A stretch of 64,000 bases of DNA, from assembly GCA_934190785.1 (NCBI GenBank), contig CAKPTA010000001.1:13514-77513 (forward strand), given 5' to 3'. The notes below the pieces were generated by a model, which worked only from the letters and a program-made list of their open reading frames with translations, was not told the DNA's origin and did no database searches. Made by a program: the position numbers and the translations under genes. Numbering within the stretch: position 1 is the stretch's first letter; every line of letters begins with the position of its first letter. Of the stretch, positions 1 through 64,000 are shown one piece after another. The stretch comes from an uncultured Bacilli bacterium (GTDB lineage: Bacteria > Bacillota_I > Bacilli_A > RF39 > UBA660).

Positions 1-641
1 ATTATTCATGTGTAGAGTGTTTTGTTCTTGATGTTACATCTAAAATTGATAGAGAAAAACTTAGAAAAATAGATATTGATGTTATTGTATTAAATGCCGC
101 ACTATGTATTGGTGGAACGCTGGTTAATTTAGATTCTTCATTAATTAGAAAAAATTATGAAGTTAATGTTTTTTCTAATTTAGAATTAATCCAAACTATT
201 TTACCTAATATGATAAAAAAGAGAAGTGGTAAGATAATTGTTATGTCTTCACTTGCAGGAATTTATCCTGTTAGCTTTATTGGAAGTTATTCTTCTAGTA
301 AAGCTGCTTTAATTAAAATTACTGAGACGCTTAGGCGTGAAGTTAAACTAATTGATAAAAATATAAAATTTTGTTTAATAGAACCAGGATTTTATTATAC
401 TGGATTTAATCAAGTTATGTTTGATGAAGCTTATGATACATTAAATATATATTTTAAAAACAAAAAGAATGTTATAATTAATAGAGGTAAATTGATTCAT
501 AAATTTATAGAAAAGAAGAATTTTGACTCAATTGTAAAAAAGATAATTAAAGCAATCAATAGTACAGGTAATAAGTTTATATATAGAGCTCCATTCTTGC
601 AAGTTGTTGGTGCAAAAATATATAGTTTATTTTTTGAATAA
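1..641 (+). CDS. short-chain dehydrogenase/reductase (SDR), 5'-truncated by the window edge
   Basis: Frame is open from nt 3. Contains 'VLDVTSK', 'VLNAA' and the catalytic 'YSSSKAAL' (YxxxK) SDR motif. Confidence 0.75.
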   Translation, partial: YSCVECFVLDVTSKIDREKLRKIDIDVIVLNAALCIGGTLVNLDSSLIRKNYEVNVFSNLELIQTILPNMIKKRSGKIIVMSSLAGIYPVSFIGSYSSSKAALIKITETLRREVKLIDKNIKFCLIEPGFYYTGFNQVMFDEAYDTLNIYFKNKKNVIINRGKLIHKFIEKKNFDSIVKKIIKAINSTGNKFIYRAPFLQVVGAKIYSLFFE

Positions 642-687
642 CTTTTATATAAATCTTTTTTGTGTTAAAATATATAAGGTGATAGAT

Positions 688-2187
688 ATGGGTGAAAAGG
701 GGAGCCTAAAAAATAGAATAAAAGAATGGAATTTAAGACGAAAGATAAGACTTAAAAAGAAACAGGAAGAAGTTTTAGAGAAAAAAAAGAAAGCAAAAGA
801 AAAAGCTGAGAAGAATAATTTAGAGAGATTACCACTAAAAGAACGCATTAAGGTTTCACTTAAGTTTGTGTTTGGAATATTTTTAGGTTTTGTAGAACAT
901 ATAAGTAATAATTTATTAAAGAAAACAGAAATTGTAAGAAAAGACGAAAAAAATAATAATGAAAATAAAAATATTAAAGATGCTATAGATATAAAAGATA
1001 ATGAAAAAGAAAAAGATAAAAACATGGAATATGAGTCTTTAGATAAATCTAGTAAAGATATTAAACCTATAAAAGAAACGTATAAGGAAGACGTGTATCC
1101 TTATACAAAAGGAGTAAAACAAAAGCCTCATAAAATTATACCTTTTATTTTGAGTATACCTTTTGCTGTAGCAGAAAATAGTAGTAAAATTAAGCCAATA
1201 AAGATTTTATATAGTAATCATTTTAATGAATCAAAAAAATCTAAGGAAAGAGAGCTTGAAACAAAAAAAGCAAGAGAAAAATATGTTCAAAATAGAATTA
1301 AAATGTTTACAGCTAATATAAATGATGTTAAAAACAGTTTAAGTAAAGTATCAGAACTAGATGACTTTGATAAAAAAAGAGAATTAATAGAACTAAGAAG
1401 TAGGGTAGTTAATTTAAAAAAACAATATTTGAGCTTTAGAGATGAGTGTAATGCTATTGGGTTTAAAAAAATAAAGGTAATAGATGATATTGACCCATAT
1501 AATTTAAGATATAGTGCTAGTTATATCACAGCACTCATAAGTGAATGTGAAAATGAACTTTCAGGTATTAAAAGAAGAAAAATAGATAAAATTGATTCTG
1601 TTAAGAATGATATGAACACTATAAAGAATTTGATAAATACAAATATAAATGAACAAGATATGGATATTGACAAAATTAGAGTTGCTTTTAAGAATGCAAG
1701 TATGGGAAAGAAAAGAAGTAGTATTGTAACAGGTGTTCATAATTTTTTAACAAAAACAATTAATATTGGGATGAGTTTAGTGCCAGTAGCTGTTTGCAAA
1801 AATAAGGCTATAGGTATGCTTGGTAGTGTGGTTGTTTTAAATAATCGTATACGTTCTATGAGAAAAATGATAAATAAAAAAAATCAGAATATAAATGATA
1901 TTTTATATAGTGATATATCATCATCAATTCAAACAGAAAAAAATTGTGTTTTAAAGACAAGAGAAATGCTTAATGATGCTAAAATGCAACTAGAAAATTT
2001 GAAACAAGAATTTATAATGGAATTTTATTATGATATGGATCGCTATACCGAAGCAAATGATATTATGTTAGAATTTTCTGATATTATGTATCAACTTTCT
2101 AGTAGAGAAGATGCACTAGATGAATATGAAAATAAATTATTTAATGAAGATGAAAAATTAAAACAAAAAGTAAAAATAATGAATTAA
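688..2187 (+). CDS. hypothetical Lys/Glu-rich coiled-coil protein with predicted hydrophobic segments
   Basis: Long ORF with AAGGTGA RBS 7 nt upstream of ATG 688. The track ORF 604 start lacks an RBS. KEKxEK-rich low-complexity N-terminus; no recognisable catalytic motif. Confidence 0.5.
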   Translation: MGEKGSLKNRIKEWNLRRKIRLKKKQEEVLEKKKKAKEKAEKNNLERLPLKERIKVSLKFVFGIFLGFVEHISNNLLKKTEIVRKDEKNNNENKNIKDAIDIKDNEKEKDKNMEYESLDKSSKDIKPIKETYKEDVYPYTKGVKQKPHKIIPFILSIPFAVAENSSKIKPIKILYSNHFNESKKSKERELETKKAREKYVQNRIKMFTANINDVKNSLSKVSELDDFDKKRELIELRSRVVNLKKQYLSFRDECNAIGFKKIKVIDDIDPYNLRYSASYITALISECENELSGIKRRKIDKIDSVKNDMNTIKNLINTNINEQDMDIDKIRVAFKNASMGKKRSSIVTGVHNFLTKTINIGMSLVPVAVCKNKAIGMLGSVVVLNNRIRSMRKMINKKNQNINDILYSDISSSIQTEKNCVLKTREMLNDAKMQLENLKQEFIMEFYYDMDRYTEANDIMLEFSDIMYQLSSREDALDEYENKLFNEDEKLKQKVKIMN

Positions 2188-2307
2188 AATGGGGTTTATT
2201 AATTCCATTTTTTATTTGCTTTTTTGGAATATGAGATTTAACTTATTTAAATACTTTATCTATTGTTTAATAAATGATATACTACTAGATAGGATAGAGG
2301 TGATTTT

Positions 2308-3324
2308 ATGAATTATATTGATAATGTTAATTATAGAATAAAAGAATATTTTAATGTTTTAGAACCAAAATATCCAAGATGGCTTAATGATTATATAAAT
2401 ACTAAAGAAATGTTGCATCAACAATACATAAGTATTACTTGTGGAACAATTTATTCTGATTTATATAAAAGTGATTTCTTTTTTTCTACTTTAGACCATT
2501 CGATTGCCGTAGCACTTATTATTTGGCATTTTACTCATGATAAAAAACAAACTTTAGCTGGACTTTTTCACGATATTGCAACACCTGTTTTTAAGCATTG
2601 TATTGATTTTTTAAATGGCGACTATATGAATCAAGAATCTACTGAGGATTTAACAACTTTGATTATTAGTAATTCCAATGAAATAATGAAATTATTAAGA
2701 CGTGACAATATTAATATTGATGATGTATGTGATTATCACATATATCCTATTGCAGATAATGATACACCAAGGCTTTCATCTGATCGATTAGAATATTCTC
2801 TTTCTAATGCTTTATTTACATATGATTTAAAAGATATTGATTGGGTATTTAAAATATATAATGATATTGAAGTTGGTACTAATGAAGATGGTATAGCAGA
2901 ACTTGTATTTAAAACAGAGGATGCTGCATTATCTTTTGTTGATGTGACTAGCAAGTTATCAATAATATATAGGGAAGATAAAACAAGATATTCCATGCAA
3001 CTACTAGCTGATATTATTAAACGCTTAAATAATGATAATGTTATTAATAAAAGTGATTTATATACTAAAAAGGAAGAAGAGATAATTGACATTATAAGAA
3101 AATCTAATTGTAGTAGTATTTTTAATAAGTGGGAACATGCTAGGGAGGTAATTTCATCAAAAACAAAACCAGAGGGTGTATATTATGTTCACCATGCCTC
3201 AAAAATAAGATACATTAATCCGCTTGTTAAAAATTCTAGAATATATAATATAAATAAATCAGCCAAAGAAATGATAGATAATAATTTAGCATATGATATG
3301 TCAAATTATATTTATCTTGGTTAA
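2308..3324 (+). CDS. HD-domain phosphohydrolase family protein
   Basis: 'HS..VA…LAGLFHDIATPVFKH' H…HD motif; AGGTGA-like RBS ('agaggtgatttt ATG'). Confidence 0.6.
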   Translation: MNYIDNVNYRIKEYFNVLEPKYPRWLNDYINTKEMLHQQYISITCGTIYSDLYKSDFFFSTLDHSIAVALIIWHFTHDKKQTLAGLFHDIATPVFKHCIDFLNGDYMNQESTEDLTTLIISNSNEIMKLLRRDNINIDDVCDYHIYPIADNDTPRLSSDRLEYSLSNALFTYDLKDIDWVFKIYNDIEVGTNEDGIAELVFKTEDAALSFVDVTSKLSIIYREDKTRYSMQLLADIIKRLNNDNVINKSDLYTKKEEEIIDIIRKSNCSSIFNKWEHAREVISSKTKPEGVYYVHHASKIRYINPLVKNSRIYNINKSAKEMIDNNLAYDMSNYIYLG

Positions 3325-3350
3325 AAATAGTTTAGTTGGGAGGATTTATT

Positions 3351-3980
3351 ATGGCATCTGCTATAATACATATTGCTGTTGCAAAAAAAGTTAATGATAT
3401 AATAAACAGAAATAAAAAAGATTTATATTTAGGTGCAATAGCACCTGATGCGGCAAAAATAATTGGCATTGATAGAAATATAACTCATTTTATAAAAGAA
3501 GATAATGTTGATACACCTAATATAGCGTATTTTAAGCAACTTTATTTTGATAAAATAAAAAGTGACTATGATCTTGGTTATTACATTCATCTTTTAACTG
3601 ATGAATTATGGTTTAGCGAGTTTTTACCTAATTTTGTGTTAGATGATGAAACAATAATTGATCCATCTGGCGAAAAAGTTTCACTTGTTGGTATTACAAT
3701 TGGTGATATCATTTATAATGATTATACAAACTTGAATGCTAAAATAATTGATTATTATAATCTTGATTTAAAACTTTTTTATGAAGAATTTGAATATCCT
3801 AGTCCAACTATAAAAGAAGTACCAGAATGTGCTTTTCCACAAGTTATTGATAAAATGGGACTTATAATAGCGAATTCTACAAAGTATAATTATATTTTGA
3901 AGTTGGATAAAATAACTCATTTTGTTGAATATGCAACAGTATACGTGTTAGAAAAATTGACGGAAGATAATTTAATTTAG
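3351..3980 (+). CDS. hypothetical protein (possible metal-dependent hydrolase fold: N-terminal 'HIAVA…APDA…THF' and 'HLLTDELW')
   Basis: ORF with GGGAGGA RBS 7 nt before ATG 3351. Motifs are reminiscent of Zn-dependent phospholipase C-like small proteins, but the assignment is weak. Confidence 0.45.
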   Translation: MASAIIHIAVAKKVNDIINRNKKDLYLGAIAPDAAKIIGIDRNITHFIKEDNVDTPNIAYFKQLYFDKIKSDYDLGYYIHLLTDELWFSEFLPNFVLDDETIIDPSGEKVSLVGITIGDIIYNDYTNLNAKIIDYYNLDLKLFYEEFEYPSPTIKEVPECAFPQVIDKMGLIIANSTKYNYILKLDKITHFVEYATVYVLEKLTEDNLI

Positions 3981-3997
3981 TGTTAAGGAAGATATAT

Positions 3998-5137
3998 ATG
4001 GAAAATGATATTAATTTATTTAAAGATAGAGCTTGGATTGAAATTGATTTGGATAATCTAAAGCACAATATAAATGAGATAAAAAAAGTTATTTCAGATA
4101 AAACAAAGATTATGGCAGTTGTAAAAGCAAATGCTTATGGACATGGAAGTATCTTAATTGCCAAAAAATTAGAAAGTATAGGTATTACTGATTTTGCTGT
4201 TGCAACATTGGATGAAGGAATTGAACTTAGAAAAAATAATATATCTGGTAATATTTTAATACTAGGGTATACTAATCCAACAGATTTAAAATATGTTATT
4301 AAATATAATTTAATTCAAACGATCGTTGATTATGATTATTCACTTGCTATTAAAAGTTTAGATTTACCTTCTAAACTTAAATGTCATGTAAAGATAAATA
4401 CAGGTATGAATCGTATTGGAGAGAAATTCAATGATTTAGATAAAATAGAGGATATTTACAATAATAAGAAACTTGAAATTCTTGGTATCTTTAGTCATTT
4501 ATGTGTGGCTGACTCAAATAATGAAGATGACATTAAGTTTACAAGAATGCAAATTGCTAATTTTGATAACTGTATTAAAAATCTTAAGGAAAAAGGTTAT
4601 TGTGTTGGACTAACTCATATTCAAAGTAGTTATGGTATTATTAATTATAATAATCTTGAATATGATTATGTTCGCCCAGGATTAATCATGTATGGTGTAG
4701 ATGGAAATGATGATATATACAAGAATATAAAACTTGATTTAAAACCAGTTTTATCACTTAAAGCAAGAGTAACTAGTATTAAAGAGATAGACGTAGGTGA
4801 GAGTATTAGTTATGGTAGAACTTATGTAGCCTCATCAAAACAAAAAATTGCTACTGTTGCAATTGGATATGCTGATGGAGTGCCAAGATGTTTATCTAAT
4901 AAAGATGTAGTAGTAAAAATTAACGGTACATATAAACCTATTTTAGGAAAAATATGTATGGATCAATTAGTTATTGATATGAATGATGTAGACGATATAA
5001 AAGTTGGCGATACTGTTTATTTTATTGATAGTGATGATGATAAATTAAGTGCACTTTCGCTTGCTGATAAAGCTTGTACTATAACTTATGAAATTTTAAG
5101 TAGATTAGGTAGTAGATTACCAAGAGTGAAAAAGTAA
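3998..5137 (+). CDS. alr: alanine racemase
   Basis: PLP-binding signature 'AVVKANAYGHG', 385-aa size class, AAGGAAG RBS before ATG 3998. Confidence 0.9.
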   Translation: MENDINLFKDRAWIEIDLDNLKHNINEIKKVISDKTKIMAVVKANAYGHGSILIAKKLESIGITDFAVATLDEGIELRKNNISGNILILGYTNPTDLKYVIKYNLIQTIVDYDYSLAIKSLDLPSKLKCHVKINTGMNRIGEKFNDLDKIEDIYNNKKLEILGIFSHLCVADSNNEDDIKFTRMQIANFDNCIKNLKEKGYCVGLTHIQSSYGIINYNNLEYDYVRPGLIMYGVDGNDDIYKNIKLDLKPVLSLKARVTSIKEIDVGESISYGRTYVASSKQKIATVAIGYADGVPRCLSNKDVVVKINGTYKPILGKICMDQLVIDMNDVDDIKVGDTVYFIDSDDDKLSALSLADKACTITYEILSRLGSRLPRVKK

Positions 5138-5167
5138 TATTAGAAAATTTAGATTTATGGTGATTAT

Positions 5168-5740
5168 ATGAAAAATAATGATTTAGAATTTCTTTTTAAT
5201 ATTCTTATGTCTGATGTACCTTCTTTATCAATTAAAAAGTATGAGGCTGATATTTTTGATTTAATACCTGAGTTAAAATTGTGTCAAGGTTTTAATCAAA
5301 ATAATGATTGGCATATTTATGATGTTTATTCACATATTATTCATGTTGTAGATTTGGTATCTAGGAATTTACCATTACGTTTAGCTGCACTTTTTCATGA
5401 TATTGGTAAACCTTATACATATACGGAAGATAAATTTAAAGTAGGACATTTTTATGGTCATTATAAAGAATCAAATAGAATTTTCTTACTGTTTGCTAAA
5501 AAATATAATCTAGATGATAAATTAGTAAGTATAACATCTAAACTTATTTATTATCATGATGTAAATTTTGATTCATTAGAAGATAATGAATTAAAAGAAA
5601 TATTAAATGAATTTAGTAAAGAAGAATTATTACTTTTATTTGAATTAAAAAGAAGTGATTTGCTCGCACAAAATAGTAAGTATCATTATTTACTTCATAG
5701 TTATGATGAAACTTTTAATAAACTTATGAAATTCTATTGA
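5168..5740 (+). CDS. HD-domain protein (CCA-enzyme C-terminal-like phosphohydrolase domain)
   Basis: 'WHIYDVYSHIIHVVD' and 'AALFHDIGKP' motifs typical of the HD domain of CCA-adding enzyme/YqeK-like phosphohydrolases. Confidence 0.6.
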   Translation: MKNNDLEFLFNILMSDVPSLSIKKYEADIFDLIPELKLCQGFNQNNDWHIYDVYSHIIHVVDLVSRNLPLRLAALFHDIGKPYTYTEDKFKVGHFYGHYKESNRIFLLFAKKYNLDDKLVSITSKLIYYHDVNFDSLEDNELKEILNEFSKEELLLLFELKRSDLLAQNSKYHYLLHSYDETFNKLMKFY

Positions 5741-5938
5741 TAATGCTATAAAAGTAGAACTATTTTTGAAGAAATGTATGAAATCAAAAACTCAAATTTA
5801 ATTATATTGTTCAACAAATAAAAAGAGGTGTTTTGTGCAAAATTTAATTAATATTGAAGCTTTAGATAAAAATAATATAAACAGTATTTTTTACTGAAGA
5901 TTTTGATTTGTTATTAGAAGAAACCAAAAATAACGGAA

Positions 5939-6382
5939 GTGGTAATAATGAATAATGATAAAATAACAAAAAGATATATAATACCAAATTTTTTAACTAT
6001 TTTAATACTAATAATTAATTTCATATTATGCTATTTTAATTTAGATAATTTAATTAATTCTAATGATACAGTTGGTAATTTGATTGGTGTATTTGGTTCT
6101 ATAATATTACCTTATATAGTTATAGATATTATAATTCAATTTATAGTATTAATTTTAAATTTGATTAATAAACAAAGTAAACAATCGTTAAATATATTTT
6201 TATTAATTATTGAAGTCATATATTTTATTTTTACTAATTTTGCAGTTATACCTTTTATGCTTTTAAATTTATTGTTTTTCAATAAACTATTAGCATATTC
6301 AGTTTTTCTGATTTTTGAATTTTTAAATGTATATATAATTGTGTTAATGATAAAAAATATAATTAAATGTAAAGAAGAATGA
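5939..6382 (+). CDS. hypothetical small integral membrane protein
   Basis: Four predicted hydrophobic helices, no known motifs. Confidence 0.4.
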   Translation: MVIMNNDKITKRYIIPNFLTILILIINFILCYFNLDNLINSNDTVGNLIGVFGSIILPYIVIDIIIQFIVLILNLINKQSKQSLNIFLLIIEVIYFIFTNFAVIPFMLLNLLFFNKLLAYSVFLIFEFLNVYIIVLMIKNIIKCKEE

Positions 6383-6479
6383 ATTATATTATATTATATT
6401 ATAATTAATGAAATATTAAAAAATGAATGGTCAAAAGAAAAATTTAGTATTAGTAATCAAAAAAATAGTCTAATAGTAT

Positions 6480-6870
6480 AACTAATCAAAGGCAAATTAC
6501 AGATGCTTATTTAGAAGATTACAAAGAATATAAATTAGTTGATTATTATATAGATGATGAAGATTCTAGTACTAATTTTGATAGACCAAAGTTTCAAAGA
6601 ATGTTAGAAGAAATAAAAAATAAGAAAATAGATGTAATACTTATAAAAGATTTGTCAAGATTTGGTAGAAATTATATTGAAACTGCTAATTTTGCAGAAA
6701 TAGTATTTCTTACTATGGGAGTATCTGTAAAAATTATGAAATAGAGTCATTAGATTACTATGATAATGATTATGTTTTGTTAAAAACTTTATTTAATGAT
6801 ATGTATGTAAAAGATATATCAAAAAAAGTAAGAAGTTCTTTAATTGTTAAGAAAGATAATGGAAGTAATA
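6480..6870 (+). pseudogene. serine recombinase fragment (copy A: resolvase-domain pieces, no start, internal stops)
   Basis: Translations 'NFDRPKFQRMLEEIKNKKIDVILIKDLSRFGRNYIE' and 'LFNDMYVKDISKKVRSSL' match the large serine recombinase N-terminal region. The catalytic-Ser N-terminus is absent and the two pieces lie in different frames. Confidence 0.6.
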
Positions 6871-7059
6871 AATAATGGATATACATCAAAAAAGAGAAAT
6901 GAGAGCAGAAAAGAAAAATAATGATAGCCAAGAATTTTTTCAATGTTTCCATTTCGTGGTAAAGAACGACTTATGGAAAACTTTTATATGAAGCAATAAA
7001 TGAGAAGGTAGTAATTAAAAAATTGGAGACAGATATACTAACCATATTTTTGAGAATAT

Positions 7060-7180
7060 TAAACACATAGATGAATACGGAAATGAATATTGGTATGCTA
7101 TGGAACTTTCAAAAGTTTTAGAATATAAAGACTGGAGAAAATTCTTAAAGGTTTTAAACAAGGCAAAAGAAGCTTTGTAA
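7060..7180 (+). other. fragment of a dinD/Bro-N-like (DNA damage-inducible protein D) gene
   Basis: Translation 'HIDEYGNEYWYAMELSKVLEYKDWRKFLKVLNKAKEAL' resembles the DinD core (…W…F…KAK.AC) and is flanked by stops. Confidence 0.4.
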
Positions 7181-7265
7181 AAATTAATTAAAAATGAGTA
7201 AAATATGTTAAAAATTGCATAGGAATTAAGATGGTGATTATGAGATAATAATTCGTAATAATATA

Positions 7266-8270
7266 AAGAAAGATTTATCTAGACTTGGTAGGAACTATAT
7301 TATGGCTGGTCATTATTTACAACACTATTTTCCAACTAAAAAAGTTAGATTTATTTCTATTAATGATGAGTATGATAGTTTAAAATATAATAATATTATG
7401 GATAGACTAGATGTTCCATTAAAAAATATGATGTATGATCATATAGCTTATGATATGTCTAATAAAATTAAAAAATCTCTAAGGATAAGTAAAGAAAATG
7501 GAAATTTTGTAGGGGCTTCTGTGATATATGGTTATAAAAAAGATCCAAATGATACTCATAAATTAGTTATAGATAATGAAGCTGCAGATGTTGTTAGAAA
7601 AATATTTCATATGTATTTGCTTGGTATGACTAAATCTGAAATAGCAGATGAATTAAATAAAAACGAAACATTAACACCTGCATTATATAAAAAAAATAAT
7701 GGTTTATGCTATACAAAACCTAAAAAAGATAATAAATGGAATTATGAAATAATAAATAGAATACTTAGAGATGAAAACTATACCGGCACTTTAGTTCAAG
7801 GAAGACGAAGAAACGAAAGTTATATTACACATAAGGAAGTTAAGAATCCAGAAGAAGATTGGATAAAATATGAGAATCATCATGAGGCAATTATTGATAA
7901 GGTTAATTTTATAAAAGTTCAAGAAAGATTAAAGATTCAAAGAAGAAAAACTAATAAAAATGATATATTATCATGATACTTAAAATGTGTTGATTGTAAT
8001 GGTGCCATGATGTTAGTTAAAGGTAAAAAGAACGAATACTATTATTGTAGAAATAGCATAAGTAAAAAGATTTGTACAAAGCATACTTTTAGAAAAGAGA
8101 ATTTACTTGAAGAAGTATTAAATCAAATAAATTTAAAGAAATTAGATGACCAAAAAATCAAAGAATTAAGTAGGGAAGTTGTCATCAAATATCTTGACTC
8201 TGTTATTGTTTATGAAGATAATAAATTAGAAGTAATTATGAAATATGATATAGAACTAATGAAAAATTAA
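7266..8270 (+). pseudogene. large serine recombinase (copy B), 5'-truncated and frameshifted
   Basis: 'KDLSRLGRNY…VRFISINDEYDS…' is followed by the recombinase domain. A frameshift near 7976 separates the zinc-ribbon part 'LKCVDCNGAM…YYYCRNS…C'. There is no N-terminal catalytic region. Confidence 0.65.
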
Positions 8271-8296
8271 AGTTAATAATATTGAAGGAGGAACTT

Positions 8297-8592
8297 ATGA
8301 AAGTAGTAACAATATGTGGTAGTATGAAATTTAAAGATAAAATGATGGAAGTTGCTAGAGATTTAGAAATTAAAAATAAATATGTAGTTATTCAATGTGT
8401 TTATAGTAATGATAAATTTAATTAAGAAGAACAAGTTTTATTAGCAGATTTGCATTATAAAAAAATTGATATAAGTGATGCAATATATGTAGTTAATGTT
8501 GATGGTTATATAGGTACATCAACCAAAAAAGAAATAGAATATGCAAAATCATTAAATAAAGAAATTTTTTCTTTAGAACCTCTAAACTATTA
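8297..8592 (+). pseudogene. small mobile-element-type ORF interrupted by an in-frame TAA
   Basis: GAAGGAGG RBS then ATG 8297; 'MKVVTICGSMKF…' runs to a TAA at 8422–8424, then continues in frame to 8592. Confidence 0.45.
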
Positions 8593-8677
8593 AAATTAAA
8601 ATAGATTTTGAGCTAATTCAAAAATCTAATTTTTTTATGATATAATAATAAAGAAATGAAAAAAGGAAGTGACTAAA

Positions 8678-9568
8678 ATGAATGAAAATCAAGATAAGGT
8701 GTTTAGTAAAACAAATATCAACTGGTATCCGGGGCATATGGCTAAAACAAAAAGACTTATTAAGGAAACCATTCATTTAATTGATATTGTGTATGAAATT
8801 GTTGATGCTAGAATTCCATATTCATCGAAGATTGTTGATATTGATGAATATATTAAAGATAAACCAAAAATTATGATTTTTTCTAAATACGATTTATGTG
8901 ATATAAATGAAACGAAGAAATGGATTAAATATTATCAAAATAAGGGTTATACTGTAATTCCTCTTGATAACATTCATAATCCAAATGTACAAGCTATAAT
9001 TAATGAAACTGAAAAAATAATGGATAATAACATTAAACAAAGGACAGACAAAGGTATGAATAAAAGAAAAATTCGTGCTTTAGTTGTTGGTATTCCTAAT
9101 GTTGGTAAATCAACTTTAATTAATCGTTTTGCAGGAAGAAAGGCTCTTGATGTTGGAAATAAACCTGGTGTTACAAAAGATTTACGATGGATTCGTATCA
9201 ATGATAAAATTGAACTTTTGGATAGTCCAGGTATGTTATATCCTAAGTTTACAAGTGAGAGTGTTGCTCTTAATTTAGCAAGCCTTACTGCTATTAAAGA
9301 GGAAATACTTCCTTTAGATAAAGTCGTTCAGTATATTTTAGATATGCTTTATAAGTATTATCCTGATATTTTAGAAAATCGGTATGGTATAAGTGAGTTA
9401 TCAGATTCTATATATGAAAATATAGATATTATTGGTAAAAAAAGAGGGTGCCTTGTAAGGGGTGGATTTGTAGATGAAGAGAAGGTTTATTCTATTATTA
9501 TGAATGATATAAAAGATGGTCATATTAAAAATATTACTTTTGATAGAATAGATGAAATTAATAATTAG
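8678..9568 (+). CDS. rbgA: ribosome biogenesis GTPase A (YlqF/RbgA)
   Basis: 'NWYPGHMAKTKR' signature, G-motifs 'GIPNVGKST' and 'DSPG'. AAAGGAAG RBS before ATG 8678; the track's GTG 8669 is less likely. Confidence 0.85.
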   Translation: MNENQDKVFSKTNINWYPGHMAKTKRLIKETIHLIDIVYEIVDARIPYSSKIVDIDEYIKDKPKIMIFSKYDLCDINETKKWIKYYQNKGYTVIPLDNIHNPNVQAIINETEKIMDNNIKQRTDKGMNKRKIRALVVGIPNVGKSTLINRFAGRKALDVGNKPGVTKDLRWIRINDKIELLDSPGMLYPKFTSESVALNLASLTAIKEEILPLDKVVQYILDMLYKYYPDILENRYGISELSDSIYENIDIIGKKRGCLVRGGFVDEEKVYSIIMNDIKDGHIKNITFDRIDEINN

Positions 9569-9580
9569 TAGGGGTGTTTT

Positions 9581-9958
9581 ATGGATGATACACTTTGTAT
9601 AAATTCACTTGCTTTAGCTTATTTAGGTGATAGCATTTATGAATTTTATGTAAGAAAATCTTTAATAAGAAAAGGTATTTTAAAAGTAAATGAATTACAA
9701 AAAAATGCAATTTTATATGTAAGTGCTAAAAATCAATCAATTTACTTGGAAAAATTAATTAATGAAAATTTCTTTAGTGATGAAGAAGTTCTAATTATTA
9801 AAAGAGCTAGAAATCATAAAAGTCATTCTAGTAAAACAACGGATATTAGAACTTATAAAAATTCAACTGGTTTAGAGGCTGTTATTGGCTATTTATATTT
9901 AGAAAATAATATAGCTAGAATTGATGAAATAATGAAGGAAATAATAGGTGATATTTAA
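9581..9958 (+). CDS. mrnC: mini-ribonuclease III
   Basis: 'LAYLGDSIYEFYVR' RNase III-like signature, about 125 aa, upstream of rlmB as in Bacillus. Confidence 0.8.
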   Translation: MDDTLCINSLALAYLGDSIYEFYVRKSLIRKGILKVNELQKNAILYVSAKNQSIYLEKLINENFFSDEEVLIIKRARNHKSHSSKTTDIRTYKNSTGLEAVIGYLYLENNIARIDEIMKEIIGDI

Positions 9959-10653
9959 TGTATATATATGGTAAAAATGTTGTCGAAGAAGCAATTTTAA
10001 AAAAAGAAAAAATAACAAAAGCTATAATTTATGAAAAATTTAATGATAAAAATTTAATTTCTGCTTTACAGAAATTGAATATTCCAATTCGTTATGCTCC
10101 AAAATTTGAATTAGATAAACTTGTAAATGGAATGCATCAAGGTATAATTGTAAGTGTCCCTGATTATGAGTATGCTAGCATAGATGATTTTATACATGAA
10201 GATAATGCACTTGTTGTTATTTTAGATCACCTAGAAGATCCACATAATCTTGGAGCTATTATTCGTACATGTGAGGCTGCAGGAGTATCTGGGATAATTA
10301 TACCAAAGGATCGATCTGTTTTAGTTAATGCTACTGTAATAAAAGTTAGTACTGGTGCTACTAGTAATATGAAAATAGCTCGTGTTACTAATATTGTTAA
10401 AACCATTGAAGAAATGAAAAAAGATGGATTTTGGATTGTTGGAAGCGATATGAATGGAACTAGTTATGATGAGATTGATTACCGTGGTAAAACTGCTATA
10501 GTTATTGGAAATGAAGGCTCTGGGATGAGTAGATTAGTTCGTGAATCTTGTGACTTTATTGCTAGTATTCCAATGATAGGGACAACTAATAGCTTGAATG
10601 CCAGTGTTGCAACTGGAATTCTAATTTATGAAGCTTTGCGTAAAAGAAAGTAG
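9958..10653 (+). CDS. rlmB: 23S rRNA (Gm2251) 2'-O-methyltransferase, SpoU/TrmH family
   Basis: SpoU motifs 'HLEDPHNLGAIIRTCEAAGV' and 'IVIGNEGSGMS'; conserved position before sigH. Confidence 0.8.
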   Translation: MYIYGKNVVEEAILKKEKITKAIIYEKFNDKNLISALQKLNIPIRYAPKFELDKLVNGMHQGIIVSVPDYEYASIDDFIHEDNALVVILDHLEDPHNLGAIIRTCEAAGVSGIIIPKDRSVLVNATVIKVSTGATSNMKIARVTNIVKTIEEMKKDGFWIVGSDMNGTSYDEIDYRGKTAIVIGNEGSGMSRLVRESCDFIASIPMIGTTNSLNASVATGILIYEALRKRK

Positions 10654-10659
10654 GTAGAT

Positions 10660-11274
10660 ATGAATTATAGTGACTACAATGACTATGAATTACTTAGTTA
10701 TGTTCAGGAAAATAATGAAGAAGCTGTAGAGGTATTATATAAAAAATATGAACCATTAATATCTTCAATCGCACATAAAATGTATAGGTATACTCCTAAA
10801 TGTGGTATAGATGTAAATGATTTAAAACAGGAAGGTCGTCTTGGGTTATCAAAAGCTATTTTAGAGTATAAAGATTCTATGAATACAACTTTTTATACTT
10901 TTGCTAAGACTTGTATTGAAAGAAAAATAATTACAGCTGTAATTGCAACAAGGAGATTGAAACATAAGTTTTTAAATGAGTCGCTATCTTTAAACATTGA
11001 ATCTGATGGTAAATCTATTTCATTAGATGAGTTTTTAGGTGATAATGGAAGTAATCCAGAATATGTACTTTTGGATGTTGAAAATTATAATTATATCTTA
11101 GACAAAATATCTGAGGAATTAACAGTACTTGAGAAGCAAGTCTTTAGTCTTCGAATTAGCGGCCTTAGTTATAAAGAAATTGCTGATATTTTATCTTATA
11201 AAGAAAAAGTTATTGATAATTGTTTACAGAGAATAAAAGCAAAAGCTAAAAAAGTTTTGAAAAATATGGAATGA
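10660..11274 (+). CDS. sigH: RNA polymerase sigma factor, SigH-like (sigma-70 family)
   Basis: Sigma-70 regions 2 and 4 ('ELTVLEKQVFSLRISGLSYKEIADIL'); synteny rlmB–sigH–…–secE–nusG matches Bacillus. Confidence 0.65.
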   Translation: MNYSDYNDYELLSYVQENNEEAVEVLYKKYEPLISSIAHKMYRYTPKCGIDVNDLKQEGRLGLSKAILEYKDSMNTTFYTFAKTCIERKIITAVIATRRLKHKFLNESLSLNIESDGKSISLDEFLGDNGSNPEYVLLDVENYNYILDKISEELTVLEKQVFSLRISGLSYKEIADILSYKEKVIDNCLQRIKAKAKKVLKNME

Positions 11275-11395
11275 TAAATTTTATTTAAAAAAGTAAAAAA
11301 AGATGTACATTTTACTTTTTTTTTGTTATACTAATTGTGATATTAGTAATATAGGGGACTAATGATTATACAAAAGAATAAAAGGAGATGTTTTT

Positions 11396-12418
11396 ATGGC
11401 GGAAAAAAAAGATAATGCAGTAGAAGAGATTGAAAGTAAAATTACTGATGAAGAAAATATAGAACCTATTGAAATGGATGATGATTTTTATTATCCTGAA
11501 ATTGATACTTTAGATGACGAAATTAATGCACATAGTGATAAGGATATTAAGGTACCAGATATAAAGCTTGATGAATCTTTAGGTCTTGGTGATGATATAA
11601 AAGAACCACTTGTTTTTAATGCACCAATAGAAAATGAAAAAATGATTTCTTCTTCAAATACTTCTTCAGCAAATAATTCTGATTTTGATACTTTGTTTGA
11701 CAATTTATACAATGATGTTGCAGGAGCAAATAAATTTATATCTAATTTAATTGAGCAAAAGAAAAGTGTTACTGATAATGCAGCAAATCTTGAAGAAGAT
11801 AGAGATAAATTAGAAAAAGAAAAAGCTGAATTTGAACGCTATGTTGAAAGTCAAAAACAAAGTATTGAACTTGCTAAAGCTCAATGTGACGAGTATGTTC
11901 GTACACAAAAGGCAAGAATTCAGAATGAAGAAGCCCAATTTAATGCTGACCAAGAAGCAGCACGAGCTGAGTTAGATCTTAATGATGCCTCTGTTAAAGC
12001 AGCTTCTGAAAAATTAGATTCTGAAAAAACACAATTTTATGTTTATAAAGAGCTAGAAGAAAAGAGACTTGAAGCAGAAAAAGAAAAAGTAGAAAGTGAT
12101 AGAAAAAAATTAGATGCTGATATAAAGCAATTTAATAATGAACAAGATGTTGCATTAACGAAATTAAAATCAGAGCAAGAAGAACTTCAAAATGAAAAAG
12201 ATCAATTCGAAAAATCTAAAAATATTGATTTAGAAAAAATAAAAAATGCACAATTAGAAATTGTAAGTCAAAGAGAACAATTTGAAAAGTTTAAAGATAT
12301 AGAAGAGAAAAAGCTTGAACTTGAAAGTAAAAACTTGTCACAAAGTGTAGCACGTTTTAGAGAACTTGTTTCACAATTTAATTCTGGATTCCAACAATTA
12401 CCTGAAGATAAACGTTAG
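11396..12418 (+). CDS. hypothetical acidic coiled-coil protein (paralog 1)
   Basis: AGGAG RBS. Acidic N-terminus, then long heptad-like 'KxDxEKxQFExxK' repeats; C-terminus 'ARFRELVSQFNSGF'. Confidence 0.6.
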   Translation: MAEKKDNAVEEIESKITDEENIEPIEMDDDFYYPEIDTLDDEINAHSDKDIKVPDIKLDESLGLGDDIKEPLVFNAPIENEKMISSSNTSSANNSDFDTLFDNLYNDVAGANKFISNLIEQKKSVTDNAANLEEDRDKLEKEKAEFERYVESQKQSIELAKAQCDEYVRTQKARIQNEEAQFNADQEAARAELDLNDASVKAASEKLDSEKTQFYVYKELEEKRLEAEKEKVESDRKKLDADIKQFNNEQDVALTKLKSEQEELQNEKDQFEKSKNIDLEKIKNAQLEIVSQREQFEKFKDIEEKKLELESKNLSQSVARFRELVSQFNSGFQQLPEDKR

Positions 12419-12432
12419 TAGAGGTATAAGTA

Positions 12433-13350
12433 ATGAATGAGAATAAGGTTAGGGATAATGAGTCTTTAGATATTAAATTTAAAGATAAGAAAAAGGACAA
12501 AAAAAATAAACCAAAAGACGGAAGCTTTGATTTACTTTCAAGTGCTGGTGATGATTATTTAAATAAATTGTCAGGTGAAAACGAGGCTATCAAGGAAAGT
12601 GAAGAAAAAGATGCAGATACATTACTTGATACGCATGAATTTGATCTTTCAATTGATTTAAATAATTCTGATGCAGCTACTTTAGACTCTAATGATGAAA
12701 AAAATACTTCTACAATTGAAACAAAAGTAGTTAATGATGACTCTAGAAAACTAAGTGATGAAAAAAATAGTAGTTCAGAAAAAAAAGATACTAAGGATTT
12801 AAATAGCATTTTTGAAATAGTTAATAACAACGTAAAAGAAGCTACTAATTTATTCAATAAAAATATTGAAATGAAAAGAAAAATTGAAGAACAACTTGAT
12901 GCTCTTAGAAAAGATAAAGAAGAACATGAAGCTAAAAAGAATGCTGATTATCAAAAAATTAAAACTTATAAACAAGAAGTATATGATAAATTAAAAGCAA
13001 AAAAAGAAGAAGTTGAAAGTGAAATTGCTTCTTTAAAAGAAACACAAATAAAAATTATTAACGAAAAAAACAAGTTTGAAAAATATAAAAGAGAAGAGCT
13101 TACTAGATTAAAAGAACAGGAAGCAAAGAATCAAATTATATTGGAGGAAGAAAAGGCAAAACTTGAAGAAGAAAAAAATAAATTGAAAGTAGAAAAAAAT
13201 TCATTAGAGGAAGCTAAACATTCTTTAGAGCTTGATAGAATTAAATATGAAAATGATAAAAATGAACTTGCCAATAATTTGATGAAATTTAATGAATTGG
13301 TTGGAGATTTTACCGTTGGAATTGATAGATTCAATTTAGATGATAATTAA
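12433..13350 (+). CDS. hypothetical acidic coiled-coil protein (paralog 2)
   Basis: Same architecture as 11396..12418; C-terminus 'MKFNELVGDFTVG' is parallel to paralog 1. Confidence 0.6.
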   Translation: MNENKVRDNESLDIKFKDKKKDKKNKPKDGSFDLLSSAGDDYLNKLSGENEAIKESEEKDADTLLDTHEFDLSIDLNNSDAATLDSNDEKNTSTIETKVVNDDSRKLSDEKNSSSEKKDTKDLNSIFEIVNNNVKEATNLFNKNIEMKRKIEEQLDALRKDKEEHEAKKNADYQKIKTYKQEVYDKLKAKKEEVESEIASLKETQIKIINEKNKFEKYKREELTRLKEQEAKNQIILEEEKAKLEEEKNKLKVEKNSLEEAKHSLELDRIKYENDKNELANNLMKFNELVGDFTVGIDRFNLDDN

Positions 13351-13373
13351 GAGATTTTAAATCTCTTTTTTTG
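13351..13373 (+). terminator. rho-independent terminator
   Basis: Hairpin GAGATTTTAAATCTC followed by T7. Confidence 0.6.
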
Positions 13374-13397
13374 TATATATTTTAGTTGTAAATATGA

Positions 13398-13426
13398 TTG
13401 ACGAAACATAAAATGTATGGTATTAT
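13398..13426 (+). promoter_or_regulatory. sigma-A-type promoter for secE–nusG
   Basis: TTGACG, 17-nt spacer, TGgTATTAT extended −10. Confidence 0.5.
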
Positions 13427-13480
13427 TTACTTAGACACGTAAGTGTTTTTTATTTGGAAATTTTGAAAGTTGGTGGAGAG

Positions 13481-13651
13481 ATGAAAAATTTTTTAATTGA
13501 TGTCAAAAATGAATTAAAAAAAGTCAGATGGCTTAATAAAAAAGAAATGACTAAATACTCTATCGCTACAGTTGCATTTATTCTAATTTTTTCTATATTT
13601 TTTGGAGGACTTGATTTAATTCTTGCAGGAATTAAATCAATTATTAAATAG
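13481..13651 (+). CDS. secE: preprotein translocase subunit SecE
   Basis: 56-aa single-TM protein 'KKVRWLNKKEMTKYSIATVAFILIF'. GGTGGAGAG RBS before ATG 13481; immediately upstream of nusG. Confidence 0.8.
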   Translation: MKNFLIDVKNELKKVRWLNKKEMTKYSIATVAFILIFSIFFGGLDLILAGIKSIIK

Positions 13652-13652
13652 T

Positions 13653-14177
13653 ATGCAAAAAGAATGGTATGTAGTAAATACTTATTCAGGACATGAAAAT
13701 AAAGTAAAAGAAAAATTAGAAATGCGTGCAAGTTCAATGGGAATGGAAGACTATATATATAGAGTTGTTGTTCCAGAACAAGTAGAGGTAGATGAAAAGG
13801 GAAAAGAAAAAACAAAAAAAATGTTTCCAGGATACATTTTGGTTGAAATGGTAATGAATGATGAGGCTTGGTTTATTGTTCGTAATACACCAGGTGTAAC
13901 AGGATTTATTGGTTCTTCTGGTAAAGGAGCTAAACCATTTCCTTTAACTCCAGCTGAAGTTGATAAAATACTAGGAAGTATGGGAATGAGCAGACTTGAA
14001 ATTGGAAACTCATTAAATGTTGATGACAGTGTTAAGGTAATTAGCGGACCATTTGCTAATATGTACGGAAAAATTAAAAAGATTGATATGGAAAACCAAA
14101 AACTAGAAGTATTACTAGATTTATTTGGACAAGAAACTTCTGTTGAGCTTGGGCTTACAGAAATAGAAAAGGCTTAA
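13653..14177 (+). CDS. nusG: transcription termination/antitermination factor NusG
   Basis: 'KEWYVVNTYSGHENKV' N-terminus, and KOW motif 'GPFANMYGKIKKID'. Confidence 0.9.
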   Translation: MQKEWYVVNTYSGHENKVKEKLEMRASSMGMEDYIYRVVVPEQVEVDEKGKEKTKKMFPGYILVEMVMNDEAWFIVRNTPGVTGFIGSSGKGAKPFPLTPAEVDKILGSMGMSRLEIGNSLNVDDSVKVISGPFANMYGKIKKIDMENQKLEVLLDLFGQETSVELGLTEIEKA

Positions 14178-14187
14178 TTGGTGAGTT

Positions 14188-14952
14188 ATGATAAAACTTG
14201 ATAACAGAATTAACAACAATAGTGATGCAGCAGAATGCTTTTCATTAATTGGTGAATGTATAAAATTTTATGATGAAATGGATGGTAAGGCACTAGAACA
14301 TATAAAAGTTTTATATGATGTATTAAATAGAGATATTGATACAAGATTGCTTAGTGATAAGTATTTAGGAAAATATCTTGGGCTTAAAGTTTTCTTTTGT
14401 AGTGGACTAGATGGTTATGGCATATTTTCTGGAAATGAAGTTATTAGTCAAAAATGTGAAAAAGAAATGTATAAAACTTTAAAAGATCTATGCTTTCTTA
14501 GTAAGGCTTGTAGTTATAGTGAATTTAAAGATGCTAATAAGGACGTTTGTTTAGAAACTAATGAAGAGTTAAATAAAATCTATAGTATATTAAATAATGA
14601 TTTTAAAATATTATTTGATAATATGGATTCATTTAAAAGAAGAAGTGATTTTTCTTCAGAACTTCGTTTTGTCTTAAATAGCTTTGATGATATGCGTCAA
14701 CCATCATTAAATAGAGAATATATGGATAGTAGCGAGGATATTTCTATTATTCCATATTATTATGTATCTAGTTCATTTATAAAAGAATATTCTAAATTAG
14801 GACAAGAATATAAGAATTTTTTTCAAAAATTATATGAGTATCAGTTAAAATATAATTTGAAGACGAATAAAATAAATGTGGATTCATATGTTAGTGAATC
14901 TAATCGTTTAGTGTGTATTGTTTCTAAGAAAAAGCAAAAGATAAATAAATAG
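14188..14952 (+). CDS. hypothetical protein (no recognisable domain) inserted between nusG and rplK
   Basis: 254-aa ORF with biased composition typical of this genome. The weak GGTGAG RBS is close to the ATG. Confidence 0.45.
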   Translation: MIKLDNRINNNSDAAECFSLIGECIKFYDEMDGKALEHIKVLYDVLNRDIDTRLLSDKYLGKYLGLKVFFCSGLDGYGIFSGNEVISQKCEKEMYKTLKDLCFLSKACSYSEFKDANKDVCLETNEELNKIYSILNNDFKILFDNMDSFKRRSDFSSELRFVLNSFDDMRQPSLNREYMDSSEDISIIPYYYVSSSFIKEYSKLGQEYKNFFQKLYEYQLKYNLKTNKINVDSYVSESNRLVCIVSKKKQKINK

Positions 14953-15083
14953 TTATTTACAAATAAAATAAAGTATGATATCATTATAGGGCTATATGTA
15001 TTTGTACATATAGGAAAAGTGGGAGATGTTTTATGCGGATATCATTAATACCACTCGCGAAAAAAATATAGGAGGTGTTTTTC

Positions 15084-15509
15084 GTGGCAAAAGAAATAGT
15101 TAAGGAAATTAAATTACAAATTCCTGCTGGAAAAGCAACACCAGCGCCACCAGTCGGAACTGTTTTAGGACCTGCTGGAATTAATTTACAGGAATTTTGT
15201 ACAAAATATAATGATGCAACAAGAGATAAAATGGGAGATATAATACCAGTTGTAATTCATATTTATGATGATAGAAGTTTTGACTTTGTATTAAAAACTC
15301 CACCAGCTGCTGAGTTAATTAAGAAAACTGCTGGAATTAAAAAGGGTTCTACTAAAGGTGCAAGTGAAACAGTTGCAACTATAACAAAGGATCAATTAAA
15401 AGAAATTGCAGAAATTAAATTGCCAGATTTAAACGCTTATAGTATTGAAGAAGCTATGAAAATAGTTGAAGGTACTGCTCGTAACATGGGCGTTGAAGTC
15501 AAAGATTAA
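15084..15509 (+). CDS. rplK: 50S ribosomal protein L11
   Basis: 'AKEIVKEIKLQIPAGKATPAPPVGTVLGPAGIN'. GGAGGTG RBS before GTG 15084; the track start at 15075 is upstream of the RBS. Confidence 0.9.
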   Translation: MAKEIVKEIKLQIPAGKATPAPPVGTVLGPAGINLQEFCTKYNDATRDKMGDIIPVVIHIYDDRSFDFVLKTPPAAELIKKTAGIKKGSTKGASETVATITKDQLKEIAEIKLPDLNAYSIEEAMKIVEGTARNMGVEVKD

Positions 15510-15574
15510 TTACATGTAGGTTTAACCTATGTGGGAGGAAAAATCCGCATATACCACATAAGGAGGTTTAGAAA

Positions 15575-16270
15575 ATGAAGAAAAGTAAAAAGTATTTAGA
15601 AGCTTCAAAGAAAGTAGAAAAAAATAAATTATATACTAAAGAAGAAGCTATTAATTTAGTTAAGGAAACAGCAACTGCTAATTTTGATTCTTCAATTGAA
15701 TTAGCAATGCGTTTAAACCTTGATACAAAAAAAGCAGATCAACAATTAAGAGGTGCTTTAGTATTACCTAATGGAACTGGTAAGACTAAGAGAGTACTTG
15801 TTATTGCAAAGGGAGAAGCTGCTAAGGCTGCAAAAGAAGCAGGTGCAGATTATGTAGGAGATACAGATTTACTAGATAAGATTGCAAATGAAAACTGGTT
15901 TGAATTTGATACTATGATTGCAACACCAGACATGATGCCAGCTTTAGGAAAAATTGGTAGAATTTTAGGACCAAAAGGACTTATGCCAAACCCAAAAACA
16001 GGAACAGTTACAATGGATACTAAAACTGCTGTTGAAGACGTTAAAAAAGGACGTGTAGAGTATCGTACAGATAGTTATGGTAATGTTCATGTTATTATTG
16101 GTAAAGCTTCATTTGATTCAGAAAAATTACTTGAAAATTTAAATGCTTTTGTATCTTTAATCGTTAAATCAAAACCAGCAGTAGTAAAAGGGAAATATAT
16201 TTTAAATATATCTGTTTCTTCTACTATGGGTCCTGGAGTTAAGATTGATACAAATTCCTTTGACAATTAA
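15575..16270 (+). CDS. rplA: 50S ribosomal protein L1
   Basis: Typical L1 sequence ('…[24 protein letters not shown]…'), AAGGAGG RBS. Confidence 0.9.
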
Positions 16271-16299
16271 TAATTAATATGTTATAATAACATTGTTTT

Positions 16300-16430
16300 G
16301 AAGAAATTGTACCGTAGACAGTAGGTGTGGCGACACTTAATATCCTACCGAGGAACTTGAATAATTTTAAGTCTTTCGGCCTTACTGTCTTTATGAAGTA
16401 AGGCTTTTTTATACGGCACTAGAAAGGTAA
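16300..16430 (+). promoter_or_regulatory. ribosomal protein L10 leader (rplJ autoregulatory cis element) with attenuator hairpin at 16378..16411
   Basis: 'GUACCGUAGACAGUAGG…CCUACCGAGG' motif characteristic of the Firmicutes L10 leader. GGCCTTAC…GTAAGGC hairpin plus T6 lies just before rplJ. Confidence 0.55.
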
Positions 16431-16440
16431 GGTGCAAGTT

Positions 16441-16932
16441 ATGGCAAATCAAAAAATTATTGACGCAAAAGCAACAGTTGTAGATGAAATCGCTGAAAAA
16501 ATGAAATCATCTGCTACATATGTATTATTTGATTACCAAGGACTTACAGTTTCTGATACTAATGAACTTAGAAGAAAATTAAGAGAATCAGGATCTGACT
16601 TAAAGGTATACAAAAATACATTAACAGCTCGTGCTTTAGAAAAATTAAATATCAATTTATCTGAACATTTAAACGGGCCAAAAGCAATCGCATTTGGAAC
16701 AGATGCAGTTGCTCCAATCAAAGCACTTAGTGACTTTGCAAAAACACATAGTGCTCTAGAAATGAGAGTTGGTGTTGTTGACGGAGAAGTTGCTGATATT
16801 AACATGTTAAATGAATTAGCATCTATTCCATCAAGAGAAGGATTACTTACAATGTTTGCAAGTGGACTTCTTGCAATTCCAAAAGATTTTGCAATTTGCT
16901 TAGATTTACATAGTAAAAATTTAGAAGGTTAA
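16441..16932 (+). CDS. rplJ: 50S ribosomal protein L10
   Basis: L10 sequence; ATG 16441 follows a GAAAGGTAAGGTG RBS. Confidence 0.9.
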   Translation: MANQKIIDAKATVVDEIAEKMKSSATYVLFDYQGLTVSDTNELRRKLRESGSDLKVYKNTLTARALEKLNINLSEHLNGPKAIAFGTDAVAPIKALSDFAKTHSALEMRVGVVDGEVADINMLNELASIPSREGLLTMFASGLLAIPKDFAICLDLHSKNLEG

Positions 16933-16954
16933 TAGAAAGAAGGAGGAATGTAGA

Positions 16955-17320
16955 ATGGCAAAATTAAGCGCAAAAGAAATTATCGATTCACTAAAAGAAA
17001 TGACTCTTTTAGAAATCAAAGAAGTAGTAGATTTAATGAAGGAAGAATTTGGTGTTGATCCAAGTGCTGTAGCTGTAGCTGCTCAACCTGCTCAAGCTGT
17101 TGAAGAAGGACCAAGTACATTTAATGTAGCATTAACTAGTGCTGGAGCTAACAAAATCCAAGTTATTAAATTAGTAAGAGAAATTACTGGTTTAGGATTA
17201 AAAGAAGCTAAAGACTTAGCTGACAACGGTGGAGTTGTTAAAGAAAATGCTGCTAAAGAAGAAGCTGAAGAATTAAAAGCTAAATTCGAAGAAGCAGGAG
17301 CAACTATCGAGTTACAATAA
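16955..17320 (+). CDS. rplL: 50S ribosomal protein L7/L12
   Basis: 'MAKLSAKEIIDSLKEMTLLEIKEVVDLMKEEFGV…', Ala-rich hinge, C-terminal 'KEAKDLADNGG'. Confidence 0.92.
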   Translation: MAKLSAKEIIDSLKEMTLLEIKEVVDLMKEEFGVDPSAVAVAAQPAQAVEEGPSTFNVALTSAGANKIQVIKLVREITGLGLKEAKDLADNGGVVKENAAKEEAEELKAKFEEAGATIELQ

Positions 17321-17334
17321 TTTGCAGAAATGGT

Positions 17335-17365
17335 AAGCCTATACTATAAAAAATAGTATGGGCTT
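17335..17365 (+). terminator. attenuator-like hairpin downstream of rplL (weak U-tract)
   Basis: AAGCCTATACTAT-aaaaa-ATAGTATGGGCTT stem with one G·U; the following T-run is poor. Confidence 0.3.
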
Positions 17366-17403
17366 TAACCGTTTATATATATGATTATATGAAGAGGTGA
17401 TCT

Positions 17404-17994
17404 ATGTCACATTATTTTGAAAATGATGCATCACTTAAAAGTAAAGTAGTTAAAACAACATCAGTTATAAATGGCATGAATTTTGAATTTTATACTGATA
17501 ATGGCGTTTTTTCTAAACGTGGACTTGATTTTGGGACTCGTACATTACTTGAAGCACTTGATATGAATAAAATTTCTGGCAGTGTGCTTGATTTTGGTTG
17601 TGGATATGGTCCAATTGGTATCTATATAGCTAAATTTGAGCAAAATAAGGTTCATATGATTGATGTCAACAGAAGAAGCTTGGAATTGGCAAGAAAGAAT
17701 GTTGATTTGAATCATGTGAATGTTTCACTATATGAAAGTGATATATATAGTAGTGTAACGTGTAAGTTTGATTATATTATTTCTAATCCTCCAATTAGAG
17801 TTGGTAAAGAAATTTTATATAAAATTTTATTTGGTGCGAAGGATTATTTGAAGAAAAATGGAGAACTTTGGATTGTTGTTCATAAAGATCAAGGTGCTAA
17901 ATCTTTGGTAAAAGATTTAATGAATAGTTATGGCAAAGTTGAGGTTGTAACGAAAAATAAAGGATTTTATGTAATCCGTTCTGTAAACAATTGA
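17404..17994 (+). CDS. class I SAM-dependent rRNA methyltransferase (RsmC/YbxB-like)
   Basis: 'VLDFGCGYGPIG' SAM motif and 'ISNPPI' (NPP) motif; conserved position between rplL and rpoB as in B. subtilis ybxB. Confidence 0.75.
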   Translation: MSHYFENDASLKSKVVKTTSVINGMNFEFYTDNGVFSKRGLDFGTRTLLEALDMNKISGSVLDFGCGYGPIGIYIAKFEQNKVHMIDVNRRSLELARKNVDLNHVNVSLYESDIYSSVTCKFDYIISNPPIRVGKEILYKILFGAKDYLKKNGELWIVVHKDQGAKSLVKDLMNSYGKVEVVTKNKGFYVIRSVNN

Positions 17995-18094
17995 CAATTT
18001 GCAATTGTTTTGGTAAAATTATAAATTGACATATACCCATTATTAGTGGAGTATGTTCTTTTTGCAAATAAATATAGTTATAGGGGTGAATTTA

Positions 18095-21000
18095 GTGGCT
18101 TATACGGTAAAAAAATTTGGAGATCATCGAGAAAGACGTAATTATGCAAAAACAAAAAACGCTATTGAATTAGGTAATTTACTAGAAATTCAAAAGAAAT
18201 CGTATGAATGGTTTATCACTGATGGAATCAAAGAAGTTATTGATGACATTTTTCCAGTTGAGAGCTTTACTGGAAATTTATCACTTGAATTTGGCGATTA
18301 TTCATTTGAAGAACCACGTTATTCGATAAAGGGTTGTAAAGAGAGAAGTGCAACTTATGCAGCACCTTTAAAAATTGAGGCTAGACTTTTTAACCAAGAA
18401 ACTGGTGAAGTAAAAGAGCAAGATATTTATTTAGGTGATATGCCGCTTATGACAGAAAGTGGAACATTTGTCATTAATGGTGCTGAACGTGTTATTGTAT
18501 CGCAATTAGTGCGTTCACCTAGTGCTTACTATGGAAAAGAAATTGATAAAAATGGACGTGTAGTAATCACTTCACAAATTATTCCTAACCGTGGTACATG
18601 GTTAGAGTACGAAACAGATGCAAGGGATATTGTATATGTTCGAATTGATAGAACAAGAAAGGTTCCAATTACAACATTGCTTAGAGCAATAGGACTTTCT
18701 AGTGATGAAGATATTATGGATTTATTTGGTGAAAATGAGTATCTAGAGAAGACAATTGCTAAGGATACTAATAAAAATACTGATGAATCTTTAATTGACA
18801 TTCATTCTAAACTTCGTCCAGGTGAACCATCTACACTTGATAGTGCTAAAAATCAATTAATCACAAGATTTTTTGATGCATTCCGTTATGATTTATCTAA
18901 AGTAGGACGTTATAAATTTAACCGTAAGTTAAATGTAAGTGATCGTCTTTTAGGGTGTACACTTGCTGAAAATATAAATGTAGGCGGTGAAGTTTTATAT
19001 AGTGCTGGTACTGTAATTGATAAAGATGCATTAGAGGGAATTAAAAAGATTTTAGCTGATGGATATGGTGTTCGTGAAGTATTAGTTAATAATGAACTTG
19101 ATTCTTATAATAAGATTCAAGAAATTAAAGTATATTCTAAAAAAGACAGTTCTAAAATTGTTAAAGTAATCGGAAATGATCAAACTATTACAGAAAAAAG
19201 ATTAACAATTTCTGATATTTATGCAAGTGTTTCTTATTATTTGAACTTACTTGAGGGAATTGGAAATTTTGATGAAATAGATCATTTGTCTAATCGTCGT
19301 GTAAGACAAGTAGGAGAGCTTTTACAAAATCAATTTAGAATTGGTATTTCAAGAATTGAACGTGTTATTCGTGATAGAATGTCTACACAGGAGATTACTG
19401 AAGTAACACCAAAATCATTAATTAATATAAGACCTCTTACAGCTGCTATTAAAGAATTTTTTGGAAGCAGCCAGTTGTCACAATTCATGGATCAAACAAA
19501 CCCAGTTGCAGAGCTTACAAATAAACGTCGTTTATCTAGCTTAGGGCCAGGTGGTCTATCTCGTGATAGAGCAGGTATGGAAGTTCGTGACGTTAATCCA
19601 TCTCACTATGGTAGACTTTGTCCAATTGAGTCTCCAGAAGGACCAAACATTGGACTTATTACATCACTTGCAAGTTATGCAAGAGTTAATGAATATGGAT
19701 TTATTATGACACCATATCGTAAAGTTAATAATAAAAAGTTAACAGATGAAATTGTTTATATGACTGCTGATGAAGAACTTGATTATTATATTTCACAAGC
19801 ATCTGTTGAAGTAAATGACAATGATGAAATTGTAGCAGATCGTGTTGCTGTTCGTTATCATGGAGATAATATTATCATTTCAACTGATAAGGTTGATTAT
19901 ATCGATGTTTCTCCACAACAAGTTGTATCAATTACAACAAGTGGAATTCCATTCTTGGAACATGATGATGGTAAACGTGCCCTAATGGGTGCTAACATGC
20001 AACGTCAAGCAATTCCATTATTAAAAGCAGAAGCGCCTCTTGTTGGTACTGGAGTTGAAGCTATAGCTGCAAGAGATTCTGGGGCTGTTATAATGGCTAA
20101 AGCTGATGGAGTTGTTGATTATGTTGATGCTAAAAAGATTTTAGTTAAAACAATGGGTGGTATGGATACATATTACTTAAATGGATATGAAAGAAGTAAT
20201 GCTGGTACTTGTTATCACCAAGTTCCAATTGTACGTACAGGTGATAAAGTAACAAAAGGTATGGTTATTGCTGATGGGCCTTCAACTGACAAAGGTGAAC
20301 TTGCCCTTGGAAAGAATGTAACAGTAGCATTCATGAACTTTAATGGATATAACTATGAGGATGCTGTTATCTTAAATGAAAGACTTGTTAAAGATGATGT
20401 TTATACATCAATTCATATTGAAGAATATCAAACTGAATGTCGTGATACAAAGCTTGGGCCAGAAGAATTTACACGTGATATACCAAATGTTGGAGAAGAT
20501 GCACGTAAGAATTTGGATGAAACAGGAATTGTTCGTATTGGTACAGAAGTAAAAGATGATGACATTTTAGTTGGTAAAGTAACACCAAAGGGAATGGCAG
20601 AGTTAACAAGCGAAGAAAAATTATTACATGCTATTTTTGGTGAAAAAACAAGAGAAGTACGTGATACATCCCTTCGTGTACCTCATGGTGGAGAAGGAAT
20701 TGTTCATGATGTTAAAATATTTACTAAAGAAAACACTGATGAACTTCCAGCAGGAGTTTCAAAGATTGTTCGTGTTTATATAGCACAAAAACGTAAAATT
20801 CAAGTTGGAGATAAGATGGCTGGTCGTCATGGTAATAAAGGTGTTATCTCACTTATCTTACCAGAAGAAGATATGCCATATTTACCAGATGGACGTCCTG
20901 TTGATATCTTATTAAACCCACTTGGAGTTCCATCTCGTATGAATATTGGACAGATTTTAGAGATGCATCTTGGTATAGCTGCAAAGAATTTAGGTATTTA

Positions 21001-21727
21001 TGTAGCAACACCAGTATTTGATGGTGCAACTCGTGAAGAGATTATTGATGCATTAAAAGAAGCTGGACTTCCAGAAGATGGAAAAACTGATTTATATGAT
21101 GGACGTACAGGAGAAAAATTTGATAATCGTGTAGCCGTTGGTGTTATGTATATGATCAAACTTCACCACATGGTTGATGATAAGTTACATGCTAGATCAA
21201 CTGGTCCTTACTCTTTAGTAACACAACAACCTCTAGGAGGAAAAGCTCAATTTGGTGGACAGAGATTTGGAGAAATGGAAGTTTGGGCTTTATATGCATA
21301 TGGAGCTGCTAATGTATTACAAGAAATGATGACTATTAAGTCAGATGACGTTGTTGGTCGTGTTAAAGTATATGAAGCATTAGTTAAGGGTACACCAATA
21401 CCAACATCAGGAGTACCAGAAAGTTTTAGAGTTTTAATTAAAGAATTCCAAGCTTTAGGTCTTGATATAACTGTTTTAAATAAAGATGGTGAATTTGTTG
21501 ACATGAAAGAATTAGAAGAAGCTGATGATGACATGTTACCAATGGATGGAATTGATTCTAAGGAAGCTTTACCAGAACCAGAAGAAAATATAGATAATTT
21601 AGAACCTGAAGGTGAAGATGAATTTGATTCATTAGATGATATTGATGATATTGATGCGTCTGACTTAGATGATGTAATGAAGTTAGAACGCACACTTGAT
21701 TTAGAGAATATGGAGGGAGAGGAATAA
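18095..21727 (+). CDS. rpoB: DNA-directed RNA polymerase subunit beta
   Basis: Full-length RpoB. The N-terminus '[19 protein letters not shown]' aligns to Bacillus 'LVQYGRHRQRRSYAR'. AGGGGTGA RBS before GTG 18095; the track ATG 18053 is upstream of the RBS. Confidence 0.9.
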
Positions 21728-21728
21728 T

Positions 21729-24700
21729 ATGGATGTAAATAACTTTGAAGGGTTAAGAATATCAATCGCCTCTCCAGAGCGTATTCGCGAGTGGTCGCAT
21801 GGAGAAGTAAAAAAAGCTGAAACTATTAATTATCGTACTTTAAAACCAGAACGTGACGGTTTATACTGTGAGAAGATATTTGGACCAACTAAGGATTATG
21901 AATGTGCTTGTGGTAAATATAAGCGTCTTCGTTATAAGAACATTGTTTGTGATAGATGTGGAGTTGAAGTAACTCGTTCTAAAGTACGTCGTGAACGTAT
22001 GGGACATATTGAACTTGCAACACCTGTATCACACATTTGGTTCTTTAAGGGTATTCCATCTCGTATGGGACTTGTCCTAGATATGTCACCTAGGGATTTA
22101 GAGGAAGTATTATATTTTGTTTCTTATGTTGTTTTGGATCCAGGGGCAGCGCCTTTAGAGAAAAAACAAATAATTAGTGATAAAGAATATCGTGCTTACT
22201 ATGAAAAATATGGAAATACATTTAGAGTAGGTATGGGAGCAGAGGCAATTAAAGAGCTTTTGTGTCAAGTAGATATTCAAGGTGAAGTAGATGAAATTAA
22301 AAAGGAAATTGATGATATTAAAGATTCTACAAGCCAAAAGAGAATTCGTTTAATTAAACGTCTAGATGTATTAAATGCATTCTTAGAATCTGGAAATAAA
22401 CCAGAATGGATGGTTATGGATGTAATCCCAGTTATTCCACCAGAACTTAGACCTATGATTCAACTAGATGGTGGAAGATTTGCAACATCCGATTTAAATG
22501 ATTTATATCGCCGTGTTATTAACCGTAATAATCGTTTAAAGAAACTTATGGATTTAGGAGCTCCAAGCATTATTATTCAAAATGAAAAACGTATGCTTCA
22601 AGAAGCTGTTGATGCTTTATTTGATAATGGTAGACGTGGACGTAATATAACTGGTGCTGGAAATAGACCTCTTAAATCATTATCAAGTATGTTAAAAGGT
22701 AAACAAGGTCGTTTCCGTCAAAACTTACTTGGAAAACGTGTTGACTACAGTGGTCGTTCTGTTATCGTTGTTGGACCAACACTTAAAATGTATGAATGTG
22801 GTATTCCAAAGGAAATGGCATTGGAATTATTTAAACCACATGTTATAAATGGACTTGTATCCAAAGAAATTGCATCTAATATAAAAGCTGCTAAGAAAAT
22901 GATTGATAATCAAGATGAAAGAGTATGGGATATTGTTGAGGAAAAGATTAAGGAACATCCGGTATTACTTAACCGTGCACCTACACTTCATAGACTTGGT
23001 ATTCAAGCATTTGAGCCAAAATTAATTGGTGGTAAGGCAATTCGTTTGCATCCGCTTGTTTGTACAGCATTTAATGCTGACTTTGATGGAGACCAAATGG
23101 CTGTCCATGTACCAATTAGTGAGGCTGCACAAGCTGAAGCACGTATTTTGATGTTAGGAGCTAATAACATCTTGAAACCATCTGATGGTACACCAATTGT
23201 TACACCAGGACAAGATATTATTTTGGGTAACTATTATATAACTATTGAAGAAGCAGGACTTCCAGGTGAAGGTAGAGTATTCAAAAGTCCAGATGAAGTA
23301 TTAATGGCTTATGAAAGAAGAGAAATTACATATCATACTCGTATTGCCCTTCCTGCAAAATCATTTAAACACAAAGTATTCCCTGATTCATACATGGATA
23401 AATATTTTGTTACAACAGCTGGTAAAATTAGATTTAATGAAATTTTCCCTGATACTTTCCAATTTATAAATGAAGGTACAGATGAAAATATAACAGGAAT
23501 CACTCCAAGTAAGTATTTCTTACCAATGGGTTCTAATATTCCTGAAGAAATTGCTAAAATGGAATTGGTTAAACCATTTGGTAAAAAGATATTAACAAAA
23601 TTAATTGCTCAAATCTATAAGAAATATCAAACAACTGAAACATCTGTTGTGCTTGATAAGATGAAGGATTTAGGATATAAAGAATCAACTATATCTGGTA
23701 TTTCAATTAGTATTGGTGATATTCTTCTTGCTCAACATAAAGAAGAAACATTAGCTGACGCTAATAAGTTAGTAGAACAAATTAATAAGCAATATCGTCG
23801 TGGTTTAATTACTGACCGTGAAAGATATGAAAATGTTGTTCAAACTTGGACAACTGCTACTAATAAGATTGCAGATGAATTATCTGGTATTATTAAGGGT
23901 AATAAAACTAATTCAATTTCAATGATGATTGACTCTGGTGCCCGTGGTAATATGTCACAATATAACCAAATGGCAGGTATGCGTGGATTAATCCTAAAAC
24001 CAACTGGAGAACCTGTTGAAATTCCAATTACATCTTCATTTGTTGAAGGTTTGTCAGTTAGTGAATTCTTCATGGGTACACATGGTACTCGTAAAGGAGC
24101 CGTTGATACAGCCTTAAAAACAGCCGATGCTGGATACTTAACAAGACGTCTTGTTGATGTTGCTCAAGATATTATTATCAAAGAAGAAGATTGTGGAACA
24201 GATGATGGTGTTGTTGTAGAAGCATTTACTAATGCTGATGGAACAATAATAGAGTCATTTAAAGAAAGAATTGTTGGTCGTTATACATCAAAACGTGTTA
24301 TCGATCCAAATACTAAAGAAGTTATTGTAGATAGAAATACATATATTACAGAAAACTTAGCAGATAAAATTGAAGCTGCAGGTATTAGTAAGATTGCAAT
24401 TCGTACAGTTCTAACATGTAAGAGTGAACATGGTGTATGTAAACATTGTTATGGACGTAACTTAGCTACTGGTCACATTGTAGAAATTGGAGAAGCTGTT
24501 GGTATTATGGCTGCTCAATCAATCGGTGAACCAGGTACACAGCTTACAATGCGTAACTTCAATACTGGTGGAGTTGCCGGTGGAGATGATATTACACAAG
24601 GTTTACCTCGTGTTACAGAATTATTTGAAGCTCGTAATCCAAAAGGAAAAGCAACTATTTCAGAAATTAATGGTGTTGTAAGCAAGATTGAAGAACAAAA

Positions 24701-25364
24701 TGGTAAATTTGTAATTAGTGTTAAAAATGATGTTGAAGTTAGGGAACATACTTCAAATTATGGGGCTAAGATAGCTGTTAGTCTAAATGAAGAAATTCGT
24801 GCTGGACAACGTTTAACACATGGTGCAATTTCACCTAAAGAATTACTTACAGTAACAGATCCAATTACTGTTCAACAATATATTTTACTTGAAATTCAAA
24901 AGGTTTACCGTAGTCAAGGTGTTGATGTTTCTGATAAACACGTTGAAATTATGGCACGCCGTATGATTTCTAAGATAAAGATTATATCAAGTGGAGATAC
25001 ATTATTCTTACCAGGTACAATGGTAAATATAAATCATTTCACAGATGTTAATAAAGAATTAATTCTAGAAGGAAAAACTCCTGCAACAGGACGTCCAGTA
25101 CTTTTAGGTATTACTAAAGCATCTTTAGAAACTGATTCATTCTTATCAGCTGCATCATTCCAAGAAACAACTCGTATCTTAACTGATGCTGCAATTCATG
25201 GTAAAGTTGATCATTTAAATGGATTAAAAGAAAATGTTATTATTGGTAAATTAATTCCAGCAGGAACTGGTGCTAGAAGATATCGTGATGTTGATTATTC
25301 ACTAGAAACACCACTTGCTTCGGAAGAACCACTTGAGGCTTTAGAACAAGAGCTTATGGATTAA
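21729..25364 (+). CDS. rpoC: DNA-directed RNA polymerase subunit beta'
   Basis: Zn-finger '[23 protein letters not shown]' and catalytic '[12 protein letters not shown]'. Confidence 0.95.
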
Positions 25365-25390
25365 AAACTAGGTTATTCCTAGTTTTTTTG
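25364..25390 (+). terminator. rho-independent terminator of the rpoBC operon
   Basis: CTAGGttattCCTAG hairpin followed by T7. Confidence 0.7.
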
Positions 25391-25471
25391 TTATATTTTG
25401 GTAATTTAATTGACATAGAATTGTTAAAAAGTTATAATAAAAGTGTAATATTAACACAAAGGAGTTTTAAT

Positions 25472-26137
25472 ATGAACGCTGAAATGAAGTATATGAATGA
25501 ACTTGAAGTTTTAATTAATTTATTTACTATTGAAAAAGGAGTTTTAAAAGTCTTACTTGTAAGAAGAGATATTGAGCCATACAGAGGATATTGGATGCTT
25601 CCAACAGGTCTTTTACTTTCAAATGAAACAATAGAGGAGTGTTCAAGAGAAGTTTTGTATGAATGGCTTGGACTTAAAGATATTCATCTTGAAAATTGTG
25701 GTATATATAGTGAACTTAAGCGTATCCCAGTTGAGAGAGTAATAGGATCGTCACTTACAGGAATAATTGATATTGATAGTTTTAATATTAAAAGAAAGAA
25801 AAATATTGAATCATTTGCGTGGTTTTCCGTTGATGAAATACCAAAGGTTGTTTATGATCATGATCAAATAATTATGGATGCTAGTAAATACATAAGAAAA
25901 AGACTTCGTCAAATTGATTTCTTAAAACATTTATTTCCAAGTGATTTTACGCTTCCTGAACTTCAAATGACTTATGAACAAATTATAGGTAAATCTCTAG
26001 ATAGAAGGAATTTCAGAAAGAAGATAATTAGTTTAGATATATTAGAAGATACTAAATATAAAAATGAAGAAACTAATGGAAGACCAGCAAAATTATATCG
26101 TTTTAAAGATGAAATAGAGGGGGAGATGATGTTTTAA
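25472..26137 (+). CDS. NrtR-like Nudix-related transcriptional regulator (degenerate Nudix domain + C-terminal winged helix)
   Basis: Nudix box-like 'GLLLSNETIEECSREVLYEWLGL' with an insertion in REUXEE; C-terminal 'RRNFRKKI…GRPAKLYRF' wHTH. AAGGAG RBS before ATG 25472. Confidence 0.55.
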   Translation: MNAEMKYMNELEVLINLFTIEKGVLKVLLVRRDIEPYRGYWMLPTGLLLSNETIEECSREVLYEWLGLKDIHLENCGIYSELKRIPVERVIGSSLTGIIDIDSFNIKRKKNIESFAWFSVDEIPKVVYDHDQIIMDASKYIRKRLRQIDFLKHLFPSDFTLPELQMTYEQIIGKSLDRRNFRKKIISLDILEDTKYKNEETNGRPAKLYRFKDEIEGEMMF

Positions 26138-26583
26138 TGCGATTAAATGAAAAAGGTTTTGAACTTTCAACTATGTTAGCATTTTGTCTTTGCTTTTGTT
26201 TATGTCTTATTTTTGTAGCAGTTTCATATAATCAAAAACTTTCTACTAATACACCTATTAAGAATAATAATACAGTAAGCAAAAGTGATAATGATACTAA
26301 TAAAATTCAAACAACAACTAAGGATTCTTCTAAATATCAAGAGATTGAACAGGCTTTAGCTAAAGAAATAGAAGATAGTATCGGAGATAAGGTTTCATAT
26401 GGGAAGCTTATTATTTCTAATGATAATATTAAAAGTAATTTTGAATCTTTATGGAAAGAGTATACTGAACTTAAAGATTGTACAGGATATGCTATTATAG
26501 ACGCTGATAAAAAAGAAACAAAGGTTTATTTAAACTGCTATAAAAATTATCAAACACAAAATTATAACATTGATTTTGAATAA
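26137..26583 (+). CDS. hypothetical exported/membrane-anchored protein
   Basis: N-terminus 'MRLNEKGFELSTMLAFCLCFCLCLIFVAV' is pilin-like plus TM; the start codon overlaps the preceding stop. Confidence 0.45.
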   Translation: MRLNEKGFELSTMLAFCLCFCLCLIFVAVSYNQKLSTNTPIKNNNTVSKSDNDTNKIQTTTKDSSKYQEIEQALAKEIEDSIGDKVSYGKLIISNDNIKSNFESLWKEYTELKDCTGYAIIDADKKETKVYLNCYKNYQTQNYNIDFE

Positions 26584-26598
26584 AAAGTCATCATATTA

Positions 26599-26627
26599 TT
26601 GACAACAAGCTGGATATAATGTAAAAT
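26599..26627 (+). promoter_or_regulatory. promoter for tRNA-Ser
   Basis: TTGACA, 17 nt, TAAAAT, ending 13 nt before the tRNA 5' end. Confidence 0.5.
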
Positions 26628-26640
26628 TATATTCGTAGCT

Positions 26641-26731
26641 GGAGACATACTCAAGAGGCTGAAGAGGCGCCCCTGCTAAGGGTGTAGGTCGGGCAACTGG
26701 CGCGAGGGTTCAAATCCCTCTGTCTCCGCCA
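26641..26731 (+). tRNA. tRNA-Ser (anticodon GCU), CCA encoded
   Basis: Acceptor stem GGAGACA/TGTCTCC. Anticodon stem CGCCC/GGGTG with loop CUGCUAA. Long variable arm, T-loop GGTTCAAATCC, 3' GCCA. Confidence 0.85.
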
Positions 26732-26741
26732 TTTATGATAT

Positions 26742-26777
26742 AAACGAATTTTATAATTCGTTTTTATTTTTTTATTT
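26742..26777 (+). terminator. rho-independent terminator after tRNA-Ser
   Basis: AAACGAATTttatAATTCGTTT hairpin plus T-rich tract. Confidence 0.65.
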
Positions 26778-26839
26778 TGATAAATTATAGTTTAGGCAAG
26801 AAAATAGATGCTCCATATATTAAAGTAAGGAGGTATTTT

Positions 26840-27433
26840 ATGTCATTAAAAAAATGTGCTGAAATAGAAAAAAATGCTAAAATTAAAAATAAATTATTAA
26901 ATATTGGCATTGGATATCCAATAATAGGTCCAACAGGACCAAGAGGTGAAGCAGGTCAAAGAGGAGAAAAGGGTGAAAAAGGTGATAAAGGAGATCCTGG
27001 AGTAGATGCTGTTGCTTCAAATGATGGAATTTTTTTCACAAGTTTTGTAGAAACTGATACATCAGAAAAGATGACTTTTCAAGACTCTTGGTTTGTACCA
27101 AATAAAACAGAATTTTTTCAAATATTAAATGATAGTGATGTACAGGTAAAAGCTGGTATTTATGAACTAGCCTTTTCAGGGTTAATAGAACAAGCAGATG
27201 ATACTCATGGAGCTCAAGTTTATCTTCAAACTAGCGAAGGCGAAGCGGTTCACGATTTAACATTTAAGTTGGAAGGTGGAAGTGGAAAACAATTGTCATT
27301 TTCACAGACAATATTGTTTAGATTTGAAAAAGATACAATATTGCAAGTGATGGCAAATATATTAGGTGATGAAGATACATCTGATATTATTATATCTGAT
27401 GTTAATTTACTCATGAAAAAAATTCATGAATAA
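26840..27433 (+). CDS. collagen-like (G-x-y)n repeat protein with C-terminal BclA/C1q-like globular domain
   Basis: 'GPTGPRGEAGQRGEKGEKGDKGDPG' triple-helix repeats followed by a roughly 140-aa beta-rich domain; AAGGAGG RBS before ATG 26840. Confidence 0.7.
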   Translation: MSLKKCAEIEKNAKIKNKLLNIGIGYPIIGPTGPRGEAGQRGEKGEKGDKGDPGVDAVASNDGIFFTSFVETDTSEKMTFQDSWFVPNKTEFFQILNDSDVQVKAGIYELAFSGLIEQADDTHGAQVYLQTSEGEAVHDLTFKLEGGSGKQLSFSQTILFRFEKDTILQVMANILGDEDTSDIIISDVNLLMKKIHE

Positions 27434-27465
27434 ATTTATACGAATAGTCCAGGTACACCCACACG

Positions 27466-27501
27466 CCACTTGACAAGTGGGGGTGGGGTGTATGCTAAAA
27501 T
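27466..27501 (+). promoter_or_regulatory. putative promoter/operator upstream of the pilin-like gene
   Basis: Perfect inverted repeat CCACTTG-a-CAAGTGG (27466..27480) overlaps a TTGACA hexamer (27470..27475). TAAAAT at 27496, but spacing to −35 is non-canonical. The surrounding segment is unusually GC-rich. Confidence 0.35.
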
Positions 27502-27529
27502 ACACTTTAGAATAGAGGTGTATTTTTTT

Positions 27530-29122
27530 ATGAAAAAGAAAGGTTTTACGCTTATAGAATTACTTGCCGTAATAGTTGTTCTAGCAGTAGTCACATTAAT
27601 ATCAATGCCACTAGTATTAAATACAATAGATAAGGCAAAGAAAGGTGCAGCTATAGAATCAGCTAATGGTGTTATATCAGCAGCTGAGAATAAATACATG
27701 AGTAGTATGATAACAGGAGATAAAGATACAAGATTTGATTTTCCAAGTGATACCAAGTTATCAATCAAAGGAACAAGACCAACAAGTGGAACAGTTGTCG
27801 TTGATAAGAAAGGTAATATAAGTGCTACTTTAGAAATAAATGGATACTGCATAGAAAAGACGTTTCTTGAAACATCACCAAAAGTAATAGAAAAAAGTCC
27901 ATGTACAATTAGTGATAGTGAGCTTTTTGAAGCAGAAAAATATAAAGATTCTGTTTTAAATGGAGCAGACCCTGTTATAAATAGTGACTTAGTAGCAGTA
28001 ACAATAGAAAATGATGGAACAGTAAAAAAAGCCGATATCAAAAAAGAATGGTATAACTATAAAAATAAAGTATGGGCCAATGCGATTATTCTAAAAGATA
28101 AAACAATAAACTATGAAGATAATGAAGTAATACCAGAAAGTAATATTGAATCATATTTTGTATGGATACCAAGATATAAATATAGAATATTTAATGAAGG
28201 AAATTATACAAACTATATAGAAGGAAAACCAGAAAGTTCAAGTAAACCAGATACAATAGAAATAGTATTTGAAGATAAAAACACAAGTGTATCAAAAGGA
28301 AGTAAAGTAGGAGAATACTTAACACATCCAGCCTTTACAAGTTTTGAAAGTAATGGATTTTGGATGGGAAAATTTGAAGTAACAGGAAGTACAAGTAATA
28401 TAACAGTAAAACCAAATAATACATCACTTCGAAATATAAATGTAAAATCAATGTTTGAGCTAGCTTACAATTATAATAGAAATTTAGATAGTCATATGTT
28501 AAAAAATACTGAATGGGGAGCAGCTACATACTTATCATATTCAGTATATGGAATAAATGATGAAGTAAATATAAATAATAATAGTAACTTTGTAACAGGA
28601 TATAGTGCGGTTTCTGGAACAGATCAAAGTAGTTATCCTGGAATATATGGAACCGCATCAAATATAACACTTGCATATAATACAGAAACAGGATATAGGG
28701 CAAGTACAACAGGAAATATAAGTGGAGTATACGATATGAGTGGAGGAGCATGGGAATACATGGCTTCATATGTAAAAGATACATATAAAGATAGTGGTTT
28801 TGATGCATCCTCAATATCTAAGTATAATTCAAAATACTTTGATGTTTATCCAAGTCCAAGTGGATGGACAAGCTATAACAAACGAATTTTAGGAGATGCA
28901 ACGGGAGAGATGGGACCATTCTATTATTACAAAGAAAAAGATGAAACTAGTAGAATACATAACTCTTGGTTTGGTGTCTCCTCTGACTTCGTTGTCGCTT
29001 CTTACCCTTGGTTCGGTCGCGGAGGCCGTTACACTGGCGGCGTTCTTGCAGGTCAGTCGGGCTTCGGTAGGTTCACTGGTGGTGCGCTCGGTTGGGGTGG
29101 CTTCCGCCTCGCTCTTACATAA
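27530..29122 (+). CDS. type IV pilin-like protein with large C-terminal domain (prepilin-type N-terminal cleavage/methylation signal)
   Basis: 'MKKKGFTLIELLAVIVVLAVVTL' class-III signal peptide. 530-aa body rich in N/T/S/Y. Gly/Arg-rich C-terminal tail. AGAGGTG RBS. Confidence 0.7.
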   Translation: MKKKGFTLIELLAVIVVLAVVTLISMPLVLNTIDKAKKGAAIESANGVISAAENKYMSSMITGDKDTRFDFPSDTKLSIKGTRPTSGTVVVDKKGNISATLEINGYCIEKTFLETSPKVIEKSPCTISDSELFEAEKYKDSVLNGADPVINSDLVAVTIENDGTVKKADIKKEWYNYKNKVWANAIILKDKTINYEDNEVIPESNIESYFVWIPRYKYRIFNEGNYTNYIEGKPESSSKPDTIEIVFEDKNTSVSKGSKVGEYLTHPAFTSFESNGFWMGKFEVTGSTSNITVKPNNTSLRNINVKSMFELAYNYNRNLDSHMLKNTEWGAATYLSYSVYGINDEVNINNNSNFVTGYSAVSGTDQSSYPGIYGTASNITLAYNTETGYRASTTGNISGVYDMSGGAWEYMASYVKDTYKDSGFDASSISKYNSKYFDVYPSPSGWTSYNKRILGDATGEMGPFYYYKEKDETSRIHNSWFGVSSDFVVASYPWFGRGGRYTGGVLAGQSGFGRFTGGALGWGGFRLALT

Positions 29123-29147
29123 AAACTGTATTATACAGTTTTTTTGA
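29123..29147 (+). terminator. rho-independent terminator
   Basis: AACTGTATtATACAGTT hairpin plus T6. Confidence 0.65.
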
Positions 29148-29187
29148 TATTAAATAATTTAAATCATATTCTATTATTGGTGATAAT

Positions 29188-29829
29188 ATGTTTATAGCAC
29201 ATAGGGGTCTTAACAATCATAAATATGGAGAAAATTGTATGGATGGTATTTTAGATAGTTTAGATAAAAATTATATATCTGGGATAGAATGTGATTTAAG
29301 ATTAACTAAAGATAATAAAATTGTCTTACTTCACAATATGCTTATAGATAGAGTTAGTAATGCAAGTGGTTTTGTTTATAAAAAAAATTTGGATGATTTA
29401 TTATCATACCAATTTCATTCTGGAAAAATAACCGTTTTATCTGATTTGTTATCTAAAATTAATAATAATAAGATATTACTCCTTGAAATAAAGGAAGAGA
29501 GAAATGTTATCAGTGAATGGGTTGTTGCAATCGAAAGTATTCTTAAAAACTATTCTGATCTTAATATTTATCTTTGTAGTTTTAATTATAATTTATTAAA
29601 AAACTTAAAAAATAGGTTTAAAAATATTAAGATGGGTTTAATTGTTGGATATAGTATGAATAAGAGTAAAGATTTATCTTTATTTGATTTTGTTATGTAT
29701 CATTATAATAGTTTTAAATATACACATAAAATGAGTATGGTATTTACTATTAATGATTTTTCTTTGAAAGAAAAATATAAAAAAAGAGTAGATTATATTA
29801 TTACGGATGTTGCTTATAAATTAGTATAA
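29188..29829 (+). CDS. glycerophosphodiester phosphodiesterase family protein
   Basis: 'FIAHRGL' N-terminal GDPD motif and 'ECDLRLTKD'. Confidence 0.65.
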   Translation: MFIAHRGLNNHKYGENCMDGILDSLDKNYISGIECDLRLTKDNKIVLLHNMLIDRVSNASGFVYKKNLDDLLSYQFHSGKITVLSDLLSKINNNKILLLEIKEERNVISEWVVAIESILKNYSDLNIYLCSFNYNLLKNLKNRFKNIKMGLIVGYSMNKSKDLSLFDFVMYHYNSFKYTHKMSMVFTINDFSLKEKYKKRVDYIITDVAYKLV

Positions 29830-30323
29830 CCACCTGTGATGTTATTAGCAATTTCTGATATAATCATACAATTAGGGTTAAGTGTTTTTATATCTTTTAC
29901 AACTTTAGATTTTTGCTTTCTAGCAGTAAATATTAAAAGTACGTATTTTTCTTTGTCCTTTCCATATCCAGGAACAGTTGTAATAGCGTAACCTTTACTT
30001 CTTAATTCATCTATGGTGTTAATATTTTCTTTGTCAATTATACAAGTAAGAAGATTGTTACCAAGTGCGATTTTATTTTCTACATAACTTCCTACATAAG
30101 AGCCAACAAAAGACCCAAGACAAAAAAAGATAACTTTTAAAATGTCGCTTTTAATATCAATGATAACAATTCCTGCTGTAATAACCCATATTATTGAAGT
30201 TATAAAGTTCAAAATAGCACCAAGCATTTTCTTATTATTAGAGACGACAATTAAACGTAGTGTAGCTAGAGCATTTTCAATAACTTTTGACATAAATATG
30301 GCAAAATATATAATTATTTTCAT
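29814..30323 (-). CDS. UPF0316/DUF2179 family membrane protein
   Basis: N-terminal TM helices 'ATLRLIVVSNNKKMLGAILNFITSIIWVITAGIV…YVENKIALG' and C-terminal DUF2179-like 'AITTVPGYGKDKEKYVLLIF'. Confidence 0.55.
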   Translation of the reverse strand: MKIIIYFAIFMSKVIENALATLRLIVVSNNKKMLGAILNFITSIIWVITAGIVIIDIKSDILKVIFFCLGSFVGSYVGSYVENKIALGNNLLTCIIDKENINTIDELRSKGYAITTVPGYGKDKEKYVLLIFTARKQKSKVVKDIKTLNPNCMIISEIANNITGGYTNL

Positions 30324-30419
30324 ACTTCACCTCATTTTTATTTTAGGAAGTATTTTGTATTTTATACATATTCAAAAATTGGCGAAAATGTGCTACAATA
30401 TTTGGAAGTTGGTGATATT

Positions 30420-31052
30420 ATGAAAGTTAATTATAGTTTAGTGATGGAAAGTATTATAAAAGAAAATCAAGAAAAAGGTATAAAGCCAAGTCTTCTATTA
30501 CATGTGTGTTGTGCTCCTTGTAGTAGTGCTGCTTTAGAAAAATTAATTAAATATTTTAATATTACAATTTATTATTACAATCCTAATATCTCACCAATTA
30601 CAGAATATAAAAAAAGAGTATCTGAATTAAAAAAGTTTTTGCATGATACTAATATGGAAAATGAAGTTAATGTAATTGAAGGGGAATATGATAATAGTTC
30701 ATTTGATGAGATAGCACGTGGATTTGAGCATGAAAAAGAGGGTGGAACGCGTTGCTTTAAATGTTACTATTTAAGACTAAATAGTACAGCTAAATTGGCT
30801 TTAGAAAAAAAGTTTGATTATTTTACAACAACACTATCAATAAGTCCGTATAAATCAGCTTCTAAATTAAATGAAATAGGAAGTGTTTTAGAAAAAAAGT
30901 ATGGTGTAAAATATTTATATTCTGATTTTAAAAAGAAAGATGGTTATAAAAGATCAATCGAACTTTCTTATAAATATAATTTATACAGACAAAATTATTG
31001 TGGATGTATTTATTCATATGAGGTGATGAAAAATGAAAAAGCAGACATATAA
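30420..31052 (+). CDS. queH: epoxyqueuosine reductase QueH (DUF208)
   Basis: 'LLLHVCCAPCS' signature and downstream conserved Cys ('GGTRCFKCY', 'CGC'). A TGCTACAAT −10-like element lies upstream of ATG 30420. Confidence 0.7.
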   Translation: MKVNYSLVMESIIKENQEKGIKPSLLLHVCCAPCSSAALEKLIKYFNITIYYYNPNISPITEYKKRVSELKKFLHDTNMENEVNVIEGEYDNSSFDEIARGFEHEKEGGTRCFKCYYLRLNSTAKLALEKKFDYFTTTLSISPYKSASKLNEIGSVLEKKYGVKYLYSDFKKKDGYKRSIELSYKYNLYRQNYCGCIYSYEVMKNEKADI

Positions 31053-31743
31053 AGAACTTAGAGCTTTAATTTGTGCTTTAGTAGTAGCAAGTTTAGCAAG
31101 TGGATGTAAAACTAAAACAAACGATATTAATAGTGCAAGTAATATAGAAAAATCTAGTGAAACTGTAACTAATGATAATAGTGTTAGTACCGAAGAAAAT
31201 AGCGTTAGTAGTGATAATAAAGATAATTATAGTGTAGAAGAAAGTAAAGGAAGTGTAAGTACTAAAGAAGCAACAACTGTTTATGAAGAAAATAGTGATA
31301 AACAAGTTTTAGAATATATGGAAAATTTATATAATTCTATTTCTGAATTAGAAGATAGTGCTTCTATTAAAGCTAGGAATGGTTTTATAAGTACAATTGA
31401 TTTTTTATTCTATGATGGAGAAATTTGTGGAGTAACATTTGATAGTCTTAGTGCTAGTGCAAAAGAAAAGGTAATTATTATATCTACTAAGATTGTTGAA
31501 AAAATAGATAGTAAATTTCCAAATTTAAGATCGTCTGTTGGAGAAAAATATAGCGAAGCTTCAGCGTATTTAGTAAATAAAAAAGATGAACTTGTGGATG
31601 TTGTAAAAGGAAAACTTGGTAGTGATAATTGTGATAAAATATCTGATTACTATAAAAGTGCTAAAGATAAGGCTTCTAATACATATGACAAGGCAAAGGA
31701 AAAAGTAAAAAATTGGTATGAAAATTACCGTGATAATGAATAA
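31033..31743 (+). CDS. hypothetical lipoprotein
   Basis: Signal peptide with lipobox 'LASGC'; Ser/Asp/Glu-rich mature part; GAGGTGA RBS. Confidence 0.6.
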   Translation: MKKQTYKELRALICALVVASLASGCKTKTNDINSASNIEKSSETVTNDNSVSTEENSVSSDNKDNYSVEESKGSVSTKEATTVYEENSDKQVLEYMENLYNSISELEDSASIKARNGFISTIDFLFYDGEICGVTFDSLSASAKEKVIIISTKIVEKIDSKFPNLRSSVGEKYSEASAYLVNKKDELVDVVKGKLGSDNCDKISDYYKSAKDKASNTYDKAKEKVKNWYENYRDNE

Positions 31744-31766
31744 AAACGTCTTTAAGACGTTTTTAT
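31743..31766. terminator. bidirectional terminator shared by the lipoprotein gene and lexA
   Basis: AAACGTCTTtaAAGACGTTT hairpin flanked by A and T runs. Confidence 0.6.
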
Positions 31767-32440
31767 ATTTTTCTATATAAACCAATTGCTTTACCAAGAA
31801 TAGTAACATTATTTAAAATAATTGGAGCCATCGTATCATTTTCAGGTTGTAGTCGGAAATATCCATCCTCTTTATAATATGTTTTTAAGGTAACTTCATT
31901 TTCATCTGTCATAGCAACAACAATCTCACCATTAGACGCTGTATTTCTTCTTTCAACAATAACAATGTCACCACTTAAAATTCCTGCATTTATCATACTT
32001 TCACCATGAACATTTAAAGTGAAAACATCTTTATTTTTAGGAATTAAATAAGATGGTAGTGCAAAGTATTCATCTGGATGTTCAATTGCTTCAATTGGAC
32101 TTCCTGCGGTAATATTACCAAGTAGGGGGACTTCTACAACCATATCATTATCATTTATTGCAAATTCATTTTTAACTAATAATTCAATAGCTCTATTTTT
32201 AGCACCATCTCTTTTGATAAAACCTTTTTTTTCTAGATTAGTTAAATGTACATGAATAGTTGCTGGTGAAGATATATCTAATGCTTTTCCAATTTCACGT
32301 ACAGTAGGTGGAAATCCATGAGATACAATATATGATTTTATATAATTTAGAATTTCAGATTGTCTATTTGTTAAATTTTCGATATGAATCACTCCTTTAA
32401 ACTCTATGTCAATAATAACACTATTTTTTTTAAAAGTCAA
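31763..32440 (-). CDS. lexA: LexA repressor (5' end uncertain)
   Basis: N-terminal wHTH 'PPTVREIGKALDISSPATIHVHLTNLEKKGFIKRD' and C-terminal S24 peptidase 'GESMINAGI…GDIVIVER'. The maximal ORF starts at TTG 32440 inside a Cheo box, so the true start is probably downstream near the AAAGGAG at about 32400. Confidence 0.85.
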   Translation of the reverse strand: MTFKKNSVIIDIEFKGVIHIENLTNRQSEILNYIKSYIVSHGFPPTVREIGKALDISSPATIHVHLTNLEKKGFIKRDGAKNRAIELLVKNEFAINDNDMVVEVPLLGNITAGSPIEAIEHPDEYFALPSYLIPKNKDVFTLNVHGESMINAGILSGDIVIVERRNTASNGEIVVAMTDENEVTLKTYYKEDGYFRLQPENDTMAPIILNNVTILGKAIGLYRKI

Positions 32441-32451
32441 ACATTTGTTCG
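32438..32451. promoter_or_regulatory. Cheo/SOS box (LexA operator) proximal
   Basis: CGAACAAATGTTTG on the lexA strand; Gram-positive consensus is CGAACRNRYGTTCG. Confidence 0.7.
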
Positions 32452-32465
32452 AAAAACCATTGACA

Positions 32466-32479
32466 CAAACAATTGTTCG
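32466..32479. promoter_or_regulatory. Cheo/SOS box (LexA operator) distal
   Basis: CGAACAATTGTTTG, 28 bp from the proximal box, in the lexA/small-ORF divergent region. Confidence 0.7.
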
Positions 32480-32511
32480 TGATAAACTAAATACAGTTAA
32501 GGAGTGATAGT

Positions 32512-32661
32512 ATGAAAGAAATATTAGAAAGTAAAATATTTATAGGATTTATGTTGTTTTGTGTTGGATGTACTTATTTTATGACACCTGATAGTCATAG
32601 TGATAATATGGTAGCTAGTGATTCTAATACCATTTCAGTATCAGATTACGCTTACATTTAA
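32512..32661 (+). CDS. unannotated 49-aa lipopeptide-like small protein divergent from lexA (candidate SOS-induced gene)
   Basis: AAGGAG RBS 8 nt before ATG. 'MKEILESKIFIGFMLFCVGC…' is signal-peptide/lipobox-like. Both Cheo boxes lie in its upstream region. Confidence 0.45.
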   Translation: MKEILESKIFIGFMLFCVGCTYFMTPDSHSDNMVASDSNTISVSDYAYI

Positions 32662-32751
32662 GACAAATAATTTATTTGTTTTTTTTATTTTGTTTATAAT
32701 AAACGACATGATTATTCAAAGTAAATATATATAATTACTCTGGGTGATAAA

Positions 32752-33543
32752 ATGAAACTTTATTTAGATTTGATCTTTTTTCTGAATTTTAGTTTTGATT
32801 TTATGCTTTTACTTACTGTATCTGTAGTCCTTAAAAGAAATGTTTCTTTTAAAAGAATTTTTATGGGAGCTTTAATTGGTGCTATGAGTATTTTTTGTTT
32901 GTTTATTAAAATATCTTCTTTTACTCTTTTTTTATTTAAATTATTTATTAGTGTGATTATGATTATAGTTACATTTAAATTTAAAGATTTTTCATATTTT
33001 ATCAAAAATATGGGATATTTTTATATGGTAAGTATTATTTTAGGTGGTTTCTTATATTATCTAAATATTGAATTTTCTTATAAACAAGAAGGACTTGTTT
33101 TTTATCACCACGGCTTGTCAATTAATTTTGTTATCTTAGTTATAATTTCGCCTATTATTTTATATAATTATATAAGACAGGCACGTTTTTTTCGTAAAAG
33201 TGTTAGTTATTATCACAATGTTAGTTTGATGTATAAGGGCATTAAATATAATTTGTTTGGATATTTGGATACTGGTAATACTCTAAAGAGTCCATATTCT
33301 AACAAATGTGTTTCTATTATTAATAAAAATATTTTAACAGATATTAGTGACTCTGACGTTATATACATTAAGGCATCAACAGTATCGTCAAGTAAACTTA
33401 TGAAATGTATAAAAGTTAGTTATTTAAAAATTGATAATAAATATATTTATGATGCTCTTGTTGGAATTAGTTATGAAGATATTTTATTTGATGGGGTAGA
33501 TATTTTATTAAATAGGGATATATTGGAGGATGAAAATTTATGA
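32752..33543 (+). CDS. spoIIGA: sigma-E processing peptidase SpoIIGA
   Basis: Multi-TM N-terminus 'MKLYLDLIFFLNFSFDFMLL' and aspartic protease motif 'GYLDTGNTL'; immediately followed by sigE. Confidence 0.85.
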   Translation: MKLYLDLIFFLNFSFDFMLLLTVSVVLKRNVSFKRIFMGALIGAMSIFCLFIKISSFTLFLFKLFISVIMIIVTFKFKDFSYFIKNMGYFYMVSIILGGFLYYLNIEFSYKQEGLVFYHHGLSINFVILVIISPIILYNYIRQARFFRKSVSYYHNVSLMYKGIKYNLFGYLDTGNTLKSPYSNKCVSIINKNILTDISDSDVIYIKASTVSSSKLMKCIKVSYLKIDNKYIYDALVGISYEDILFDGVDILLNRDILEDENL

Positions 33544-34229
33544 TTAGAAAATTAATTAGCTTTTTTTATAGAATATTTAGAAGTAATAGTATTTTCTTTG
33601 TTGGTAGTGCAGATAAACTTCCAGAACCATTATCAAAAGAAGATGAGATTTTTTATGTTGAAAAAGCAACTTTGGGTGATACAGAAGCCAAAAGTAAATT
33701 AATAGAACATAATTTAAGATTGGTTGTCTTTTTAGCTAAAAAATATGAAAATACAGGTGTTGATTTAGAGGATTTAGTAAGTATTGGTACAATTGGACTT
33801 ATTAAGGGAATAAATACATATAAATTAGATAAGAATATTAAGCTTGCAACATATGCATCTCGTTGTATTGATAATGAAATATTAATGTTTTTAAGAAAAA
33901 ATAAAAAAAGAAAAAGTGAAATTAGTTTTGAAGATAGTCTTAGTTATGACAGTGAAGGTAATGAACTTCATTTAGAAGATATTTTAGGAACGGATGAAGA
34001 TATTGTTACATCTGGCCTAGAGAGAGAAACAGAAAAGAACTTATTATTAGGTGAAATAAATAGACTAAAGGGTAGAGATAGAGAAATTATGATTATGAGA
34101 TATGGACTTTTTGGAGCTGATGCAATGACACAAAAAGATGTTGCACTTACACTTGGAATTAGTCAGTCATATATATCGAGAATTGAAAAGAAAATAATTT
34201 TACGTTTAAAAAATAATATTCGTGTGTAA
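33540..34229 (+). CDS. sigE: sporulation sigma factor SigE (pro-sigma-E)
   Basis: Pro-sequence, then 'LSKEDEIFYVEKATLGDTEAKSKLIEHNLRLVVFLAKKYENTGVDLEDLVSIGTIGLIKGINTY'; overlaps the spoIIGA stop. Confidence 0.9.
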   Translation: MIRKLISFFYRIFRSNSIFFVGSADKLPEPLSKEDEIFYVEKATLGDTEAKSKLIEHNLRLVVFLAKKYENTGVDLEDLVSIGTIGLIKGINTYKLDKNIKLATYASRCIDNEILMFLRKNKKRKSEISFEDSLSYDSEGNELHLEDILGTDEDIVTSGLERETEKNLLLGEINRLKGRDREIMIMRYGLFGADAMTQKDVALTLGISQSYISRIEKKIILRLKNNIRV

Positions 34230-34236
34230 ACTTTTT

Positions 34237-34265
34237 AGAAATACTATAATGTATTTCTTTTTTTG
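34237..34265 (+). terminator. rho-independent terminator after sigE
   Basis: AGAAATACtataatGTATTTCT hairpin plus T7. Confidence 0.65.
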
Positions 34266-34313
34266 GTTTATTTAAATGGTATAATGTTACAAGAGGTGAT
34301 TTTTATAAAAAAG

Positions 34314-35090
34314 ATGATTGTAACAGACTTAGATGGAACATTACTTAATAGTAGTCATAAAGTTTCAAGTTTGTCAAAAACATATTTAAGTGATCTTAAA
34401 GAAAAAGGCTATGTTATTGTTTTAGCAACAGGAAGGGTTTTAAAAAGTGCTTTAGGTGCAACTGATGGGGCTTTATTTGCTGATTATATTATATCTGATA
34501 ATGGAAGTGTTATTTATGAAGTAGAAAGTGGTAAAATAATTTTTGAAGTTGGTATTGATAAAAGGGATGCTAGAAAAATTATTGATTTTTATGATGATAG
34601 TGTTAATTATATAGAAATTTGCGATTATTATGCATATAATATTTATACTGATAATTATCGTACTTATACAGAATCTTCTAAAAAAATAACAGATGTTTTA
34701 AAATATCTAGAAAATGTTAAACTTATCTCTCACATGGGTGTAATTATGAAGAATAATTTAGAATCTAAATACGGAGCATTAAAAACTAATTTTTCAAATT
34801 TGGATTTTTTAATTATGCAAGATTCATTTAGTAGTAATAAGTGGATTGAAATTTTTCCAAAAGGTGTTTCAAAATATCAAGGAATAACTTTCTTGATGGA
34901 AAAAGAACATATTAGTAATGAAGATGTTATTGCTTTTGGAGATGGACTTAATGATGCTTGTATGATTAAAAATGTTGGAGTAGGTGTTGCTATTGGAAAT
35001 GCTTTGGATGATGTAAAACGCGTATCTAAGTATGTTACTGATAGTAATGATTATGATGGTGTTGTTAAATTTTTAAAACAATATTTGTAA
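34314..35090 (+). CDS. Cof-type HAD-IIB family hydrolase
   Basis: 'MIVTDLDGTLL' motif I, 'VLATGR', 'IAFGDGLNDACM' motif IV. A TGgTATAAT −10 at 34277 precedes it. Confidence 0.75.
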   Translation: MIVTDLDGTLLNSSHKVSSLSKTYLSDLKEKGYVIVLATGRVLKSALGATDGALFADYIISDNGSVIYEVESGKIIFEVGIDKRDARKIIDFYDDSVNYIEICDYYAYNIYTDNYRTYTESSKKITDVLKYLENVKLISHMGVIMKNNLESKYGALKTNFSNLDFLIMQDSFSSNKWIEIFPKGVSKYQGITFLMEKEHISNEDVIAFGDGLNDACMIKNVGVGVAIGNALDDVKRVSKYVTDSNDYDGVVKFLKQYL

Positions 35091-35117
35091 AAAAAAGAGT
35101 GCTAAGCACTCTTTTAA
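35091..35117. terminator. bidirectional terminator between convergent genes
   Basis: AAGAGTGCTaAGCACTCTT hairpin flanked by A8 and T4. Confidence 0.65.
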
Positions 35118-35980
35118 CTATTATAAAGCTCTTCTTTTAATAGTGACATATTTTCATTCATTAAACTAATATAATCCATTTTATTAGTTCTATCTTTATC
35201 TGACATATTTGATAAATCATATAACTCGGCAATAGTAACATTTGTATTTTTTTCTATATTTTTAACAACATCACTTAAGTTATCTTTATCAGTTGTAAAA
35301 ATATAACTAATAGATCCATCTGCAATCATTTTTGTAACATCAGCAATATTTTTTTCTGTAACTGTTGTAGGGTCTAGTGATATAATTTTAAATCCATACT
35401 TTTCTAGAAACTTAAATTCATTATTATCAACAACTAAAGTATTGTTATCTGAACTTGAATTCATTAAATTAAAATTAGCGTCTATATTTGATATTTCTAA
35501 TTTTAAAGCTTCATATTTTTCTTCAATTTCATTTTTTAAGTAATGGTTTTCAATATATTCAGAAAGACCATTTTTAATATTTAATGAAAGCATTAAGAAA
35601 TTGGAAGGATCTAACCAAAGTTCATTTTGATTATATGTATATTCCATACTTTGAGAAGCATCAATAATCATTAAGTTTTTATTATATTTAAAAAGTGAAT
35701 TAACGTAATCTTTTTCTTTTGATAGACCATTAAATATATACATATCTGTTTTGCTATAGTCTTCAATTTGTTTAGATGTAAGACTATATTTAGTAATATC
35801 AATACTATTTGGATAAATACTATATACTGTGCTGTGTTCTCCATATAGGTAGTTTGTAATATATTCAATTGGGTAGGCTGTTGTATATATTGTTATATCT
35901 TCTAGATTATCTCTTTTAAAACATCCTGTCATTAAAAATGAGATAAATAAAATATTTAGTGTAATAATAAATTTTTTCAT
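35114..35980 (-). CDS. hypothetical lipoprotein
   Basis: Signal peptide with lipobox 'LMTGCF'; 288 aa; no catalytic motif recognised. Confidence 0.55.
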
Positions 35981-36210
35981 AAAATTTCCCTTTCTTTCTT
36001 TTTAATTGGTACAGGGTCTAAACCAGCTTTATGTAGAGGATTGCATCTTAAAACTCTTCTTACAGAAAGATATAATCCATATACTATTCCATAATTTTCT
36101 AAAGCTTCAATAGCGTAAGATGAGCATGTTGGAACATATCTACAGTGTGTATGTGAAGAAAAAGGTGCCCTTTGGTACCATTTGATAATTTTAATTAGTA
36201 GCTTTTTCAT
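35977..36210 (-). CDS. yidD: membrane protein insertion efficiency factor YidD
   Basis: '[31 protein letters not shown]…[14 protein letters not shown]' signature. Confidence 0.85.
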
Positions 36211-36305
36211 TTTAACACCAAAATAATTATACTAAAAATTATAAAAAAAGTAAAATAAATACACACTGTCTTTTATTTTTTGATATAATGTTTACAGGTG
36301 ATACT

Positions 36306-36971
36306 ATGGAAATATTAGATAAGTTAAATGTTAAAACAGAAAATATTGCTTTATATGAAACTGCATTTACTCATACATCTTATGCGAATGAATTTGGTGT
36401 AGAAAGTTATGAACGCCTTGAATATTTAGGAGATGCTGTACTAGAACTTGTTATGAGTGATTATTTATATAAAAATACGTCTTATGATGAAGGAACAATG
36501 ACTAAGATGCGTGCTCATTATGTTTGTGAAACTGCTTTATATGAATATTCTATGACACTTGGTCTTAATGAATATTTGCGTCTTGGTCATGGTGAAGAAG
36601 AAAATGGTGGAAAATTTCGTAAAGCAATTGTTGCTGATATATATGAGGCTTTTACAGGAGCACTATACTTAGATCAAGGTCTTGACAAAGCAAAAGAATT
36701 TATCTATATGACAGCTATTCCTTGTGTTATAAATAACTCTTTTGATTTCTTTCATGATTATAAATCAAAACTTCAAGAACTTGTTCAAACTGACAAAAGA
36801 AGCTTGGAGTATGAAATTGTAGATGAAGAAGGACCTGCTCATCATAAAATATTTACAGCTATTGTTAAAATAGATAATATTATATATGGAAAGGGAGTAG
36901 CTGGAAGTAAAAAAGAAGCAGAGCAAGAAGCAGCTCATGATGCTTTAAAAAAAAGCATTGGGAATGAATAA
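36306..36971 (+). CDS. rnc: ribonuclease III
   Basis: 'ERLEYLGDAVLELVMSDYLY' RNase III signature and C-terminal dsRBD 'GPAHHKIF…GSKKEAEQEAA'. AGGTGA RBS before ATG 36306. Confidence 0.9.
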   Translation: MEILDKLNVKTENIALYETAFTHTSYANEFGVESYERLEYLGDAVLELVMSDYLYKNTSYDEGTMTKMRAHYVCETALYEYSMTLGLNEYLRLGHGEEENGGKFRKAIVADIYEAFTGALYLDQGLDKAKEFIYMTAIPCVINNSFDFFHDYKSKLQELVQTDKRSLEYEIVDEEGPAHHKIFTAIVKIDNIIYGKGVAGSKKEAEQEAAHDALKKSIGNE

Positions 36972-36996
36972 TTATTAATGGTTTAAAAGTTAAATA

Positions 36997-37025
36997 AAAT
37001 CATAGTTTTGACTATGATTTTTTCG
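36997..37025 (+). terminator. rho-independent terminator after rnc
   Basis: AATCATAGTtttgACTATGATT hairpin plus T6. Confidence 0.65.
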
Positions 37026-37059
37026 TCTTCTTTGATATAATTGTATACAAGGTGAATGT

Positions 37060-38085
37060 ATGGAAAATATATATGGATATACACTTTCAAAATTAGAAGA
37101 TTACTTTCTTAGTATTGGAGAGAAGAAATTTAAAGCAGTACAAGTATATGAATGGTTATATAAAAAACGTGTTACATCAATATCTCTAATGAGTAATGTT
37201 AAGCATGATACTTTATTAAAAATGGAAGACTATTTTCTAATGGATAGAATTAAAATAGTTGCTAAAAAAGAAGGCTTAGATGTTATCAAATATTTATTTG
37301 AATTAAAAGATGGTAACCGTGTTGAAGCTGTTTTAATGAAACATGATTATGGAAATAGTCTTTGTGTTTCATCTGAAGTTGGATGTAATATGGGGTGTGC
37401 TTTTTGTGAAAGTGGTAGATTAAAAAAAATTAGAAATTTAGAAACTTATGAAATGGTTTTACAAATTCTTTTAGTTGAAGAAGATACTGGTATTAGAGTA
37501 TCTCATGTTGTTTTAATGGGGATTGGAGAACCTTTTGACAATTATGATAATGTTGTTTCTTTTGTTAATATAATTAATTCTGGTAAAGGTATTGATATAG
37601 GTGCTAGACATATTACAATATCAACATGTGGAATAGTTCCTAAAATAAAACAATTTATGAAAGAAGAGTGGCAAGTTAATTTAGCTATTTCACTTCATGC
37701 TCCAAACGATGAGATAAGAAATAGAATAATGCCTATAAATAAAGCTTATCCTTTAGAAGTTTTAATTGAAACACTAAAAGAATACATAAAAAAAACAAAT
37801 AGGAGAGTTACATTTGAATATGTAATGCTTAAGGATGTAAATGATTCTATTGAGTGCGCAAATGAACTTTCACATTTGTTAAAAGGAATGAATTGTTATG
37901 TTAATTTAATTCCATATAACGAAACAAGCCATATTGAATTTAAAAAAAGTCCAAAAGAAAATATAAGTGCGTTCTATGATACCTTAAAGAAGAATAAAAT
38001 TAATGTAACTATTAGACGTGAATTTGGAGCTAAATTAATGGCTGCATGTGGACAACTTAGATCAAATTATGAGGAGGGAAAATAA
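37060..38085 (+). CDS. rlmN: 23S rRNA/tRNA (adenine-C2)-methyltransferase RlmN (radical SAM)
   Basis: 'VSSEVGCNMGCAFCESG' CX3CX2C; Cfr/RlmN C-terminal 'CGQL'; conserved position before prpC–prkC. Confidence 0.85.
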   Translation: MENIYGYTLSKLEDYFLSIGEKKFKAVQVYEWLYKKRVTSISLMSNVKHDTLLKMEDYFLMDRIKIVAKKEGLDVIKYLFELKDGNRVEAVLMKHDYGNSLCVSSEVGCNMGCAFCESGRLKKIRNLETYEMVLQILLVEEDTGIRVSHVVLMGIGEPFDNYDNVVSFVNIINSGKGIDIGARHITISTCGIVPKIKQFMKEEWQVNLAISLHAPNDEIRNRIMPINKAYPLEVLIETLKEYIKKTNRRVTFEYVMLKDVNDSIECANELSHLLKGMNCYVNLIPYNETSHIEFKKSPKENISAFYDTLKKNKINVTIRREFGAKLMAACGQLRSNYEEGK

Positions 38086-38822
38086 TGGAGAGTTTCTATA
38101 TAACTGATCCTGGAAAGGTAAGAGATCACAATGAAGATAGTGTAACTATTGTCAGAAATGAAAGTGGTGAATACTTACTCGCTGTTGCTGATGGTATGGG
38201 TGGACATCTTTGTGGTGAAGTTGCATCGAGTTTAGCAATTACTTATATAGCTAATCGTTTTAAACAAATGAGCACAATTGGTAATAAAGAAGATGCAATT
38301 CATTGGATTCAAAATATTGCAGAAGAAGTAAATGTTCAAATATATAAATATACTGCAGAACATCCTGAAAGCGTTGGTATGGGAACAACATTTGTTATGG
38401 CAGTATTAACAAAAGATTTCCTACTATTTGGAAATATAGGTGATTCAAGTGGTTTTGTAATAAAAAAAGATAAAATAAAGAAAATTACAACAGATCATAC
38501 TCTTGTTAATTTACTTGTTAAATCAGGGGAACTTACAGAAGAAGAAGCCAAGAATCATCCAAGAAAAAATGTACTTATGAAAGCACTTGGTGCAGCTACT
38601 AAAGTAGAGATGGATGTTTTTGATGTTGAAAGAGATGTAAATGGAATATTTCTTTGTAGTGATGGTGTTACTAATCTTTTAGATGAAGATCAAATTCTTA
38701 GAGTTTTAGAAGAAGATTTGAGTATTGAAATGAAATTAGAAAAATTAGTTTATAAATGTAATAATAGAGGTGGAAATGATAATATTTCCATAGCTTATTT
38801 AAGAAAGGATGTATCAGAATAA
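38085..38822 (+). CDS. prpC: PP2C-family Ser/Thr phosphatase (Stp/PrpC)
   Basis: 'AVADGMGGH', 'GMGTT', 'LCSDGVTN' PP2C motifs. Confidence 0.85.
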   Translation: MESFYITDPGKVRDHNEDSVTIVRNESGEYLLAVADGMGGHLCGEVASSLAITYIANRFKQMSTIGNKEDAIHWIQNIAEEVNVQIYKYTAEHPESVGMGTTFVMAVLTKDFLLFGNIGDSSGFVIKKDKIKKITTDHTLVNLLVKSGELTEEEAKNHPRKNVLMKALGAATKVEMDVFDVERDVNGIFLCSDGVTNLLDEDQILRVLEEDLSIEMKLEKLVYKCNNRGGNDNISIAYLRKDVSE

Positions 38823-40621
38823 TGATAACAAGAGGTCAAAAAATTAATGATAGATATCAAATTATTCGTACCATAGGTGAGGGTGGAATGGCTAATGTAT
38901 ATTTAGCTCATGATATTATATTAGATAGAGATGTTGCTGTTAAAATTTTAAGAGGTGACTTAGCTGGAGATGAAAAGTTTGTTAGAAGATTTCAACGTGA
39001 GGCTATAGCTGCTAGTAGTCTTTCTCATCCTAATATTGTTGAAATGTATGATGTTGGAGAAGATGATGGTAAATATTTTATTGTTATGGAATATATAGAA
39101 GGTCAAACACTAAAAAATTTGATTAAAAAAAGAGGAGCTTTAACATTATCTGAGGTAATAGATATTATGTTACAACTTACAAGTGGTCTTGCTTGTGCTC
39201 ATGAATCCTATATTATTCATAGAGATATTAAGCCACAAAATGTTCTAATTTTAGATGATGGACGTGTTAAAATTACTGATTTTGGAATTGCTATGGCTTT
39301 AAATAGTAATGAACTTACACAAACAAATTCTGTAATGGGTTCTGTTCACTATCTTCCACCAGAGCAGGCTAATGGAAGTGGAGCTACTATCAAAAGTGAT
39401 ATTTATTCAACAGGAATTTTAATGTATGAATTGCTTACAGGAAAACTTCCTTTTAAAGGTGATAACGCTGTTGAGATAGCAATTAAGCAAATGAAAGATC
39501 CAATCCCAAGTATTTGTCTAGAAAATCCAGAAATACCACAAAGTATTGAAAATATTGTTTTAAAGGCAACAGCTAAAAATCCTAAAAATCGTTATGACAA
39601 TGTTTTAGAAATGCATAATGCCTTAAAAGTTGCTCTTGATAAAGATAAAAGAGATGAACCAAAAGTTGTTTTTCAATATCCAGAATATGAAATTATGGAA
39701 GATACACCTAAAGTTAGTCGTGCTAAACAAAATGAAGAAAAAAGAAATACTATAAAAGAAGAAAAAAAAGAAAAGAAAGTAAATAAGGCTTTGATTATAA
39801 CATCTATTATATCTTTAGTTGTATTAGTTTCTGTTGTTCTATTTTTCGTATTTACATCAATGAATGCTAAAACAAAAGAAATAGAAATTCCAGATGTATC
39901 AGGTCTTAGTGTTGCAAAAGCAGAAAAAAAACTAGAGTCACTTGGTTTTGAAGTTAAAGATGAAGTAACGGAAAAAAATAGTGACACTATTGAAGAGGGA
40001 AATGTTATTGAAACAAACCCTAAGATAGGGAGAACAGCTAAAAAAGGCTCAACTGTTACTTTAGTTGTTTCAAAAGGAGCAAGTGGCATTACACTTGAAA
40101 ACTATGTTGGTATGAATTATTATACGGTAAAAGCTACTTTAGAAGCCAATGGAATTGAAGTTGAATTAGAAAAAGAAGACCATACTGAAGAAGACGGCTT
40201 AGATCCTAACCTTGTCATAGCACAAGATAAATTAGCAGGTGATACTGTTAAAACAGGTGATAAAGTAAAACTTACAATTCCAAATATTATTACATTGTAT
40301 CCTGATTTTAGTACTTATACGTTAAAAGATGTACGTGCATTTTGTAAAAAATATAATATAATTTTAGAAGAATCTACAATTGAAACTTCAAGTTATTCTG
40401 AAAATACTATTATTTCACAAACAAAAAATATTGGTGATAAAGTATCGTCTGGTGATACTGTAAAAATTGTTATAGCAAAGGCACCAGCTGCTGTTATAAA
40501 ACCAGATGAAAAAGACGATACAACAAATGATAAAACAAATGGAGTAAGTGATAAAACTAATACAAATACATCAAACAAAGATAGTAGTTCTACTAGTGAA
40601 GAACAAAAAGAGAAAGAATAG
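38822..40621 (+). CDS. prkC: Ser/Thr protein kinase PrkC with PASTA repeats
   Basis: Hanks kinase motifs ('VAVKIL', 'HRDIKPQN', 'DFGIA'), a TM segment, three PASTA-like repeats and an S/T-rich tail. Confidence 0.9.
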   Translation: MITRGQKINDRYQIIRTIGEGGMANVYLAHDIILDRDVAVKILRGDLAGDEKFVRRFQREAIAASSLSHPNIVEMYDVGEDDGKYFIVMEYIEGQTLKNLIKKRGALTLSEVIDIMLQLTSGLACAHESYIIHRDIKPQNVLILDDGRVKITDFGIAMALNSNELTQTNSVMGSVHYLPPEQANGSGATIKSDIYSTGILMYELLTGKLPFKGDNAVEIAIKQMKDPIPSICLENPEIPQSIENIVLKATAKNPKNRYDNVLEMHNALKVALDKDKRDEPKVVFQYPEYEIMEDTPKVSRAKQNEEKRNTIKEEKKEKKVNKALIITSIISLVVLVSVVLFFVFTSMNAKTKEIEIPDVSGLSVAKAEKKLESLGFEVKDEVTEKNSDTIEEGNVIETNPKIGRTAKKGSTVTLVVSKGASGITLENYVGMNYYTVKATLEANGIEVELEKEDHTEEDGLDPNLVIAQDKLAGDTVKTGDKVKLTIPNIITLYPDFSTYTLKDVRAFCKKYNIILEESTIETSSYSENTIISQTKNIGDKVSSGDTVKIVIAKAPAAVIKPDEKDDTTNDKTNGVSDKTNTNTSNKDSSSTSEEQKEKE

Positions 40622-40629
40622 TTTAAGGT

Positions 40630-41475
40630 ATGCAGGGAAGAATTGTTAAAATAATAAGCAATGATTATACAGTATCAACAAATAATGGTATTTATGTATG
40701 CAAATCAAGAGGCAAATTTAGAAATATGAATATTACACCACTAGTTGGAGATTTTGTAGATATTGATACTTTAAATAATTATATTTTAGAAGTAAAAGCT
40801 AGAAAAAATGAACTTGTTCGTCCGCCAGTTTCTAATATAGATCAGGCATTTATAATTGCTAGTGTTAAACATCCTAATTTTGACTCCCTCCTTTTAGATA
40901 AACTTTTGTGTATTATAGAATTTAACAATATTAAACCTATTATATGTTTTACTAAATTAGATTTGCTCTCTTCTAGTGAAATAGAAAAAATAGAAGAATA
41001 TATTAATTATTATAAGAGCATTGGTTATAAAGTGTTTAAAAATACAGAACTTGATGAAATAGAGAAATGTTTCAAGGGTAAAGTATCGGTGTTTACAGGA
41101 CAAAGTGGTGCTGGTAAATCAACACTATTAAATCATTTAAACCCAGATATTTTGCTTAAAACAAATGAAATATCATATGCTCTTGGAAGAGGTAAACATA
41201 CAACAAGACATGTTGAATTAATTAGTGTTGCAGATGGACTTGTTGCTGATACACCAGGTTTCTCTGCATTAGCATTTGATTCAATGACAACTGCAGATAT
41301 TAGAGATAATTTTATAGAGTTTAACAAATATAGAGATTTATGTAAATATAAAGATTGCATGCATGATAAAGAAGATATTTCTGAGTGTTACATAAAAAAA
41401 TGTGTTAGTGAAAATAAAATACTTAAAAATAGATACGAAAACTATCTTTATTGCATCAATAAAAAGGAGAGGTAA
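40630..41475 (+). CDS. rsgA: ribosome small-subunit-dependent GTPase A
   Basis: OB-fold N-terminus, 'GQSGAGKSTLLN' P-loop, C-terminal zinc site 'CKYKDCMHDKEDISEC'. Confidence 0.85.
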   Translation: MQGRIVKIISNDYTVSTNNGIYVCKSRGKFRNMNITPLVGDFVDIDTLNNYILEVKARKNELVRPPVSNIDQAFIIASVKHPNFDSLLLDKLLCIIEFNNIKPIICFTKLDLLSSSEIEKIEEYINYYKSIGYKVFKNTELDEIEKCFKGKVSVFTGQSGAGKSTLLNHLNPDILLKTNEISYALGRGKHTTRHVELISVADGLVADTPGFSALAFDSMTTADIRDNFIEFNKYRDLCKYKDCMHDKEDISECYIKKCVSENKILKNRYENYLYCINKKER

Positions 41476-41477
41476 GT

Positions 41478-42089
41478 ATGGAGTTATCTGTTTCAATTTT
41501 AGGAATAAAGGATGAAAAAGAAAAGATTGAGCAAATTGAACAAACAAAAGTTGATTATCTTCATCTAGATGTTATGGATGGACATTTTGTTTCAAACATT
41601 ACTAATATGATGGGTATATATAGTAAGCCTCTTGATGTTCATCTTATGGTATGTGATGTTATGAAGTATGTAAATATATATGAAAAGTTAAAACCAACAT
41701 ATATAACTTTTCATATAGAATCAGTAGATAATCCAATAGAAATTATAAATTATTTGCACAAAAAAAATATAAAAGCTAGTATTTCTATTTGTCCAGAGAC
41801 AAATGTTGATACTTTAATTCCATATTTAGATGTTGTTGATATGGTACTTGTTATGAGTGTTCATCCTGGTCGTGGGGGACAAGGGTTTATGATGGAAGTT
41901 TTACCTAAAATAGAATCTTTATATAACATTCGTGAAAAAAACAATTATCATTATAAAATAGAGGTAGATGGTGGTGTTAATAAGGACACTATTAAATATT
42001 TAGATAAAGTTGATATTGCTGTTGTTGGAAGTTATATTACATCTGCAAGTGATTATAATTCACGTATTTTGACCTTAGAGAATGAGTAA
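41478..42089 (+). CDS. rpe: ribulose-phosphate 3-epimerase
   Basis: 'DYLHLDVMDGHFV', 'VMSVHPGRGGQGF'. Confidence 0.85.
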   Translation: MELSVSILGIKDEKEKIEQIEQTKVDYLHLDVMDGHFVSNITNMMGIYSKPLDVHLMVCDVMKYVNIYEKLKPTYITFHIESVDNPIEIINYLHKKNIKASISICPETNVDTLIPYLDVVDMVLVMSVHPGRGGQGFMMEVLPKIESLYNIREKNNYHYKIEVDGGVNKDTIKYLDKVDIAVVGSYITSASDYNSRILTLENE

Positions 42090-42163
42090 TCATTTTCTTT
42101 TTTCTTGCTAAGAAGTATATTTATCGGTATAATATATAAAGAAGGTAGAAGGTACTGATATTT

Positions 42164-43441
42164 ATGGAAAGATTAAAAAAGATAAATTCAATATGCAACA
42201 TCATAACTATAGCTTTATTAATTTTATATTTAAATATTGGAACAGCTATTTTAATTTTTTTTAAATTATCATATTTAGAATTTTCATATGGACTTTATAT
42301 ATTTGGTACTTTAGCTTTAATACAATATATAGTTTTTAAAATATTAAATAAAGAACGTATAATTTTAAAAGATTTATTTATATTACTTCTAATCTTTTTT
42401 CTAATTATATCTTATTTATTTGCTTACAAAAAAAATGATGCTTTATTTGGTGTAATTACAAGAAATGAAGGACTATTTAGTTTAGTTAGTTATTATGCAT
42501 TATATTTACTTGCATCTACTATAAACGTAAAATCGCAAAGAAAATTATTAAATATATTTTTATTTACAGGCTTTATTCAAATTATTATTGGTGTTATGCA
42601 AACAATGCAAATAACCAATATTTTGGGTTATGATAGAAGTTTAAATTGGAGTACTAATTTCAAGTTTGCCAGCGGAACACTGGGCAATCCTAATTTTTAT
42701 TCTACTTATATTCTTATGTGTACTTTGTATTCGCAAGGAAGATTATTAGAAAAAAAGAGTCTTGGTTGGATTATAATATTTTTAATATTTGTAAGTGGCC
42801 TTATAATTGGAAATACAACATCATGTATGATTGCGTTTATTTTATGTTTTTTTGCTGTTCTTATAAAAAAGATAAATAAAAAAAATATTAAAAAAGTATT
42901 TTTTACATTAGTTATTAGTTCTGTAGTAATTATATGTAGTCTTTCTTTTTTTGATAAATTTGTTAATCATAGAATCAGTTATACAATGAACAAAAATATA
43001 AATGAAATAAGAGAAATATTTAAAAATGGAATAACTGATTCAACTGGCAATTATAGAGTATATATATGGCGAAATACTATAAGTAAAATACCAGAATATT
43101 TTTTAACGGGAATTGGAATAGATAATTTTTCCTATATAAATGATGGACATTATTTATGTGCTGGAGATAAAAACTATCAATGTTTTGATAAAGCACATAA
43201 TGAATATTTACAAATACTCATTACAGATGGTGTGATTACATTTTTAATATACATAGCATTTATCGTTTATATTTTAATTACAAGCAAAAACTGTCTAAAA
43301 GGAACTAAATTTGCTGTATATGGATATTTAATTCAAGCGTTATTTAATATTAGTGTTATTCCAGTAGCACCTATATTTTATATTTTGTTAGGGTTTATGT
43401 CATATAAAAGTAAATTAAGTATGGAGGTAACACATGAATAA
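42164..43441 (+). CDS. O-antigen ligase/polymerase (Wzy_C) family membrane protein
   Basis: About 10 TM helices and a periplasmic-loop 'KAHNEYLQILITDG' motif typical of O-antigen ligase-like proteins. Confidence 0.65.
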   Translation: MERLKKINSICNIITIALLILYLNIGTAILIFFKLSYLEFSYGLYIFGTLALIQYIVFKILNKERIILKDLFILLLIFFLIISYLFAYKKNDALFGVITRNEGLFSLVSYYALYLLASTINVKSQRKLLNIFLFTGFIQIIIGVMQTMQITNILGYDRSLNWSTNFKFASGTLGNPNFYSTYILMCTLYSQGRLLEKKSLGWIIIFLIFVSGLIIGNTTSCMIAFILCFFAVLIKKINKKNIKKVFFTLVISSVVIICSLSFFDKFVNHRISYTMNKNINEIREIFKNGITDSTGNYRVYIWRNTISKIPEYFLTGIGIDNFSYINDGHYLCAGDKNYQCFDKAHNEYLQILITDGVITFLIYIAFIVYILITSKNCLKGTKFAVYGYLIQALFNISVIPVAPIFYILLGFMSYKSKLSMEVTHE

Positions 43442-44522
43442 TGAAGATATTTTGAATATAGAAAATTTGAAATATTCAAGTAATACTTATGTAATTAGAT
43501 GGAATATGACAAAATTGTGTAATTACTACTGTGATTTTTGTATTCAAGGTGACAAAGATAAACATATAAAAGATAGCATTGGTGAAAACAAAGAAGTAAG
43601 ACATGAAATAGCTTTAAAAATAGTTAAATTTATAGAAGAAAAAATAAATAATAAATATAGTAATCTTCATATCTATTTAATTGGTGGAGAAGTAACAATA
43701 TTAAGTGATTTTAGAGATATATTTAAAATATTACTTAATGTTAAATTTGAAGGTGATATGGAGTTTCATATAACTACAAATCTATCTTGTAGGACGGAAT
43801 TCTTAGAAAATTTAAAAAGTGATTTTTTAAGTGTAAAATCGAAGTATAGTCGTAAATTATCTATTTCAGCTAGTTATTATAAAGAATTTTCAAACGAAGA
43901 AGAATTTATAAAGAAAGCAAGAATACTTCATAGTAATAGTGCTATAAGATATTATTTGATTAGTAAAAAAAACAAGTTTAAAAAAAATAAAATTATTTAT
44001 AAATATTTAAATCATCTTTCTAAAAATCCAATTATCATTATTTCAATTTCTTATCCACTTGTTGAAGATAAAGATTACGATTTATATAGAGCATTTAAAC
44101 GTAAATATTCTAAGTATGTAAATGCGATTAATTATATAATTGTTAGAAATTACAAGAAATCTATTTCAAATGATTTAAAAGATAAATTAAGTAATTCTAA
44201 TCGTAAGAGAATAAAATTAACAACTAAAACTGGTAAAGTATATTATTTTTCAAGTACAAGTAAAATAGGACTTTTAATTAATAAAACAAAACATTTTACT
44301 CCTAAAGGCTTTTTATGTGATTCTGGAGTTAACAGTATATCTATTAATTCACATGGTCTAGTATCACGTTGTCCTAGTTGTTCAAATTTGACGATTATAG
44401 GTAGTATTTTAAAAGATGATATAGATATTTTAAAAACTAAAATATCATGTCCTAGTTTAAGTTGTAGTTGTGATTACTATCATGTTATTGAAAGTAGGAA
44501 AAAAGATGAAACAAAAAACTAA
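43434..44522 (+). CDS. radical SAM protein with C-terminal SPASM/twitch-like Cys-rich domain
   Basis: 'KLCNYYCDFC' CX3CX2C near the N-terminus; C-terminal 'CDSG…RCPSCSN…CPSLSCSCDYY' auxiliary-cluster cysteines. Confidence 0.65.
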   Translation: MNNEDILNIENLKYSSNTYVIRWNMTKLCNYYCDFCIQGDKDKHIKDSIGENKEVRHEIALKIVKFIEEKINNKYSNLHIYLIGGEVTILSDFRDIFKILLNVKFEGDMEFHITTNLSCRTEFLENLKSDFLSVKSKYSRKLSISASYYKEFSNEEEFIKKARILHSNSAIRYYLISKKNKFKKNKIIYKYLNHLSKNPIIIISISYPLVEDKDYDLYRAFKRKYSKYVNAINYIIVRNYKKSISNDLKDKLSNSNRKRIKLTTKTGKVYYFSSTSKIGLLINKTKHFTPKGFLCDSGVNSISINSHGLVSRCPSCSNLTIIGSILKDDIDILKTKISCPSLSCSCDYYHVIESRKKDETKN

Positions 44523-46674
44523 AATAATATTTATAATTTTATGTTTTTTAATTATAGCTGTTGCTTTATTATTTATTGTCTTTAAAGATAAAAAGGTTAT
44601 TCTTAATATTGATTTAAAAAAACAAAATAATGTTTATTATGTAGAAAATGATGATAATTTATCCATTCTAGATTTGAAATATCAAAATAGTGTTACAACA
44701 CTTATAAATAATAAAAAGAATGATAAAATATATACCGTTAAAGCTCCTTTATTAATTATTAATCCATATAGTACTAATATTACAGGGTTGTATATTTATT
44801 TTACTACTTTTAAAAAATATAAAATAGAGTATGTAATTCATACAACTGATGATGTAGCTGATTACACTAATACACTTGCAAGTGGTCTTAGTCACTTTCA
44901 TGAAGGGCAAATAATTGGTCTCATTCAAGGAACTAAGAATGTTATTACTATAAGATTAGTTGATTCAAATAATAATGTAAAAGATGAATATAAATATGAA
45001 ATAGATGTTCCTGATTTTAATACTAATTCTATTAAAAGAATAGAAAGTGATATGGAAGTTGATAGTTCTGAAATAGAAGATGGACTTTACATGTTTTCTA
45101 ATATATCAGCATCATCAGATGATATTAATATTCCTTTGTCATTTTATGATAAATATGGTATTTTAAGAGCTGAATTTACTGAAGAGAGCGGAAGACATAC
45201 TAATAGAGTTATTTATATAGACAACAAGTTTTTATATGCTTTTGATTCATATAATTTTGTTCTTGTAAATGGTCTTGGTAAAATAGAAAATATATATCAT
45301 ACAATTGATAAAAATGAACACGATTATATTTATGATGAGAGTAAAAATGCGATTTTATATGTAGCTGGGCTAGATATGGTTAGAATACTTAATTTAAATG
45401 ATTATAGTGATGAGTTATTATTTGATTTAAATGATGTTATGAAAGATTATAGTGATAAAGCAAAAGAATATGCTTCCATTCACAATCCAAGTGATACATA
45501 TGATTGGGCACACATAAATAGTATTGAAATAGTAAATGATAATGATTTAATATTATCACTTCGTGAGTCATCTAGTATAATTTATTTTGAAAATGTATAT
45601 AAATCACCTAAAATAAAATATATTATTGCCCCTAAAGCAATTTACGAGAATACAGGATATGAGGATTATTTATTAAAACAAGTAGGGGAATTTCCTGTTA
45701 ATGCTGGGCAGCATAGTGTTTATATAGAAAAAGATAACAGTTTAAAAGAAGGTAGTTATTATTTATATTTTTTCAATAATAACTATGCAAAAAGTTCAAC
45801 CGTTGTAAATGAAGATTGGGTTAATACTATTGAGGGGGTTGGACAAAGAAGTAATGGTGCTTCTAGATCTATGTATTATAAATATTTAATTGATGAGGAT
45901 AGTAGAACATTTGAACTTGTAGATAGTATGGATGTACCATATTCAAATGCAAAGAGTATTGTAACAAAATATCATAATAATTATATAGTTGCACTAGGAA
46001 AGCGTAGTTCAATTTATGAATATGATGAAAATAAAAAACTTCTTCTTAAACTTAGAATGAATGTTTATAAGGATATTTATAGAGGCTTTAAATTAGATAT
46101 GAATCACTTTTGGTTTGATACTAGTAGATATACAAAACAAGAAAATAAAAATTATGATACAATTATCGAGGAAGATAACGAAAGTATTTTTAATTATAAT
46201 AAAAAAACAGGAACTATTTTAGGTGTAAATAGTAATAATTCAGCTATAAATGAAAGTAATATTATTTATTATGATACTCTTTATTTTACAATATATGACT
46301 ATAGTGATGATACTATCATTATTCCAAGTTCAATTAATAATGTTAAAATAAAAAGTATAGCAGGAATAAACCTTAATAATGTAAAAAAAATAATCATTGA
46401 AGAAGGAATTGAAAAAATAGATAATTATGCTTTCTTAGGTTGTGATAATTTAGAAGAAATTATTTTACCAAGTACTTTAAAAAGTATAGGAAGTTACGCT
46501 TTCTTAAATTTAAAAAAAATAAAAAATATTTATATACCTGATAGTATAGATTACATAGGTGAATATGCTTTTAAAGGCTTCGATGATACTGAAACAATAT
46601 CACTGCCCAAAAATAGAAATTACGCAGCAAATTGGAAAACTAACATGAAGGCAAAAATAGAATGGAGAGACTAA
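44506..46674 (+). CDS. exported ASST-family (arylsulfotransferase-like) beta-propeller protein with C-terminal BspA-type leucine-rich repeats
   Basis: N-terminal signal anchor; 'DTYDWAHINSIEIVNDNDLILSLRESSSIIYF' ASST-like core; C-terminal 'IDNYAFLGCDNLEEIILPSTLKSIGSYAF…' LRR_5 repeats. AGGAA RBS before ATG 44506. Confidence 0.5.
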   Translation: MKQKTKIIFIILCFLIIAVALLFIVFKDKKVILNIDLKKQNNVYYVENDDNLSILDLKYQNSVTTLINNKKNDKIYTVKAPLLIINPYSTNITGLYIYFTTFKKYKIEYVIHTTDDVADYTNTLASGLSHFHEGQIIGLIQGTKNVITIRLVDSNNNVKDEYKYEIDVPDFNTNSIKRIESDMEVDSSEIEDGLYMFSNISASSDDINIPLSFYDKYGILRAEFTEESGRHTNRVIYIDNKFLYAFDSYNFVLVNGLGKIENIYHTIDKNEHDYIYDESKNAILYVAGLDMVRILNLNDYSDELLFDLNDVMKDYSDKAKEYASIHNPSDTYDWAHINSIEIVNDNDLILSLRESSSIIYFENVYKSPKIKYIIAPKAIYENTGYEDYLLKQVGEFPVNAGQHSVYIEKDNSLKEGSYYLYFFNNNYAKSSTVVNEDWVNTIEGVGQRSNGASRSMYYKYLIDEDSRTFELVDSMDVPYSNAKSIVTKYHNNYIVALGKRSSIYEYDENKKLLLKLRMNVYKDIYRGFKLDMNHFWFDTSRYTKQENKNYDTIIEEDNESIFNYNKKTGTILGVNSNNSAINESNIIYYDTLYFTIYDYSDDTIIIPSSINNVKIKSIAGINLNNVKKIIIEEGIEKIDNYAFLGCDNLEEIILPSTLKSIGSYAFLNLKKIKNIYIPDSIDYIGEYAFKGFDDTETISLPKNRNYAANWKTNMKAKIEWRD

Positions 46675-46675
46675 T

Positions 46676-48112
46676 ATGAAAGTTAAAAAAATTGTATTTA
46701 TTGTAGCTTTATTATTGATTTTATGTGGTATTTTTTATTGTTTACCATATAAAAATACCGTAGAATTATATATAAATGGTGAAAAATTCATTTTATCATC
46801 AACAGATGAAAATAGGGAATTTGATTTAAAAACATTATCATCTACTAGAGATAGTTATGTCAAAGTTACTACAAATGGGAAGACAAATGTTAAAGTTAAT
46901 GGGAAAAGAGTATTTAAGTATATAAAAAATAATATCGGAAAAATTGCTATAAATGAAGATAATAAAATTGAAATTGAAATAAAATTTGGTACAAACAAAA
47001 AAGCTACTAAATATGTTATTAATACATTACCATCAACATTTTTAGAATATGATACAAAAAATAACGGTGATAATTATGATGGCATTTATTATATGAGTAC
47101 TTATTCTTTAGCTGATCAAACAAGTTACATTTTTAATTTAAACAGTAATGGAGAGGTACTTTATTATAAAAGTGTGGAAGGTTTTTGTTCACAGTTTAGG
47201 CATGAAATTTCAAAGAGTGGTAAAGATAGATTTGTCTATACAGCCCAGGATTTATCTGATGACAAAACAGTTGATATGAACAATATATATGGTAAATTTG
47301 TTGTTATGGATGAAAATTATAAAGTAATAGATGAAGCTCGTTATATAACAGAAAGAGAAGATGAAAAAACATATACAATATTTGAATATATAGATGATTA
47401 TCACTATCTTATGACTTCATCATACAAATCATATGTGGATGATATTGAAGGCTTTGATAAGGTTATGTTAACACAAAATAACATTGAAGAAGTGGAAAAT
47501 GGTAAAGTCATCTTTAAGTGGGAAAGTGAAGAACATAAAGAACTTTATGATTATACTGATACAAGTACATTTACAAGTGAAGATACAAATGATTATTTGC
47601 ATATTAATAAGATTATAATTGATCCTGTAGATGGCAACATTATAGCTTCATTTAGAAATATCAGTACGATTTTAAAAATAGATAGAAAAACAGGTGATAT
47701 TATTTGGTCACTTGGTGGTAAAAAAGATGATTTTGGATTAACTCTAGATGAAATGTTCAATTATCAACATTCTCTATCATTCACGAGTGATCATTCACTT
47801 ATGATTTTTGATAATGGAGATAATAGACCTCTTCTTGGAATAAAAAATGAATCAAAAGTTGTTAAAATAAAATTGGATGAAAAAAATAAAAAAGTAGAAA
47901 ACTATAAAGCATATAAACTTAATGGTGTATATTCAATGGCCATGGGTTCAGTTCAAGTAATAGATGAAGAAAATGATGTGTTTTTAGTTACATATGGAAC
48001 AGGAATATTTAATAATGGACCAGTGGCACTTATTGATTTTAAAAATAATAAAAATTTATTTGAGTTTAATCTTCATTCTAATAAAATGATGTTTTCTTCT
48101 GAAAAAGAATAA
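46676..48112 (+). CDS. exported ASST-family (arylsulfotransferase-like) beta-propeller protein
   Basis: Signal anchor; 'HINKIIIDPVDGNIIASFRNISTILKIDRKTGDIIWSLGG…QHSLSFTSDHSLMIFDNGDN' matches ASST family hallmarks. Confidence 0.55.
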   Translation: MKVKKIVFIVALLLILCGIFYCLPYKNTVELYINGEKFILSSTDENREFDLKTLSSTRDSYVKVTTNGKTNVKVNGKRVFKYIKNNIGKIAINEDNKIEIEIKFGTNKKATKYVINTLPSTFLEYDTKNNGDNYDGIYYMSTYSLADQTSYIFNLNSNGEVLYYKSVEGFCSQFRHEISKSGKDRFVYTAQDLSDDKTVDMNNIYGKFVVMDENYKVIDEARYITEREDEKTYTIFEYIDDYHYLMTSSYKSYVDDIEGFDKVMLTQNNIEEVENGKVIFKWESEEHKELYDYTDTSTFTSEDTNDYLHINKIIIDPVDGNIIASFRNISTILKIDRKTGDIIWSLGGKKDDFGLTLDEMFNYQHSLSFTSDHSLMIFDNGDNRPLLGIKNESKVVKIKLDEKNKKVENYKAYKLNGVYSMAMGSVQVIDEENDVFLVTYGTGIFNNGPVALIDFKNNKNLFEFNLHSNKMMFSSEKE

Positions 48113-48134
48113 ATAAATAATAATGAGGTGTTTT

Positions 48135-49286
48135 ATGAGAAAAAATATTATGATGTTAATTGGATATTTAACAAATGGAGGAGCAGAAAGATCAATTACA
48201 AATGTTGCTAACGAATTATCAAAACATCATAATGTTATCTTAGTAGTGGCAGGAGCAAAAAAAATAGATTATCCATGTCATGTTAAAATAATTGAACTTA
48301 AGTCTCTTCGTAAAAGAAATAAGTTTAAAGCTATTCATGAATTAAAAAAATTAAAAAAAGAATATAAAATCGATGTTACAATTAGTTATACAACAGTTTA
48401 CAATTATTATAATGTAATGTCTAAATATAAAGATAAAACTATTATTTCAATTCGTAATCATTTATCAACAAAGCATGAAAAAAGAAGAGATAGAATTATG
48501 CATAGAATATCAATAAAACTAGCCCAAAGAATAGTATGTTGTTCACAGAGTGTTTATTATGATCAATTAAATAATTATTACGCTAATCCTAAAAAATTAT
48601 TGGTTATTCAAAATTTCTGTAATTTAGATGGTATTATAAGTGATATGGGTTGTGCGATAAAAGATTGTGACATGCATTTAGTAAATGATCATTTAATTAT
48701 TACGATGGCTCGTCTTGTACCACATAAAGGTCATAAACATATTATGAAAGCAATGTCACTTGTTGTAAAAGAAATTCCAGATGCACATTTACTTATATTT
48801 AGTAGAGGCCCATTACGTGAAGAATTAGAAGAATTTTCTAAAAAATTGCATTTAGAAAACAATATATTTTTTATGGATTTTCACCCAAATCCATATCAAT
48901 TTATAAAGTTAGCAAAAGCGTTTATTTTAGCTTCTGATTATGAGGGATTTCCAAATGTTTTAATTGAAGCTATGGCATGTGGAGCACCTATTATTGCAAC
49001 AGATGCTCCAGGTGGATCTAGAGAAATCGTAAGTAATACCGTTTCTAAGGGTGAATTTGTTAATGATTTAACAGAAATGGATTATGGAATTTTAATTCCA
49101 AGCTTTATTAATGAACATGATAGTTCTGATATAACTGAACATGAGAAAATGCTAGCACGTGCGTTTATAATACTTTTAAGTGATGATAATAAATATCATT
49201 ATTACCATAATAAATCATTAGAACGAACTGATGCGTTTGCACGTGATAAAATTTTAAAAAAATGGCTAGATGTTATTGGAGAGTGA
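48135..49286 (+). CDS. GT4-family glycosyltransferase
   Basis: 'EGFPNVLIEAMACGAPIIATDAPGGSREIV' EX7E motif; TGAGGTG RBS before ATG 48135. Confidence 0.75.
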   Translation: MRKNIMMLIGYLTNGGAERSITNVANELSKHHNVILVVAGAKKIDYPCHVKIIELKSLRKRNKFKAIHELKKLKKEYKIDVTISYTTVYNYYNVMSKYKDKTIISIRNHLSTKHEKRRDRIMHRISIKLAQRIVCCSQSVYYDQLNNYYANPKKLLVIQNFCNLDGIISDMGCAIKDCDMHLVNDHLIITMARLVPHKGHKHIMKAMSLVVKEIPDAHLLIFSRGPLREELEEFSKKLHLENNIFFMDFHPNPYQFIKLAKAFILASDYEGFPNVLIEAMACGAPIIATDAPGGSREIVSNTVSKGEFVNDLTEMDYGILIPSFINEHDSSDITEHEKMLARAFIILLSDDNKYHYYHNKSLERTDAFARDKILKKWLDVIGE

Positions 49287-49291
49287 TGAAA

Positions 49292-50461
49292 ATGAATATG
49301 AAGAAGAAAAATGTTATGTTTTTAATTGGTAAGATGCAAACAGGTGGAGCAGAGCATGTTGTATATAATTTATGTAATTCTCTAAAAGATGAATATAATA
49401 TAACACTTGTTACGCGTACGATGGAAGGTGCTGATTATATACCTGATGTTAATACTGTAGAAATACCTGAACTTGGTAGTAAAAAGAAATTATTCTTAGG
49501 ACTTAAAAAATTAAAAAAATTAAAAAAGAAGTTAAAAATTGATACTTCAATTAGTTTTTTGCTTAAGTATAATATTTATAATTATTTAACTAAAAATAAA
49601 GAAAGAGTTATTATATCTGTTAGAAATAATATAACATCTTCAAAGCGTATTTATTCTAAGACATATATAGCTTTATATAAAAAAATTATTAACAAAGTTG
49701 ATTTAGTTGTAAATGTATCAGCAACGACAATGGATGATTCTATTCGTAATTTTGGCGCTAACCGTAATAAAAATATTGTTATTCCAAATTTTTGTGATTA
49801 TGAATTTATAAATAGTGTTAAAAATGAAGAACTTCCAGATGAACATCGTGATATTTTTAAAAGGGATGTTATTATTTCTAATGGAAGATATAATTATCAA
49901 AAAGGGCAATGGCATTTAATTAGAGCATTTAAGAATGTTGCATCTAAAAATCCAAATGCTGTATTAGTTTTAACAGGAAGAGGTTCACTTAAAGAGTACT
50001 TTGAAGCATTAGTTGATGAATTAAATCTTAAAGATAATGTTTATATATTAGATTATGTAGATAACGTCTATAGATATATGCATCACGCAAAAATGTTCTT
50101 CTTAAATTCTTTTTATGAAGGTATGCCTAATGTTTTACTAGAAGCTATGGCGTGTGATTTACCTGTTATTGCAACCGATGCTCCAGGTGGTTCTAAAGAA
50201 ATATTAGAGCCTGGTTCTAATATTAATGAACGACTAAAAGAAGTAACTTGCGCTAGTTATGGGGTATTAGTTCCAATGTGTGATGGAAATATGTATAGTG
50301 CAAATGATGCTTTAACTAAAGAAGAAGAACAATTAGCTGATGCCATTAATATGATGTTAGAAGATGACAAGTTATATAATGACTATAAGAAAATTTCTGA
50401 ACAAAGAGTATTAGATTTTTCTAGGGATAAAATCTTGGATATGTGGCGAAAAATCATTTAA
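49292..50461 (+). CDS. GT4-family glycosyltransferase
   Basis: 'EGMPNVLLEAMACDLPVIATDAPGGSKEIL'; GGAGAG RBS before ATG 49292. Confidence 0.75.
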   Translation: MNMKKKNVMFLIGKMQTGGAEHVVYNLCNSLKDEYNITLVTRTMEGADYIPDVNTVEIPELGSKKKLFLGLKKLKKLKKKLKIDTSISFLLKYNIYNYLTKNKERVIISVRNNITSSKRIYSKTYIALYKKIINKVDLVVNVSATTMDDSIRNFGANRNKNIVIPNFCDYEFINSVKNEELPDEHRDIFKRDVIISNGRYNYQKGQWHLIRAFKNVASKNPNAVLVLTGRGSLKEYFEALVDELNLKDNVYILDYVDNVYRYMHHAKMFFLNSFYEGMPNVLLEAMACDLPVIATDAPGGSKEILEPGSNINERLKEVTCASYGVLVPMCDGNMYSANDALTKEEEQLADAINMMLEDDKLYNDYKKISEQRVLDFSRDKILDMWRKII

Positions 50462-50705
50462 AAACTTGACTTTTAAGTGAGGGGAAAGTATTATATATGC
50501 TAGTCAAATTACAAAAAAATAATATTACTGATACTATAATAAAATTCACAAAAAAATACAAAATTAAAATTAGAATTTTACATTATTAATTGAGATAATA
50601 AACGTTATCTTTTTTTTATTTCAGATGCATCTTATCTTGAAATAAATACTTATATTATTTATAATGTATATGTAATAGATAATAGATGGGAGTATAGGTG
50701 ATTTT

Positions 50706-51842
50706 ATGACTGATTCATATAAGTATAAATTATTTGTTCCATATAGGGTATCACCTCTTGGAGCTCACATTGACCATCAACTTGGAATTGTTACGGGATT
50801 TGCTCTTGATAAGGGAATAACTATTAAATATAATGCTACAAAAGATGGGAGATTTACAGTAGAATCACATGATTTTGAAGTTAAAACAAATTTTGATTAT
50901 GATTCAATACCTAAAATGGATGGATCATGGCATGATTATTTAGTTGGAAGTATCTTAGCATTAATGGAAAAGAATGATCTTAAATATGGAATAGATGCTT
51001 ATATATGTGAATCACTTCCAGTCGGTGGACTTGCTAGTTCTTCAGCTATTATAATTTCTTATATTTTATCAATTGCAACTGTAAATGATATTAAATTAGA
51101 AGAATATGATCTCATTAAATATGTTCAAAGTGTTGAAAATAAATATTTAAATACAAAAGTTGGAATATTAGATCCAAGTTGTGAAATATATGGAAGAGGC
51201 GATTCTTTGTTATGTTTTGATACTAAAAATAATCAACACAAGTTGATAAAAATGAATAGTAAAAGTAATTTTAAAATTTGTCTTATATATTCTGGTGTAT
51301 CAAGAAGACTTACAAATACAATGTATAATGTTAGAGTTGATGAATGTAAAGCATCAGCATTTCTTTTAAATTCGCTTCTTCAGAATAGTCCGATTGAGTA
51401 TAATAATGCTTATCTTAGAAATTTTTCATATGATGATTTTATTAAAAATAAGCAATATTTTCCAGTTAATTATTTGAAAAGAACTCATCACTTTTTTAGT
51501 GAAAGTGAAAGAGTAAATAAGGGAATTAAATATTTTATGAATGGTGATATGGATAATTTTGGAAAATTAGTATTTGAGTCTGGAACCAGTTCAATTGAAA
51601 ATTATGAAACAGGATCTGAACAATTAGAGGTTTTGCATAATATAGCAATGAAGACAAAAGGTATTTATGGTGGTAGATTTTCAGGAGCAGGATTTAATGG
51701 TTACTATATGGCTATCATTGATCCTAAATATGAAGATGAAATAATTAATGTGATAACAAAAGAATATCTTAATATCTATCCGCAATATAAAGATGATTTT
51801 AAAATATACTTATGTAATGTTGGGAGAGGAGTGAATTTATGA
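50706..51842 (+). CDS. GHMP-family sugar kinase (galactokinase-like)
   Basis: 'PYRVSPLGAHIDHQLG' motif I and 'LPVGGLASSSAIIISY' ATP-binding motif II. Confidence 0.7.
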   Translation: MTDSYKYKLFVPYRVSPLGAHIDHQLGIVTGFALDKGITIKYNATKDGRFTVESHDFEVKTNFDYDSIPKMDGSWHDYLVGSILALMEKNDLKYGIDAYICESLPVGGLASSSAIIISYILSIATVNDIKLEEYDLIKYVQSVENKYLNTKVGILDPSCEIYGRGDSLLCFDTKNNQHKLIKMNSKSNFKICLIYSGVSRRLTNTMYNVRVDECKASAFLLNSLLQNSPIEYNNAYLRNFSYDDFIKNKQYFPVNYLKRTHHFFSESERVNKGIKYFMNGDMDNFGKLVFESGTSSIENYETGSEQLEVLHNIAMKTKGIYGGRFSGAGFNGYYMAIIDPKYEDEIINVITKEYLNIYPQYKDDFKIYLCNVGRGVNL

Positions 51843-52564
51843 AATGTATTTTATTAGTAGGAGGTTATGCACGCCGTATGTATCCACTTACAGAAAATGT
51901 TCCTAAGCCTTTACTTAAAGTTAATGATAAAACTGTTTTGGATATTATTTTGGATATTATTGATGGTAGTACTAATGAAATAGATGAATATATATTAATT
52001 ACAAATGAAACATTTTATGAAAATTTTGTAGCTTGGAGTGAAAGCTCAAAATATAGAGAAAAAATAAAAATTATAAGTGATGGCTCTACTTCGAATGAAA
52101 AGAAAGTTGGTGCCACAACAGCACTTATTCAAACACTTACAAGTTATGAAGTTGATGATGATGTACTTGTTTTAGCTGGTGATAATATTTTAGATTTTTC
52201 ACTTGATTATATTTTTAAATATTTTATGAATAATCCATATTCTTGTATTATGTATTATAATGAAGATAAAAATGAAAAATTAAGAAAAACGGGTGTAATT
52301 GAAATCGATTGTGATGATTTTGTAAGTTCGATGGAAGAAAAACCAGAAAAGCCAAAAAGTCCTCATGCTGTTCCACCTTTTTATTGGCTAAAAAAGGAAG
52401 ATGTAAAAAAATTAATTAAGAAATTTGAAAATACTAGTCATATTGATTCGCTTGGAACAATAATATTAAAATTATGTGAGGAAACAAAAATTAAAGCTAT
52501 AAAAATGCATGGTAAAAGATATGATGTTGGTTCACTTGATGAGTATTATAAATTATTAGCGTAG
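51839..52564 (+). CDS. sugar-phosphate nucleotidyltransferase
   Basis: 'ILLVGGYARRMYPLTENVPKPLLKV' NTP_transferase motif; about 240 aa (HddC/GlmU-N-like size); start overlaps the kinase stop. Confidence 0.7.
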   Translation: MKCILLVGGYARRMYPLTENVPKPLLKVNDKTVLDIILDIIDGSTNEIDEYILITNETFYENFVAWSESSKYREKIKIISDGSTSNEKKVGATTALIQTLTSYEVDDDVLVLAGDNILDFSLDYIFKYFMNNPYSCIMYYNEDKNEKLRKTGVIEIDCDDFVSSMEEKPEKPKSPHAVPPFYWLKKEDVKKLIKKFENTSHIDSLGTIILKLCEETKIKAIKMHGKRYDVGSLDEYYKLLA

Positions 52565-52572
52565 GGGGATGT

Positions 52573-54222
52573 ATGGAATTATTTGGAGTAATAAAAAATG
52601 ATAAAGTAAGTATATTTGTTGATGAAGAAAAAGTAAAAAACAATAATTTATTTGTTTTTATTAAGGGTAAAATATTTAATTTTGATGAGTTAGTAAAGAA
52701 GTATAAAATTAAAGTAAATAACGAAAATGAATTAATAAGTGAACTTTACACTAAAGATGGTGTATCTTTTATAGATGAATTAGATGGAAATTTTTGTATT
52801 ATAATATATGATTATAAAATAAATAAAATATTTCTTTTGAGGGATAAACTAGGTAGTGAACCTATTTACTATTATACAAAAGATAATTTATTTATGGTTT
52901 CTACGTCATTAAAAAAATTAGAAGAAAATGAATTTTTTGTAAAAAAAATAAATAAACAAGCATTATCTAATTATTTAGGATATATGTATATTTATGAACC
53001 ATTAACAATTTTTGAAGATACTTATAAAGTAGAAGCAGGGTGCATTTTATGCAGAGATTCTTCTAATATAGAAGTAAATAGATATTTTGATTTAGCTAAG
53101 CTTTATAAAAAGACGAAAAGATTAAAGCATGTAAGCGAAGAAGAGTTAATTAATAATTATACAAAGTTATTTAAAAAATCATTATTAAAGCGTGGTAACA
53201 GAAACTCTAGTGTTGGTATTTTAATGAGTAGTGGTAAAGATTCTACTTTACTTGCTAAACTTTCTAGTATGTATTTTCATGGTAATATTAATACATATAC
53301 TCTGGGTTTTGAAAATGAAAGAGATGAAAGTAAAGGCGCTAATGCTATTGCAAATTATATTAAGAGCAATCATCATTTAATCCCTTTACATGATAATGAT
53401 GTTTTAAAAACTATTAAAGAAATGCCTAAATATTATGATGAACCATTTGCTGACCCATCTATTATTCCAAGTATGTATTTAGCATCTAATATTCATGATG
53501 ATAATGATTTTTATATTACGGGAGAAGGAAATGATGCAGTATTCTTAAATTCTAGTATGTATAATATTTATAATTTTTCTAAGAGAATTAAATTATATGT
53601 AAAAAAATTGATTAATATTTATAATCACAAAAGAGTTTATCACAACTTTAGTGAAATGGCACAAGTTAATATTTTAGGAAGATTTAATTATTCTGATAAA
53701 ATTACCGGCATAAAAGGAAAAGTTTATAAGTTGTCATATGTTAGAAATAGACGTATGCGTGCTATGATTGGTGATTTAAAACATACAGTTCCAGAAAAAT
53801 ATAAAGTAAAAACTAAATCTATTATGAAATTTTATAACAATAAATGTTATACTCCATATTATGATTTAGATGTTATAACATATTTATTTAAGACACCAAT
53901 AAATAAAGTTTATAAAAATAATCATGGAAAATATATATTTGAGAAGGTTTTATATAAAAATATTCCTAAAGAATATTATGAAAAATATAAAAAGAATGGC
54001 TTTGGAGTTCCACTTACAGTTTGGGTTAAGAAGATAATGCTTAATGATATAAAAACTTTATCTAAGAAAAAGACTATTGATAAGCAAGGATTATTTAATT
54101 ATGATGAATTAACAAAACTTATTTTAGATTTTGAAGAAAATAGTGATTATAATAAAGCTTGTGTGCTTTGGTGTTACTATATCTTTCAGTTATGGTATCA
54201 AGAAAATATAGAAAAATTATAA
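52573..54222 (+). CDS. asparagine synthetase B-like amidotransferase/amidoligase lacking the N-terminal Cys nucleophile
   Basis: AsnB core 'LRDKLGSEPIYYY' and PP-loop 'SSGKDST', but begins 'MELFGV…' with no Cys2 and a shortened glutaminase domain. Confidence 0.65.
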   Translation: MELFGVIKNDKVSIFVDEEKVKNNNLFVFIKGKIFNFDELVKKYKIKVNNENELISELYTKDGVSFIDELDGNFCIIIYDYKINKIFLLRDKLGSEPIYYYTKDNLFMVSTSLKKLEENEFFVKKINKQALSNYLGYMYIYEPLTIFEDTYKVEAGCILCRDSSNIEVNRYFDLAKLYKKTKRLKHVSEEELINNYTKLFKKSLLKRGNRNSSVGILMSSGKDSTLLAKLSSMYFHGNINTYTLGFENERDESKGANAIANYIKSNHHLIPLHDNDVLKTIKEMPKYYDEPFADPSIIPSMYLASNIHDDNDFYITGEGNDAVFLNSSMYNIYNFSKRIKLYVKKLINIYNHKRVYHNFSEMAQVNILGRFNYSDKITGIKGKVYKLSYVRNRRMRAMIGDLKHTVPEKYKVKTKSIMKFYNNKCYTPYYDLDVITYLFKTPINKVYKNNHGKYIFEKVLYKNIPKEYYEKYKKNGFGVPLTVWVKKIMLNDIKTLSKKKTIDKQGLFNYDELTKLILDFEENSDYNKACVLWCYYIFQLWYQENIEKL

Positions 54223-54235
54223 GGAGTAGGTAATC

Positions 54236-55345
54236 ATGAAAGTACTGTTTGTTGCTAATACAGATAAGCATATAAATTTATGTTATAGACCATACATGAA
54301 ATATTTAAAAGAAAACAATTTTACTGTACATACTGCAACAAACACGGATGTTATGCTTGATTACTCCATAAAAAAGTATAAGATACCTATTTATCGCAGT
54401 CCATTTCATGTTGGAAACATAAGAGCAATTTTAAAATTAAGGAAAATTATAAACAATGAACAATACGATATTATCAGCTGTAGTACACCAATGGGAGGTG
54501 TTATTGCTAGAGTAGCAGCTATTAAAGCGAGAGAGAAATATAATACTAAAGTTCTTTATACAGCTCATGGTTTTCATTTTTTTAGTGTTCATGGTAAATT
54601 AAAAGGTAAAATATATTATTTAATTGAAAAAATTTTAGCTAAATACACTGATATTTTAGTTACTATTAATGATGAAGATTATAATATTGCTAAAAAAAAT
54701 TTTAATACTGATACAAGGCTTATTAAGGGAATAGGTTTTAATAAAGAAAGATTAAATAACAAGTTAACAAAAGAAGAAATAAAAAAAATGCGCTCTATAT
54801 TAAATCTTAAAGAGAGCGATTATGTTATTATATATATTGCAGAAATATCAAAAAGAAAAAGACAAAAGTATTTAATAAAAGCATTATCAAAAATAAATGA
54901 TGATAATATTAAATTATTATTAGTTGGGGATGATATTTTAAATACAAATATAAACAAATATATTCATAAACTTTCTTTAGATAGTAGAGTTAAAATTTTG
55001 GGATTTAGAGATGATATTTCAAATCTTTTAGATATATCTGATTTGGTTGTCTCAGTATCTAGTCAAGAAGGACTTCCTTTGAATATAATGGAAGCTATGT
55101 ATAAAAATAAAGCAATTATTGTAACTGATTGTAGAGGAAATAGAGATTTAATTAAAAACAATTATAATGGAATAGTAGTTCCCATTAGTGATATTTGTGA
55201 ACTTAATAAAAATATAGTTGATCTAAAGAAAAATAAAAATAAAGCATTAAAGATGGGTGCGATTAATAAAGATATAATTAATGAATATAGTGTTGATAAT
55301 ATTTTAAGTAAATATGTAGATATTTATGAAGAGTTACTTAAGTAG
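54236..55345 (+). CDS. GT4-family glycosyltransferase
   Basis: 'EGLPLNIMEAMYKNKAIIVTDCRGNRDLI'. Confidence 0.7.
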   Translation: MKVLFVANTDKHINLCYRPYMKYLKENNFTVHTATNTDVMLDYSIKKYKIPIYRSPFHVGNIRAILKLRKIINNEQYDIISCSTPMGGVIARVAAIKAREKYNTKVLYTAHGFHFFSVHGKLKGKIYYLIEKILAKYTDILVTINDEDYNIAKKNFNTDTRLIKGIGFNKERLNNKLTKEEIKKMRSILNLKESDYVIIYIAEISKRKRQKYLIKALSKINDDNIKLLLVGDDILNTNINKYIHKLSLDSRVKILGFRDDISNLLDISDLVVSVSSQEGLPLNIMEAMYKNKAIIVTDCRGNRDLIKNNYNGIVVPISDICELNKNIVDLKKNKNKALKMGAINKDIINEYSVDNILSKYVDIYEELLK

Positions 55346-55353
55346 GTGAATTA

Positions 55354-57066
55354 ATGAAAAAAATTATAAATGATATAAAAGCAAGCAAAGCCTTTCTTAA
55401 AAATTGTAAAAAAGAAATCATATTAATAATTATTTTAAGTATTTTTGTAACACTTATTTCTATTATAAATCCATCTATCTGTGGTATGATTGTTAATAAT
55501 ATTTTAGCCTCTAATTTTAAAAAGTCATTCATCCTAGCAATTGCAATTAGTGTATTTCAATTTGCACTTGTTTCGTGCAATCTTTTAATTAGTAAAAACT
55601 ATTTAAAAGCTCAACAAAAAATGATTTTAAACATTAGAAAAAGTGCTTGTAGACTTTTACTTAATTTAAAACTTGGTGTTATCACAAAAAAAGGTCAAGG
55701 TAAATTCTTAAGCAGAATCAAAGGTGATTCTACTAAAATCGCATCTTATTTTAGTAATATGAAAGATAGTATTGTTCTAGCTTTGAGTAATATCGGAGTA
55801 TTGTTTATTATTTTTAAACTAAATTATATTATTGGAATTTATTATTTAATATGTACTATTATATTACTTACAATTCGTTATTATGGTGTAAAAAAGAGTT
55901 TATATTATAGGAAACTTAATTTAGAATTATCTGACAATAACTCTATGTTACTTGGACAAGTTATCAAAGGTGCTAGAGATATTAAGGTTTTAAAATTAAA
56001 AAGTATTTTTAATGAACAAGCAGATCGTTCATTTGAACAAATATCTAATTTAGAATACAAAAGTAATATTTATTTTGAATATACAAATAAAATATGTAAT
56101 TTCATAGAAACAGTATCTACTGGTTGTCTAATTTTTTTATCTATTTTTCTTATAAAAATAAATGCTTTGACAACTGATTCATTTGTTATTATTTTTATGT
56201 ATCGCACAAGTATTTTTACCTTTTCTAATAAAATAGGGCAGTTATTAAATCAATTTGGTCAATTTCAGTTATCACTTGATCGTATTTTAGCTATTTTTGA
56301 ATATAGTGTTGAAAGCTATGGTAATGTTGAAATGAAAGATTATTTAGGAAGTATTAAATTTGATCATGTTTCATATGAATATGAAGAGGGATTTTCTCTA
56401 AAGGATATATCATTTAATGTAGATAATGGTAAGTTTATATCATTTGTTGGAAAGAGTGGTTCAGGAAAATCAACTATCTTTTCACTTTTAACAAAAATAA
56501 TTGAACCGGATAAGGGATCTATCTATTTTGACTCCTATAATTTGAGTGATGTAACAGAGGATAGCATTCGTGAAAATATTTCTTTAGTAACACAACAACC
56601 ATTTTTATTTAATATGACCATTCGTGAAAATCTATCTATTATTGATGATAACGTTGATCATATTAATAAAGTTTGTCATGATGTTGGTCTAGATCGTCTT
56701 ATTTCTAATTTAGAAAATGGTTATGATACTGTTATAGATGAAGACGGAGGTAATTTAAGCGGTGGTGAAAAACAAAAATTAGCGCTTGCTCGAGTATTAC
56801 TATCTAATACTAAAGTAATCCTTTTAGATGAAGTTACAAATAATCTTGATAATACCGCTAGAAATGATATAAAAGAAATTATAAATAGTTTAAAAGGAAA
56901 ATATACAATTATTATGATTACACATGATATGGATATGGTTGACACATCTGACAATATTATTGTTTTAAACAATGGAGAAATAGTTGGCATGGGAACACAT
57001 AATGAATTATTAAAAACAAATAGTTATTATGAAAAATTATACTATGGAGATAAAGATGAAGCGTAA
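55354..57066 (+). CDS. ABC exporter, fused permease/ATPase (MsbA/PglK-like)
   Basis: Six N-terminal TM helices; Walker A 'GKSGSGKST', signature 'LSGGEKQKLALARV', Walker B 'ILLDE'. Confidence 0.8.
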   Translation: MKKIINDIKASKAFLKNCKKEIILIIILSIFVTLISIINPSICGMIVNNILASNFKKSFILAIAISVFQFALVSCNLLISKNYLKAQQKMILNIRKSACRLLLNLKLGVITKKGQGKFLSRIKGDSTKIASYFSNMKDSIVLALSNIGVLFIIFKLNYIIGIYYLICTIILLTIRYYGVKKSLYYRKLNLELSDNNSMLLGQVIKGARDIKVLKLKSIFNEQADRSFEQISNLEYKSNIYFEYTNKICNFIETVSTGCLIFLSIFLIKINALTTDSFVIIFMYRTSIFTFSNKIGQLLNQFGQFQLSLDRILAIFEYSVESYGNVEMKDYLGSIKFDHVSYEYEEGFSLKDISFNVDNGKFISFVGKSGSGKSTIFSLLTKIIEPDKGSIYFDSYNLSDVTEDSIRENISLVTQQPFLFNMTIRENLSIIDDNVDHINKVCHDVGLDRLISNLENGYDTVIDEDGGNLSGGEKQKLALARVLLSNTKVILLDEVTNNLDNTARNDIKEIINSLKGKYTIIMITHDMDMVDTSDNIIVLNNGEIVGMGTHNELLKTNSYYEKLYYGDKDEA

Positions 57067-58144
57067 GATAATGTTTTATACAATGACACTAAAAAAAGGT
57101 GGAGCAGAGAATACGATTGTTAATATTGCAAATGAATTTATTAATAAATATGATATTACAATTGTAACTAATATAAAGTGTAAATCAGAATATATTTTGG
57201 ATAGTAGAGTTAAACATATTTGTTTAGATAAGGATAATAAACAAAATGAATCTTTTCTAAAAAAAATTATAACTAAATTAAGCCCAAAAAGAACAAAATA
57301 TTTAAAGAAAGTAATCATTAGTGAAAAACCTGATCTTGTTTTTTCTTTCTTGCCAGAACCTTCAATTAGATTACTTAAATTAAAAAGATATTTTAAAATT
57401 CCTTTGCTTGTTTCTGTTAGAAATCATCCTGAACATGAATTTATTCATTTAAAAAAAATAAGAGATTTTTATTATAAAAAAGCAACAACAGTTATTGTAC
57501 AGGATAAAAGTTATATTAAATATTTTAGTGATGATGTGAAAAAAAATATGAATGTTATACCTAACTTTTTAACTGAAGAATTTACAAGGTATGAATCTAG
57601 TATAGAAAAAAGAAACAAAATAGTTACAGTAACAAGATTGGAACCACAAAAAAACTTACAGCTATTAATTAGGGCATTTTCTTTGCTTGATCATAAATTT
57701 GATGATTATGAATTATATATTTATGGGATTGGTAGTGAATATGAAAAATTAAAAAAACTAATTGATAAATATGATCTAAACAAGATAGTTATTTTGGCTG
57801 GAAGAGTTAAATCAATACCTGATGAGATAAGTGATGCTGTTTTATTTGTTTTACCATCTAACTATGAAGGTATGCCAAATGTTTTACTAGAAGCAATGTC
57901 ATTATCTATTCCTGTTATTACAACTTATTCAACAGAAGTCATTGATTCTATTATTACTAGTGATGAAAATGGTATAATTGTTCCAGTAGGTGATGCATTA
58001 GCACTAAGAGATGCAATGGATAGATTGCTTAGTAACAAAGAATTACAAAATAAACTTAAAACTAATGCAAGTAAGGTTAGAGAAATATATAATAAAGATA
58101 ATATTATTAAGTTATGGGAAGAAATTATTGAAAGGTATTTGTAA
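57056..58144 (+). CDS. GT4-family glycosyltransferase
   Basis: 'EGMPNVLLEAMSLSIPVITT'; GGAGA RBS before ATG 57056; overlaps the ABC gene by 11 nt. Confidence 0.7.
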   Translation: MKRKIMFYTMTLKKGGAENTIVNIANEFINKYDITIVTNIKCKSEYILDSRVKHICLDKDNKQNESFLKKIITKLSPKRTKYLKKVIISEKPDLVFSFLPEPSIRLLKLKRYFKIPLLVSVRNHPEHEFIHLKKIRDFYYKKATTVIVQDKSYIKYFSDDVKKNMNVIPNFLTEEFTRYESSIEKRNKIVTVTRLEPQKNLQLLIRAFSLLDHKFDDYELYIYGIGSEYEKLKKLIDKYDLNKIVILAGRVKSIPDEISDAVLFVLPSNYEGMPNVLLEAMSLSIPVITTYSTEVIDSIITSDENGIIVPVGDALALRDAMDRLLSNKELQNKLKTNASKVREIYNKDNIIKLWEEIIERYL

Positions 58145-58149
58145 TATTT

Positions 58150-59778
58150 ATGGAAGTATCAGTAGTAAAAAGTAAAAAAGAAATTAAATTGTATTTAGAT
58201 GGATATAGTAGAGTTATTAATGAAACATTTTGCTATATTCTAGGAAATATATATAATTTAGATAAACTTGCCCCAAGTGGTATAACAAATGAGGAAAAAT
58301 TAATAGAGGCATATAAAATATATAAAAATAAACTATTTAAAAAACTAGATGGTGAATTTGCTATAATACTCATTTTTAATGGGAATATTACATGTGTTAG
58401 AGATAGAATGGGTAGCAAGCAAATATATTATATGTTGAAAGATGATACAACAGTTATATCAACTTCATTAGGCTTTTTTATAAAAAATTATAAAGAAATG
58501 TTAAATATAGATAGACAAGTATTATCTAATTATTTATGTTATTCCTATATACAAGCTCCAAATACTATTTTTAAAGAAGTATCTAAATTAGAATCAGGCA
58601 GTTTTGTACAGTTTAAAAATAGTACTGTACTTATAAAAAAATATTATAATTTAGTTAATGAATATTTAAAAAGTAAAGATAAATTACATGGAAAAAAATC
58701 ATTTGCGGCAATGGAAGATAGTTTAAAAAAAGCTGTTTTAAAACGCGTAAAAAATAAAAATAAAATAGGTATATTTTTTAGTGCTGGAATTGATTCTACC
58801 TTATTAGCGTCACTCTCACATGAATTAACTGATAAGGAAATACATGCTTATACAATAGGCTTTTATGATGAAGAAAGAAACGAAGCTGTGAGAGCTAAGA
58901 AAATTGCTGAGTATATTGGCATTAATTATCACGAATTTTATATAGATGATATAGCTGCAAAAGAAATAATTCATCAACTTCCTTTCATTTATTCAGAACC
59001 ATTTGCAGATCCATCAATGATACCAACTGTATTTTTAAATCAAAACGTCGATAAGGTTGATGTTATTTTAACTGGAGATGGAGCTGATCAATTATTTTGT
59101 GGCTCTAGCGTTTATGATACAGTGTATGAACGCAATATCTTTGCACTGTTACAAAAAGAATTTCTAGAAATAATTCATAGAAGAAAAAAATACAAACAAG
59201 CAAAAGATAGTATTTTAAAGGTATATAATGGTAAAAAAGATATGGCTTTAAAATTTGTAGATATAGAACCAAACAGTTATTATGATCTAGCTTTAGTTCC
59301 TCTTAAAGCTCAAATTAAATATATGTTGTTTGATATTAAAACTTTTTTAGCAAATAGATTATTTAGTAAAGTTAGTTTTCCAGCAGGTTACTATAATCTA
59401 AACATTACGCATCCTTTTGTTGATAATGAATTTGTAGATAAAACATTAAAACTTAGTCATAAGTATAAATATAATTATAAAGTTAAAAAATATATTTTGA
59501 AGAAAATATTATATAAAAGAATACCAGAAGAATTATTAAATCAGAAGAAGTGTGGATTTGGAATTCCACTTAAGGAATGGCTTTATAATATATACAGAGA
59601 AGATATAATATTGTTATCAAATGAAGAATTTATAAAGAAACAAAATTTATTTAATTTTAATAAAGTAAATAATATAATACAAAAACTTAATAATAATTCA
59701 CTAAACCATAAGGAAGCCTATACTTTATTCGCATATTATATGTTTCAACTTTGGTATAAAGCTTATATAGAAAATTAA
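58150..59778 (+). CDS. asparagine synthetase B-like amidotransferase/amidoligase lacking the N-terminal Cys nucleophile (paralog of 52573..54222)
   Basis: 'VRDRMGSKQIYY', PP-loop 'FSAGIDST'; N-terminus 'MEVSVVK…' has no Cys2. Confidence 0.65.
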   Translation: MEVSVVKSKKEIKLYLDGYSRVINETFCYILGNIYNLDKLAPSGITNEEKLIEAYKIYKNKLFKKLDGEFAIILIFNGNITCVRDRMGSKQIYYMLKDDTTVISTSLGFFIKNYKEMLNIDRQVLSNYLCYSYIQAPNTIFKEVSKLESGSFVQFKNSTVLIKKYYNLVNEYLKSKDKLHGKKSFAAMEDSLKKAVLKRVKNKNKIGIFFSAGIDSTLLASLSHELTDKEIHAYTIGFYDEERNEAVRAKKIAEYIGINYHEFYIDDIAAKEIIHQLPFIYSEPFADPSMIPTVFLNQNVDKVDVILTGDGADQLFCGSSVYDTVYERNIFALLQKEFLEIIHRRKKYKQAKDSILKVYNGKKDMALKFVDIEPNSYYDLALVPLKAQIKYMLFDIKTFLANRLFSKVSFPAGYYNLNITHPFVDNEFVDKTLKLSHKYKYNYKVKKYILKKILYKRIPEELLNQKKCGFGIPLKEWLYNIYREDIILLSNEEFIKKQNLFNFNKVNNIIQKLNNNSLNHKEAYTLFAYYMFQLWYKAYIEN

Positions 59779-59804
59779 AAAGAAGACTTAATCTTCTTTT
59801 TTTG
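59779..59804. terminator. bidirectional rho-independent terminator
   Basis: AGAAGActtaaTCTTCT hairpin flanked by A-run and T7. The loop contains the stop codon of the minus-strand small ORF. Confidence 0.65.
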
Positions 59805-59958
59805 CTTTATAACTAGCACACATTGTAGTCTTTTTTTCGCCACAACCATCGCAGTTGCATACGTCAATTTTTTTAAGTCCACACTTGTCGCATTTACAAT
59901 CACAATGTTCACAGTCGTGAACTTTACAATTAATTGTTTGTTCATCGTTTTTTTTCAA
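59788..59958 (-). CDS. unannotated 56-aa cysteine-rich small protein (10 Cys; metallothionein-like/metal-binding peptide)
   Basis: GGGTGA RBS 5 nt before TTG 59958. Translation is 'MKKNDEQTINCKVHDCEHCDCKCDKCGLKKIDVCNCDGCGEKKTTMCASYKAKKED'. An alternative GTG start lies 9 nt upstream. Absent from the ORF track (<60 aa). Confidence 0.45.
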   Translation of the reverse strand: MKKNDEQTINCKVHDCEHCDCKCDKCGLKKIDVCNCDGCGEKKTTMCASYKAKKED

Positions 59959-60045
59959 TTTAATCACCCATTTTTATTTTTATCAAAGTTTAATAATTTA
60001 TTCATAAAATAAAAACAAATTCATACGATTATATGGGTGAATGAT

Positions 60046-60957
60046 ATGGACAAGATAGTAATTGGAATACCAAGAAGTTTATACTACTATTATTTTAAAG
60101 ATTTATGGCTTTCGTTTTTTCAAGGTTTAAACATAAAAGTCGTTGTTAGTCCAAAAACAACTAAAGATATTGTAATGCTTGGAAGCAAATATGGAAGTGA
60201 TGAGATGTGCACTGCTATGAAAAATTATTTAGGTCATGTTGCTTATCTTAAAGATAAATGTGATTACATTTTAATTCCACGAATTGATAATTATGGAATT
60301 GAAAATCAGACATGTACTAATTATTTATCATGTTATGACATTGTAAATAACTTAATCACAAATAAGATAATTGATTATAATATTGACATTAATCATGGAA
60401 AAACAGAAGAAAAAGCATTTATACAAATAGGAAAAATACTTGGGTATGATACAGAATTTACAAAAAGAGTTTACTATGAAGCATTAACAGTTGCAAATAA
60501 TAAAAAAGACGCTATAGTAAAAGCTAATATGGTTGCTTTAAAAAGTGAACACACGAAACTATTGATAGTTGCTCATCCATATATAATTCATGATTCATAT
60601 TTTGGTGATGAAATAAAAAATTATCTAAAAAAACAAAATGTTGATGTCATTTATAGTGATAGATTTAATAGTAGTTTAACATCTCGTATGAGTAAAATGT
60701 ATTCTAAAGAACTTTATTTTAAATATTCTAAAGAAAACATTGGTGCTCTTGCCCTTACAAGAAAACTAATAGATGGTGTTATTTTTTTGACAGCTTTTCC
60801 TTGTGGACCTGATTCACTTACAAATGAGTTAGTTATCCGAAAAATAGATATTCCATATTTACAGTTAATTCAAGATGATCTTGATGGTGTTGCTGGAATG
60901 GAAACTAGATTAGAAAGTTTTCTAGATATTATAGAAAGGAAAAAAGTACATGAATAA
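60046..60957 (+). CDS. DUF2229-type 'CoA-substrate-specific enzyme activase' domain protein
   Basis: 'IGIPRSLYYYYFKDLWLSFFQGLNIKVVVSPKTTKDIV…EMCTAMKNYLGHVAYLKDKCDYILIPRI' matches the DUF2229 N-terminal consensus. GGGTGA RBS before ATG 60046. Confidence 0.6.
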   Translation: MDKIVIGIPRSLYYYYFKDLWLSFFQGLNIKVVVSPKTTKDIVMLGSKYGSDEMCTAMKNYLGHVAYLKDKCDYILIPRIDNYGIENQTCTNYLSCYDIVNNLITNKIIDYNIDINHGKTEEKAFIQIGKILGYDTEFTKRVYYEALTVANNKKDAIVKANMVALKSEHTKLLIVAHPYIIHDSYFGDEIKNYLKKQNVDVIYSDRFNSSLTSRMSKMYSKELYFKYSKENIGALALTRKLIDGVIFLTAFPCGPDSLTNELVIRKIDIPYLQLIQDDLDGVAGMETRLESFLDIIERKKVHE

Positions 60958-62020
60958 ACTAAATGTTTCATTTCCACATATGGGTAATTACAGTATTCCT
61001 GTTGAATATTTACTATCACATATACTAAATTGTGATATTATGGTAGCTCCTAAAATAACTAGTTCAACGATTGAAGAAGGTACAAAACATAGTCCTGAAT
61101 TTGTTTGTACTCCATTTAAATATACACTTGGTACATTTATTGAGGCTTTAGATGGAGGTGCCAATGTATTAATTCAAGCTGGTGGTGGCTGTAGGTATGG
61201 ATATTATAGTGAACTGCAAGAAAAAATATTAAAAGATTTAGGTTATAATTTTACATATATTAATTTAGTTAGTAGAGGTTATACTGATATTCATAGAATA
61301 TATAAAAAAATGAAAAGTATTGACCCTAAATTTAGTAAAATAAAAGGTATTTATTATAGCTATATTACTAAAAACATGATTAAGTATATGGATAGAGTAG
61401 AAGATTTTATTCGCCTTCATATTGGTTTTGAAGTAAATAAAGGTTCTTTTGAAAAAATAGAAAAAGAAATGCTTCGTGATTTTTCAAATGTAAGTAATCC
61501 AGTATCACTCTATATTCTTTATAAGAAATATTTAAGAAAAATAAAAAAGGTAAAAGTTAATATTCCCAAAAATGCTATGAAAGTTGGTATTATTGGTGAA
61601 CTTTATACACTCATGGAACCATTTGCTAATTATGATCTTGAAAAATTATTAGCAAGTTATGGTATTGCTGTTAAAAGATATACTAATGTACATTATTTAT
61701 TATTTGAAAAAAAGTACAAAATAAAGAAATATTTAAAATATGCTCGTGAGTATGTTAAATATAAAATGGGAGCGGATGCTGCTGATAATATTGCACGTAC
61801 AAAATATTTATGTGCTAATAATTATGATGGAATTATACATATTAAATCGTCTTTTTGTACTCCAGAGATTGGAGCTATGCCTATCATTAATAAGATATGT
61901 AAGGAATATAATGTTCCTGTTATATTTTTTTCTTTTGATGCAGCAACATCAGAAGTTGGAATAAAAACAAGAATAGAAGCATTTTATGATATGTTAGAAA
62001 TGAGGAAGAAGCATGAATAA
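60950..62020 (+). CDS. 2-hydroxyacyl-CoA dehydratase component-D-like / double-cubane-cluster-protein-like subunit
   Basis: 'VCTPFKYTLGTFIEALDGGANVLIQAGGGCRYGYY' and 'SSFCTPEIG' resemble HgdB-family cluster-binding regions. Start overlaps the upstream stop in a 'CATGAATAA' junction. Confidence 0.55.
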   Translation: MNKLNVSFPHMGNYSIPVEYLLSHILNCDIMVAPKITSSTIEEGTKHSPEFVCTPFKYTLGTFIEALDGGANVLIQAGGGCRYGYYSELQEKILKDLGYNFTYINLVSRGYTDIHRIYKKMKSIDPKFSKIKGIYYSYITKNMIKYMDRVEDFIRLHIGFEVNKGSFEKIEKEMLRDFSNVSNPVSLYILYKKYLRKIKKVKVNIPKNAMKVGIIGELYTLMEPFANYDLEKLLASYGIAVKRYTNVHYLLFEKKYKIKKYLKYAREYVKYKMGADAADNIARTKYLCANNYDGIIHIKSSFCTPEIGAMPIINKICKEYNVPVIFFSFDAATSEVGIKTRIEAFYDMLEMRKKHE

Positions 62021-62972
62021 TTGTTATTTAGGAATTGATATAGGTTCAATTTCAACTAAAGGTGTTGTAATAGATGAGAATAATAATATTATTGCAAGAG
62101 AATATATTTGGACAGAAGGTAATCCTAAGGAAGCAGCATCTAGATTACTTGGTATTCTAAAAAGTAAATTAAGCAAAAAATATGTAGTTAAAGGTATTGG
62201 AACAACAGGTAGTGCCAGAAAATTAATTGGGTTAATGGTTGATGCGAATATCGTCAAAAATGAGATAACAGCTCATGCCGTAGGTACTTTATCAAAATAT
62301 CCAGATGTTAAAACAATTTTAGAAATAGGTGGGCAAGATTCTAAAATAATTATATTAGATAATGGTATTATCACTGATTATTCAATGAATACATTGTGTT
62401 CAGCGGGAACAGGATCATTTTTATCAAGTCAAGCTAAAAGACTTGGAATAGAGGTAGAAAATTTTGGATCCCTTGCTCTAAAATCAAAAAATCCCGTTAA
62501 AATAGCAGCAAGATGTACTGTTTTTGCAGAATCTGATTTAATTCATAAAGCCCAAGTAGGGTATAAATTAGAAGATATTGTAGCAGGATTATGTAAAAGT
62601 ATAGTTCTTAATTATTTGAATAATGTTGGCAAAGGTAAAAAGATTAAAGGCCCTATTATTTTTCAGGGTGGTGTTAGTAAAAATAAGGGTGTTGTTCATT
62701 TCTTTAAAGAAATTTTAAAAGAAGATATAATAGTTGATGAAGATAGTCATTTAATGGGAGCTCTTGGAATTGCTATTATGGCTCATGAAAAAGCAAATGG
62801 TAAAATATATAATTTAGATTTAAAACATATGAAACTTGATACTAAAGGGTTTGAGTGTAAAAGATGCGCTAATAATTGTGAAATCTTAAGAATATATAAA
62901 GAAGGAGAATTAGTTGATACTTGGGGAAGTAGATGTGGAAGAGATTTTTCAAGTGATAAAGTAAAACAATAG
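62013..62972 (+). CDS. BadF/BadG/BcrA/BcrD-type ATPase (HgdC-like activator) with C-terminal Cys-rich extension
   Basis: 'LGIDIGSISTKGVVID', 'EITAHAVGT', 'LEIGGQDSKIIIL'. Cluster-bridging Cys in 'CSAGTGSFL' and 'AARCTVFAESD'. C-terminal 'CKRCANNC…C'. Same 'CATGAATAA' junction. Confidence 0.7.
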   Translation: MNNCYLGIDIGSISTKGVVIDENNNIIAREYIWTEGNPKEAASRLLGILKSKLSKKYVVKGIGTTGSARKLIGLMVDANIVKNEITAHAVGTLSKYPDVKTILEIGGQDSKIIILDNGIITDYSMNTLCSAGTGSFLSSQAKRLGIEVENFGSLALKSKNPVKIAARCTVFAESDLIHKAQVGYKLEDIVAGLCKSIVLNYLNNVGKGKKIKGPIIFQGGVSKNKGVVHFFKEILKEDIIVDEDSHLMGALGIAIMAHEKANGKIYNLDLKHMKLDTKGFECKRCANNCEILRIYKEGELVDTWGSRCGRDFSSDKVKQ

Positions 62973-62979
62973 GCTAGGC

Positions 62980-63312
62980 CTATTGTTTTCTTATATTAAT
63001 ATAATTTTGTTCTTTTATCATTTTATATAATGCACTATCATGCGAAAATTCATATGTATAATATACATCTTTTTTATTAAAAATTATTCTATTTGGTTTC
63101 ATATTTTCTTTTGTATAAATAATTTCATTATTTTTATTAGTCATAATTACATCTATATTTTGAAACATAAAAAAAGTGTGAATACTGTTGCACCTAGGAA
63201 AACAATATATAGAGTTAATGTGACGTTTTTTAAAACTCATACCAAGTAGTCTTGCTTTAAAATTATTACAATATATAACAGGAATTGTTTTGTTCTTAAA
63301 TATAATTTCCAT
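62980..63312 (-). CDS. DUF192 domain protein
   Basis: 'ARLLGMSFKKR…CNSIHTFFMFQNIDVIM' DUF192 pattern. Internal ATG 63312 is preceded by an AGGTGA RBS; the track's TTG 63357 has no RBS. Confidence 0.6.
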   Translation of the reverse strand: MEIIFKNKTIPVIYCNNFKARLLGMSFKKRHINSIYCFPRCNSIHTFFMFQNIDVIMTNKNNEIIYTKENMKPNRIIFNKKDVYYTYEFSHDSALYKMIKEQNYINIRKQ

Positions 63313-63350
63313 GATATCACCTATAACTAATATATCACGTATAAAATAAA

Positions 63351-63377
63351 TTGACAAATGGTAGAAAAAAGTATAAT
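63351..63377 (+). promoter_or_regulatory. putative promoter of the flp pilin gene
   Basis: TTGACA, 15–16 nt, TATAAT; AGGAGGG RBS before ATG 63412. Confidence 0.45.
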
Positions 63378-63411
63378 ATTATATTAGATGATAGTAGCAG
63401 GAGGGATTTAG

Positions 63412-63609
63412 ATGAGACTAAATGAAAGAGGGCAAGCACTTGTTGAGTACTTATTAATTATCGCTGTTATAAGTGTTGTTGTTGTTAGTGTTGTAAAACT
63501 TCTTGGAGGTTATTTACACGATTCAATGGTTAAATCATCTTGTAATTTGGTAGATAAAGTTTATGTAGAGGGTTCAAAACCTGGAGAAGCTACTTGTGTA
63601 GATCAATAA
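63412..63609 (+). CDS. flp: Flp-family type IVb pilin
   Basis: 'MRLNERGQALVEYLLIIAVISVVVVSV' Flp motif (G/xxxxEY) plus hydrophobic helix; 65 aa. Confidence 0.7.
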   Translation: MRLNERGQALVEYLLIIAVISVVVVSVVKLLGGYLHDSMVKSSCNLVDKVYVEGSKPGEATCVDQ

Positions 63610-63699
63610 AACTTCTTTTAGAAGTTTTTTTTCTATTCCAATTATTGTATATAACTTCATTTTTTGATATAATTTGTATATGGTAAAGAGAGTGATTTA

Positions 63700-64000
63700 A
63701 TGAATAGAAAAGGGCAAGCATTAGTGGAATTTGTGCTTATTATACCAGTCTTTATTTTACTAGTTCTAGGTGTGCTTGAATTTGGTAATATTATTTATCA
63801 AAAGTACCAGTTAGAAAGTAAATTAGATTATATAGTGGAGTTATATAAAGCAGATGAATTAGATGAAGCAAGTAGTTATGCTTCTAAAGAAAAGATTAAT
63901 GTTAATTATAGTAGCGAAGATAATTTCACTAAAATTATTGCATCAAAACAAAAACAAGTTTCAGCGCCAGTTGTTTCTAATATTTTAGGAAAGAATTATA
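63700..64000 (+). CDS. TadE/TadG-like pseudopilin (3'-truncated by the window edge)
   Basis: 'MNRKGQALVEFVLIIPVFILLVLGVLEFGNIIY' TadE-like N-terminal motif. Confidence 0.65.
   Translation, partial: MNRKGQALVEFVLIIPVFILLVLGVLEFGNIIYQKYQLESKLDYIVELYKADELDEASSYASKEKINVNYSSEDNFTKIIASKQKQVSAPVVSNILGKNY

Follow-up and report, generated by a model that had tools for sequence, protein, structure and literature searches.

The window, the whole 64,000-nucleotide stretch of DNA analysed here, comes from an uncultured gut bacterium and contains a forward-strand locus that opens with a Wzy_C membrane protein and continues through a radical SAM protein, GT4 glycosyltransferases, sugar-activating genes and an ABC exporter (Table 1). 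Among these lie A1 and A2, two genes of the AsnB family that represent two orthologous groups, termed A1-type and A2-type. The genes sit within a glycan-assembly (surface-sugar) locus, and the glycan-assembly neighbours bear out the polysaccharide setting given in the original prediction.

Table 1. Features of the A1/A2 locus, in window coordinates.
Feature	Coordinates	Strand	Remarks
Wzy_C membrane protein (O-antigen ligase / O-oligosaccharyltransferase / polymerase family)	42164..43441	+	first gene of locus; Pfam Wzy_C 2.6e-18
Radical SAM protein	43434..44522	+	no curated family
Two GT4 glycosyltransferases	48123..49286, 49262..50461	+	PglJ-like
Galactokinase-like GHMP sugar kinase	50706..51842	+	
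Sugar-1-phosphate nucleotidyltransferase	51839..52564	+	immediately 5' of A1
Upstream of A1	52549..52572	+	in-frame TAA (52549-52551), then 7 sense codons
A1, AsnB family without Ntn nucleophile, A1-type	52573..54222	+	549 aa; ORF and translation
A1 glutaminase-domain remnant, ~residues 25-117	52645..52923	+	GATase_7 residues 23-117; hhalign from residue 25
A1 PP-loop SSGKDST, residues 219-225	53227..53247	+	
GT4	54236..55345	+	in block always before A2-type gene
MsbA/PglK-type ABC exporter	55354..57066	+	in block always before A2-type gene
GT4	57029 or 57056..58144	+	in block always before A2-type gene
Upstream of A2	58129..58149	+	in-frame TGA (58129-58131), then 6 sense codons
A2, AsnB family without Ntn nucleophile, A2-type	58150..59778	+	542 aa; ORF
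A2 glutaminase-domain remnant, ~residues 32-106	58243..58467	+	Pfam and profile-profile alignment
A2 PP-loop SAGIDST, residues 211-217	58780..58800	+	

Both are genuine AsnB-family genes. Each matches the Pfam Asn_synthase profile (E=1.4e-38 for A1, E=6.9e-55 for A2) and, partially, GATase_7, from profile position 21 of 123 in A1 and 54 of 123 in A2. The translations begin MELFGV... and MEVSVV... and carry LLRDKLGSEPIYYY with SSGKDST in A1 and VRDRMGSKQIYYM with SAGIDST in A2, in exact agreement with the ORFs and motifs of the two AsnB-like paralogs originally predicted here. The two proteins are 34% identical and colinear from residue 1, and fall into separate groups: A1 scores 865 bits against the A1-type HMM and 391 against the A2-type HMM, while A2 scores 785 and 374 against the A2-type and A1-type models, respectively. 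Homology searches returned MCG-type amidotransferases as the nearest relatives, and A1 and A2 probably arose within the class-II amidotransferase / asparagine synthetase B family, from its exopolysaccharide-locus branch.

Alignments to TIGR01536 open at profile position 70 (A1 residue 25) and 102 (A2 residue 48), and profile-profile alignment (hhalign) equates A1-type position 25 with full-length position 70 and A2-type position 33 with full-length position 77. In place of ~69-76 N-terminal residues of the full-length relatives, a part that includes Cys1 and Arg49, A1 and A2 have 24-32 non-aligning residues. By these offsets the two proteins are therefore ~45 residues shorter, in line with the earlier claim that they lack Cys2 and some 40-50 residues of the glutaminase domain. 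Within what remains, NGEIYN reads KGKIFN in A1 (N74 and E76 both lysine) and LGNIYN in A2. When 47 MCG-type relatives were compared with 20 A1-type and 20 A2-type sequences, C1, R49, L50, N74, E76 and D98 were kept in 47/47 of the former and G75 in 46/47, whereas the C1/R49 region is missing from the 20 A1-type and 20 A2-type sequences, N74 is replaced by K, I or L, E76 by K or T in A1-type and by N in 20/20 A2-type sequences, and D98 is variable. E398 and R400 (human E414 and R416), shared by all 47 MCG relatives and E. coli AsnB, have become K/N in the first case and Y/F (A1-type, 20/20) or A/S/T (A2-type) in the second; E414 lies within 5 Å of the glutamine pocket and R416 at the N/C-domain interface (PMC6748925). 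The Cys1, Arg and Asn glutaminase residues, predicted to be absent, are deleted or substituted in both proteins, and the glutaminase half is dead in each. Conservation of the remnant N-domain (0.48) is similar to that of the remaining protein (0.47-0.59), and the remnant is under purifying selection.

The short N-terminus is a property of the genes themselves. An upstream in-frame start supplying MCG, which the original prediction had raised as the counter-case, was looked for by sequence inspection: in-frame stops lie 8 codons (A1) and 7 codons (A2) 5' of the start, no ATG, GTG or TTG occurs between either stop and the respective ATG, and an MCG start is therefore impossible for both. The preceding gene stops 8 nt before the A1 ATG, with a GGGGG run (52564-52568) 4 nt 5' of it, and the A2 ATG follows the GT4 stop (TAA, 58142-58144) by 5 nt. 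The start position is identical in the alignment for forty orthologues, and in the 90%-identity clusters the members listed (15 of 56 and 15 of 67), from many independent assemblies, are all 549 aa or 542 aa. Together, the upstream stops, shared starts and constant lengths rule out an assembly or gene-calling artefact.

The synthetase half presents a different picture in its catalytic core and in its pocket. S219, G221, D223 and S224 of A1, which align with E. coli S234, G236, D238 and S239, are invariant across 108 relatives; these four positions and G347, D351, K429 and K449 are kept in 20/20 sequences of both types, and the PP-loop region is the best-conserved segment of both proteins (0.57-0.59). 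The PP-loop adenylation core is intact and under purifying selection, as the prediction of a retained AsnB core had it. An AF2 model of A1 (pLDDT 95.7, pTM 0.94) has the AsnB/TsnB9/beta-lactam-synthetase fold, with TMq 0.6-0.71 by Foldseek. The family-invariant synthetase-domain residues that are missing comprise E352, the DRxSM motif, E398 and R400, and as a result the chemistry could differ from simple amidation. E352 (human E368) belongs to a cluster binding the substrate amino group (PMC6748925); most A1-type sequences have A or T here and 20/20 A2-type sequences have Q, and the pocket residues of A1 and A2 differ in a clade-specific manner.

A1-type and A2-type sequences form one Cys-less clade with no MCG sequence inside it (96/100 NJ bootstraps), and the loss was a single event that predates the A1/A2 duplication; the Cys is also missing from roughly one in four of the closest relatives. 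The two types recur paired in a module of Wzy_C, GT4s, A1, GT4, ABC exporter, GT4 and A2, carried by a small number of spore-forming, low-GC gut Firmicutes, all uncultured. The conserved core of this module is the four GT4 genes and Wzy_C, with Wzy_C heading the related loci L002, L089, L090 and L091 as well. An A2-type gene always lies a few nt 3' of a GT4 gene, and the GT4-ABC-GT4-A2 order is also found in L085, L089, L090 and L091. Other components are irregularly distributed: the radical SAM gene adjoins Wzy_C in L090 and L002, is separated from it by one gene in L091 and is missing from L089, and the kinase and nucleotidyltransferase occur as a pair in L090 and L002, with the kinase alone in L091 and neither in L089. 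A1 and A2 are old, non-redundant paralogues whose pair is retained in other genomes, which fits the earlier suggestion that two copies mean two distinct steps.

A1 and A2 resemble E. coli AsnB and human ASNS in their two-domain fold (TMq 0.60-0.65), Asn_synthase domain, PP-loop and equivalents of D351, K429 and K449. They differ in the absence of Cys1, R49, N74, E76 and D98, in length, in the replacement of E352, E398 and R400, in TIGR01536 scores (185 bits for A1, 193 for A2) under the 267-bit cut-off, and in lying in a glycan locus rather than in amino-acid metabolism. The top-scoring NCBIfam model for both is TIGR03108 (eps_aminotran_1), and the EPFADPS, SGDGGDE-like and KxGFGxP motifs are shared with the nearest full-length relatives. 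The uronamide-forming amidotransferases WbpS, WbqG and PGN_1234 have been assigned to this family, in which WbpS-type enzymes of polysaccharide loci turn the carboxylate of a sugar into an amide (PMC7468200). However, TIGR03108 is a full-length model of 628 positions with a cut-off of 817 bits, against which A1 reaches 189 and A2 210 bits; their alignments open at model positions 68 (A1) and 100 (A2), the nucleophile region being wholly missing, and all full-length relatives inspected start MCG. The label of truncated, WbpS-like AsnB homologues is not supported, WbpS having been compared through its family model and description. Nor did the proposed uronic-acid substrate find support: no Wbp-type uronic-acid genes lie near A1 and A2, and carboxylate-forming genes, among them those for a UDP-sugar dehydrogenase, nonulosonic-acid synthase or pyruvyl transferase, were found neither at ~25-63.6 kb of the window nor in six related loci.

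The top structural match (TMq 0.71) and top PDB profile match (E 1e-25) is the hydroxyamidotransferase TsnB9 (PDB 7ylz), an AsnB-family enzyme that places a nitrogen group onto a carboxylate other than aspartate. Identity is 14%, and as A1-type profile position 31 corresponds to position 77 of the deposited 623-residue chain, TsnB9 is not truncated. Beta-lactam synthetase and CarA (TMq 0.57-0.62) share the AsnB fold with the adenylating domain kept, the nucleophile lost and a non-catalytic N-domain retained, although sequence similarity is only remote (E ~1e-7 to 1e-14), the N-domain lacks such a truncation, and these enzymes close rings intramolecularly on small molecules in antibiotic clusters. 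Lasso-peptide cyclases of the McjC type (NF033535) are likewise Cys-less, adenylate a carboxylate, use a non-ammonia amine and often adjoin an ABC exporter, but the 98 bits of A1 and 77 bits of A2 fall far short of the 525-bit cut-off, and both genes have glycosyltransferases as neighbours. At the level of the locus, the MsbA/PglK-like ABC half-transporter, PglH/PglJ-like GT4s and Wzy_C recall pathways of Wzk/PglK flippases with WaaL/PglL/WsaB Wzy_C proteins, the latter being O-oligosaccharyltransferases for pilins and Gram-positive S-layer proteins (PMC3643930, PMC2943079). All of these locus matches are under curated cut-offs, and the initiating phosphoglycosyl transferase, present in L001, is absent from the window's locus.

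We favour, at slightly better than an even chance, the view that A1 and A2 use ATP, but no glutamine, to form amides on a carboxylated constituent of a lipid-linked glycan. Each would adenylate the carboxyl of a sugar or sugar substituent on a nucleotide- or undecaprenyl-linked oligosaccharide, and a nucleophile from solution would then displace AMP to give the amide. We tentatively prefer free ammonia as the donor because it is plentiful in the gut and because using it is the simplest reaction open to an AsnB scaffold that lacks Cys1; the main alternative, rather less likely, would be a small amine or an amino acid. AsnB can use free ammonia, and AsnB variants without Cys1 retain ammonia activity. 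Ammonia-dependent assays have been described (PMC6748925). The finished glycan would be flipped by the ABC exporter and moved by the Wzy_C protein onto a surface acceptor. Both substrate and donor we infer, and the searchable literature yielded no characterised Cys-less AsnB homologue that acts on a glycan.

A related but less likely reading makes A1, A2 or both carboxylate:amine ligases that join an amino acid, polyamine, ethanolamine-like amine or amino sugar to an adenylated sugar carboxylate, the loss of 69 N-terminal residues and of interface residues opening the former ammonia tunnel or the synthetase cleft to a bulky nucleophile. Cys-less beta-lactam synthetase and CarA, structural neighbours of A1, do use non-ammonia nucleophiles, the differing pockets of the paralogues suggest differing partners, and the selection on the remnant N-domain, together with replacements that are clade-conserved rather than random (E76 and E352 in A2-type, R400 in A1-type), points the same way. 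That conservation could equally be structural, however; the locus has no gene making or activating an amine donor, and literature searches turned up no earlier AsnB-family enzyme that ligates amines to sugar carboxylates. To our knowledge every characterised Cys-less AsnB homologue is a cyclase (beta-lactam synthetase, carbapenam synthetase or lasso-peptide cyclase type), and with the NF033535 and fold matches, the radical SAM gene and the ABC exporter this would suit intramolecular amide closure (lactam formation or cyclisation), or a peptide substrate, in a peptide or small-molecule pathway. Yet the NF033535 scores are well under those for TIGR03108 and TIGR01536, the closest relatives are MCG-type amidotransferases, the module's core is glycosyltransferases and Wzy_C with L089 doing without radical SAM, and no precursor peptide, leader peptidase, RRE or B-protein gene occurs in the locus, which makes this improbable.

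Loss of family-invariant residues beyond the glutaminase site would also suit catalytically inactive remnants serving as scaffolds or regulators of neighbouring glycosyltransferases, but this is more doubtful still, given that all 40 sequences keep the PP-loop S-x-G-x-D-S, D351, K429 and K449 and no part of either protein is better conserved than the PP-loop region. Split amidotransferases exist in other families, e.g. MurT/GatD, so that a glutaminase subunit in trans, or a mis-called start, might leave A1 and A2 glutamine-dependent. We regard this as the least probable reading, since the upstream stops and aligned orthologue starts oppose it, the interface residues beside the glutamine pocket are lost too, and no class-I glutaminase (GATase) gene is found at ~25-63.6 kb of the window or in related loci.

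Returning to glutamine-independent amide synthesis, we reason from the clade-specific pockets that A1 and A2 would have different jobs, on separate residues or with separate donors. The conserved substitutions in the N-domain remnant are a hint that it has taken on a new role and not simply decayed, which would fit a larger nucleophile as well as ammonia. Collectively, A1 and A2 represent an uncharacterised, though hardly surprising, variation within a familiar enzyme family: the part that obtains ammonia from glutamine has been lost, and the enzymes therefore probably attach free ammonia, or some other amine, to an acidic group of the sugar chain.

A1 and A2, the two AsnB-family paralogues of the window, belong to a known family, within an uncharacterised sub-branch whose glutaminase is dead and whose N-terminus has been remodelled. 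Their ORFs were confirmed at exactly the predicted boundaries, both contain the synthetase motifs expected of them (RDKLGSEPIYY and SSGKDST in A1, RDRMGSKQIYY and SAGIDST in A2), and neither has a cysteine after the initiator methionine, A1 beginning with MELFGV and A2 with MEVSVV. In-frame stop codons exclude an upstream MCG start for either protein: a TAA at 52549-52551 is followed by seven codons without ATG, GTG or TTG before the start of A1, and a TGA at 58129-58131 by six such codons before that of A2. The respective starts lie 8 nt and 5 nt after the ends of the preceding genes, the same aligned start position is found in forty orthologues, and within the 90%-identity clusters of A1 and A2 lengths are identical in all members listed (15 of 56 and 15 of 67), from many independent assemblies. 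The upstream stops, common start and constant lengths thus indicate real genes with real starts, and the uniform lengths together with the shared orthologue start rule out an artefact of assembly or gene calling. A scan for promoters and terminators was uninformative in this AT-rich DNA (179 sites versus 173 expected); the window is approximately 25% G+C, and its long ORFs lie nearly all on the + strand.

To define what had been lost, A1, A2, 38 orthologues, 47 full-length relatives and E. coli AsnB (from NC_000913), whose numbering is used here, were aligned. All 47 relatives, counted as the MCG group, begin with MCG, and C1, R49, L50, N74, E76 and D98 are invariant among them (G75 in 46 of 47). 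Against E. coli AsnB, the glutaminase residues Cys1, Arg49 and Asn74 proved to be gone or substituted in A1 and A2, as originally predicted. The C1-R49 region is absent from the orthologous groups of both proteins, hereafter A1-type and A2-type; N74 is replaced by K, I or L (K in A1, L in A2), E76 by K or T in the A1-type group (K in A1 itself) and by N in 20/20 A2-type sequences, A2 included, and D98 is unconserved (E in A1, N in A2). Residues outside the N-domain have changed as well. In the C-terminal domain, E398 and R400 (human E414 and R416) occur without exception in the 47 MCG relatives and also in E. coli AsnB; among the truncated sequences K or N stands in place of E398, and R400 has given way to Y or F in the A1-type group and to A, S or T in the A2-type group. 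The structure of human ASNS places E414 within 5 Å of the glutamine pocket (PMC6748925). As residues of both domains have been replaced, glutaminase function was lost coordinately rather than by a single mutation.

Profile-profile alignment begins at position 25 of the A1-type group, matching full-length position 70, and at position 33 of the A2-type group, matching position 77, so that roughly 69-76 ancestral residues have given way to a non-aligning stretch of 24-32 residues, which in the AF2 model of A1 forms a beta-hairpin (strands 3-8 and 11-16). The N-termini of A1-type proteins (52573..52593 in A1) follow the pattern M-[DEN]-[IV]-x-G-[IVF]-[IF], with G5 kept in at least 90%, and resemble the ancestral MCGIxG first strand minus one residue. 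Our impression is that the "45-residue truncation" may be an internal deletion after strand 1 and not a loss of the N-terminus, hhalign leaving this segment unaligned.

The synthetase half has been kept. S234, G236, D238 and S239 of the PP-loop, G347, D351, K429 and K449 are conserved in 20/20 A1-type and 20/20 A2-type sequences, and E348 is retained as E or D. The PP-loop ATP pyrophosphatase motif (SSGKDS in A1, SAGIDS in A2) is accompanied by the equivalent of K449, and its surroundings are the most conserved region of both proteins; the remnant N-domain is conserved like the remainder (mean pairwise column identity 0.48). The model of A1 is very confident (pLDDT 95.7, pTM 0.94), and its best PDB matches all have the AsnB fold (TsnB9, beta-lactam synthetase, AsnB, human ASNS and CarA), with no single closest model among AsnB, TsnB9, beta-lactam synthetase and CarA (TMq 0.57-0.71). 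Together, the conserved PP-loop residues, conserved N-domain remnant, confident model and fold matches predict that A1 and A2 are very probably active adenylating enzymes. E352 (human E368) belongs to an acidic cluster that binds the aspartyl amino group (PMC6748925); most A1-type sequences have A or T at this position, and all A2-type sequences have Q. In the alignment, this replacement argues against aspartate and in favour of some other carboxylate as substrate, and the clade-specific substitutes argue for pockets that differ between A1 and A2. In the proteins' own numbering, clade-specific residues are K31, K33, A322 and Y426 in A1, and N33 and Q314 in A2.

A1 and A2 share 34% identity, are colinear from residue 1 and belong to separate orthologous groups, the A1-type and the A2-type, each at 41-60% identity. 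When the shared region was placed in a neighbour-joining tree, A1-type and A2-type sequences formed one clade free of MCG sequences in 96 of 100 bootstraps, from which it follows that the nucleophile was lost once and that the A1/A2 duplication came later. Searched exhaustively with a profile, 1.84 billion representative proteins yielded 74,184 relatives at E ≤0.001, with only about 14 truncated cluster representatives among the best 150. Cys2 is present in 107 of the 143 newly returned top representatives; approximately 10 others are full length with the cysteine replaced (MGGICG, MSGICG, MAGICG), and 10 are shorter than 585 aa and lack Cys2. The highest-scoring representatives with an N-terminal extension, P0230 (MGGICG, 579 aa) and P0231 (MGAICG, 620 aa), have already lost the cysteine, and the RGP motif, checked in these two, has decayed in both (RGK, KGK). 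Replacement of the nucleophile only (MGGICG, MGAICG, MSGICG, MGRIYG) is seen in full-length or near-full-length kin (P0230, P0231, P0241, P0245, P0144-P0149, P0148, P0156). On these sequences, cysteine loss is frequent rather than rare among the nearest relatives, and, with Cys-less extended representatives lying nearest to the truncated clade, a series can be drawn from MCG through substitution (MGG/MSG) to truncation.

A single-protein scan of genome contigs found nothing; an alignment-based contig scan found close relatives only in five MAGs, labelled as uncultured Bacilli or Tenericutes and recovered from the gut of rabbits and mice. Sporulation genes in the neighbourhood show that these organisms are spore-formers. 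In one rabbit-gut MAG (L004), two A1-type genes lie in tandem, both beginning MNILGIINKDKT, the second an ORF of only 372 aa at the contig end; this arrangement shows that the A1-type group has duplicated further.

Both proteins match Pfam Asn_synthase (1.4e-38 for A1, 6.9e-55 for A2), with a partial GATase_7 match that begins inside the profile. Their top NCBIfam models are TIGR03108 (EPS amidotransferase; 188.8 and 209.5 bits versus a cut-off of 816.9) and TIGR01536 (glutamine-hydrolysing asparagine synthetase; 184.9 and 193.1 bits versus 267.1), both far below cut-off, and alignment to these models starts at profile positions 68-70 for A1 and 100-102 for A2. With glutamine-hydrolysing asparagine synthetases A1 and A2 share the PP-loop and K449 but not the N-terminal cysteine, R49, N74, E76 or D98. 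The original prediction had called them WbpS-like; PMC7468200 places WbpS, WbqG and PGN_1234 in the TIGR03108 family, whose model spans 628 positions and represents full-length proteins, and the scores do not bear this label out. Like the WbpS/WbqG-type amidotransferases, A1 and A2 are found inside a polysaccharide or glycoconjugate assembly locus, but they differ from them in having neither a full-length match to the model nor a Wbp-pathway or UDP-sugar dehydrogenase gene nearby. The proposed uronic-acid substrate likewise found no support: no uronic-acid biosynthesis gene, of the Wbp-pathway or UDP-sugar dehydrogenase type or otherwise, occurs from approximately 25 to 63.6 kb in the window or in the related loci L001, L002, L089, L090, L091 and L092. 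The same 25-63.6 kb also contain no partner glutaminase, UDP-sugar dehydrogenase or other carboxylate-forming enzyme, and no initiating transferase. What was observed in A1 and A2 stands, and its interpretation stands in part, without the WbpS-like and uronic-acid specifics.

Genes of the glycan locus and its surroundings, in contig order, and comparable features of related loci
Locus	Position (strand)	Feature	Remarks
Window	26777..27433 (+)	protein with collagen-like repeats	just before the 550-aa protein
Window	27470..29122 (+)	550-aa protein	prepilin-type N-terminal methylation motif; weak FGE-sulfatase-like domain
Window	42164	Wzy_C	
Window	43434..44522 (+)	radical SAM	362 aa; no curated family above cut-off
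Window	44470..46674 (+)	arylsulfotransferase (ASST)-like	C-terminal BspA-type leucine-rich repeat
Window	46676..48112 (+)	ASST-like	
Window		GT4	
Window		GT4	
Window		GHMP kinase	galactokinase-like
Window		nucleotidyltransferase	sugar-1-phosphate type
Window	52573..54222 (+)	A1	549 aa
Window		GT4	
Window		ABC exporter	MsbA/PglK-like
Window	57029..58144 (+)	GT4	longest mechanical ORF; overlaps ABC exporter gene by 38 nt
Window	58150..59778 (+)	A2	542 aa
Window	60037..62972 (+)	2-hydroxyacyl-CoA dehydratase components and activator-like	three genes (DUF2229/HGD-D x2, BcrAD_BadFG ATPase)
Window	63412..63609 (+), continuing to 64000	Flp-type prepilin	65 aa, MRLNERGQALVEY...; 3.6 kb downstream of A2
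L085	15263..20587	prepilin, then TadE x2, ParA/CpaE-like ATPase, T2SSE, T2SSF	longer contig of the same organism
L091	13781..21002	Tad/T4P cluster	2 kb downstream of the module, after the A2-type gene
L002	2957..4480	three type IV pilin genes	immediately upstream of the Wzy_C gene
L004	8707..11465	tandem A1-type genes	

In the window, A1 and A2 are flanked by four to five GT4 genes, an ABC exporter gene and a Wzy_C gene. The module carrying them is conserved yet narrowly distributed. L090 has an A1 orthologue of 60% identity at the same chromosomal site, after a PASTA kinase, rsgA and rpe, and repeats the gene order of the window minus the ASST-like genes, which, being absent at that position, look like a lineage-specific insertion. 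L089 consists only of Wzy_C, GT4, GT4, A1, GT4, ABC, GT4 and A2; in L002 an A2-type gene adjoins an A1-type gene; the module of L091 has an A2-type gene only; and in L001 an A1-type gene adjoins an ABC exporter, a Glycos_transf_4 initiating transferase and an LCP protein, so that an initiating phosphoglycosyl transferase is present in L001 and was not found in the locus of the window. The A2-type gene always lies directly after a GT4 gene; the true start of that GT4 in the window is probably the downstream ATG at 57056, the gene calls of identical contigs giving 362 aa. The radical SAM gene adjoins Wzy_C in L090 and L002, lies one gene from it in L091 and is missing from L089, and its product has only weak matches to STM4011-type, viperin-like and twitch/SPASM models. 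Between them, the GHMP kinase and the nucleotidyltransferase could provide an unusual NDP-sugar. Among solved structures, those nearest to them belong to ordinary galactokinases and RmlA/GalU-type enzymes, and the pair is missing from L089 and hence is not tied to A1 and A2; we therefore rejected it as a means of identifying the substrate. The dehydratase-like genes follow A2 after a gap of 259 nt, and the A2-type gene in L090 too, and are probably unrelated to the glycan locus.

The best-supported mechanism is adenylation followed by amide formation with a nucleophile from solution: A1 and A2 would activate a carboxyl group on a component of the locus's glycan and then join it to a nucleophile that does not come from glutamine. 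Domains of an MsbA/PglK-type ABC half-transporter, a Wzy_C protein and cytoplasmic glycosyltransferases are present, with every curated model below cut-off (PglK 156/1000 bits, MsbA 256/602 bits), and by the gene logic of the locus a PglK/Wzk-type exporter would flip a lipid-linked oligosaccharide assembled in the cytoplasm, and the Wzy_C protein would transfer it. As donor, ammonia is slightly favoured because an AsnB scaffold lacking Cys1 would use it by default. Its main rival is a small amine or an amino acid, in favour of which the substituted residues are conserved within each clade instead of decaying. The PP-loop is invariant, which makes it unlikely that A1 and A2 are pseudoenzymes.

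A role in cyclisation or peptide modification, of the kind performed by beta-lactam synthetase or lasso cyclases, is also unlikely. Beta-lactam and carbapenam synthetases share with A1 and A2 the AsnB fold and a Cys-less, non-catalytic N-domain (Foldseek TMq 0.57-0.62); this is resemblance only, as sequence similarity is remote and the locus offers no antibiotic-cluster context. The lasso-peptide cyclase model (NF033535) gives 97.6 and 76.8 bits versus a cut-off of 525, and no genes for a precursor peptide, leader peptidase or RRE adjoin A1 or A2. The radical SAM and ABC exporter genes had raised a RiPP or lasso reading of the locus, which we rejected given that precursor and peptidase genes are lacking and the conserved core consists of glycosyltransferases.

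The pilus genes that adjoin the module in three genomes (Table) hint at pilin O-glycosylation. The Flp-type prepilin of the window matches Pfam Flp_Fap at E 3.9e-5, below cut-off. Wzy_C proteins include WaaL ligases, pilin O-oligosaccharyltransferases and Gram-positive S-layer O-transferases (PMC3643930, PMC2943079). A speculative and, as a whole, improbable reading suggested by these neighbours is that the 42-60 kb locus serves to O-glycosylate proteins in uncultured Gram-positive spore-formers of the gut: Wzy_C would act as the oligosaccharyltransferase on pilins of the type IV or Flp kind or on some other surface protein, and A1 and A2 would be the first AsnB-derived sugar-carboxylate:amine ligases, each adding a different amide-linked substituent to the lipid-linked glycan.

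Cys-less descendants of AsnB are already known in beta-lactam synthetase, carbapenam synthetase and the lasso cyclases, and cysteine loss is frequent in the nearest relatives; the impact of A1 and A2 is limited by that frequency and by the uncultured state of the organisms. The literature searched, with incomplete coverage, yielded no characterised Cys-less AsnB homologue in a glycan pathway, a weak negative. Polysaccharide loci often contain AsnB-family genes, and the routine annotation of these as glutamine-hydrolysing asparagine synthases cannot be right for this sub-branch. The passage from MCG through MGG/MSG to truncation offers a tidy example of how a two-domain amidotransferase may lose its glutaminase half. 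If A1 and A2 do make sugar amides from ammonia or an amine, they would join the few known Cys-less descendants of AsnB as one that modifies glycans, and they would account for the way in which some gut Firmicutes neutralise or decorate the acidic glycans of their surface, changes that alter charge, immune recognition and phage receptors.

Follow-up and report, generated by a model that had tools for sequence, protein, structure and literature searches.

The window, which is the whole 64,000-nucleotide stretch of DNA analysed here, contains on its minus strand a small gene (59788..59958; TTG start at 59958-59956, TAA stop at 59790-59788) for a protein of 56 residues that we assign below to a single-domain form of DUF1540. 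The reading frame, with its TTG start codon, GGGTGA-type ribosome-binding site and ten-cysteine product, is present exactly as quoted in the original prediction. Cysteine accounts for 10 of the 56 residues (17.9%) compared with 1.2% in the long open reading frames of the window, and the protein is rich in lysine and acidic residues. Where does translation of this gene begin? The frame has two forms, a 59-residue form that opens with GTG (59788..59967, minus strand) and the 56-residue TTG form. The GTG at 59967 sits within the ribosome-binding site itself, and the 5' leader (59959..59969, minus strand) contains GGGTGAT (59969-59963) as Shine-Dalgarno sequence at a distance of 5 nt from the TTG. 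In 58 related loci, the homologous position is an ATG, GTG or TTG codon behind the same GGTGAT/GGAGG site. The Shine-Dalgarno spacing and the relatives thus support the TTG at 59958 as the predicted start. An entry identical to the 59-residue product is found only in Logan/ENA gene calls, and the 56-residue form is found in none. The NCBI source (a 270,974-bp contig) includes both flanking proteins and neither form of the small protein, and gene callers passed over the gene on four long contigs of the same species. Our analysis adds this missed gene to the genome annotation.

The small gene ends in an A/U-rich hairpin (59777..59801) that has an 11-bp stem and U-runs on both strands and is likely to be a bidirectional intrinsic terminator. 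In the minus-strand RNA, positions 59801-59791 pair with 59787-59777, which leaves the UAA stop codon (59790-59788) as a loop of 3 nt. RNA folding therefore bears out the proposal that the stop codon lies in the loop of a hairpin that the small gene has in common with the convergent AsnB-like gene. The folding energy is -9.5 kcal/mol (z = -2.5) on the minus strand and -10 kcal/mol (z = -3.6) on the plus strand. The stem contains only two G-C pairs and is consequently missing from a consensus terminator scan whose rule demands at least three. The predicted hairpin likely terminates both the small gene and the AsnB-like gene.

Is this short frame a gene or a chance product of the intergenic gap? 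Its length alone is weak evidence, because 4.9% of shuffles of the 267-bp gap yield an open reading frame of at least 56 codons, and the question is decided by conservation. A chance origin would also agree with the omissions by gene callers and with one relative (L076) in which the frame is broken by homopolymer-length changes. However, homologues are widespread. Twenty-two representative clusters match at E<1e-3, all with proteins of 50-69 residues, about 260 protein clusters match the profile of the small protein, and intact frames with ribosome-binding sites occur in 58 species-representative gut metagenome-assembled genomes (MAGs). The genome scan used search patterns from a closer 8-sequence alignment, since a 23-sequence peptide alignment was too divergent. 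Among the homologues, I9, C11, V13, C16, C26, L28, T45 and C47 are invariant. The dN/dS ratio is 0.03-0.31 in five of the most closely related homologue pairs, from which alone it was taken because synonymous sites of distant pairs are saturated and AT-biased, and strain variants of the gene differ by five synonymous and two non-synonymous changes. The small gene is real and under purifying selection, as the original prediction of an overlooked protein-coding gene had claimed. A chance frame is already refuted by this conservation, and we give that reading practically no weight.

The pattern of conservation is that of a folded domain and extends over the whole length of the protein (residues 7-50). 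The four invariant cysteines C11, C16, C26 and C47 (121 sequences) lie within residues 9-50, the region aligned to the PF07561 profile. Four more cysteines (C19, C21, C34 and C36) are 78-98% conserved, which gives eight conserved cysteines in all with the spacing C-x4-C-x2-C-x-C-x4-C-x7-C-x-C-x10-C, and C39 is kept in just 16% of homologues. Conserved hydrophobic positions (I9, V13, L28, I31, V33, M46 and Y50) indicate a defined fold. An AlphaFold2 model built with 121 homologues was poor (pLDDT 60.6, pTM 0.25).

DUF1540 (PF07561 / IPR011437) is characterised by four conserved cysteines (PMC7677010, PMC6878958), a signature that spans a block of about 40 residues and is matched in the small protein by C11, C16, C26 and C47. 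The window protein aligns with the full profile (1-40 of 40) at E = 0.034 and 14.7 bits, below the cut-off of 22.1. Its assignment to DUF1540 is transitive, through its own close family, in which PF07561 is matched at E up to 1 by each of the 23 representative homologues (lowest E 6.3e-9) and at E up to 1e-3 by 74 of 121 subfamily members (lowest E 2e-8). DUF1540 is also a precomputed annotation for several homologues, one of which is named DUF1540 domain-containing protein by NCBI. By these profile matches, the small protein is a divergent single-domain branch of a known but uncharacterised family, not a new kind of peptide system. This compact branch, as defined here, has 7-10 cysteines and is widespread in uncultured low-GC gut Bacilli. 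In the literature searched, we found no mention of PF07561, and a search for the consensus string GHATR returned unrelated papers only.

The sole studied DUF1540 member is CdeA (CD2375 / CD630_23750), a sigmaG-dependent spore-surface/exosporium protein of Clostridioides difficile (PMC3789822, PMC7677010). Its expression is down in sigF and sigG mutants, it has a mapped sigmaG promoter, and it was found in spores (PMC3789822). CdeA homologues come mainly from gut spore formers (PMC6878958), and DUF1540 co-varies with endospore formation (PMC2955703). The small protein resembles CdeA in its DUF1540 domain and four-cysteine signature, in being small and cysteine-rich, and in having a biochemical function that is not known. 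The promoters are also of the same type, although that of CdeA, TGTATAA...TCAATAATA, was mapped (PMC3789822) and that of the small gene is predicted from sequence. The two proteins nevertheless differ in several respects. CdeA is an approximately 11-kDa protein with two DUF1540 blocks (PMC6878958, PMC7677010), whereas the small protein has one block in 56 residues and the four extra conserved cysteines. Spore localisation has been shown for CdeA, whereas that of the small protein is a prediction, and its host belongs to the uncultured low-GC gut Bacilli, not to the Peptostreptococcaceae. A single PF07561-matched stretch in 56 residues makes the small protein a family relative of CdeA rather than its orthologue. 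Given the two blocks of CdeA and its lack of a known function, the analogy says little about mechanism.

The small protein was further compared with other small, cysteine-rich proteins. As the original prediction stated, it fits neither a ferredoxin nor a rubredoxin. No Pfam, NCBIfam or PDB sequence match to either family was obtained, and the conserved cysteine spacing differs from the CxxCxxCxxxCP motif and from a pair of CxxCG knuckles. It shares small size and cysteine richness with rubredoxin, ferredoxin and bacterial metallothionein, and a single CxxCG-like motif (C36-D-G-C39-G) occurs in the window copy, but its conserved cysteine spacing fits none of the three. No metallothionein family in Pfam or NCBIfam matched at E up to 1, and a profile search of PDB sequences gave chance-level matches to pentapeptide-repeat proteins only (E about 0.14).

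Could the peptide instead be a cysteine-rich RiPP precursor that is modified by its neighbours, either the Fe-S/ATPase proteins of the divergent operon or the AsnB-like protein as a lasso-cyclase-like enzyme? The small size and cysteine content of the peptide would allow it, and the AsnB-like protein matches a lasso-peptide cyclase model weakly (76.8 bits against a cut-off of 525). However, conservation over residues 7-50 leaves no split between a conserved leader and a variable core. The AsnB-like gene is missing from all 58 related loci and in the window is part of a sugar/polysaccharide gene cluster. Near the small gene, no radical-SAM, YcaO, lanthipeptide, protease or export gene is conserved; the conserved neighbours are the BCR/HAD-type operon and FemAB, and BCR/HAD-type enzymes are, to our knowledge, not known as peptide maturases. 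The studied DUF1540 member is an unprocessed structural spore protein. This proposal of the original prediction finds no support in these observations and is extremely improbable. The AsnB-like neighbour was likewise rejected as the mark of a lasso-type RiPP cluster on account of its weak cyclase match and its absence from the related loci.

Upstream of the small gene lies a putative forespore (sigmaF/sigmaG-type) promoter (59975..60004, minus strand) with the -35 element TGAATAA (60004-59998), a 14-nt spacer and the -10 element ATAAAAATA (59983-59975). It scores 14.0 bits with a sigmaF/G matrix built solely from mapped C. difficile sigmaF/G promoters, above the 99th percentile of 480 control upstream regions (12.8 bits), and is one of 10 matches of at least 13 bits on both strands of the window. 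Across 59 small-gene upstream regions, the median score is 12.3 bits, compared with 5.3 in the 480 control regions, 6.1 in 168 AT-matched regions and 5.8 in shuffles, the matrix being that of a distant species used on DNA with 81% A+T. At least 12 bits are reached by 54% of the targets and by 1.2% of the AT-matched controls (p = 8e-19), although the 59 loci are mutually related and such p-values overstate their independence. Most of the 58 related loci have the forespore-type element where the window has it; the spacer is 14 nt, and the -10 element ends 14-18 nt before the start codon. These comparisons show a positionally conserved, sigmaF/G-specific putative promoter motif, which looks like the promoters used only inside developing spores. 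No enrichment was found in the small-gene upstream regions with sigmaA, sigmaE or sigmaK matrices. Two other assignments were set aside. A sigmaA promoter for the small gene was unsupported by a consensus scan or a TTGACA-N17-TATAAT matrix, and a sigmaH reading of the conserved ATGAATA block was dropped because inspection found no conserved AGGA-type -35 element upstream.

Spore formation has been predicted for uncultured orders of gut Bacilli of this type (PMC10868615). Among the genes of the window are those for SpoIIGA (PF03419, E = 1e-40) and, after it, SigE (306 bits), as well as one for a SigH-like factor; sigF, sigG and other forespore genes were not seen in the 64 kb. The forespore-type promoter and spoIIGA-sigE occur in the same window. 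Small acid-soluble spore proteins (SASPs) and other small proteins of the sigmaG regulon resemble the small protein in size, forespore-type promoter and charged composition. SASPs are, however, cysteine-poor DNA-binding proteins, and the small protein has no sequence similarity to them; tblastn with SASP sequences found no match in the window or the related loci.

The promoter also bears on the suggestion that the small protein is a general metallothionein-like metal buffer or thiol-rich stress protein that acts outside sporulation. Its 18% cysteine content, C-x-C and C-x-x-C motifs, many charged residues and lack of enzyme-like features are in line with such a function. However, the protein matches no bacterial metallothionein or any metal-binding Pfam or NCBIfam family, its conserved hydrophobic positions point to a defined fold, and its gene has a conserved forespore-type promoter in place of a sigmaA-type one. 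A general metal buffer is thus quite unlikely, whereas metal binding as a biochemical property is compatible with a spore protein.

We propose that the small gene probably encodes a forespore-expressed, cysteine-rich spore protein of the DUF1540 family. Late in endospore formation, RNA polymerase carrying sigmaG, and possibly also sigmaF, would initiate from TGAATAA-N14-ATAAAAATA (60004-59975). The transcript would start at approximately 59969, given that the start site of mapped C. difficile promoters lies 6 nt from their -10 element, and the 5' end of the mRNA would thus essentially be the Shine-Dalgarno sequence. Translation would begin at the TTG at 59958, and transcription would end at the A/U-rich hairpin with the stop codon in its loop. 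The four invariant and four highly conserved cysteines may hold the small domain together through metal binding or disulfide cross-links, and the protein would become a component of the spore, like the two-domain CdeA of C. difficile. The expression of the gene, its sigmaG dependence, the spore location of its product and the cysteine chemistry are what we infer from these features. The conserved forespore-type promoter provides independent sequence evidence for a forespore gene-expression programme in never-cultured gut bacteria with reduced genomes, and it speaks for an association of DUF1540 with spores outside C. difficile as well.

The small gene is divergent from a three-gene operon (60046..62972, plus strand) that encodes a DUF2229 protein (60046-60957), a DUF2229/HGD-D protein (60950-62020) and a BcrAD_BadFG activase (62013-62972). 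A divergent region shared with the DUF2229 operon had been predicted correctly, but its size is 87 bp (59959-60045) and not 88 bp. This measure extends to the ATG at 60046, which is the start chosen by gene callers for the DUF2229 gene (303 residues); an alternative GTG at 60037 falls within that gene's own GGGTGA site. The operon proteins match Pfam at 8.8e-34 (DUF2229), 2.8e-13 (HGD-D) and 5.3e-49 (BcrAD_BadFG), and NCBIfam at 1.4e-57 (TIGR00241). No NCBIfam model matched the DUF2229 protein, and no relatives came up when a genome collection was scanned with this protein alone.

The set of BcrAD_BadFG, DUF2229 and HGD-D domains is that of the PlsA/PlsR plasmalogen synthase / Ger group, whose members have been described as ether-lipid reductases (PMC13159169, PMC12838417). 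The operon shares this domain set with PlsA/PlsR of C. perfringens (CPE1194/1195) and E. faecalis (EF1327) and with the glycerol ester reductase Ger of T. maritima (Tmari_0479) (PMC13159169), and it falls with them into the oxygen-sensitive BCR/HAD radical-enzyme group (PMC12838417), a likeness in domain content. In contrast to the characterised proteins, which are fused or encoded by two genes and have two activase domains in a fused BBD(H/D)n architecture (PMC13159169), the operon consists of three genes with a single activase domain (319 residues). An activase homodimer could stand in for the tandem activase domains. A DUF1540 partner is unmentioned in the PlsA/PlsR-Ger literature (PMC13159169, PMC12838417, PMC9702350, PMC8788747).

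The operon may have a mother-cell (sigmaE-like) promoter (60001..60029, plus strand), with TTCATAA, a 13-nt spacer and TCATACGAT, which we regard only as a lead. With a C. difficile sigmaE matrix, 47 operon upstream regions have a median of 10.0 bits, whereas the AT-matched controls have 6.9 (p = 1e-9); the 47 regions show no match to sigmaA. The sigmaE register is ambiguous, as the -10 element ends 15 or 34 nt before the start, and the window site scores 4.9 bits and is not the best match of the matrix.

The original prediction suggested a tblastn comparison with related genomes, and the small gene is indeed conserved beside this activase-type operon in relatives: 46 of the 58 species-level genomes have the two side by side. 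The AsnB-like and DUF192 flanks of the window, by contrast, are not conserved among the 58 related loci. Does this adjacency mean that the small protein is a dedicated redox or metal partner, which would use an Fe-S cluster or metal to supply the BcrAD-type activase of the DUF2229/HGD-D reductase with low-potential electrons or help it in another way? Enzymes of this family (HgdC/BCR-type activases) need a low-potential electron donor (established knowledge; PMC12838417), and the eight conserved cysteines and the directly divergent position, also found in 27 of 71 informative metagenome loci, would suit such a role. However, the small gene does not adjoin the operon in the other 44 of these 71 loci with more distant operon relatives, and it is found apart from the operon in some 10 genomes. 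Among 10 operon-less loci with full flanks, six (L035, L043, L044, L051, L056 and L069) keep a sigmaF/G match of at least 10 bits. FemAB is part of the same synteny: it immediately follows the small gene in 31 of the 58 loci and directly abuts the operon in lineages that lack the small gene, which suggests that the gene order was inherited. The two sides have different promoter types and would, if these assignments are right, be expressed in different compartments. No ferredoxin, rubredoxin or other Fe-S family matches the protein. The conserved adjacency on which the redox-partner proposal drew thus stands, but it belongs to a wider ancestral synteny and is missing in many operon relatives, and a redox-partner role is possible but unsupported; we consider it unlikely.

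The adjacency is best read as inherited synteny, which on present evidence it probably is, and it is no evidence that the operon enzymes act on or with the peptide. At this frequency, it could still reflect a functional link. The back-to-back promoters possibly place the small gene and the operon under shared sporulation control, and the recurrent pairing with a PlsA/PlsR-like operon offers a lead that can be tested, although nothing in the small gene, the promoter or the pairing is categorically new. A more far-reaching idea, which we hold to be rather improbable, is that the split PlsA/PlsR-like operon makes up a single sporulation module together with the small protein. Overlapping back-to-back promoters would direct sigmaF/G-type transcription to the peptide and sigmaE-like transcription to the operon, and the peptide would act as a metal/Fe-S partner or redox sensor when uncultured gut Bacilli with reduced genomes remodel their spore membranes with ether lipids of the plasmalogen type. 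If true, DUF1540 would gain a first biochemical role, and the synthesis of ether lipids would be tied to sporulation. In the window, the putative -35 elements of the operon and of the small gene, which lie on opposite strands, share 4 bp (60001-60004).

The small gene lies on the minus strand at 59788-59958, flanked by the AsnB-like gene (58150-59778, plus strand) and the DUF2229 gene. From TTG 59958 it encodes the 56-aa peptide MKKNDEQTINCKVHDCEHCDCKCDKCGLKKIDVCNCDGCGEKKTTMCASYKAKKED, exactly as the original prediction had read it, and the Shine-Dalgarno sequence GGGTGAT (59969-59963) stands 5 nt ahead. A mechanical ORF list gives a longer GTG form of 59 aa (59788-59967). TTG 59958 is the better start because of the GGGTGAT sequence 5 nt ahead of it, because GTG 59967 lies inside the ribosome-binding site, and because the relatives start at the homologous position with ATG, GTG or TTG behind the same ribosome-binding site. 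Cysteine makes up 17.9% of the peptide, compared with 1.2% in the window's long ORFs, and the G+C content is 32% in the small ORF, 27% in the window and 18% in the upstream spacer. This spacer is shared with the divergent operon, as had been claimed, although its length to the DUF2229 start at ATG 60046 is 87 bp rather than 88 bp. ATG 60046 (303 aa) has its own GGGTGA site, was chosen by gene callers and stands in the NCBI records; an alternative start at GTG 60037 (306 aa, mechanical ORF list) falls within the GGGTGA ribosome-binding site. At the end of the transcript, 59801-59791 pairs with 59787-59777 in an A/U-rich stem of 11 bp, and the loop of 3 nt is indeed the UAA stop codon. U-runs come after the stem on both strands, and dG is -9.5 kcal/mol for the minus strand and -10 kcal/mol for the plus strand. 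The hairpin is absent from the consensus terminator scan list because its stem has only two G-C pairs.

Is such a short ORF a gene? Its length alone is weak evidence, given that the shuffled gap reaches 56 codons in 4.9% of shuffles. The NCBI-source proteins of the 270,974-bp contig include both flanking proteins and neither the 59-aa nor the 56-aa product, and on four long contigs of the same species gene callers passed it over as well. A HMMER search through all 1.84 billion cluster representatives returned 22 relatives at E<1e-3, all of 50-69 aa, a profile search returned 260 clusters at 90% identity, and a scan of species-representative genomes identified 58 loci with an intact ORF and a ribosome-binding site ahead of it. 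Residues I9, C11, V13, C16, C26, L28, T45 and C47 are invariant across 121 aligned homologues, and C19 (98%), C36 (94%), C34 (93%) and C21 (78%) are highly conserved; C23 and C39 of the window copy are variable positions. The dN/dS ratio is 0.03-0.31 in five of the closest-related homologue pairs, and two strain variants (~98% DNA identity) differ by five synonymous and two non-synonymous changes in the ORF and by none in the upstream spacer. The small ORF is thus almost certainly a real gene on comparative grounds, and a chance ORF is extremely improbable. In L076 (3740-4010), a related locus whose DUF2229 protein is 88% identical, the frame is broken twice: the run behind the start codon is A7 where the window has A8, and the A-run near the 3' end is longer. 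The corresponding window runs are A8 at 59947-59954, right after the TTG, and 59797-59803, which codes for the AKKE tail within the terminator stem. These breaks may be homopolymer sequencing errors or reflect slippage-prone tracts.

The window protein aligns with the full Pfam DUF1540 profile (1-40 of 40) at E = 0.034 and 14.7 bits, below the cut-off of 22.1. All 23 representative homologues match DUF1540 (best 6.3e-9), as do 74 of the 121 homologues at E up to 1e-3, and one bears the NCBI name 'DUF1540 domain-containing protein'. Through its homologues, we can therefore assign the small protein with near certainty to DUF1540 as a divergent single-domain member. Profile searches gave no ferredoxin, rubredoxin, metallothionein or other family match, in agreement with the earlier view that the motifs fit neither a ferredoxin nor a rubredoxin, and no sequence-related solved structure was found. 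Four conserved cysteines define DUF1540. Of its members, only CdeA (CD2375) from Clostridioides difficile has been studied, a cysteine-rich spore-surface protein of unknown function that has two DUF1540 blocks (PMC7677010, PMC6878958, PMC9610443), in contrast to the single domain of the window protein. Across genomes, DUF1540 co-varies with endospore formation (PMC2955703). The small gene is not a new kind of system: the family is already known, and what is new is a divergent single-domain member missed by annotation.

When 59 small-gene upstream regions are aligned on their start codons, a conserved block, tttATGAATA, is followed after ~17 nt by (C/A)A(T/A)AATA just ahead of the ribosome-binding site; the first block also occurs in most, not all, loci without an adjacent operon. 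CD2375 belongs to the C. difficile sigmaG regulon, with lower expression in sigF and sigG mutants and a mapped promoter (PMC3789822). For this reason, the 80-nt stretch ahead of every small gene was scored with a two-block weight matrix built from 44 transcription-start-mapped C. difficile sigmaF/sigmaG promoters (Table S6 of PMC3789822). The median best score is 12.3 bits in the 59 small-gene regions, compared with 5.3 bits in 480 upstream regions of other genes of the same loci, 6.1 bits in 168 AT-matched controls and 5.8 bits in shuffled target regions. Scores of at least 12 bits occur in 54% of the targets and 1.2% of the AT-matched controls (Mann-Whitney p = 8e-19, the loci being mutually related). 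A spacer of 14 nt is preferred, and 14-18 nt separate the end of the -10 element from the start codon. The window site, TGAATAA-N14-ATAAAAATA (60004-59975, minus strand), reaches 14.0 bits, which exceeds the controls' 99th percentile, and is among only ten hits of at least 13 bits on both strands of the 64 kb. The same regions are not enriched for sigmaE or sigmaK (matrices from Table S7) or sigmaA matches. The sigmaF/G-type promoter is a specific but putative assignment, since the loci are related, the matrix was derived from a distant species and A+T makes up 81% of the DNA.

The window also carries spoIIGA (32752-33543, plus strand; PF03419 E = 9.6e-41, TIGR02854 110 bits), directly followed by a gene for a SigE-like sigma factor (33540-34229, plus strand) whose best match, NF006158, scores 306 bits, just under the NCBI cut-off of 339. 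In Bacillus and Clostridium, sigG follows spoIIGA-sigE; here, the next gene encodes a HAD hydrolase and is not sigG. The spoIIGA-sigE pair shows that this low-GC organism keeps mother-cell sporulation machinery. A SigH-like factor is encoded at 10660-11274, upstream of nusG. The 58 carriers of the small gene are all MAGs from the gut, with labels such as uncultured Bacilli, Tenericutes and 'Clostridium sp. CAG:417', from which we infer that the window's relatives belong to the RF39/RFN20/ML615J-28 group. A published survey predicts that some members of these uncultured gut Bacilli orders form spores and carry sigmaE/sigmaG activation genes (PMC10868615). We propose that the product of the small gene is probably a cysteine-rich DUF1540 protein of the spore, expressed in the forespore. 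We infer its timing, location and cysteine chemistry: the protein would be produced in the forespore, and its cysteines might bind metal or form cross-links. A general metal buffer outside sporulation is an improbable alternative. Besides improving annotation, the gene serves as sequence-level evidence that uncultured Bacilli of the gut have a forespore programme.

The divergent operon (60046-62972, plus strand) encodes a DUF2229 protein, a DUF2229/HGD-D protein and a BcrAD_BadFG activase, as judged from profile matches. Together, BcrAD_BadFG, DUF2229 and HGD-D are the defining domains of two enzymes, plasmalogen synthase PlsA/PlsR and glycerol ester reductase Ger (PMC13159169, PMC12838417, PMC8788747). 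By domain content the operon shares this set, but its version is split over three genes and has one activase domain. No sigmaA-type promoter was found on the operon side of the spacer in the window or in the homologous spacers of the related loci L013-L070. SigmaE/sigmaK-like elements are enriched on this side of the 87-bp spacer. The sigmaE matrix gives a median of 10.0, compared with 6.9 in AT-matched controls (p = 1e-9), a moderate signal of ambiguous register that stems in part from the block common with the small gene's -35 element. As a lead, TTCATAA-N13-TCATACGAT (60001-60029, plus strand) is a possible sigmaE-like operon promoter with a 4-bp overlap with the small gene's -35. Its own -35, TTCATAA, is the reverse complement of that element (TTATGAA), so that the divergent promoters overlap back to back and both leaders would begin almost at the Shine-Dalgarno sequence. 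That such back-to-back sigmaG/sigmaE promoters form a sporulation module coupling the peptide to ether-lipid remodelling is doubtful.

The forward test places the small gene directly beside the operon, in divergent orientation, in 46 of 58 genomes; conservation beside activase-type operons, a check that the original prediction had proposed, is thus observed. This adjacency is the sole support for the peptide as a redox or metal partner of the PlsA/PlsR-like system, a role that we consider possible but unlikely, since the synteny with FemAB, the outcome of the reverse test and the difference in promoter type between the two sides weaken it. In 31 of the 58 loci (L019-L070), the small gene has a FemAB-family gene (~418 aa) ~70-1000 nt downstream, and in many loci where the small gene is missing (L086-L133) FemAB directly abuts the operon, upstream of it. 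In the reverse test, the small gene is adjacent in 27 of 71 informative metagenome loci with DUF2229-protein relatives and not in 44, which are mostly more distant relatives. In ~10 genomes the small gene stands apart from the operon beside unrelated genes, and six of ten such copies (L035, L043, L044, L051, L056 and L069) score at least 10 bits with the sigmaF/G matrix. Taken together, both tests, the FemAB synteny and the off-operon copies fit an ancestral order, with the operon divergent from a small gene followed by femAB, that decayed differently by lineage; they do not match an obligate functional pair. The earlier idea of a cysteine-rich RiPP precursor acted on by its neighbours fares worse and is most improbable, with neither a leader/core pattern nor a conserved maturase, and with an AsnB-like neighbour that is itself not conserved. 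Of the window's flanks, the AsnB-like gene is absent from all 58 related loci, and the DUF192 side is not conserved either. The window's genome has the AsnB-like gene at the FemAB position. Other loci without the small gene (L140, 344-1270; L145, 93-788; L144; L148) have a diacylglycerol kinase or a ~230-aa sigma factor gene divergent from the operon, and the kinase neighbour in these distant relatives is consistent with a lipid role of the operon.

Downstream of the operon, beyond the DUF192 gene on the opposite strand (62980-63357, minus), a Flp/Tad-type pilus cluster begins (63412-64000, plus strand; 4400-6960 in L071, a related locus), comprising a 65-aa Flp-like pilin, two TadE-like proteins, a CpaE/ParA-like ATPase and a T2SSE ATPase. 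Several plus-strand ORFs of 200-530 aa (604-3980, 11396-13350 and 14188-14952) match nothing in Pfam or NCBIfam at E up to 1e-3. In a 224-aa ORF (7302-7976, plus strand), the 'Recombinase' domain (PF07508) of large serine recombinases is the sole domain; the ORF may have been left behind by a mobile element or a sporulation-type excision element. At 26777-29122 (plus strand), a 218-aa protein with a collagen triple-helix repeat recalls spore-surface or adhesin proteins of the BclA type. The protein after it has 550 aa and combines a pilin-type methylation motif at its N-terminus with an FGE-sulfatase-like domain.

Follow-up and report, generated by a model that had tools for sequence, protein, structure and literature searches.

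What reaction is carried out by three overlapping genes, here named Red1, Red2 and Act, in the genome of an uncultured Bacilli bacterium of the RF39 lineage, and when is it needed? The stretch of DNA analysed, called the window in the following, is 64,000 nucleotides long, and a sequence-only reading of it had related these genes to the giant 'CoA-substrate-specific enzyme activase' proteins, considering their role as undescribed. This does not hold for the giants, which are the plasmalogen synthase PlsA/PlsR and the glycerol ester reductase Ger, the only characterised DUF2229 proteins, able to turn sn-1 esters into vinyl or alkyl ethers under anoxic conditions only (PMC9702350, PMC13159169, PMC12838417); it is correct for the split subfamily, for which no study was found in the literature. 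PlsA/PlsR corresponds to CPE1194/1195 in Clostridium perfringens and has a single-gene form in Enterococcus, Listeria, Lactococcus, and Bifidobacterium, while Ger is represented by Tmari_0479 in Thermotoga maritima and is also present in Desulfatibacillum.

Operon structure and the divergent DUF1540 gene

The three genes of the triad are co-directional (Table 1), and Red1-Red2 and Red2-Act each share 8 nt at a CATGAATAA stop/start junction, the two junctions having the same sequence, cATGAATAA; open reading frames and junction sequence agree on this layout, as already described in the sequence-only reading. On six public contigs, gene calls made independently give the three products the same sizes. 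The operon ends at the terminator hairpin, and no second BcrAD_BadFG gene is present within the operon or its flanks.

Table 1. Features of the triad locus (positions in the window)
Feature	Position	Strand	Description
Red1 gene	60046-60957	+	303-aa DUF2229 subunit; ATG start, alternative GTG at 60037
Red2 gene	60950-62020	+	356-aa paralogue of Red1; C-terminal HGD-D match
Act gene	62013-62972	+	319-aa HgdC/HadI-type ATPase (residues 1-260) and C-terminal Cys4 module
Intrinsic terminator hairpin	62963-62989	+	12-bp stem, then T-rich tail; overlaps the Act stop codon
Small Cys-rich DUF1540 protein	59788-59967	-	56 aa from TTG 59958 or 59 aa from GTG 59967; 11 Cys; divergent from the triad
Divergent control region	59968-60045		78 bp between the DUF1540 gene and Red1
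Order of elements in the control region			TCATAAA 60002-60008, 13 nt, CATACGAT 60022-60029, SD GGGTGA 60035-60040, ATG 60046

The divergent '10-Cys' open reading frame noticed earlier is a real and conserved gene; in fact, a survey of the neighbourhoods of homologues shows it, likewise divergent from the triad, in 33 of about 70 loci of the clade, which makes it the kind of conserved small Cys-rich neighbour that such a survey had been suggested to look for. Its product covers the full Pfam DUF1540 model (PF07561, positions 1-40 of 40) with an E value of 0.03 and 14.9 bits, below the cut-off of 22.1, and an orthologue scores 38.4 bits against the same cut-off. The alignment of 31 sequences contains four invariant Cys and variable extra Cys, and the peptide, with a 40-residue domain and four conserved Cys, is a DUF1540 protein. 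The DUF1540 domain tracks the endospore phenotype, and CdeA/CD2375 of C. difficile is sigma-G dependent (PMC2955703, PMC7677010, PMC3789822).

This protein might be the direct partner of the enzyme, as the substrate of a peptide or protein modification, as an electron donor, or as a carrier of Fe-S clusters or metals, given that its gene is divergent and shares the 78-bp control region wherever it is conserved, and that a glutaredoxin-like protein and a TSCPD protein are encoded beside the triads of Crassaminicella and Monoglobus, respectively. Such a partnership is improbable, since DUF1540, glutaredoxin-like, and TSCPD proteins are unrelated families and the gene, which lies outside the operon, is absent in about half of the clade and in all of the 84 distant triad loci searched with a subfamily HMM; moreover, the DUF1540 proteins of C. 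difficile are located on the spore surface (PMC7677010).

The region upstream of Red1 contains a bipartite element, TCATAww-N12-15-[C/A]ATAnnnT, just 5' of the SD sequence, which recurs in 39 of 71 clade loci in comparison to 0.1 +/- 0.4 for windows placed at random in these loci. Sigma-E-type promoters have ATA at -35 and a CATA-type -10 (PMC3789822), and the element seems to resemble them, the comparison being based on the consensus and not on mapped transcripts. A scan of the triad leader and control region against Rfam gave no riboswitch or other known RNA, a sigma-70 promoter scan gave no enrichment over shuffles, and a strict sigma-G sequence pattern matched in only 2 of 34 gaps upstream of Clostridial triads. 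In a few Clostridial loci, GTATA/GCATA…CATAATA-like boxes were seen by eye and are not relied on here.

Subunits and cluster ligands

The three domains proposed in the sequence-only reading, DUF2229, HGD-D, and BcrAD_BadFG, are all found by HMM profile searches. Act matches Pfam BcrAD_BadFG (E 5.3e-49) and TIGR00241, the acyl-CoA dehydratase activase (E 1.4e-57), and its sequence matches in the PDB are MbdQ (1e-43), HadI (1e-41), HgdC (1e-36), and DCCP-R (4.5e-23). The two bridging-Cys motifs previously recognised in the ATPase correspond to C129 (LCSAGTG) and C168 (RCTVFAES), which align with the cluster-bridging Cys of HadI, HgdC, and MbdQ, and a C-terminal motif follows, C282-x2-C285-x3-C289-x18-C308. 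All six residues are 100% conserved in 123 homologues and are also present in the PlsA-type giant of Listeria.

Red1 matches Pfam DUF2229 over model positions 2-216 of 218 (E 8.5e-34, 117 bits, cut-off 29.4) and has no match in NCBIfam. Red2 matches the C-terminal part of the Pfam HGD-D model with its residues 261-349 (E 2.8e-13, 50.6 bits, cut-off 28.4), with an additional sub-threshold match to DUF2229. Long matches of 1.3-1.6 kb in a genome scan, which resembled insertions in Red2, were due to tblastn runs extending into the paralogous Red1. All 132 sequences compared keep C55, C90, and C253 of Red1, whose counterparts in the Listeria giant are C720, C762, and C931; C53, C81, and C303 of Red2 are likewise invariant and align with C1056, C1091, and C1351 of that giant. 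Among the near-invariant positions of Red1, 23 of 33 are identical in this giant, including K59, H64, H177, Y179, D183, and R288. The AlphaFold models have a pLDDT of 88.3 for Red1 and 91.7 for Red2, and all their significant PDB matches fall within HadB/C, DCCP, BzdN/O, and MbdN/O; in particular, the best folds for Red1 are DCCP 6eno, HadB 3o3o_A, MbdN, and BzdN with TM-scores of 0.5-0.58, and each of the top 17 folds for Red2 belongs to these groups. Red1 is predicted to be a [4Fe-4S]-binding protein with the HAD/BCR fold. The triad as a whole has the composition typical of the BCR/HAD/DCCP superfamily, an ASKHA-fold activase with two bridging Cys and subunits with a predicted HgdA/B-type fold. 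The kinship with the giants and with this superfamily, suggested earlier, is supported by domains, fold, and shared Cys; in contrast, the designation 'double-cubane-like' is not supported, with no more than three invariant Cys per Red subunit.

For the comparison with the giants, PlsA-type proteins of Listeria, Collinsella, and Fusobacterium from chromosomes filed as plasmids in PLSDB were used, which are of the same type as the proven enzymes and not those enzymes themselves. Act is 32-35% identical to the Act2 domain and Cys4 motif of the giants and is aligned through residue 310, Red1 is 21-24% identical to their DUF2229 module, and Red2 is 23-27% identical to PlsR or the C-terminal module, with 27% identity (E 3e-13) to the PlsR-type protein of Fusobacterium. 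These values suggest a similarity at paralogue level, and Red2 appears to be the equivalent of PlsR and of the C-terminal module of the giants. The Pfam pattern of DUF2229 followed by an HGD-D-like second module is the same in the Listeria and Fusobacterium proteins as in the triad, and the motif CxxCxNxC…C is found in the giants of Listeria, Collinsella, Fusobacterium, and Brevibacillus as well as in the window and Monoglobus triads. On the sequences compared, the Cys4 motif after the (second) activase domain is a family-defining feature by our own observation; the C-terminal CxxC…C extension of a single ATPase, at first judged atypical, carries an invariant motif common to the giants.

Distribution and association with sporulation loci

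Of 80 related species genomes, about 70 have the order Red1-Red2-Act, as do most of the 84 more distant loci that offer enough sequence; this recurrence far exceeds chance. The subfamily includes 1265 clusters at 50% identity, the best 150 of which are nearly all stand-alone proteins, and the same order occurs in cultured Clostridia; hence the split layout, also described as atypical, is typical of a large subfamily, which appears to be almost confined to Bacillota. The glycan and tad-pilus loci, noted earlier as surroundings of the operon, are not conserved beside the triad in the 80 related genomes and are incidental neighbours in the window, the usual ones in its clade being femAB-like genes, topA, and the str/tuf operons. 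A CoA-transferase, CoA-ligase, or fermentation gene accompanies the triad in none of the loci examined, about 160 in number, in agreement with the lack of a CoA-metabolising partner reported initially, and no lipid gene is consistently adjacent to it.

In Clostridia, clustered at 70% identity, the triad directly follows spoVA genes in 26 of 42 lineages (about 60%), with gaps ranging from -26 to +204 bp, about half of them of 50 bp or less, and one representative of the window's clade (L050) has it in the same position. The window itself carries spoIIGA with a sigma factor, presumably sigE, directly downstream. Neighbours in related genomes point to a role in spore formation and not to one linked to the adjacent sugar or pilus genes. 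In Firmicutes, spoIIA, spoVA, and lysA have long formed a syntenic block in this order, so the adjacency of triad and spoVA may be historical and not a sign of co-function.

The same machinery could catalyse a sporulation-specific reaction on a non-lipid compound, for example a step of the dipicolinate/diaminopimelate branch tied to SpoVA and LysA, or another modification of a spore component that requires, in anaerobes, an electron of very low potential. To our knowledge, such a reaction has no precedent or chemical requirement, and it is considered rather doubtful. In many Clostridia the triad is located between spoVA and lysA, in several loci its stop/start overlaps or nearly touches spoVAF/spoVAEA, and in Monoglobus it is close to dapF and the LL-DAP aminotransferase; the window organism has sporulation genes and the DUF1540 partner is conserved in its clade. 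The subfamily appears nearly restricted to Bacillota, and those with a PlsA/Ger giant reportedly also have extra homologues without an activation domain, whose role is described as unclear (PMC13274423), a coexistence that argues for a non-redundant and possibly different function. However, dipicolinate arises by an oxidation, with a dehydration that proceeds readily, the spoVA adjacency may be inherited, femAB-like genes and topA are what usually flanks the triad in the window's clade, and the catalytic-looking residues of Red1 are shared with PlsA, which suggests a similar chemistry.

Proposed reaction and relation to known systems

In the explanation preferred here, which remains tentative, the three genes code for a split member of the PlsA/PlsR/Ger branch within the BCR/HAD radical-enzyme superfamily, with a single activase, likely acting in lipid-ester reduction and probably expressed in sporulation. 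Domains, fold, invariant ligands, the collinearity with PlsA, the structure of the operon, and the gene neighbourhoods are observed here; the types of cluster, the path of the electrons, the substrate, and when the genes are expressed are inferred. Since the triad has one activase domain in comparison to two fused in the giants, Act is expected to be a homodimer, which would hold one [4Fe-4S] cluster between the C129/C168 pairs and might be reduced by ferredoxin or flavodoxin. ATP hydrolysis would drive a low-potential electron from Act to the Red1-Red2 heterodimer, possibly via the C-terminal Cys4 site, and each Red subunit would bind one [4Fe-4S] cluster on three Cys, an arrangement that leaves one open iron. 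At this iron, the carbonyl or ester of a substrate other than a CoA thioester could be reduced or dehydrated via a ketyl-type radical; because of the homology to PlsA/PlsR and Ger, the most likely substrate would be an acyl ester of a membrane glycerolipid, to be converted to a vinyl or alkyl ether. In the window's lineage the operon would probably be on during sporulation, with or beside the DUF1540 Cys-rich spore-type protein. Some points weigh against this lipid-ester reductase: identity of the Red subunits to PlsA/PlsR-type proteins is 21-27% versus 41-55% among the functional orthologues of the C. perfringens enzyme (PMC12838417), a consistent lipid neighbour is missing, the subfamily is nearly limited to Bacillota, the reported coexistence of giants and extra homologues argues for a non-redundant and possibly different function (PMC13274423), and the spoVA link is possibly inherited synteny.

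A broader and rather doubtful proposal is that in anaerobic endospore formers the triad belongs to the core enzymes of sporulation, so far unrecognised as such, and is an ATP-driven low-potential Fe-S reductase for a spore-specific reductive step. It would be co-transcribed with or adjoin the spoVA operon in Clostridia and use a mother-cell-type promoter beside the DUF1540 spore protein in the gut Bacilli clade; candidate steps are the remodelling of spore-membrane ether lipids or a reaction linked to dipicolinate/diaminopimelate, for which aerobes would have a different solution or none.

The PlsA/Ger giants explained how anaerobes make ether lipids, and the activation-domain-less PlsA homologues of Bacillota (PMC13274423) make up a consistent system of three genes, including an activase dedicated to it, in which every predicted metal ligand is conserved and which is near Bacillota-only and physically tied to sporulation genes. 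If the triad makes ether lipids, the marker genes for plasmalogen prediction in the gut microbiome would be extended to a large uncultured clade; if it acts otherwise in sporulation, a new ATP-dependent radical reaction would enter spore biology.

The 2-hydroxyacyl-CoA dehydratases HgdAB/HgdC, HadBC/HadI, and FldBC/FldI share with the triad the core of the activator, including the ligands of the bridging cluster, and have a heterodimeric alpha/beta fold with a three-Cys cluster each, like that predicted for Red1-Red2, although TM-scores are about 0.55 and identity is only 12-16%. Fold and activator, together with homologues named '2-hydroxyacyl-CoA dehydratase' and 'acyl-CoA dehydratase activase' in PGAP-style annotation, could indicate a classical dehydratase of amino-acid fermentation, which is very improbable: HGD-D, HadC, and BzdN match only the last 60-90 or so residues of Red2, the equivalog models give 17-23 bits, with cut-offs of 350-700 (HadC, 20.8 against 700), and Red1 has the DUF2229 signature in place of a full HGD-D match. 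In addition, known HAD activators align only to about residue 260 of Act and have no Cys4 tail, and the triad has no fermentation context, with no CoA-transferase or dehydrogenase near any locus.

Class I benzoyl-CoA reductases (BzdNOPQ, MbdONPQ, and BcrABCD) perform the ATP-driven low-potential electron transfer that is also proposed for the triad; MbdQ is the best PDB sequence match of Act, and BzdN/O and MbdN/O are fold matches of the Red subunits. Unlike the triad, they have two different ATPase subunits and act on aromatic CoA thioesters, and scores against their equivalogs are far below cut-off.

DCCP/DCCP-R of Carboxydothermus hydrogenoformans (6eno, 7yyl) ranks first among the structural matches of Red1 and is one of the best for Red2, DCCP-R matches the sequence of Act, and its separate homodimeric activase is similar to that expected here. 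A DCCP-like enzyme that reduces small molecules at the expense of ATP and is not dedicated to an organic substrate is nevertheless quite improbable for the triad. The NCBIfam double_cubane match (NF040772) has 17.1 bits against a cut-off of 350, and a double cubane reportedly needs six Cys from one subunit, according to Jeoung and Dobbek in 2018, versus three invariant Cys in each Red subunit; moreover, Red1-Red2 is a heteromeric pair of paralogues, whereas DCCP is a homodimer, and DCCP-R has no Cys4 tail.

The closest resemblance is with PlsA/PlsR and Ger, which have the BcrAD_BadFG activase, DUF2229, and the HGD-D-like module, the same three Cys per Red module, CxxCxNxC…C after the activase, and no CoA partner; in PlsA giants the order Act2-Red1-Red2 is collinear with the triad if the latter is counted as a permuted Red1-Red2-Act. 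The 'BBD' core, consisting of two fused activation domains and then DUF2229, is reportedly conserved in all alkyl-ether producers (PMC13159169). In contrast, the triad consists of three separate polypeptides with one activase, encoded last, instead of two fused activation domains; it is essentially limited to Bacillota, while ether lipids and giants are far more widespread, and it is linked to sporulation loci.

Organisation and conserved cysteines of the operon

The triad consists of the genes for the DUF2229 subunit Red1, its HGD-D-like paralogue Red2 and the ATPase Act. Both junctions read cATGAATAA, with each stop and the next start overlapping by 8 nt, and the three genes are tightly coupled in translation. 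Red1 matches Pfam DUF2229 over almost its full length (E 8.5e-34), Red2 matches HGD-D in its C-terminal portion (E 2.8e-13) with an additional DUF2229 match below threshold, and Act, which carries both cluster-bridging Cys motifs, matches BcrAD_BadFG (E 5.3e-49) and TIGR00241, 'acyl-CoA dehydratase activase' (E 1.4e-57), its closest solved relatives being MbdQ, HadI, HgdC and DCCP-R. The overlapping three-gene operon and the domain assignments of the sequence-only reading are thus borne out by the ORFs, the junctions and the Pfam/TIGRFAM matches. Within the species, gene callers give these same three products on many public contigs; an RNA family scan found no known RNA family in the triad leader.

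Features of the triad and of other loci in the window
Feature	Position	Strand	Length	Description
Red1	60046-60957	+	303 aa	ORF; Pfam DUF2229
Red2	60950-62020	+	356 aa	ORF; Pfam HGD-D, C-terminal part
Act	62013-62972	+	319 aa	ORF; BcrAD_BadFG and TIGR00241
Strong terminator hairpin	62963-62989			Overlaps Act stop
Bipartite element	60002-60008 and 60022-60029			TCATAAA, 13 nt, CATACGAT; upstream of Red1
Hairpin at convergent gene ends	59778-59810			aagaagacttaatcttctt, then T run
SpoIIGA	32752-33540	+		PF03419, E 1e-40
Sigma factor gene	33540-34226	+		Sigma-70 family; directly after spoIIGA
DUF192 gene	62980-63312	-		COG1430
Flp/Fap pilin gene	63412-64000	+		Opens tad locus

The window proteins were aligned with about 70 homologues from the clade of related genomes, about 50-80 distant homologues and one Listeria PlsA-type protein, and the cysteines tabulated below are invariant. 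Three cysteines per catalytic subunit are the pattern of 2-hydroxyacyl-CoA dehydratase clusters and not of the double cubane. The AlphaFold models are confident (pLDDT 91.7 for Red2 and 88.3 for Red1) and the only significant PDB fold matches of both subunits are HadB/C, DCCP, BzdN/O and MbdN/O (TM 0.5-0.59, identity 11-16%); DUF2229 therefore represents a diverged form of this fold. Red1 and Red2, which share these matches, are paralogous HAD-fold subunits with three cysteines each, a relationship also shown by a cross-HMM search. A DCCP-like reading of the triad, with DCCP among the fold matches and the double-cubane cysteine pattern absent, is less likely. Act is an HgdC-type ATPase with the bridging-cluster ligands and an extra C-terminal Cys4 site.

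Invariant cysteines and their Listeria counterparts
Protein	Window residues	Sequences	Listeria residues
Red1	C55, C90, C253	132	C720, C762, C931
Red2	C53, C81, C303	160	C1056, C1091, C1351
Act	C129, C168, C282, C285, C289, C308	123	C443, C482, C604, C607, C611, C630

Relation to the giant activase proteins and proposed reaction

The kinship with the giant 'CoA-substrate-specific enzyme activase' proteins proposed in the sequence-only reading holds, and the triad thus has known relatives. Characterised since 2021, these giants comprise PlsA/PlsR, a plasmalogen synthase, and Ger, a related glycerol ester reductase; they work under anoxic conditions only and are laid out as two activase domains followed by DUF2229 and HGD-D-like pieces (PMC9702350, PMC13159169, PMC12838417). 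As stand-ins for the experimentally proven sequences, proteins of the same type were taken from chromosomes filed in a plasmid collection: those of Listeria monocytogenes (1475 aa) and Collinsella aerofaciens (1479 aa, with a TetR gene after it), the two-gene form of Fusobacterium animalis (PlsA 975 aa, PlsR 404 aa) and an ORF of Brevibacillus laterosporus (1168 aa) called in this analysis, the record being unannotated at the locus.

Act is 32-35% identical to the second activase domain (Act2) of these giants and aligns with it through residue 310, whereas its alignment to HgdC-, HadI- and YjiL-type activators stops at about residue 260. Identity is 21-24% between Red1 and the DUF2229 module and 23-27% between Red2 and PlsR or the C-terminal module, so that, as judged from the alignments, the triad is collinear with the Act2-Red1-Red2 part of PlsA-type proteins. 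All four comparison giants, the Monoglobus triad and the window Act have the motif CxxCxNxC-(18-22)-C after the activase domain; in addition, the Listeria protein has the same residue at 23 of the 33 near-invariant Red1 positions, among them the polar K59, H64, H177, Y179, D183 and R288. The collinearity, the Cys4 motif and the common Red1 positions therefore place the triad in the PlsA-like branch, of which, at such identity, it would be a paralogous subfamily and not an orthologue.

The CoA-dehydratase, benzoyl-CoA-reductase and DCCP branches were rejected, NCBIfam equivalog models scoring 17-23 bits against cut-offs of 350-700; the classical CoA-dehydratase reading is less likely. A further architectural variant of the family is the 1282-aa fusion encoded on the Paraclostridium bifermentans plasmid pHD0315_2-2 (L175:4074-7922), in which two activase domains are combined with DUF2229 and with an HGD-D match at the C terminus. 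It is devoid of the Cys4 motif, and its gene adjoins those of an ABC transporter and a Crp/Fnr regulator.

In the proposed mechanism, an Act dimer would form around a single bridging [4Fe-4S] cluster and be reduced by ferredoxin or flavodoxin; ATP would drive an electron, perhaps via the Cys4 site, into the two [4Fe-4S] clusters predicted for Red1/Red2. The Cys4 site may hold Fe-S or Zn. At the Red1/Red2 clusters, a substrate other than a CoA thioester would undergo ketyl-type reduction or dehydration of a carbonyl or ester group. Going by homology only, and tentatively, acyl esters of glycerolipids are the substrates with most support, and the product would be a vinyl or alkyl ether.

Distribution and neighbours of the split form

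An exhaustive HMMER search with Red2 returned 1265 clusters (50% identity). Almost all of the top 150 consist of a stand-alone protein 350-370 aa long; about eleven are Red1-Red2 fusions (670-770 aa), and giants are absent. The order Red1-Red2-Act also occurs, under generic PGAP names, in cultured Clostridia (e.g., Monoglobus, Thermosediminibacter oceani, Crassaminicella indica and Halanaerocella), and the triad is a widespread module, almost entirely of Bacillota among the named matches. The split single-ATPase layout and the Cys tail, previously regarded as atypical, are instead hallmarks of the family, given the stand-alone Red2 clusters, the cultured Clostridia and the Cys4 motif of the giants. 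Extra PlsA homologues without the activation domain and with an unclear role are described in Bacillota (PMC13274423), and the triad fits them, its activase being separately encoded.

Gut metagenome assemblies contain the exact protein, as does MAG GCA_964321455.1. Each of the 80 closest species-level relatives is a MAG of an uncultured gut bacterium labelled 'Bacilli', 'Bacillales' or 'Tenericutes'; Firmicutes bacterium CAG:822 and Ca. Fimihabitans are among them. Within this clade Act is the most conserved protein (62-76% identity), followed by Red2 (53-71%) and Red1 (37-58%); six of the 80 loci (L050:493-4271, L064, L069, L075, L076 and L082) have Red2-Act without an adjacent Red1, and two (L060, L063) have Red1-Red2 without an adjacent Act.

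The triad of the window is flanked on one side by a glycan locus with Asn-synthase-like, GT4 and ABC genes and on the other by a DUF192 gene with a tad/Flp locus, a setting that is not conserved in the 80 related genomes and is incidental. In those genomes the triad commonly has a femAB-family gene upstream of it (37 loci) and topA downstream (40 loci), with str/tuf operons further upstream. The DUF192 gene is divergent to the pilin gene, downstream of which two TadE, a CpaE-like ATPase, TadA and TadB/C are encoded (L001); since DUF192 lies 6-10 kb from the triad in three relatives (L007-L009), together with Flp in L007 and L008, it probably belongs with the pilus locus rather than the triad. 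Elsewhere in the window (26777-29119, +), a 218-aa protein with a weak, sub-threshold collagen-repeat match (23.7 bits, cut-off 27.2) precedes a 550-aa protein with an FGE-sulfatase-like domain and a type IV pilin N-terminal methylation motif, an unusual combination.

The sole specific conserved neighbour is a divergent Cys-rich ORF, present in 33 of about 70 clade loci with enough upstream sequence, which has four invariant cysteines and a varying number of extra ones. It is a DUF1540 gene: with the cut-off at 22.1 bits, an orthologue reaches 38.4 bits and the window copy 14.9 bits over the whole model. A hairpin at its meeting point with the Asn-synthase-like gene (+), seen by eye and not listed by the terminator scan, overlaps the last codons of the DUF1540 gene (-) and is probably a bidirectional terminator for the two convergent genes. 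The Monoglobus triad adjoins a TSCPD/TIGR03905 protein (L087:10255-10500) and that of Crassaminicella a glutaredoxin-like protein (L090:6674-6904), small thiol/Cys proteins of unrelated families. Such neighbours, DUF1540 included, could hint at a thiol-based partner or be coincidental; that the DUF1540 protein itself is the partner of the triad is less likely.

Sporulation context and comparison with known systems

DUF1540 tracks the endospore phenotype (PMC2955703), and the C. difficile exosporium protein CdeA/CD2375, which has this domain (PMC7677010), is spore-associated and encoded by a sigma-G dependent gene (PMC3789822). The window region 32752-34226 is the spoIIGA-sigE arrangement typical of endospore formers, and the organism therefore carries mother-cell sporulation genes; sigF-like genes occur in relatives. 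Just before the Red1 SD, a bipartite element, TCATAww-N12-15-[C/A]ATAnnnT, is found in 39 of 71 clade loci, a count of loci of shared ancestry and not a probability, versus 0.1 +/- 0.4 in random windows, and is kept in loci without the DUF1540 gene. To judge from the consensus, it looks like a mother-cell sigma-E promoter, a type characterised by ATA at -35 together with a CATA-type -10 (PMC3789822); alternatively, GAATA on the opposite strand of the conserved block could serve the divergent DUF1540 gene.

The distant survey comprised 84 loci (three named genomes, Monoglobus and 80 metagenome contigs). Here Clostridia triads among L089, L091 and L092-L171 lie directly downstream of spoVA operon genes on the same strand, e.g., in L091:1794-8000, L097, L104, L117 and L171, in the order spoVAC-spoVAD-spoVAEB(-spoVAEA-spoVAF), with spoIIAA-spoIIAB-sigF before them and often lysA 3' of the triad. 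Pfam confirmed SpoVAC/SpoVAEB, SpoVAD, SpoVAEA and GerA-type SpoVAF. This arrangement occurs in 32 of the 62 distant loci with an upstream neighbour (after dereplication, 26 of 42 lineages at 70% identity and 18 of 31 at 60%), the gaps spanning -26 to +204 bp, with 50 bp or less in about half of them; in the window's own clade, spoVAC-AD-AEB immediately precede Red2-Act in one relative, L050. The spoVA/lysA linkage, the restriction of the triad to Bacillota and its reported coexistence with the giants suggest the main alternative to a glycerolipid ester, namely a different, sporulation-specific substrate, which is the less probable of the two; a sporulation role, if true, would make the triad of greater interest.

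The invariant Cys4 tail common to the triad and PlsA, the delimitation of the triad as a widespread module, the recurrent position after spoVA and, in the window's clade, the DUF1540 neighbour and the promoter-like element upstream of Red1 are new. In the preferred reading, sequence relationships make the triad a split form of the PlsA/PlsR/Ger kind, conserved and uncharacterised.
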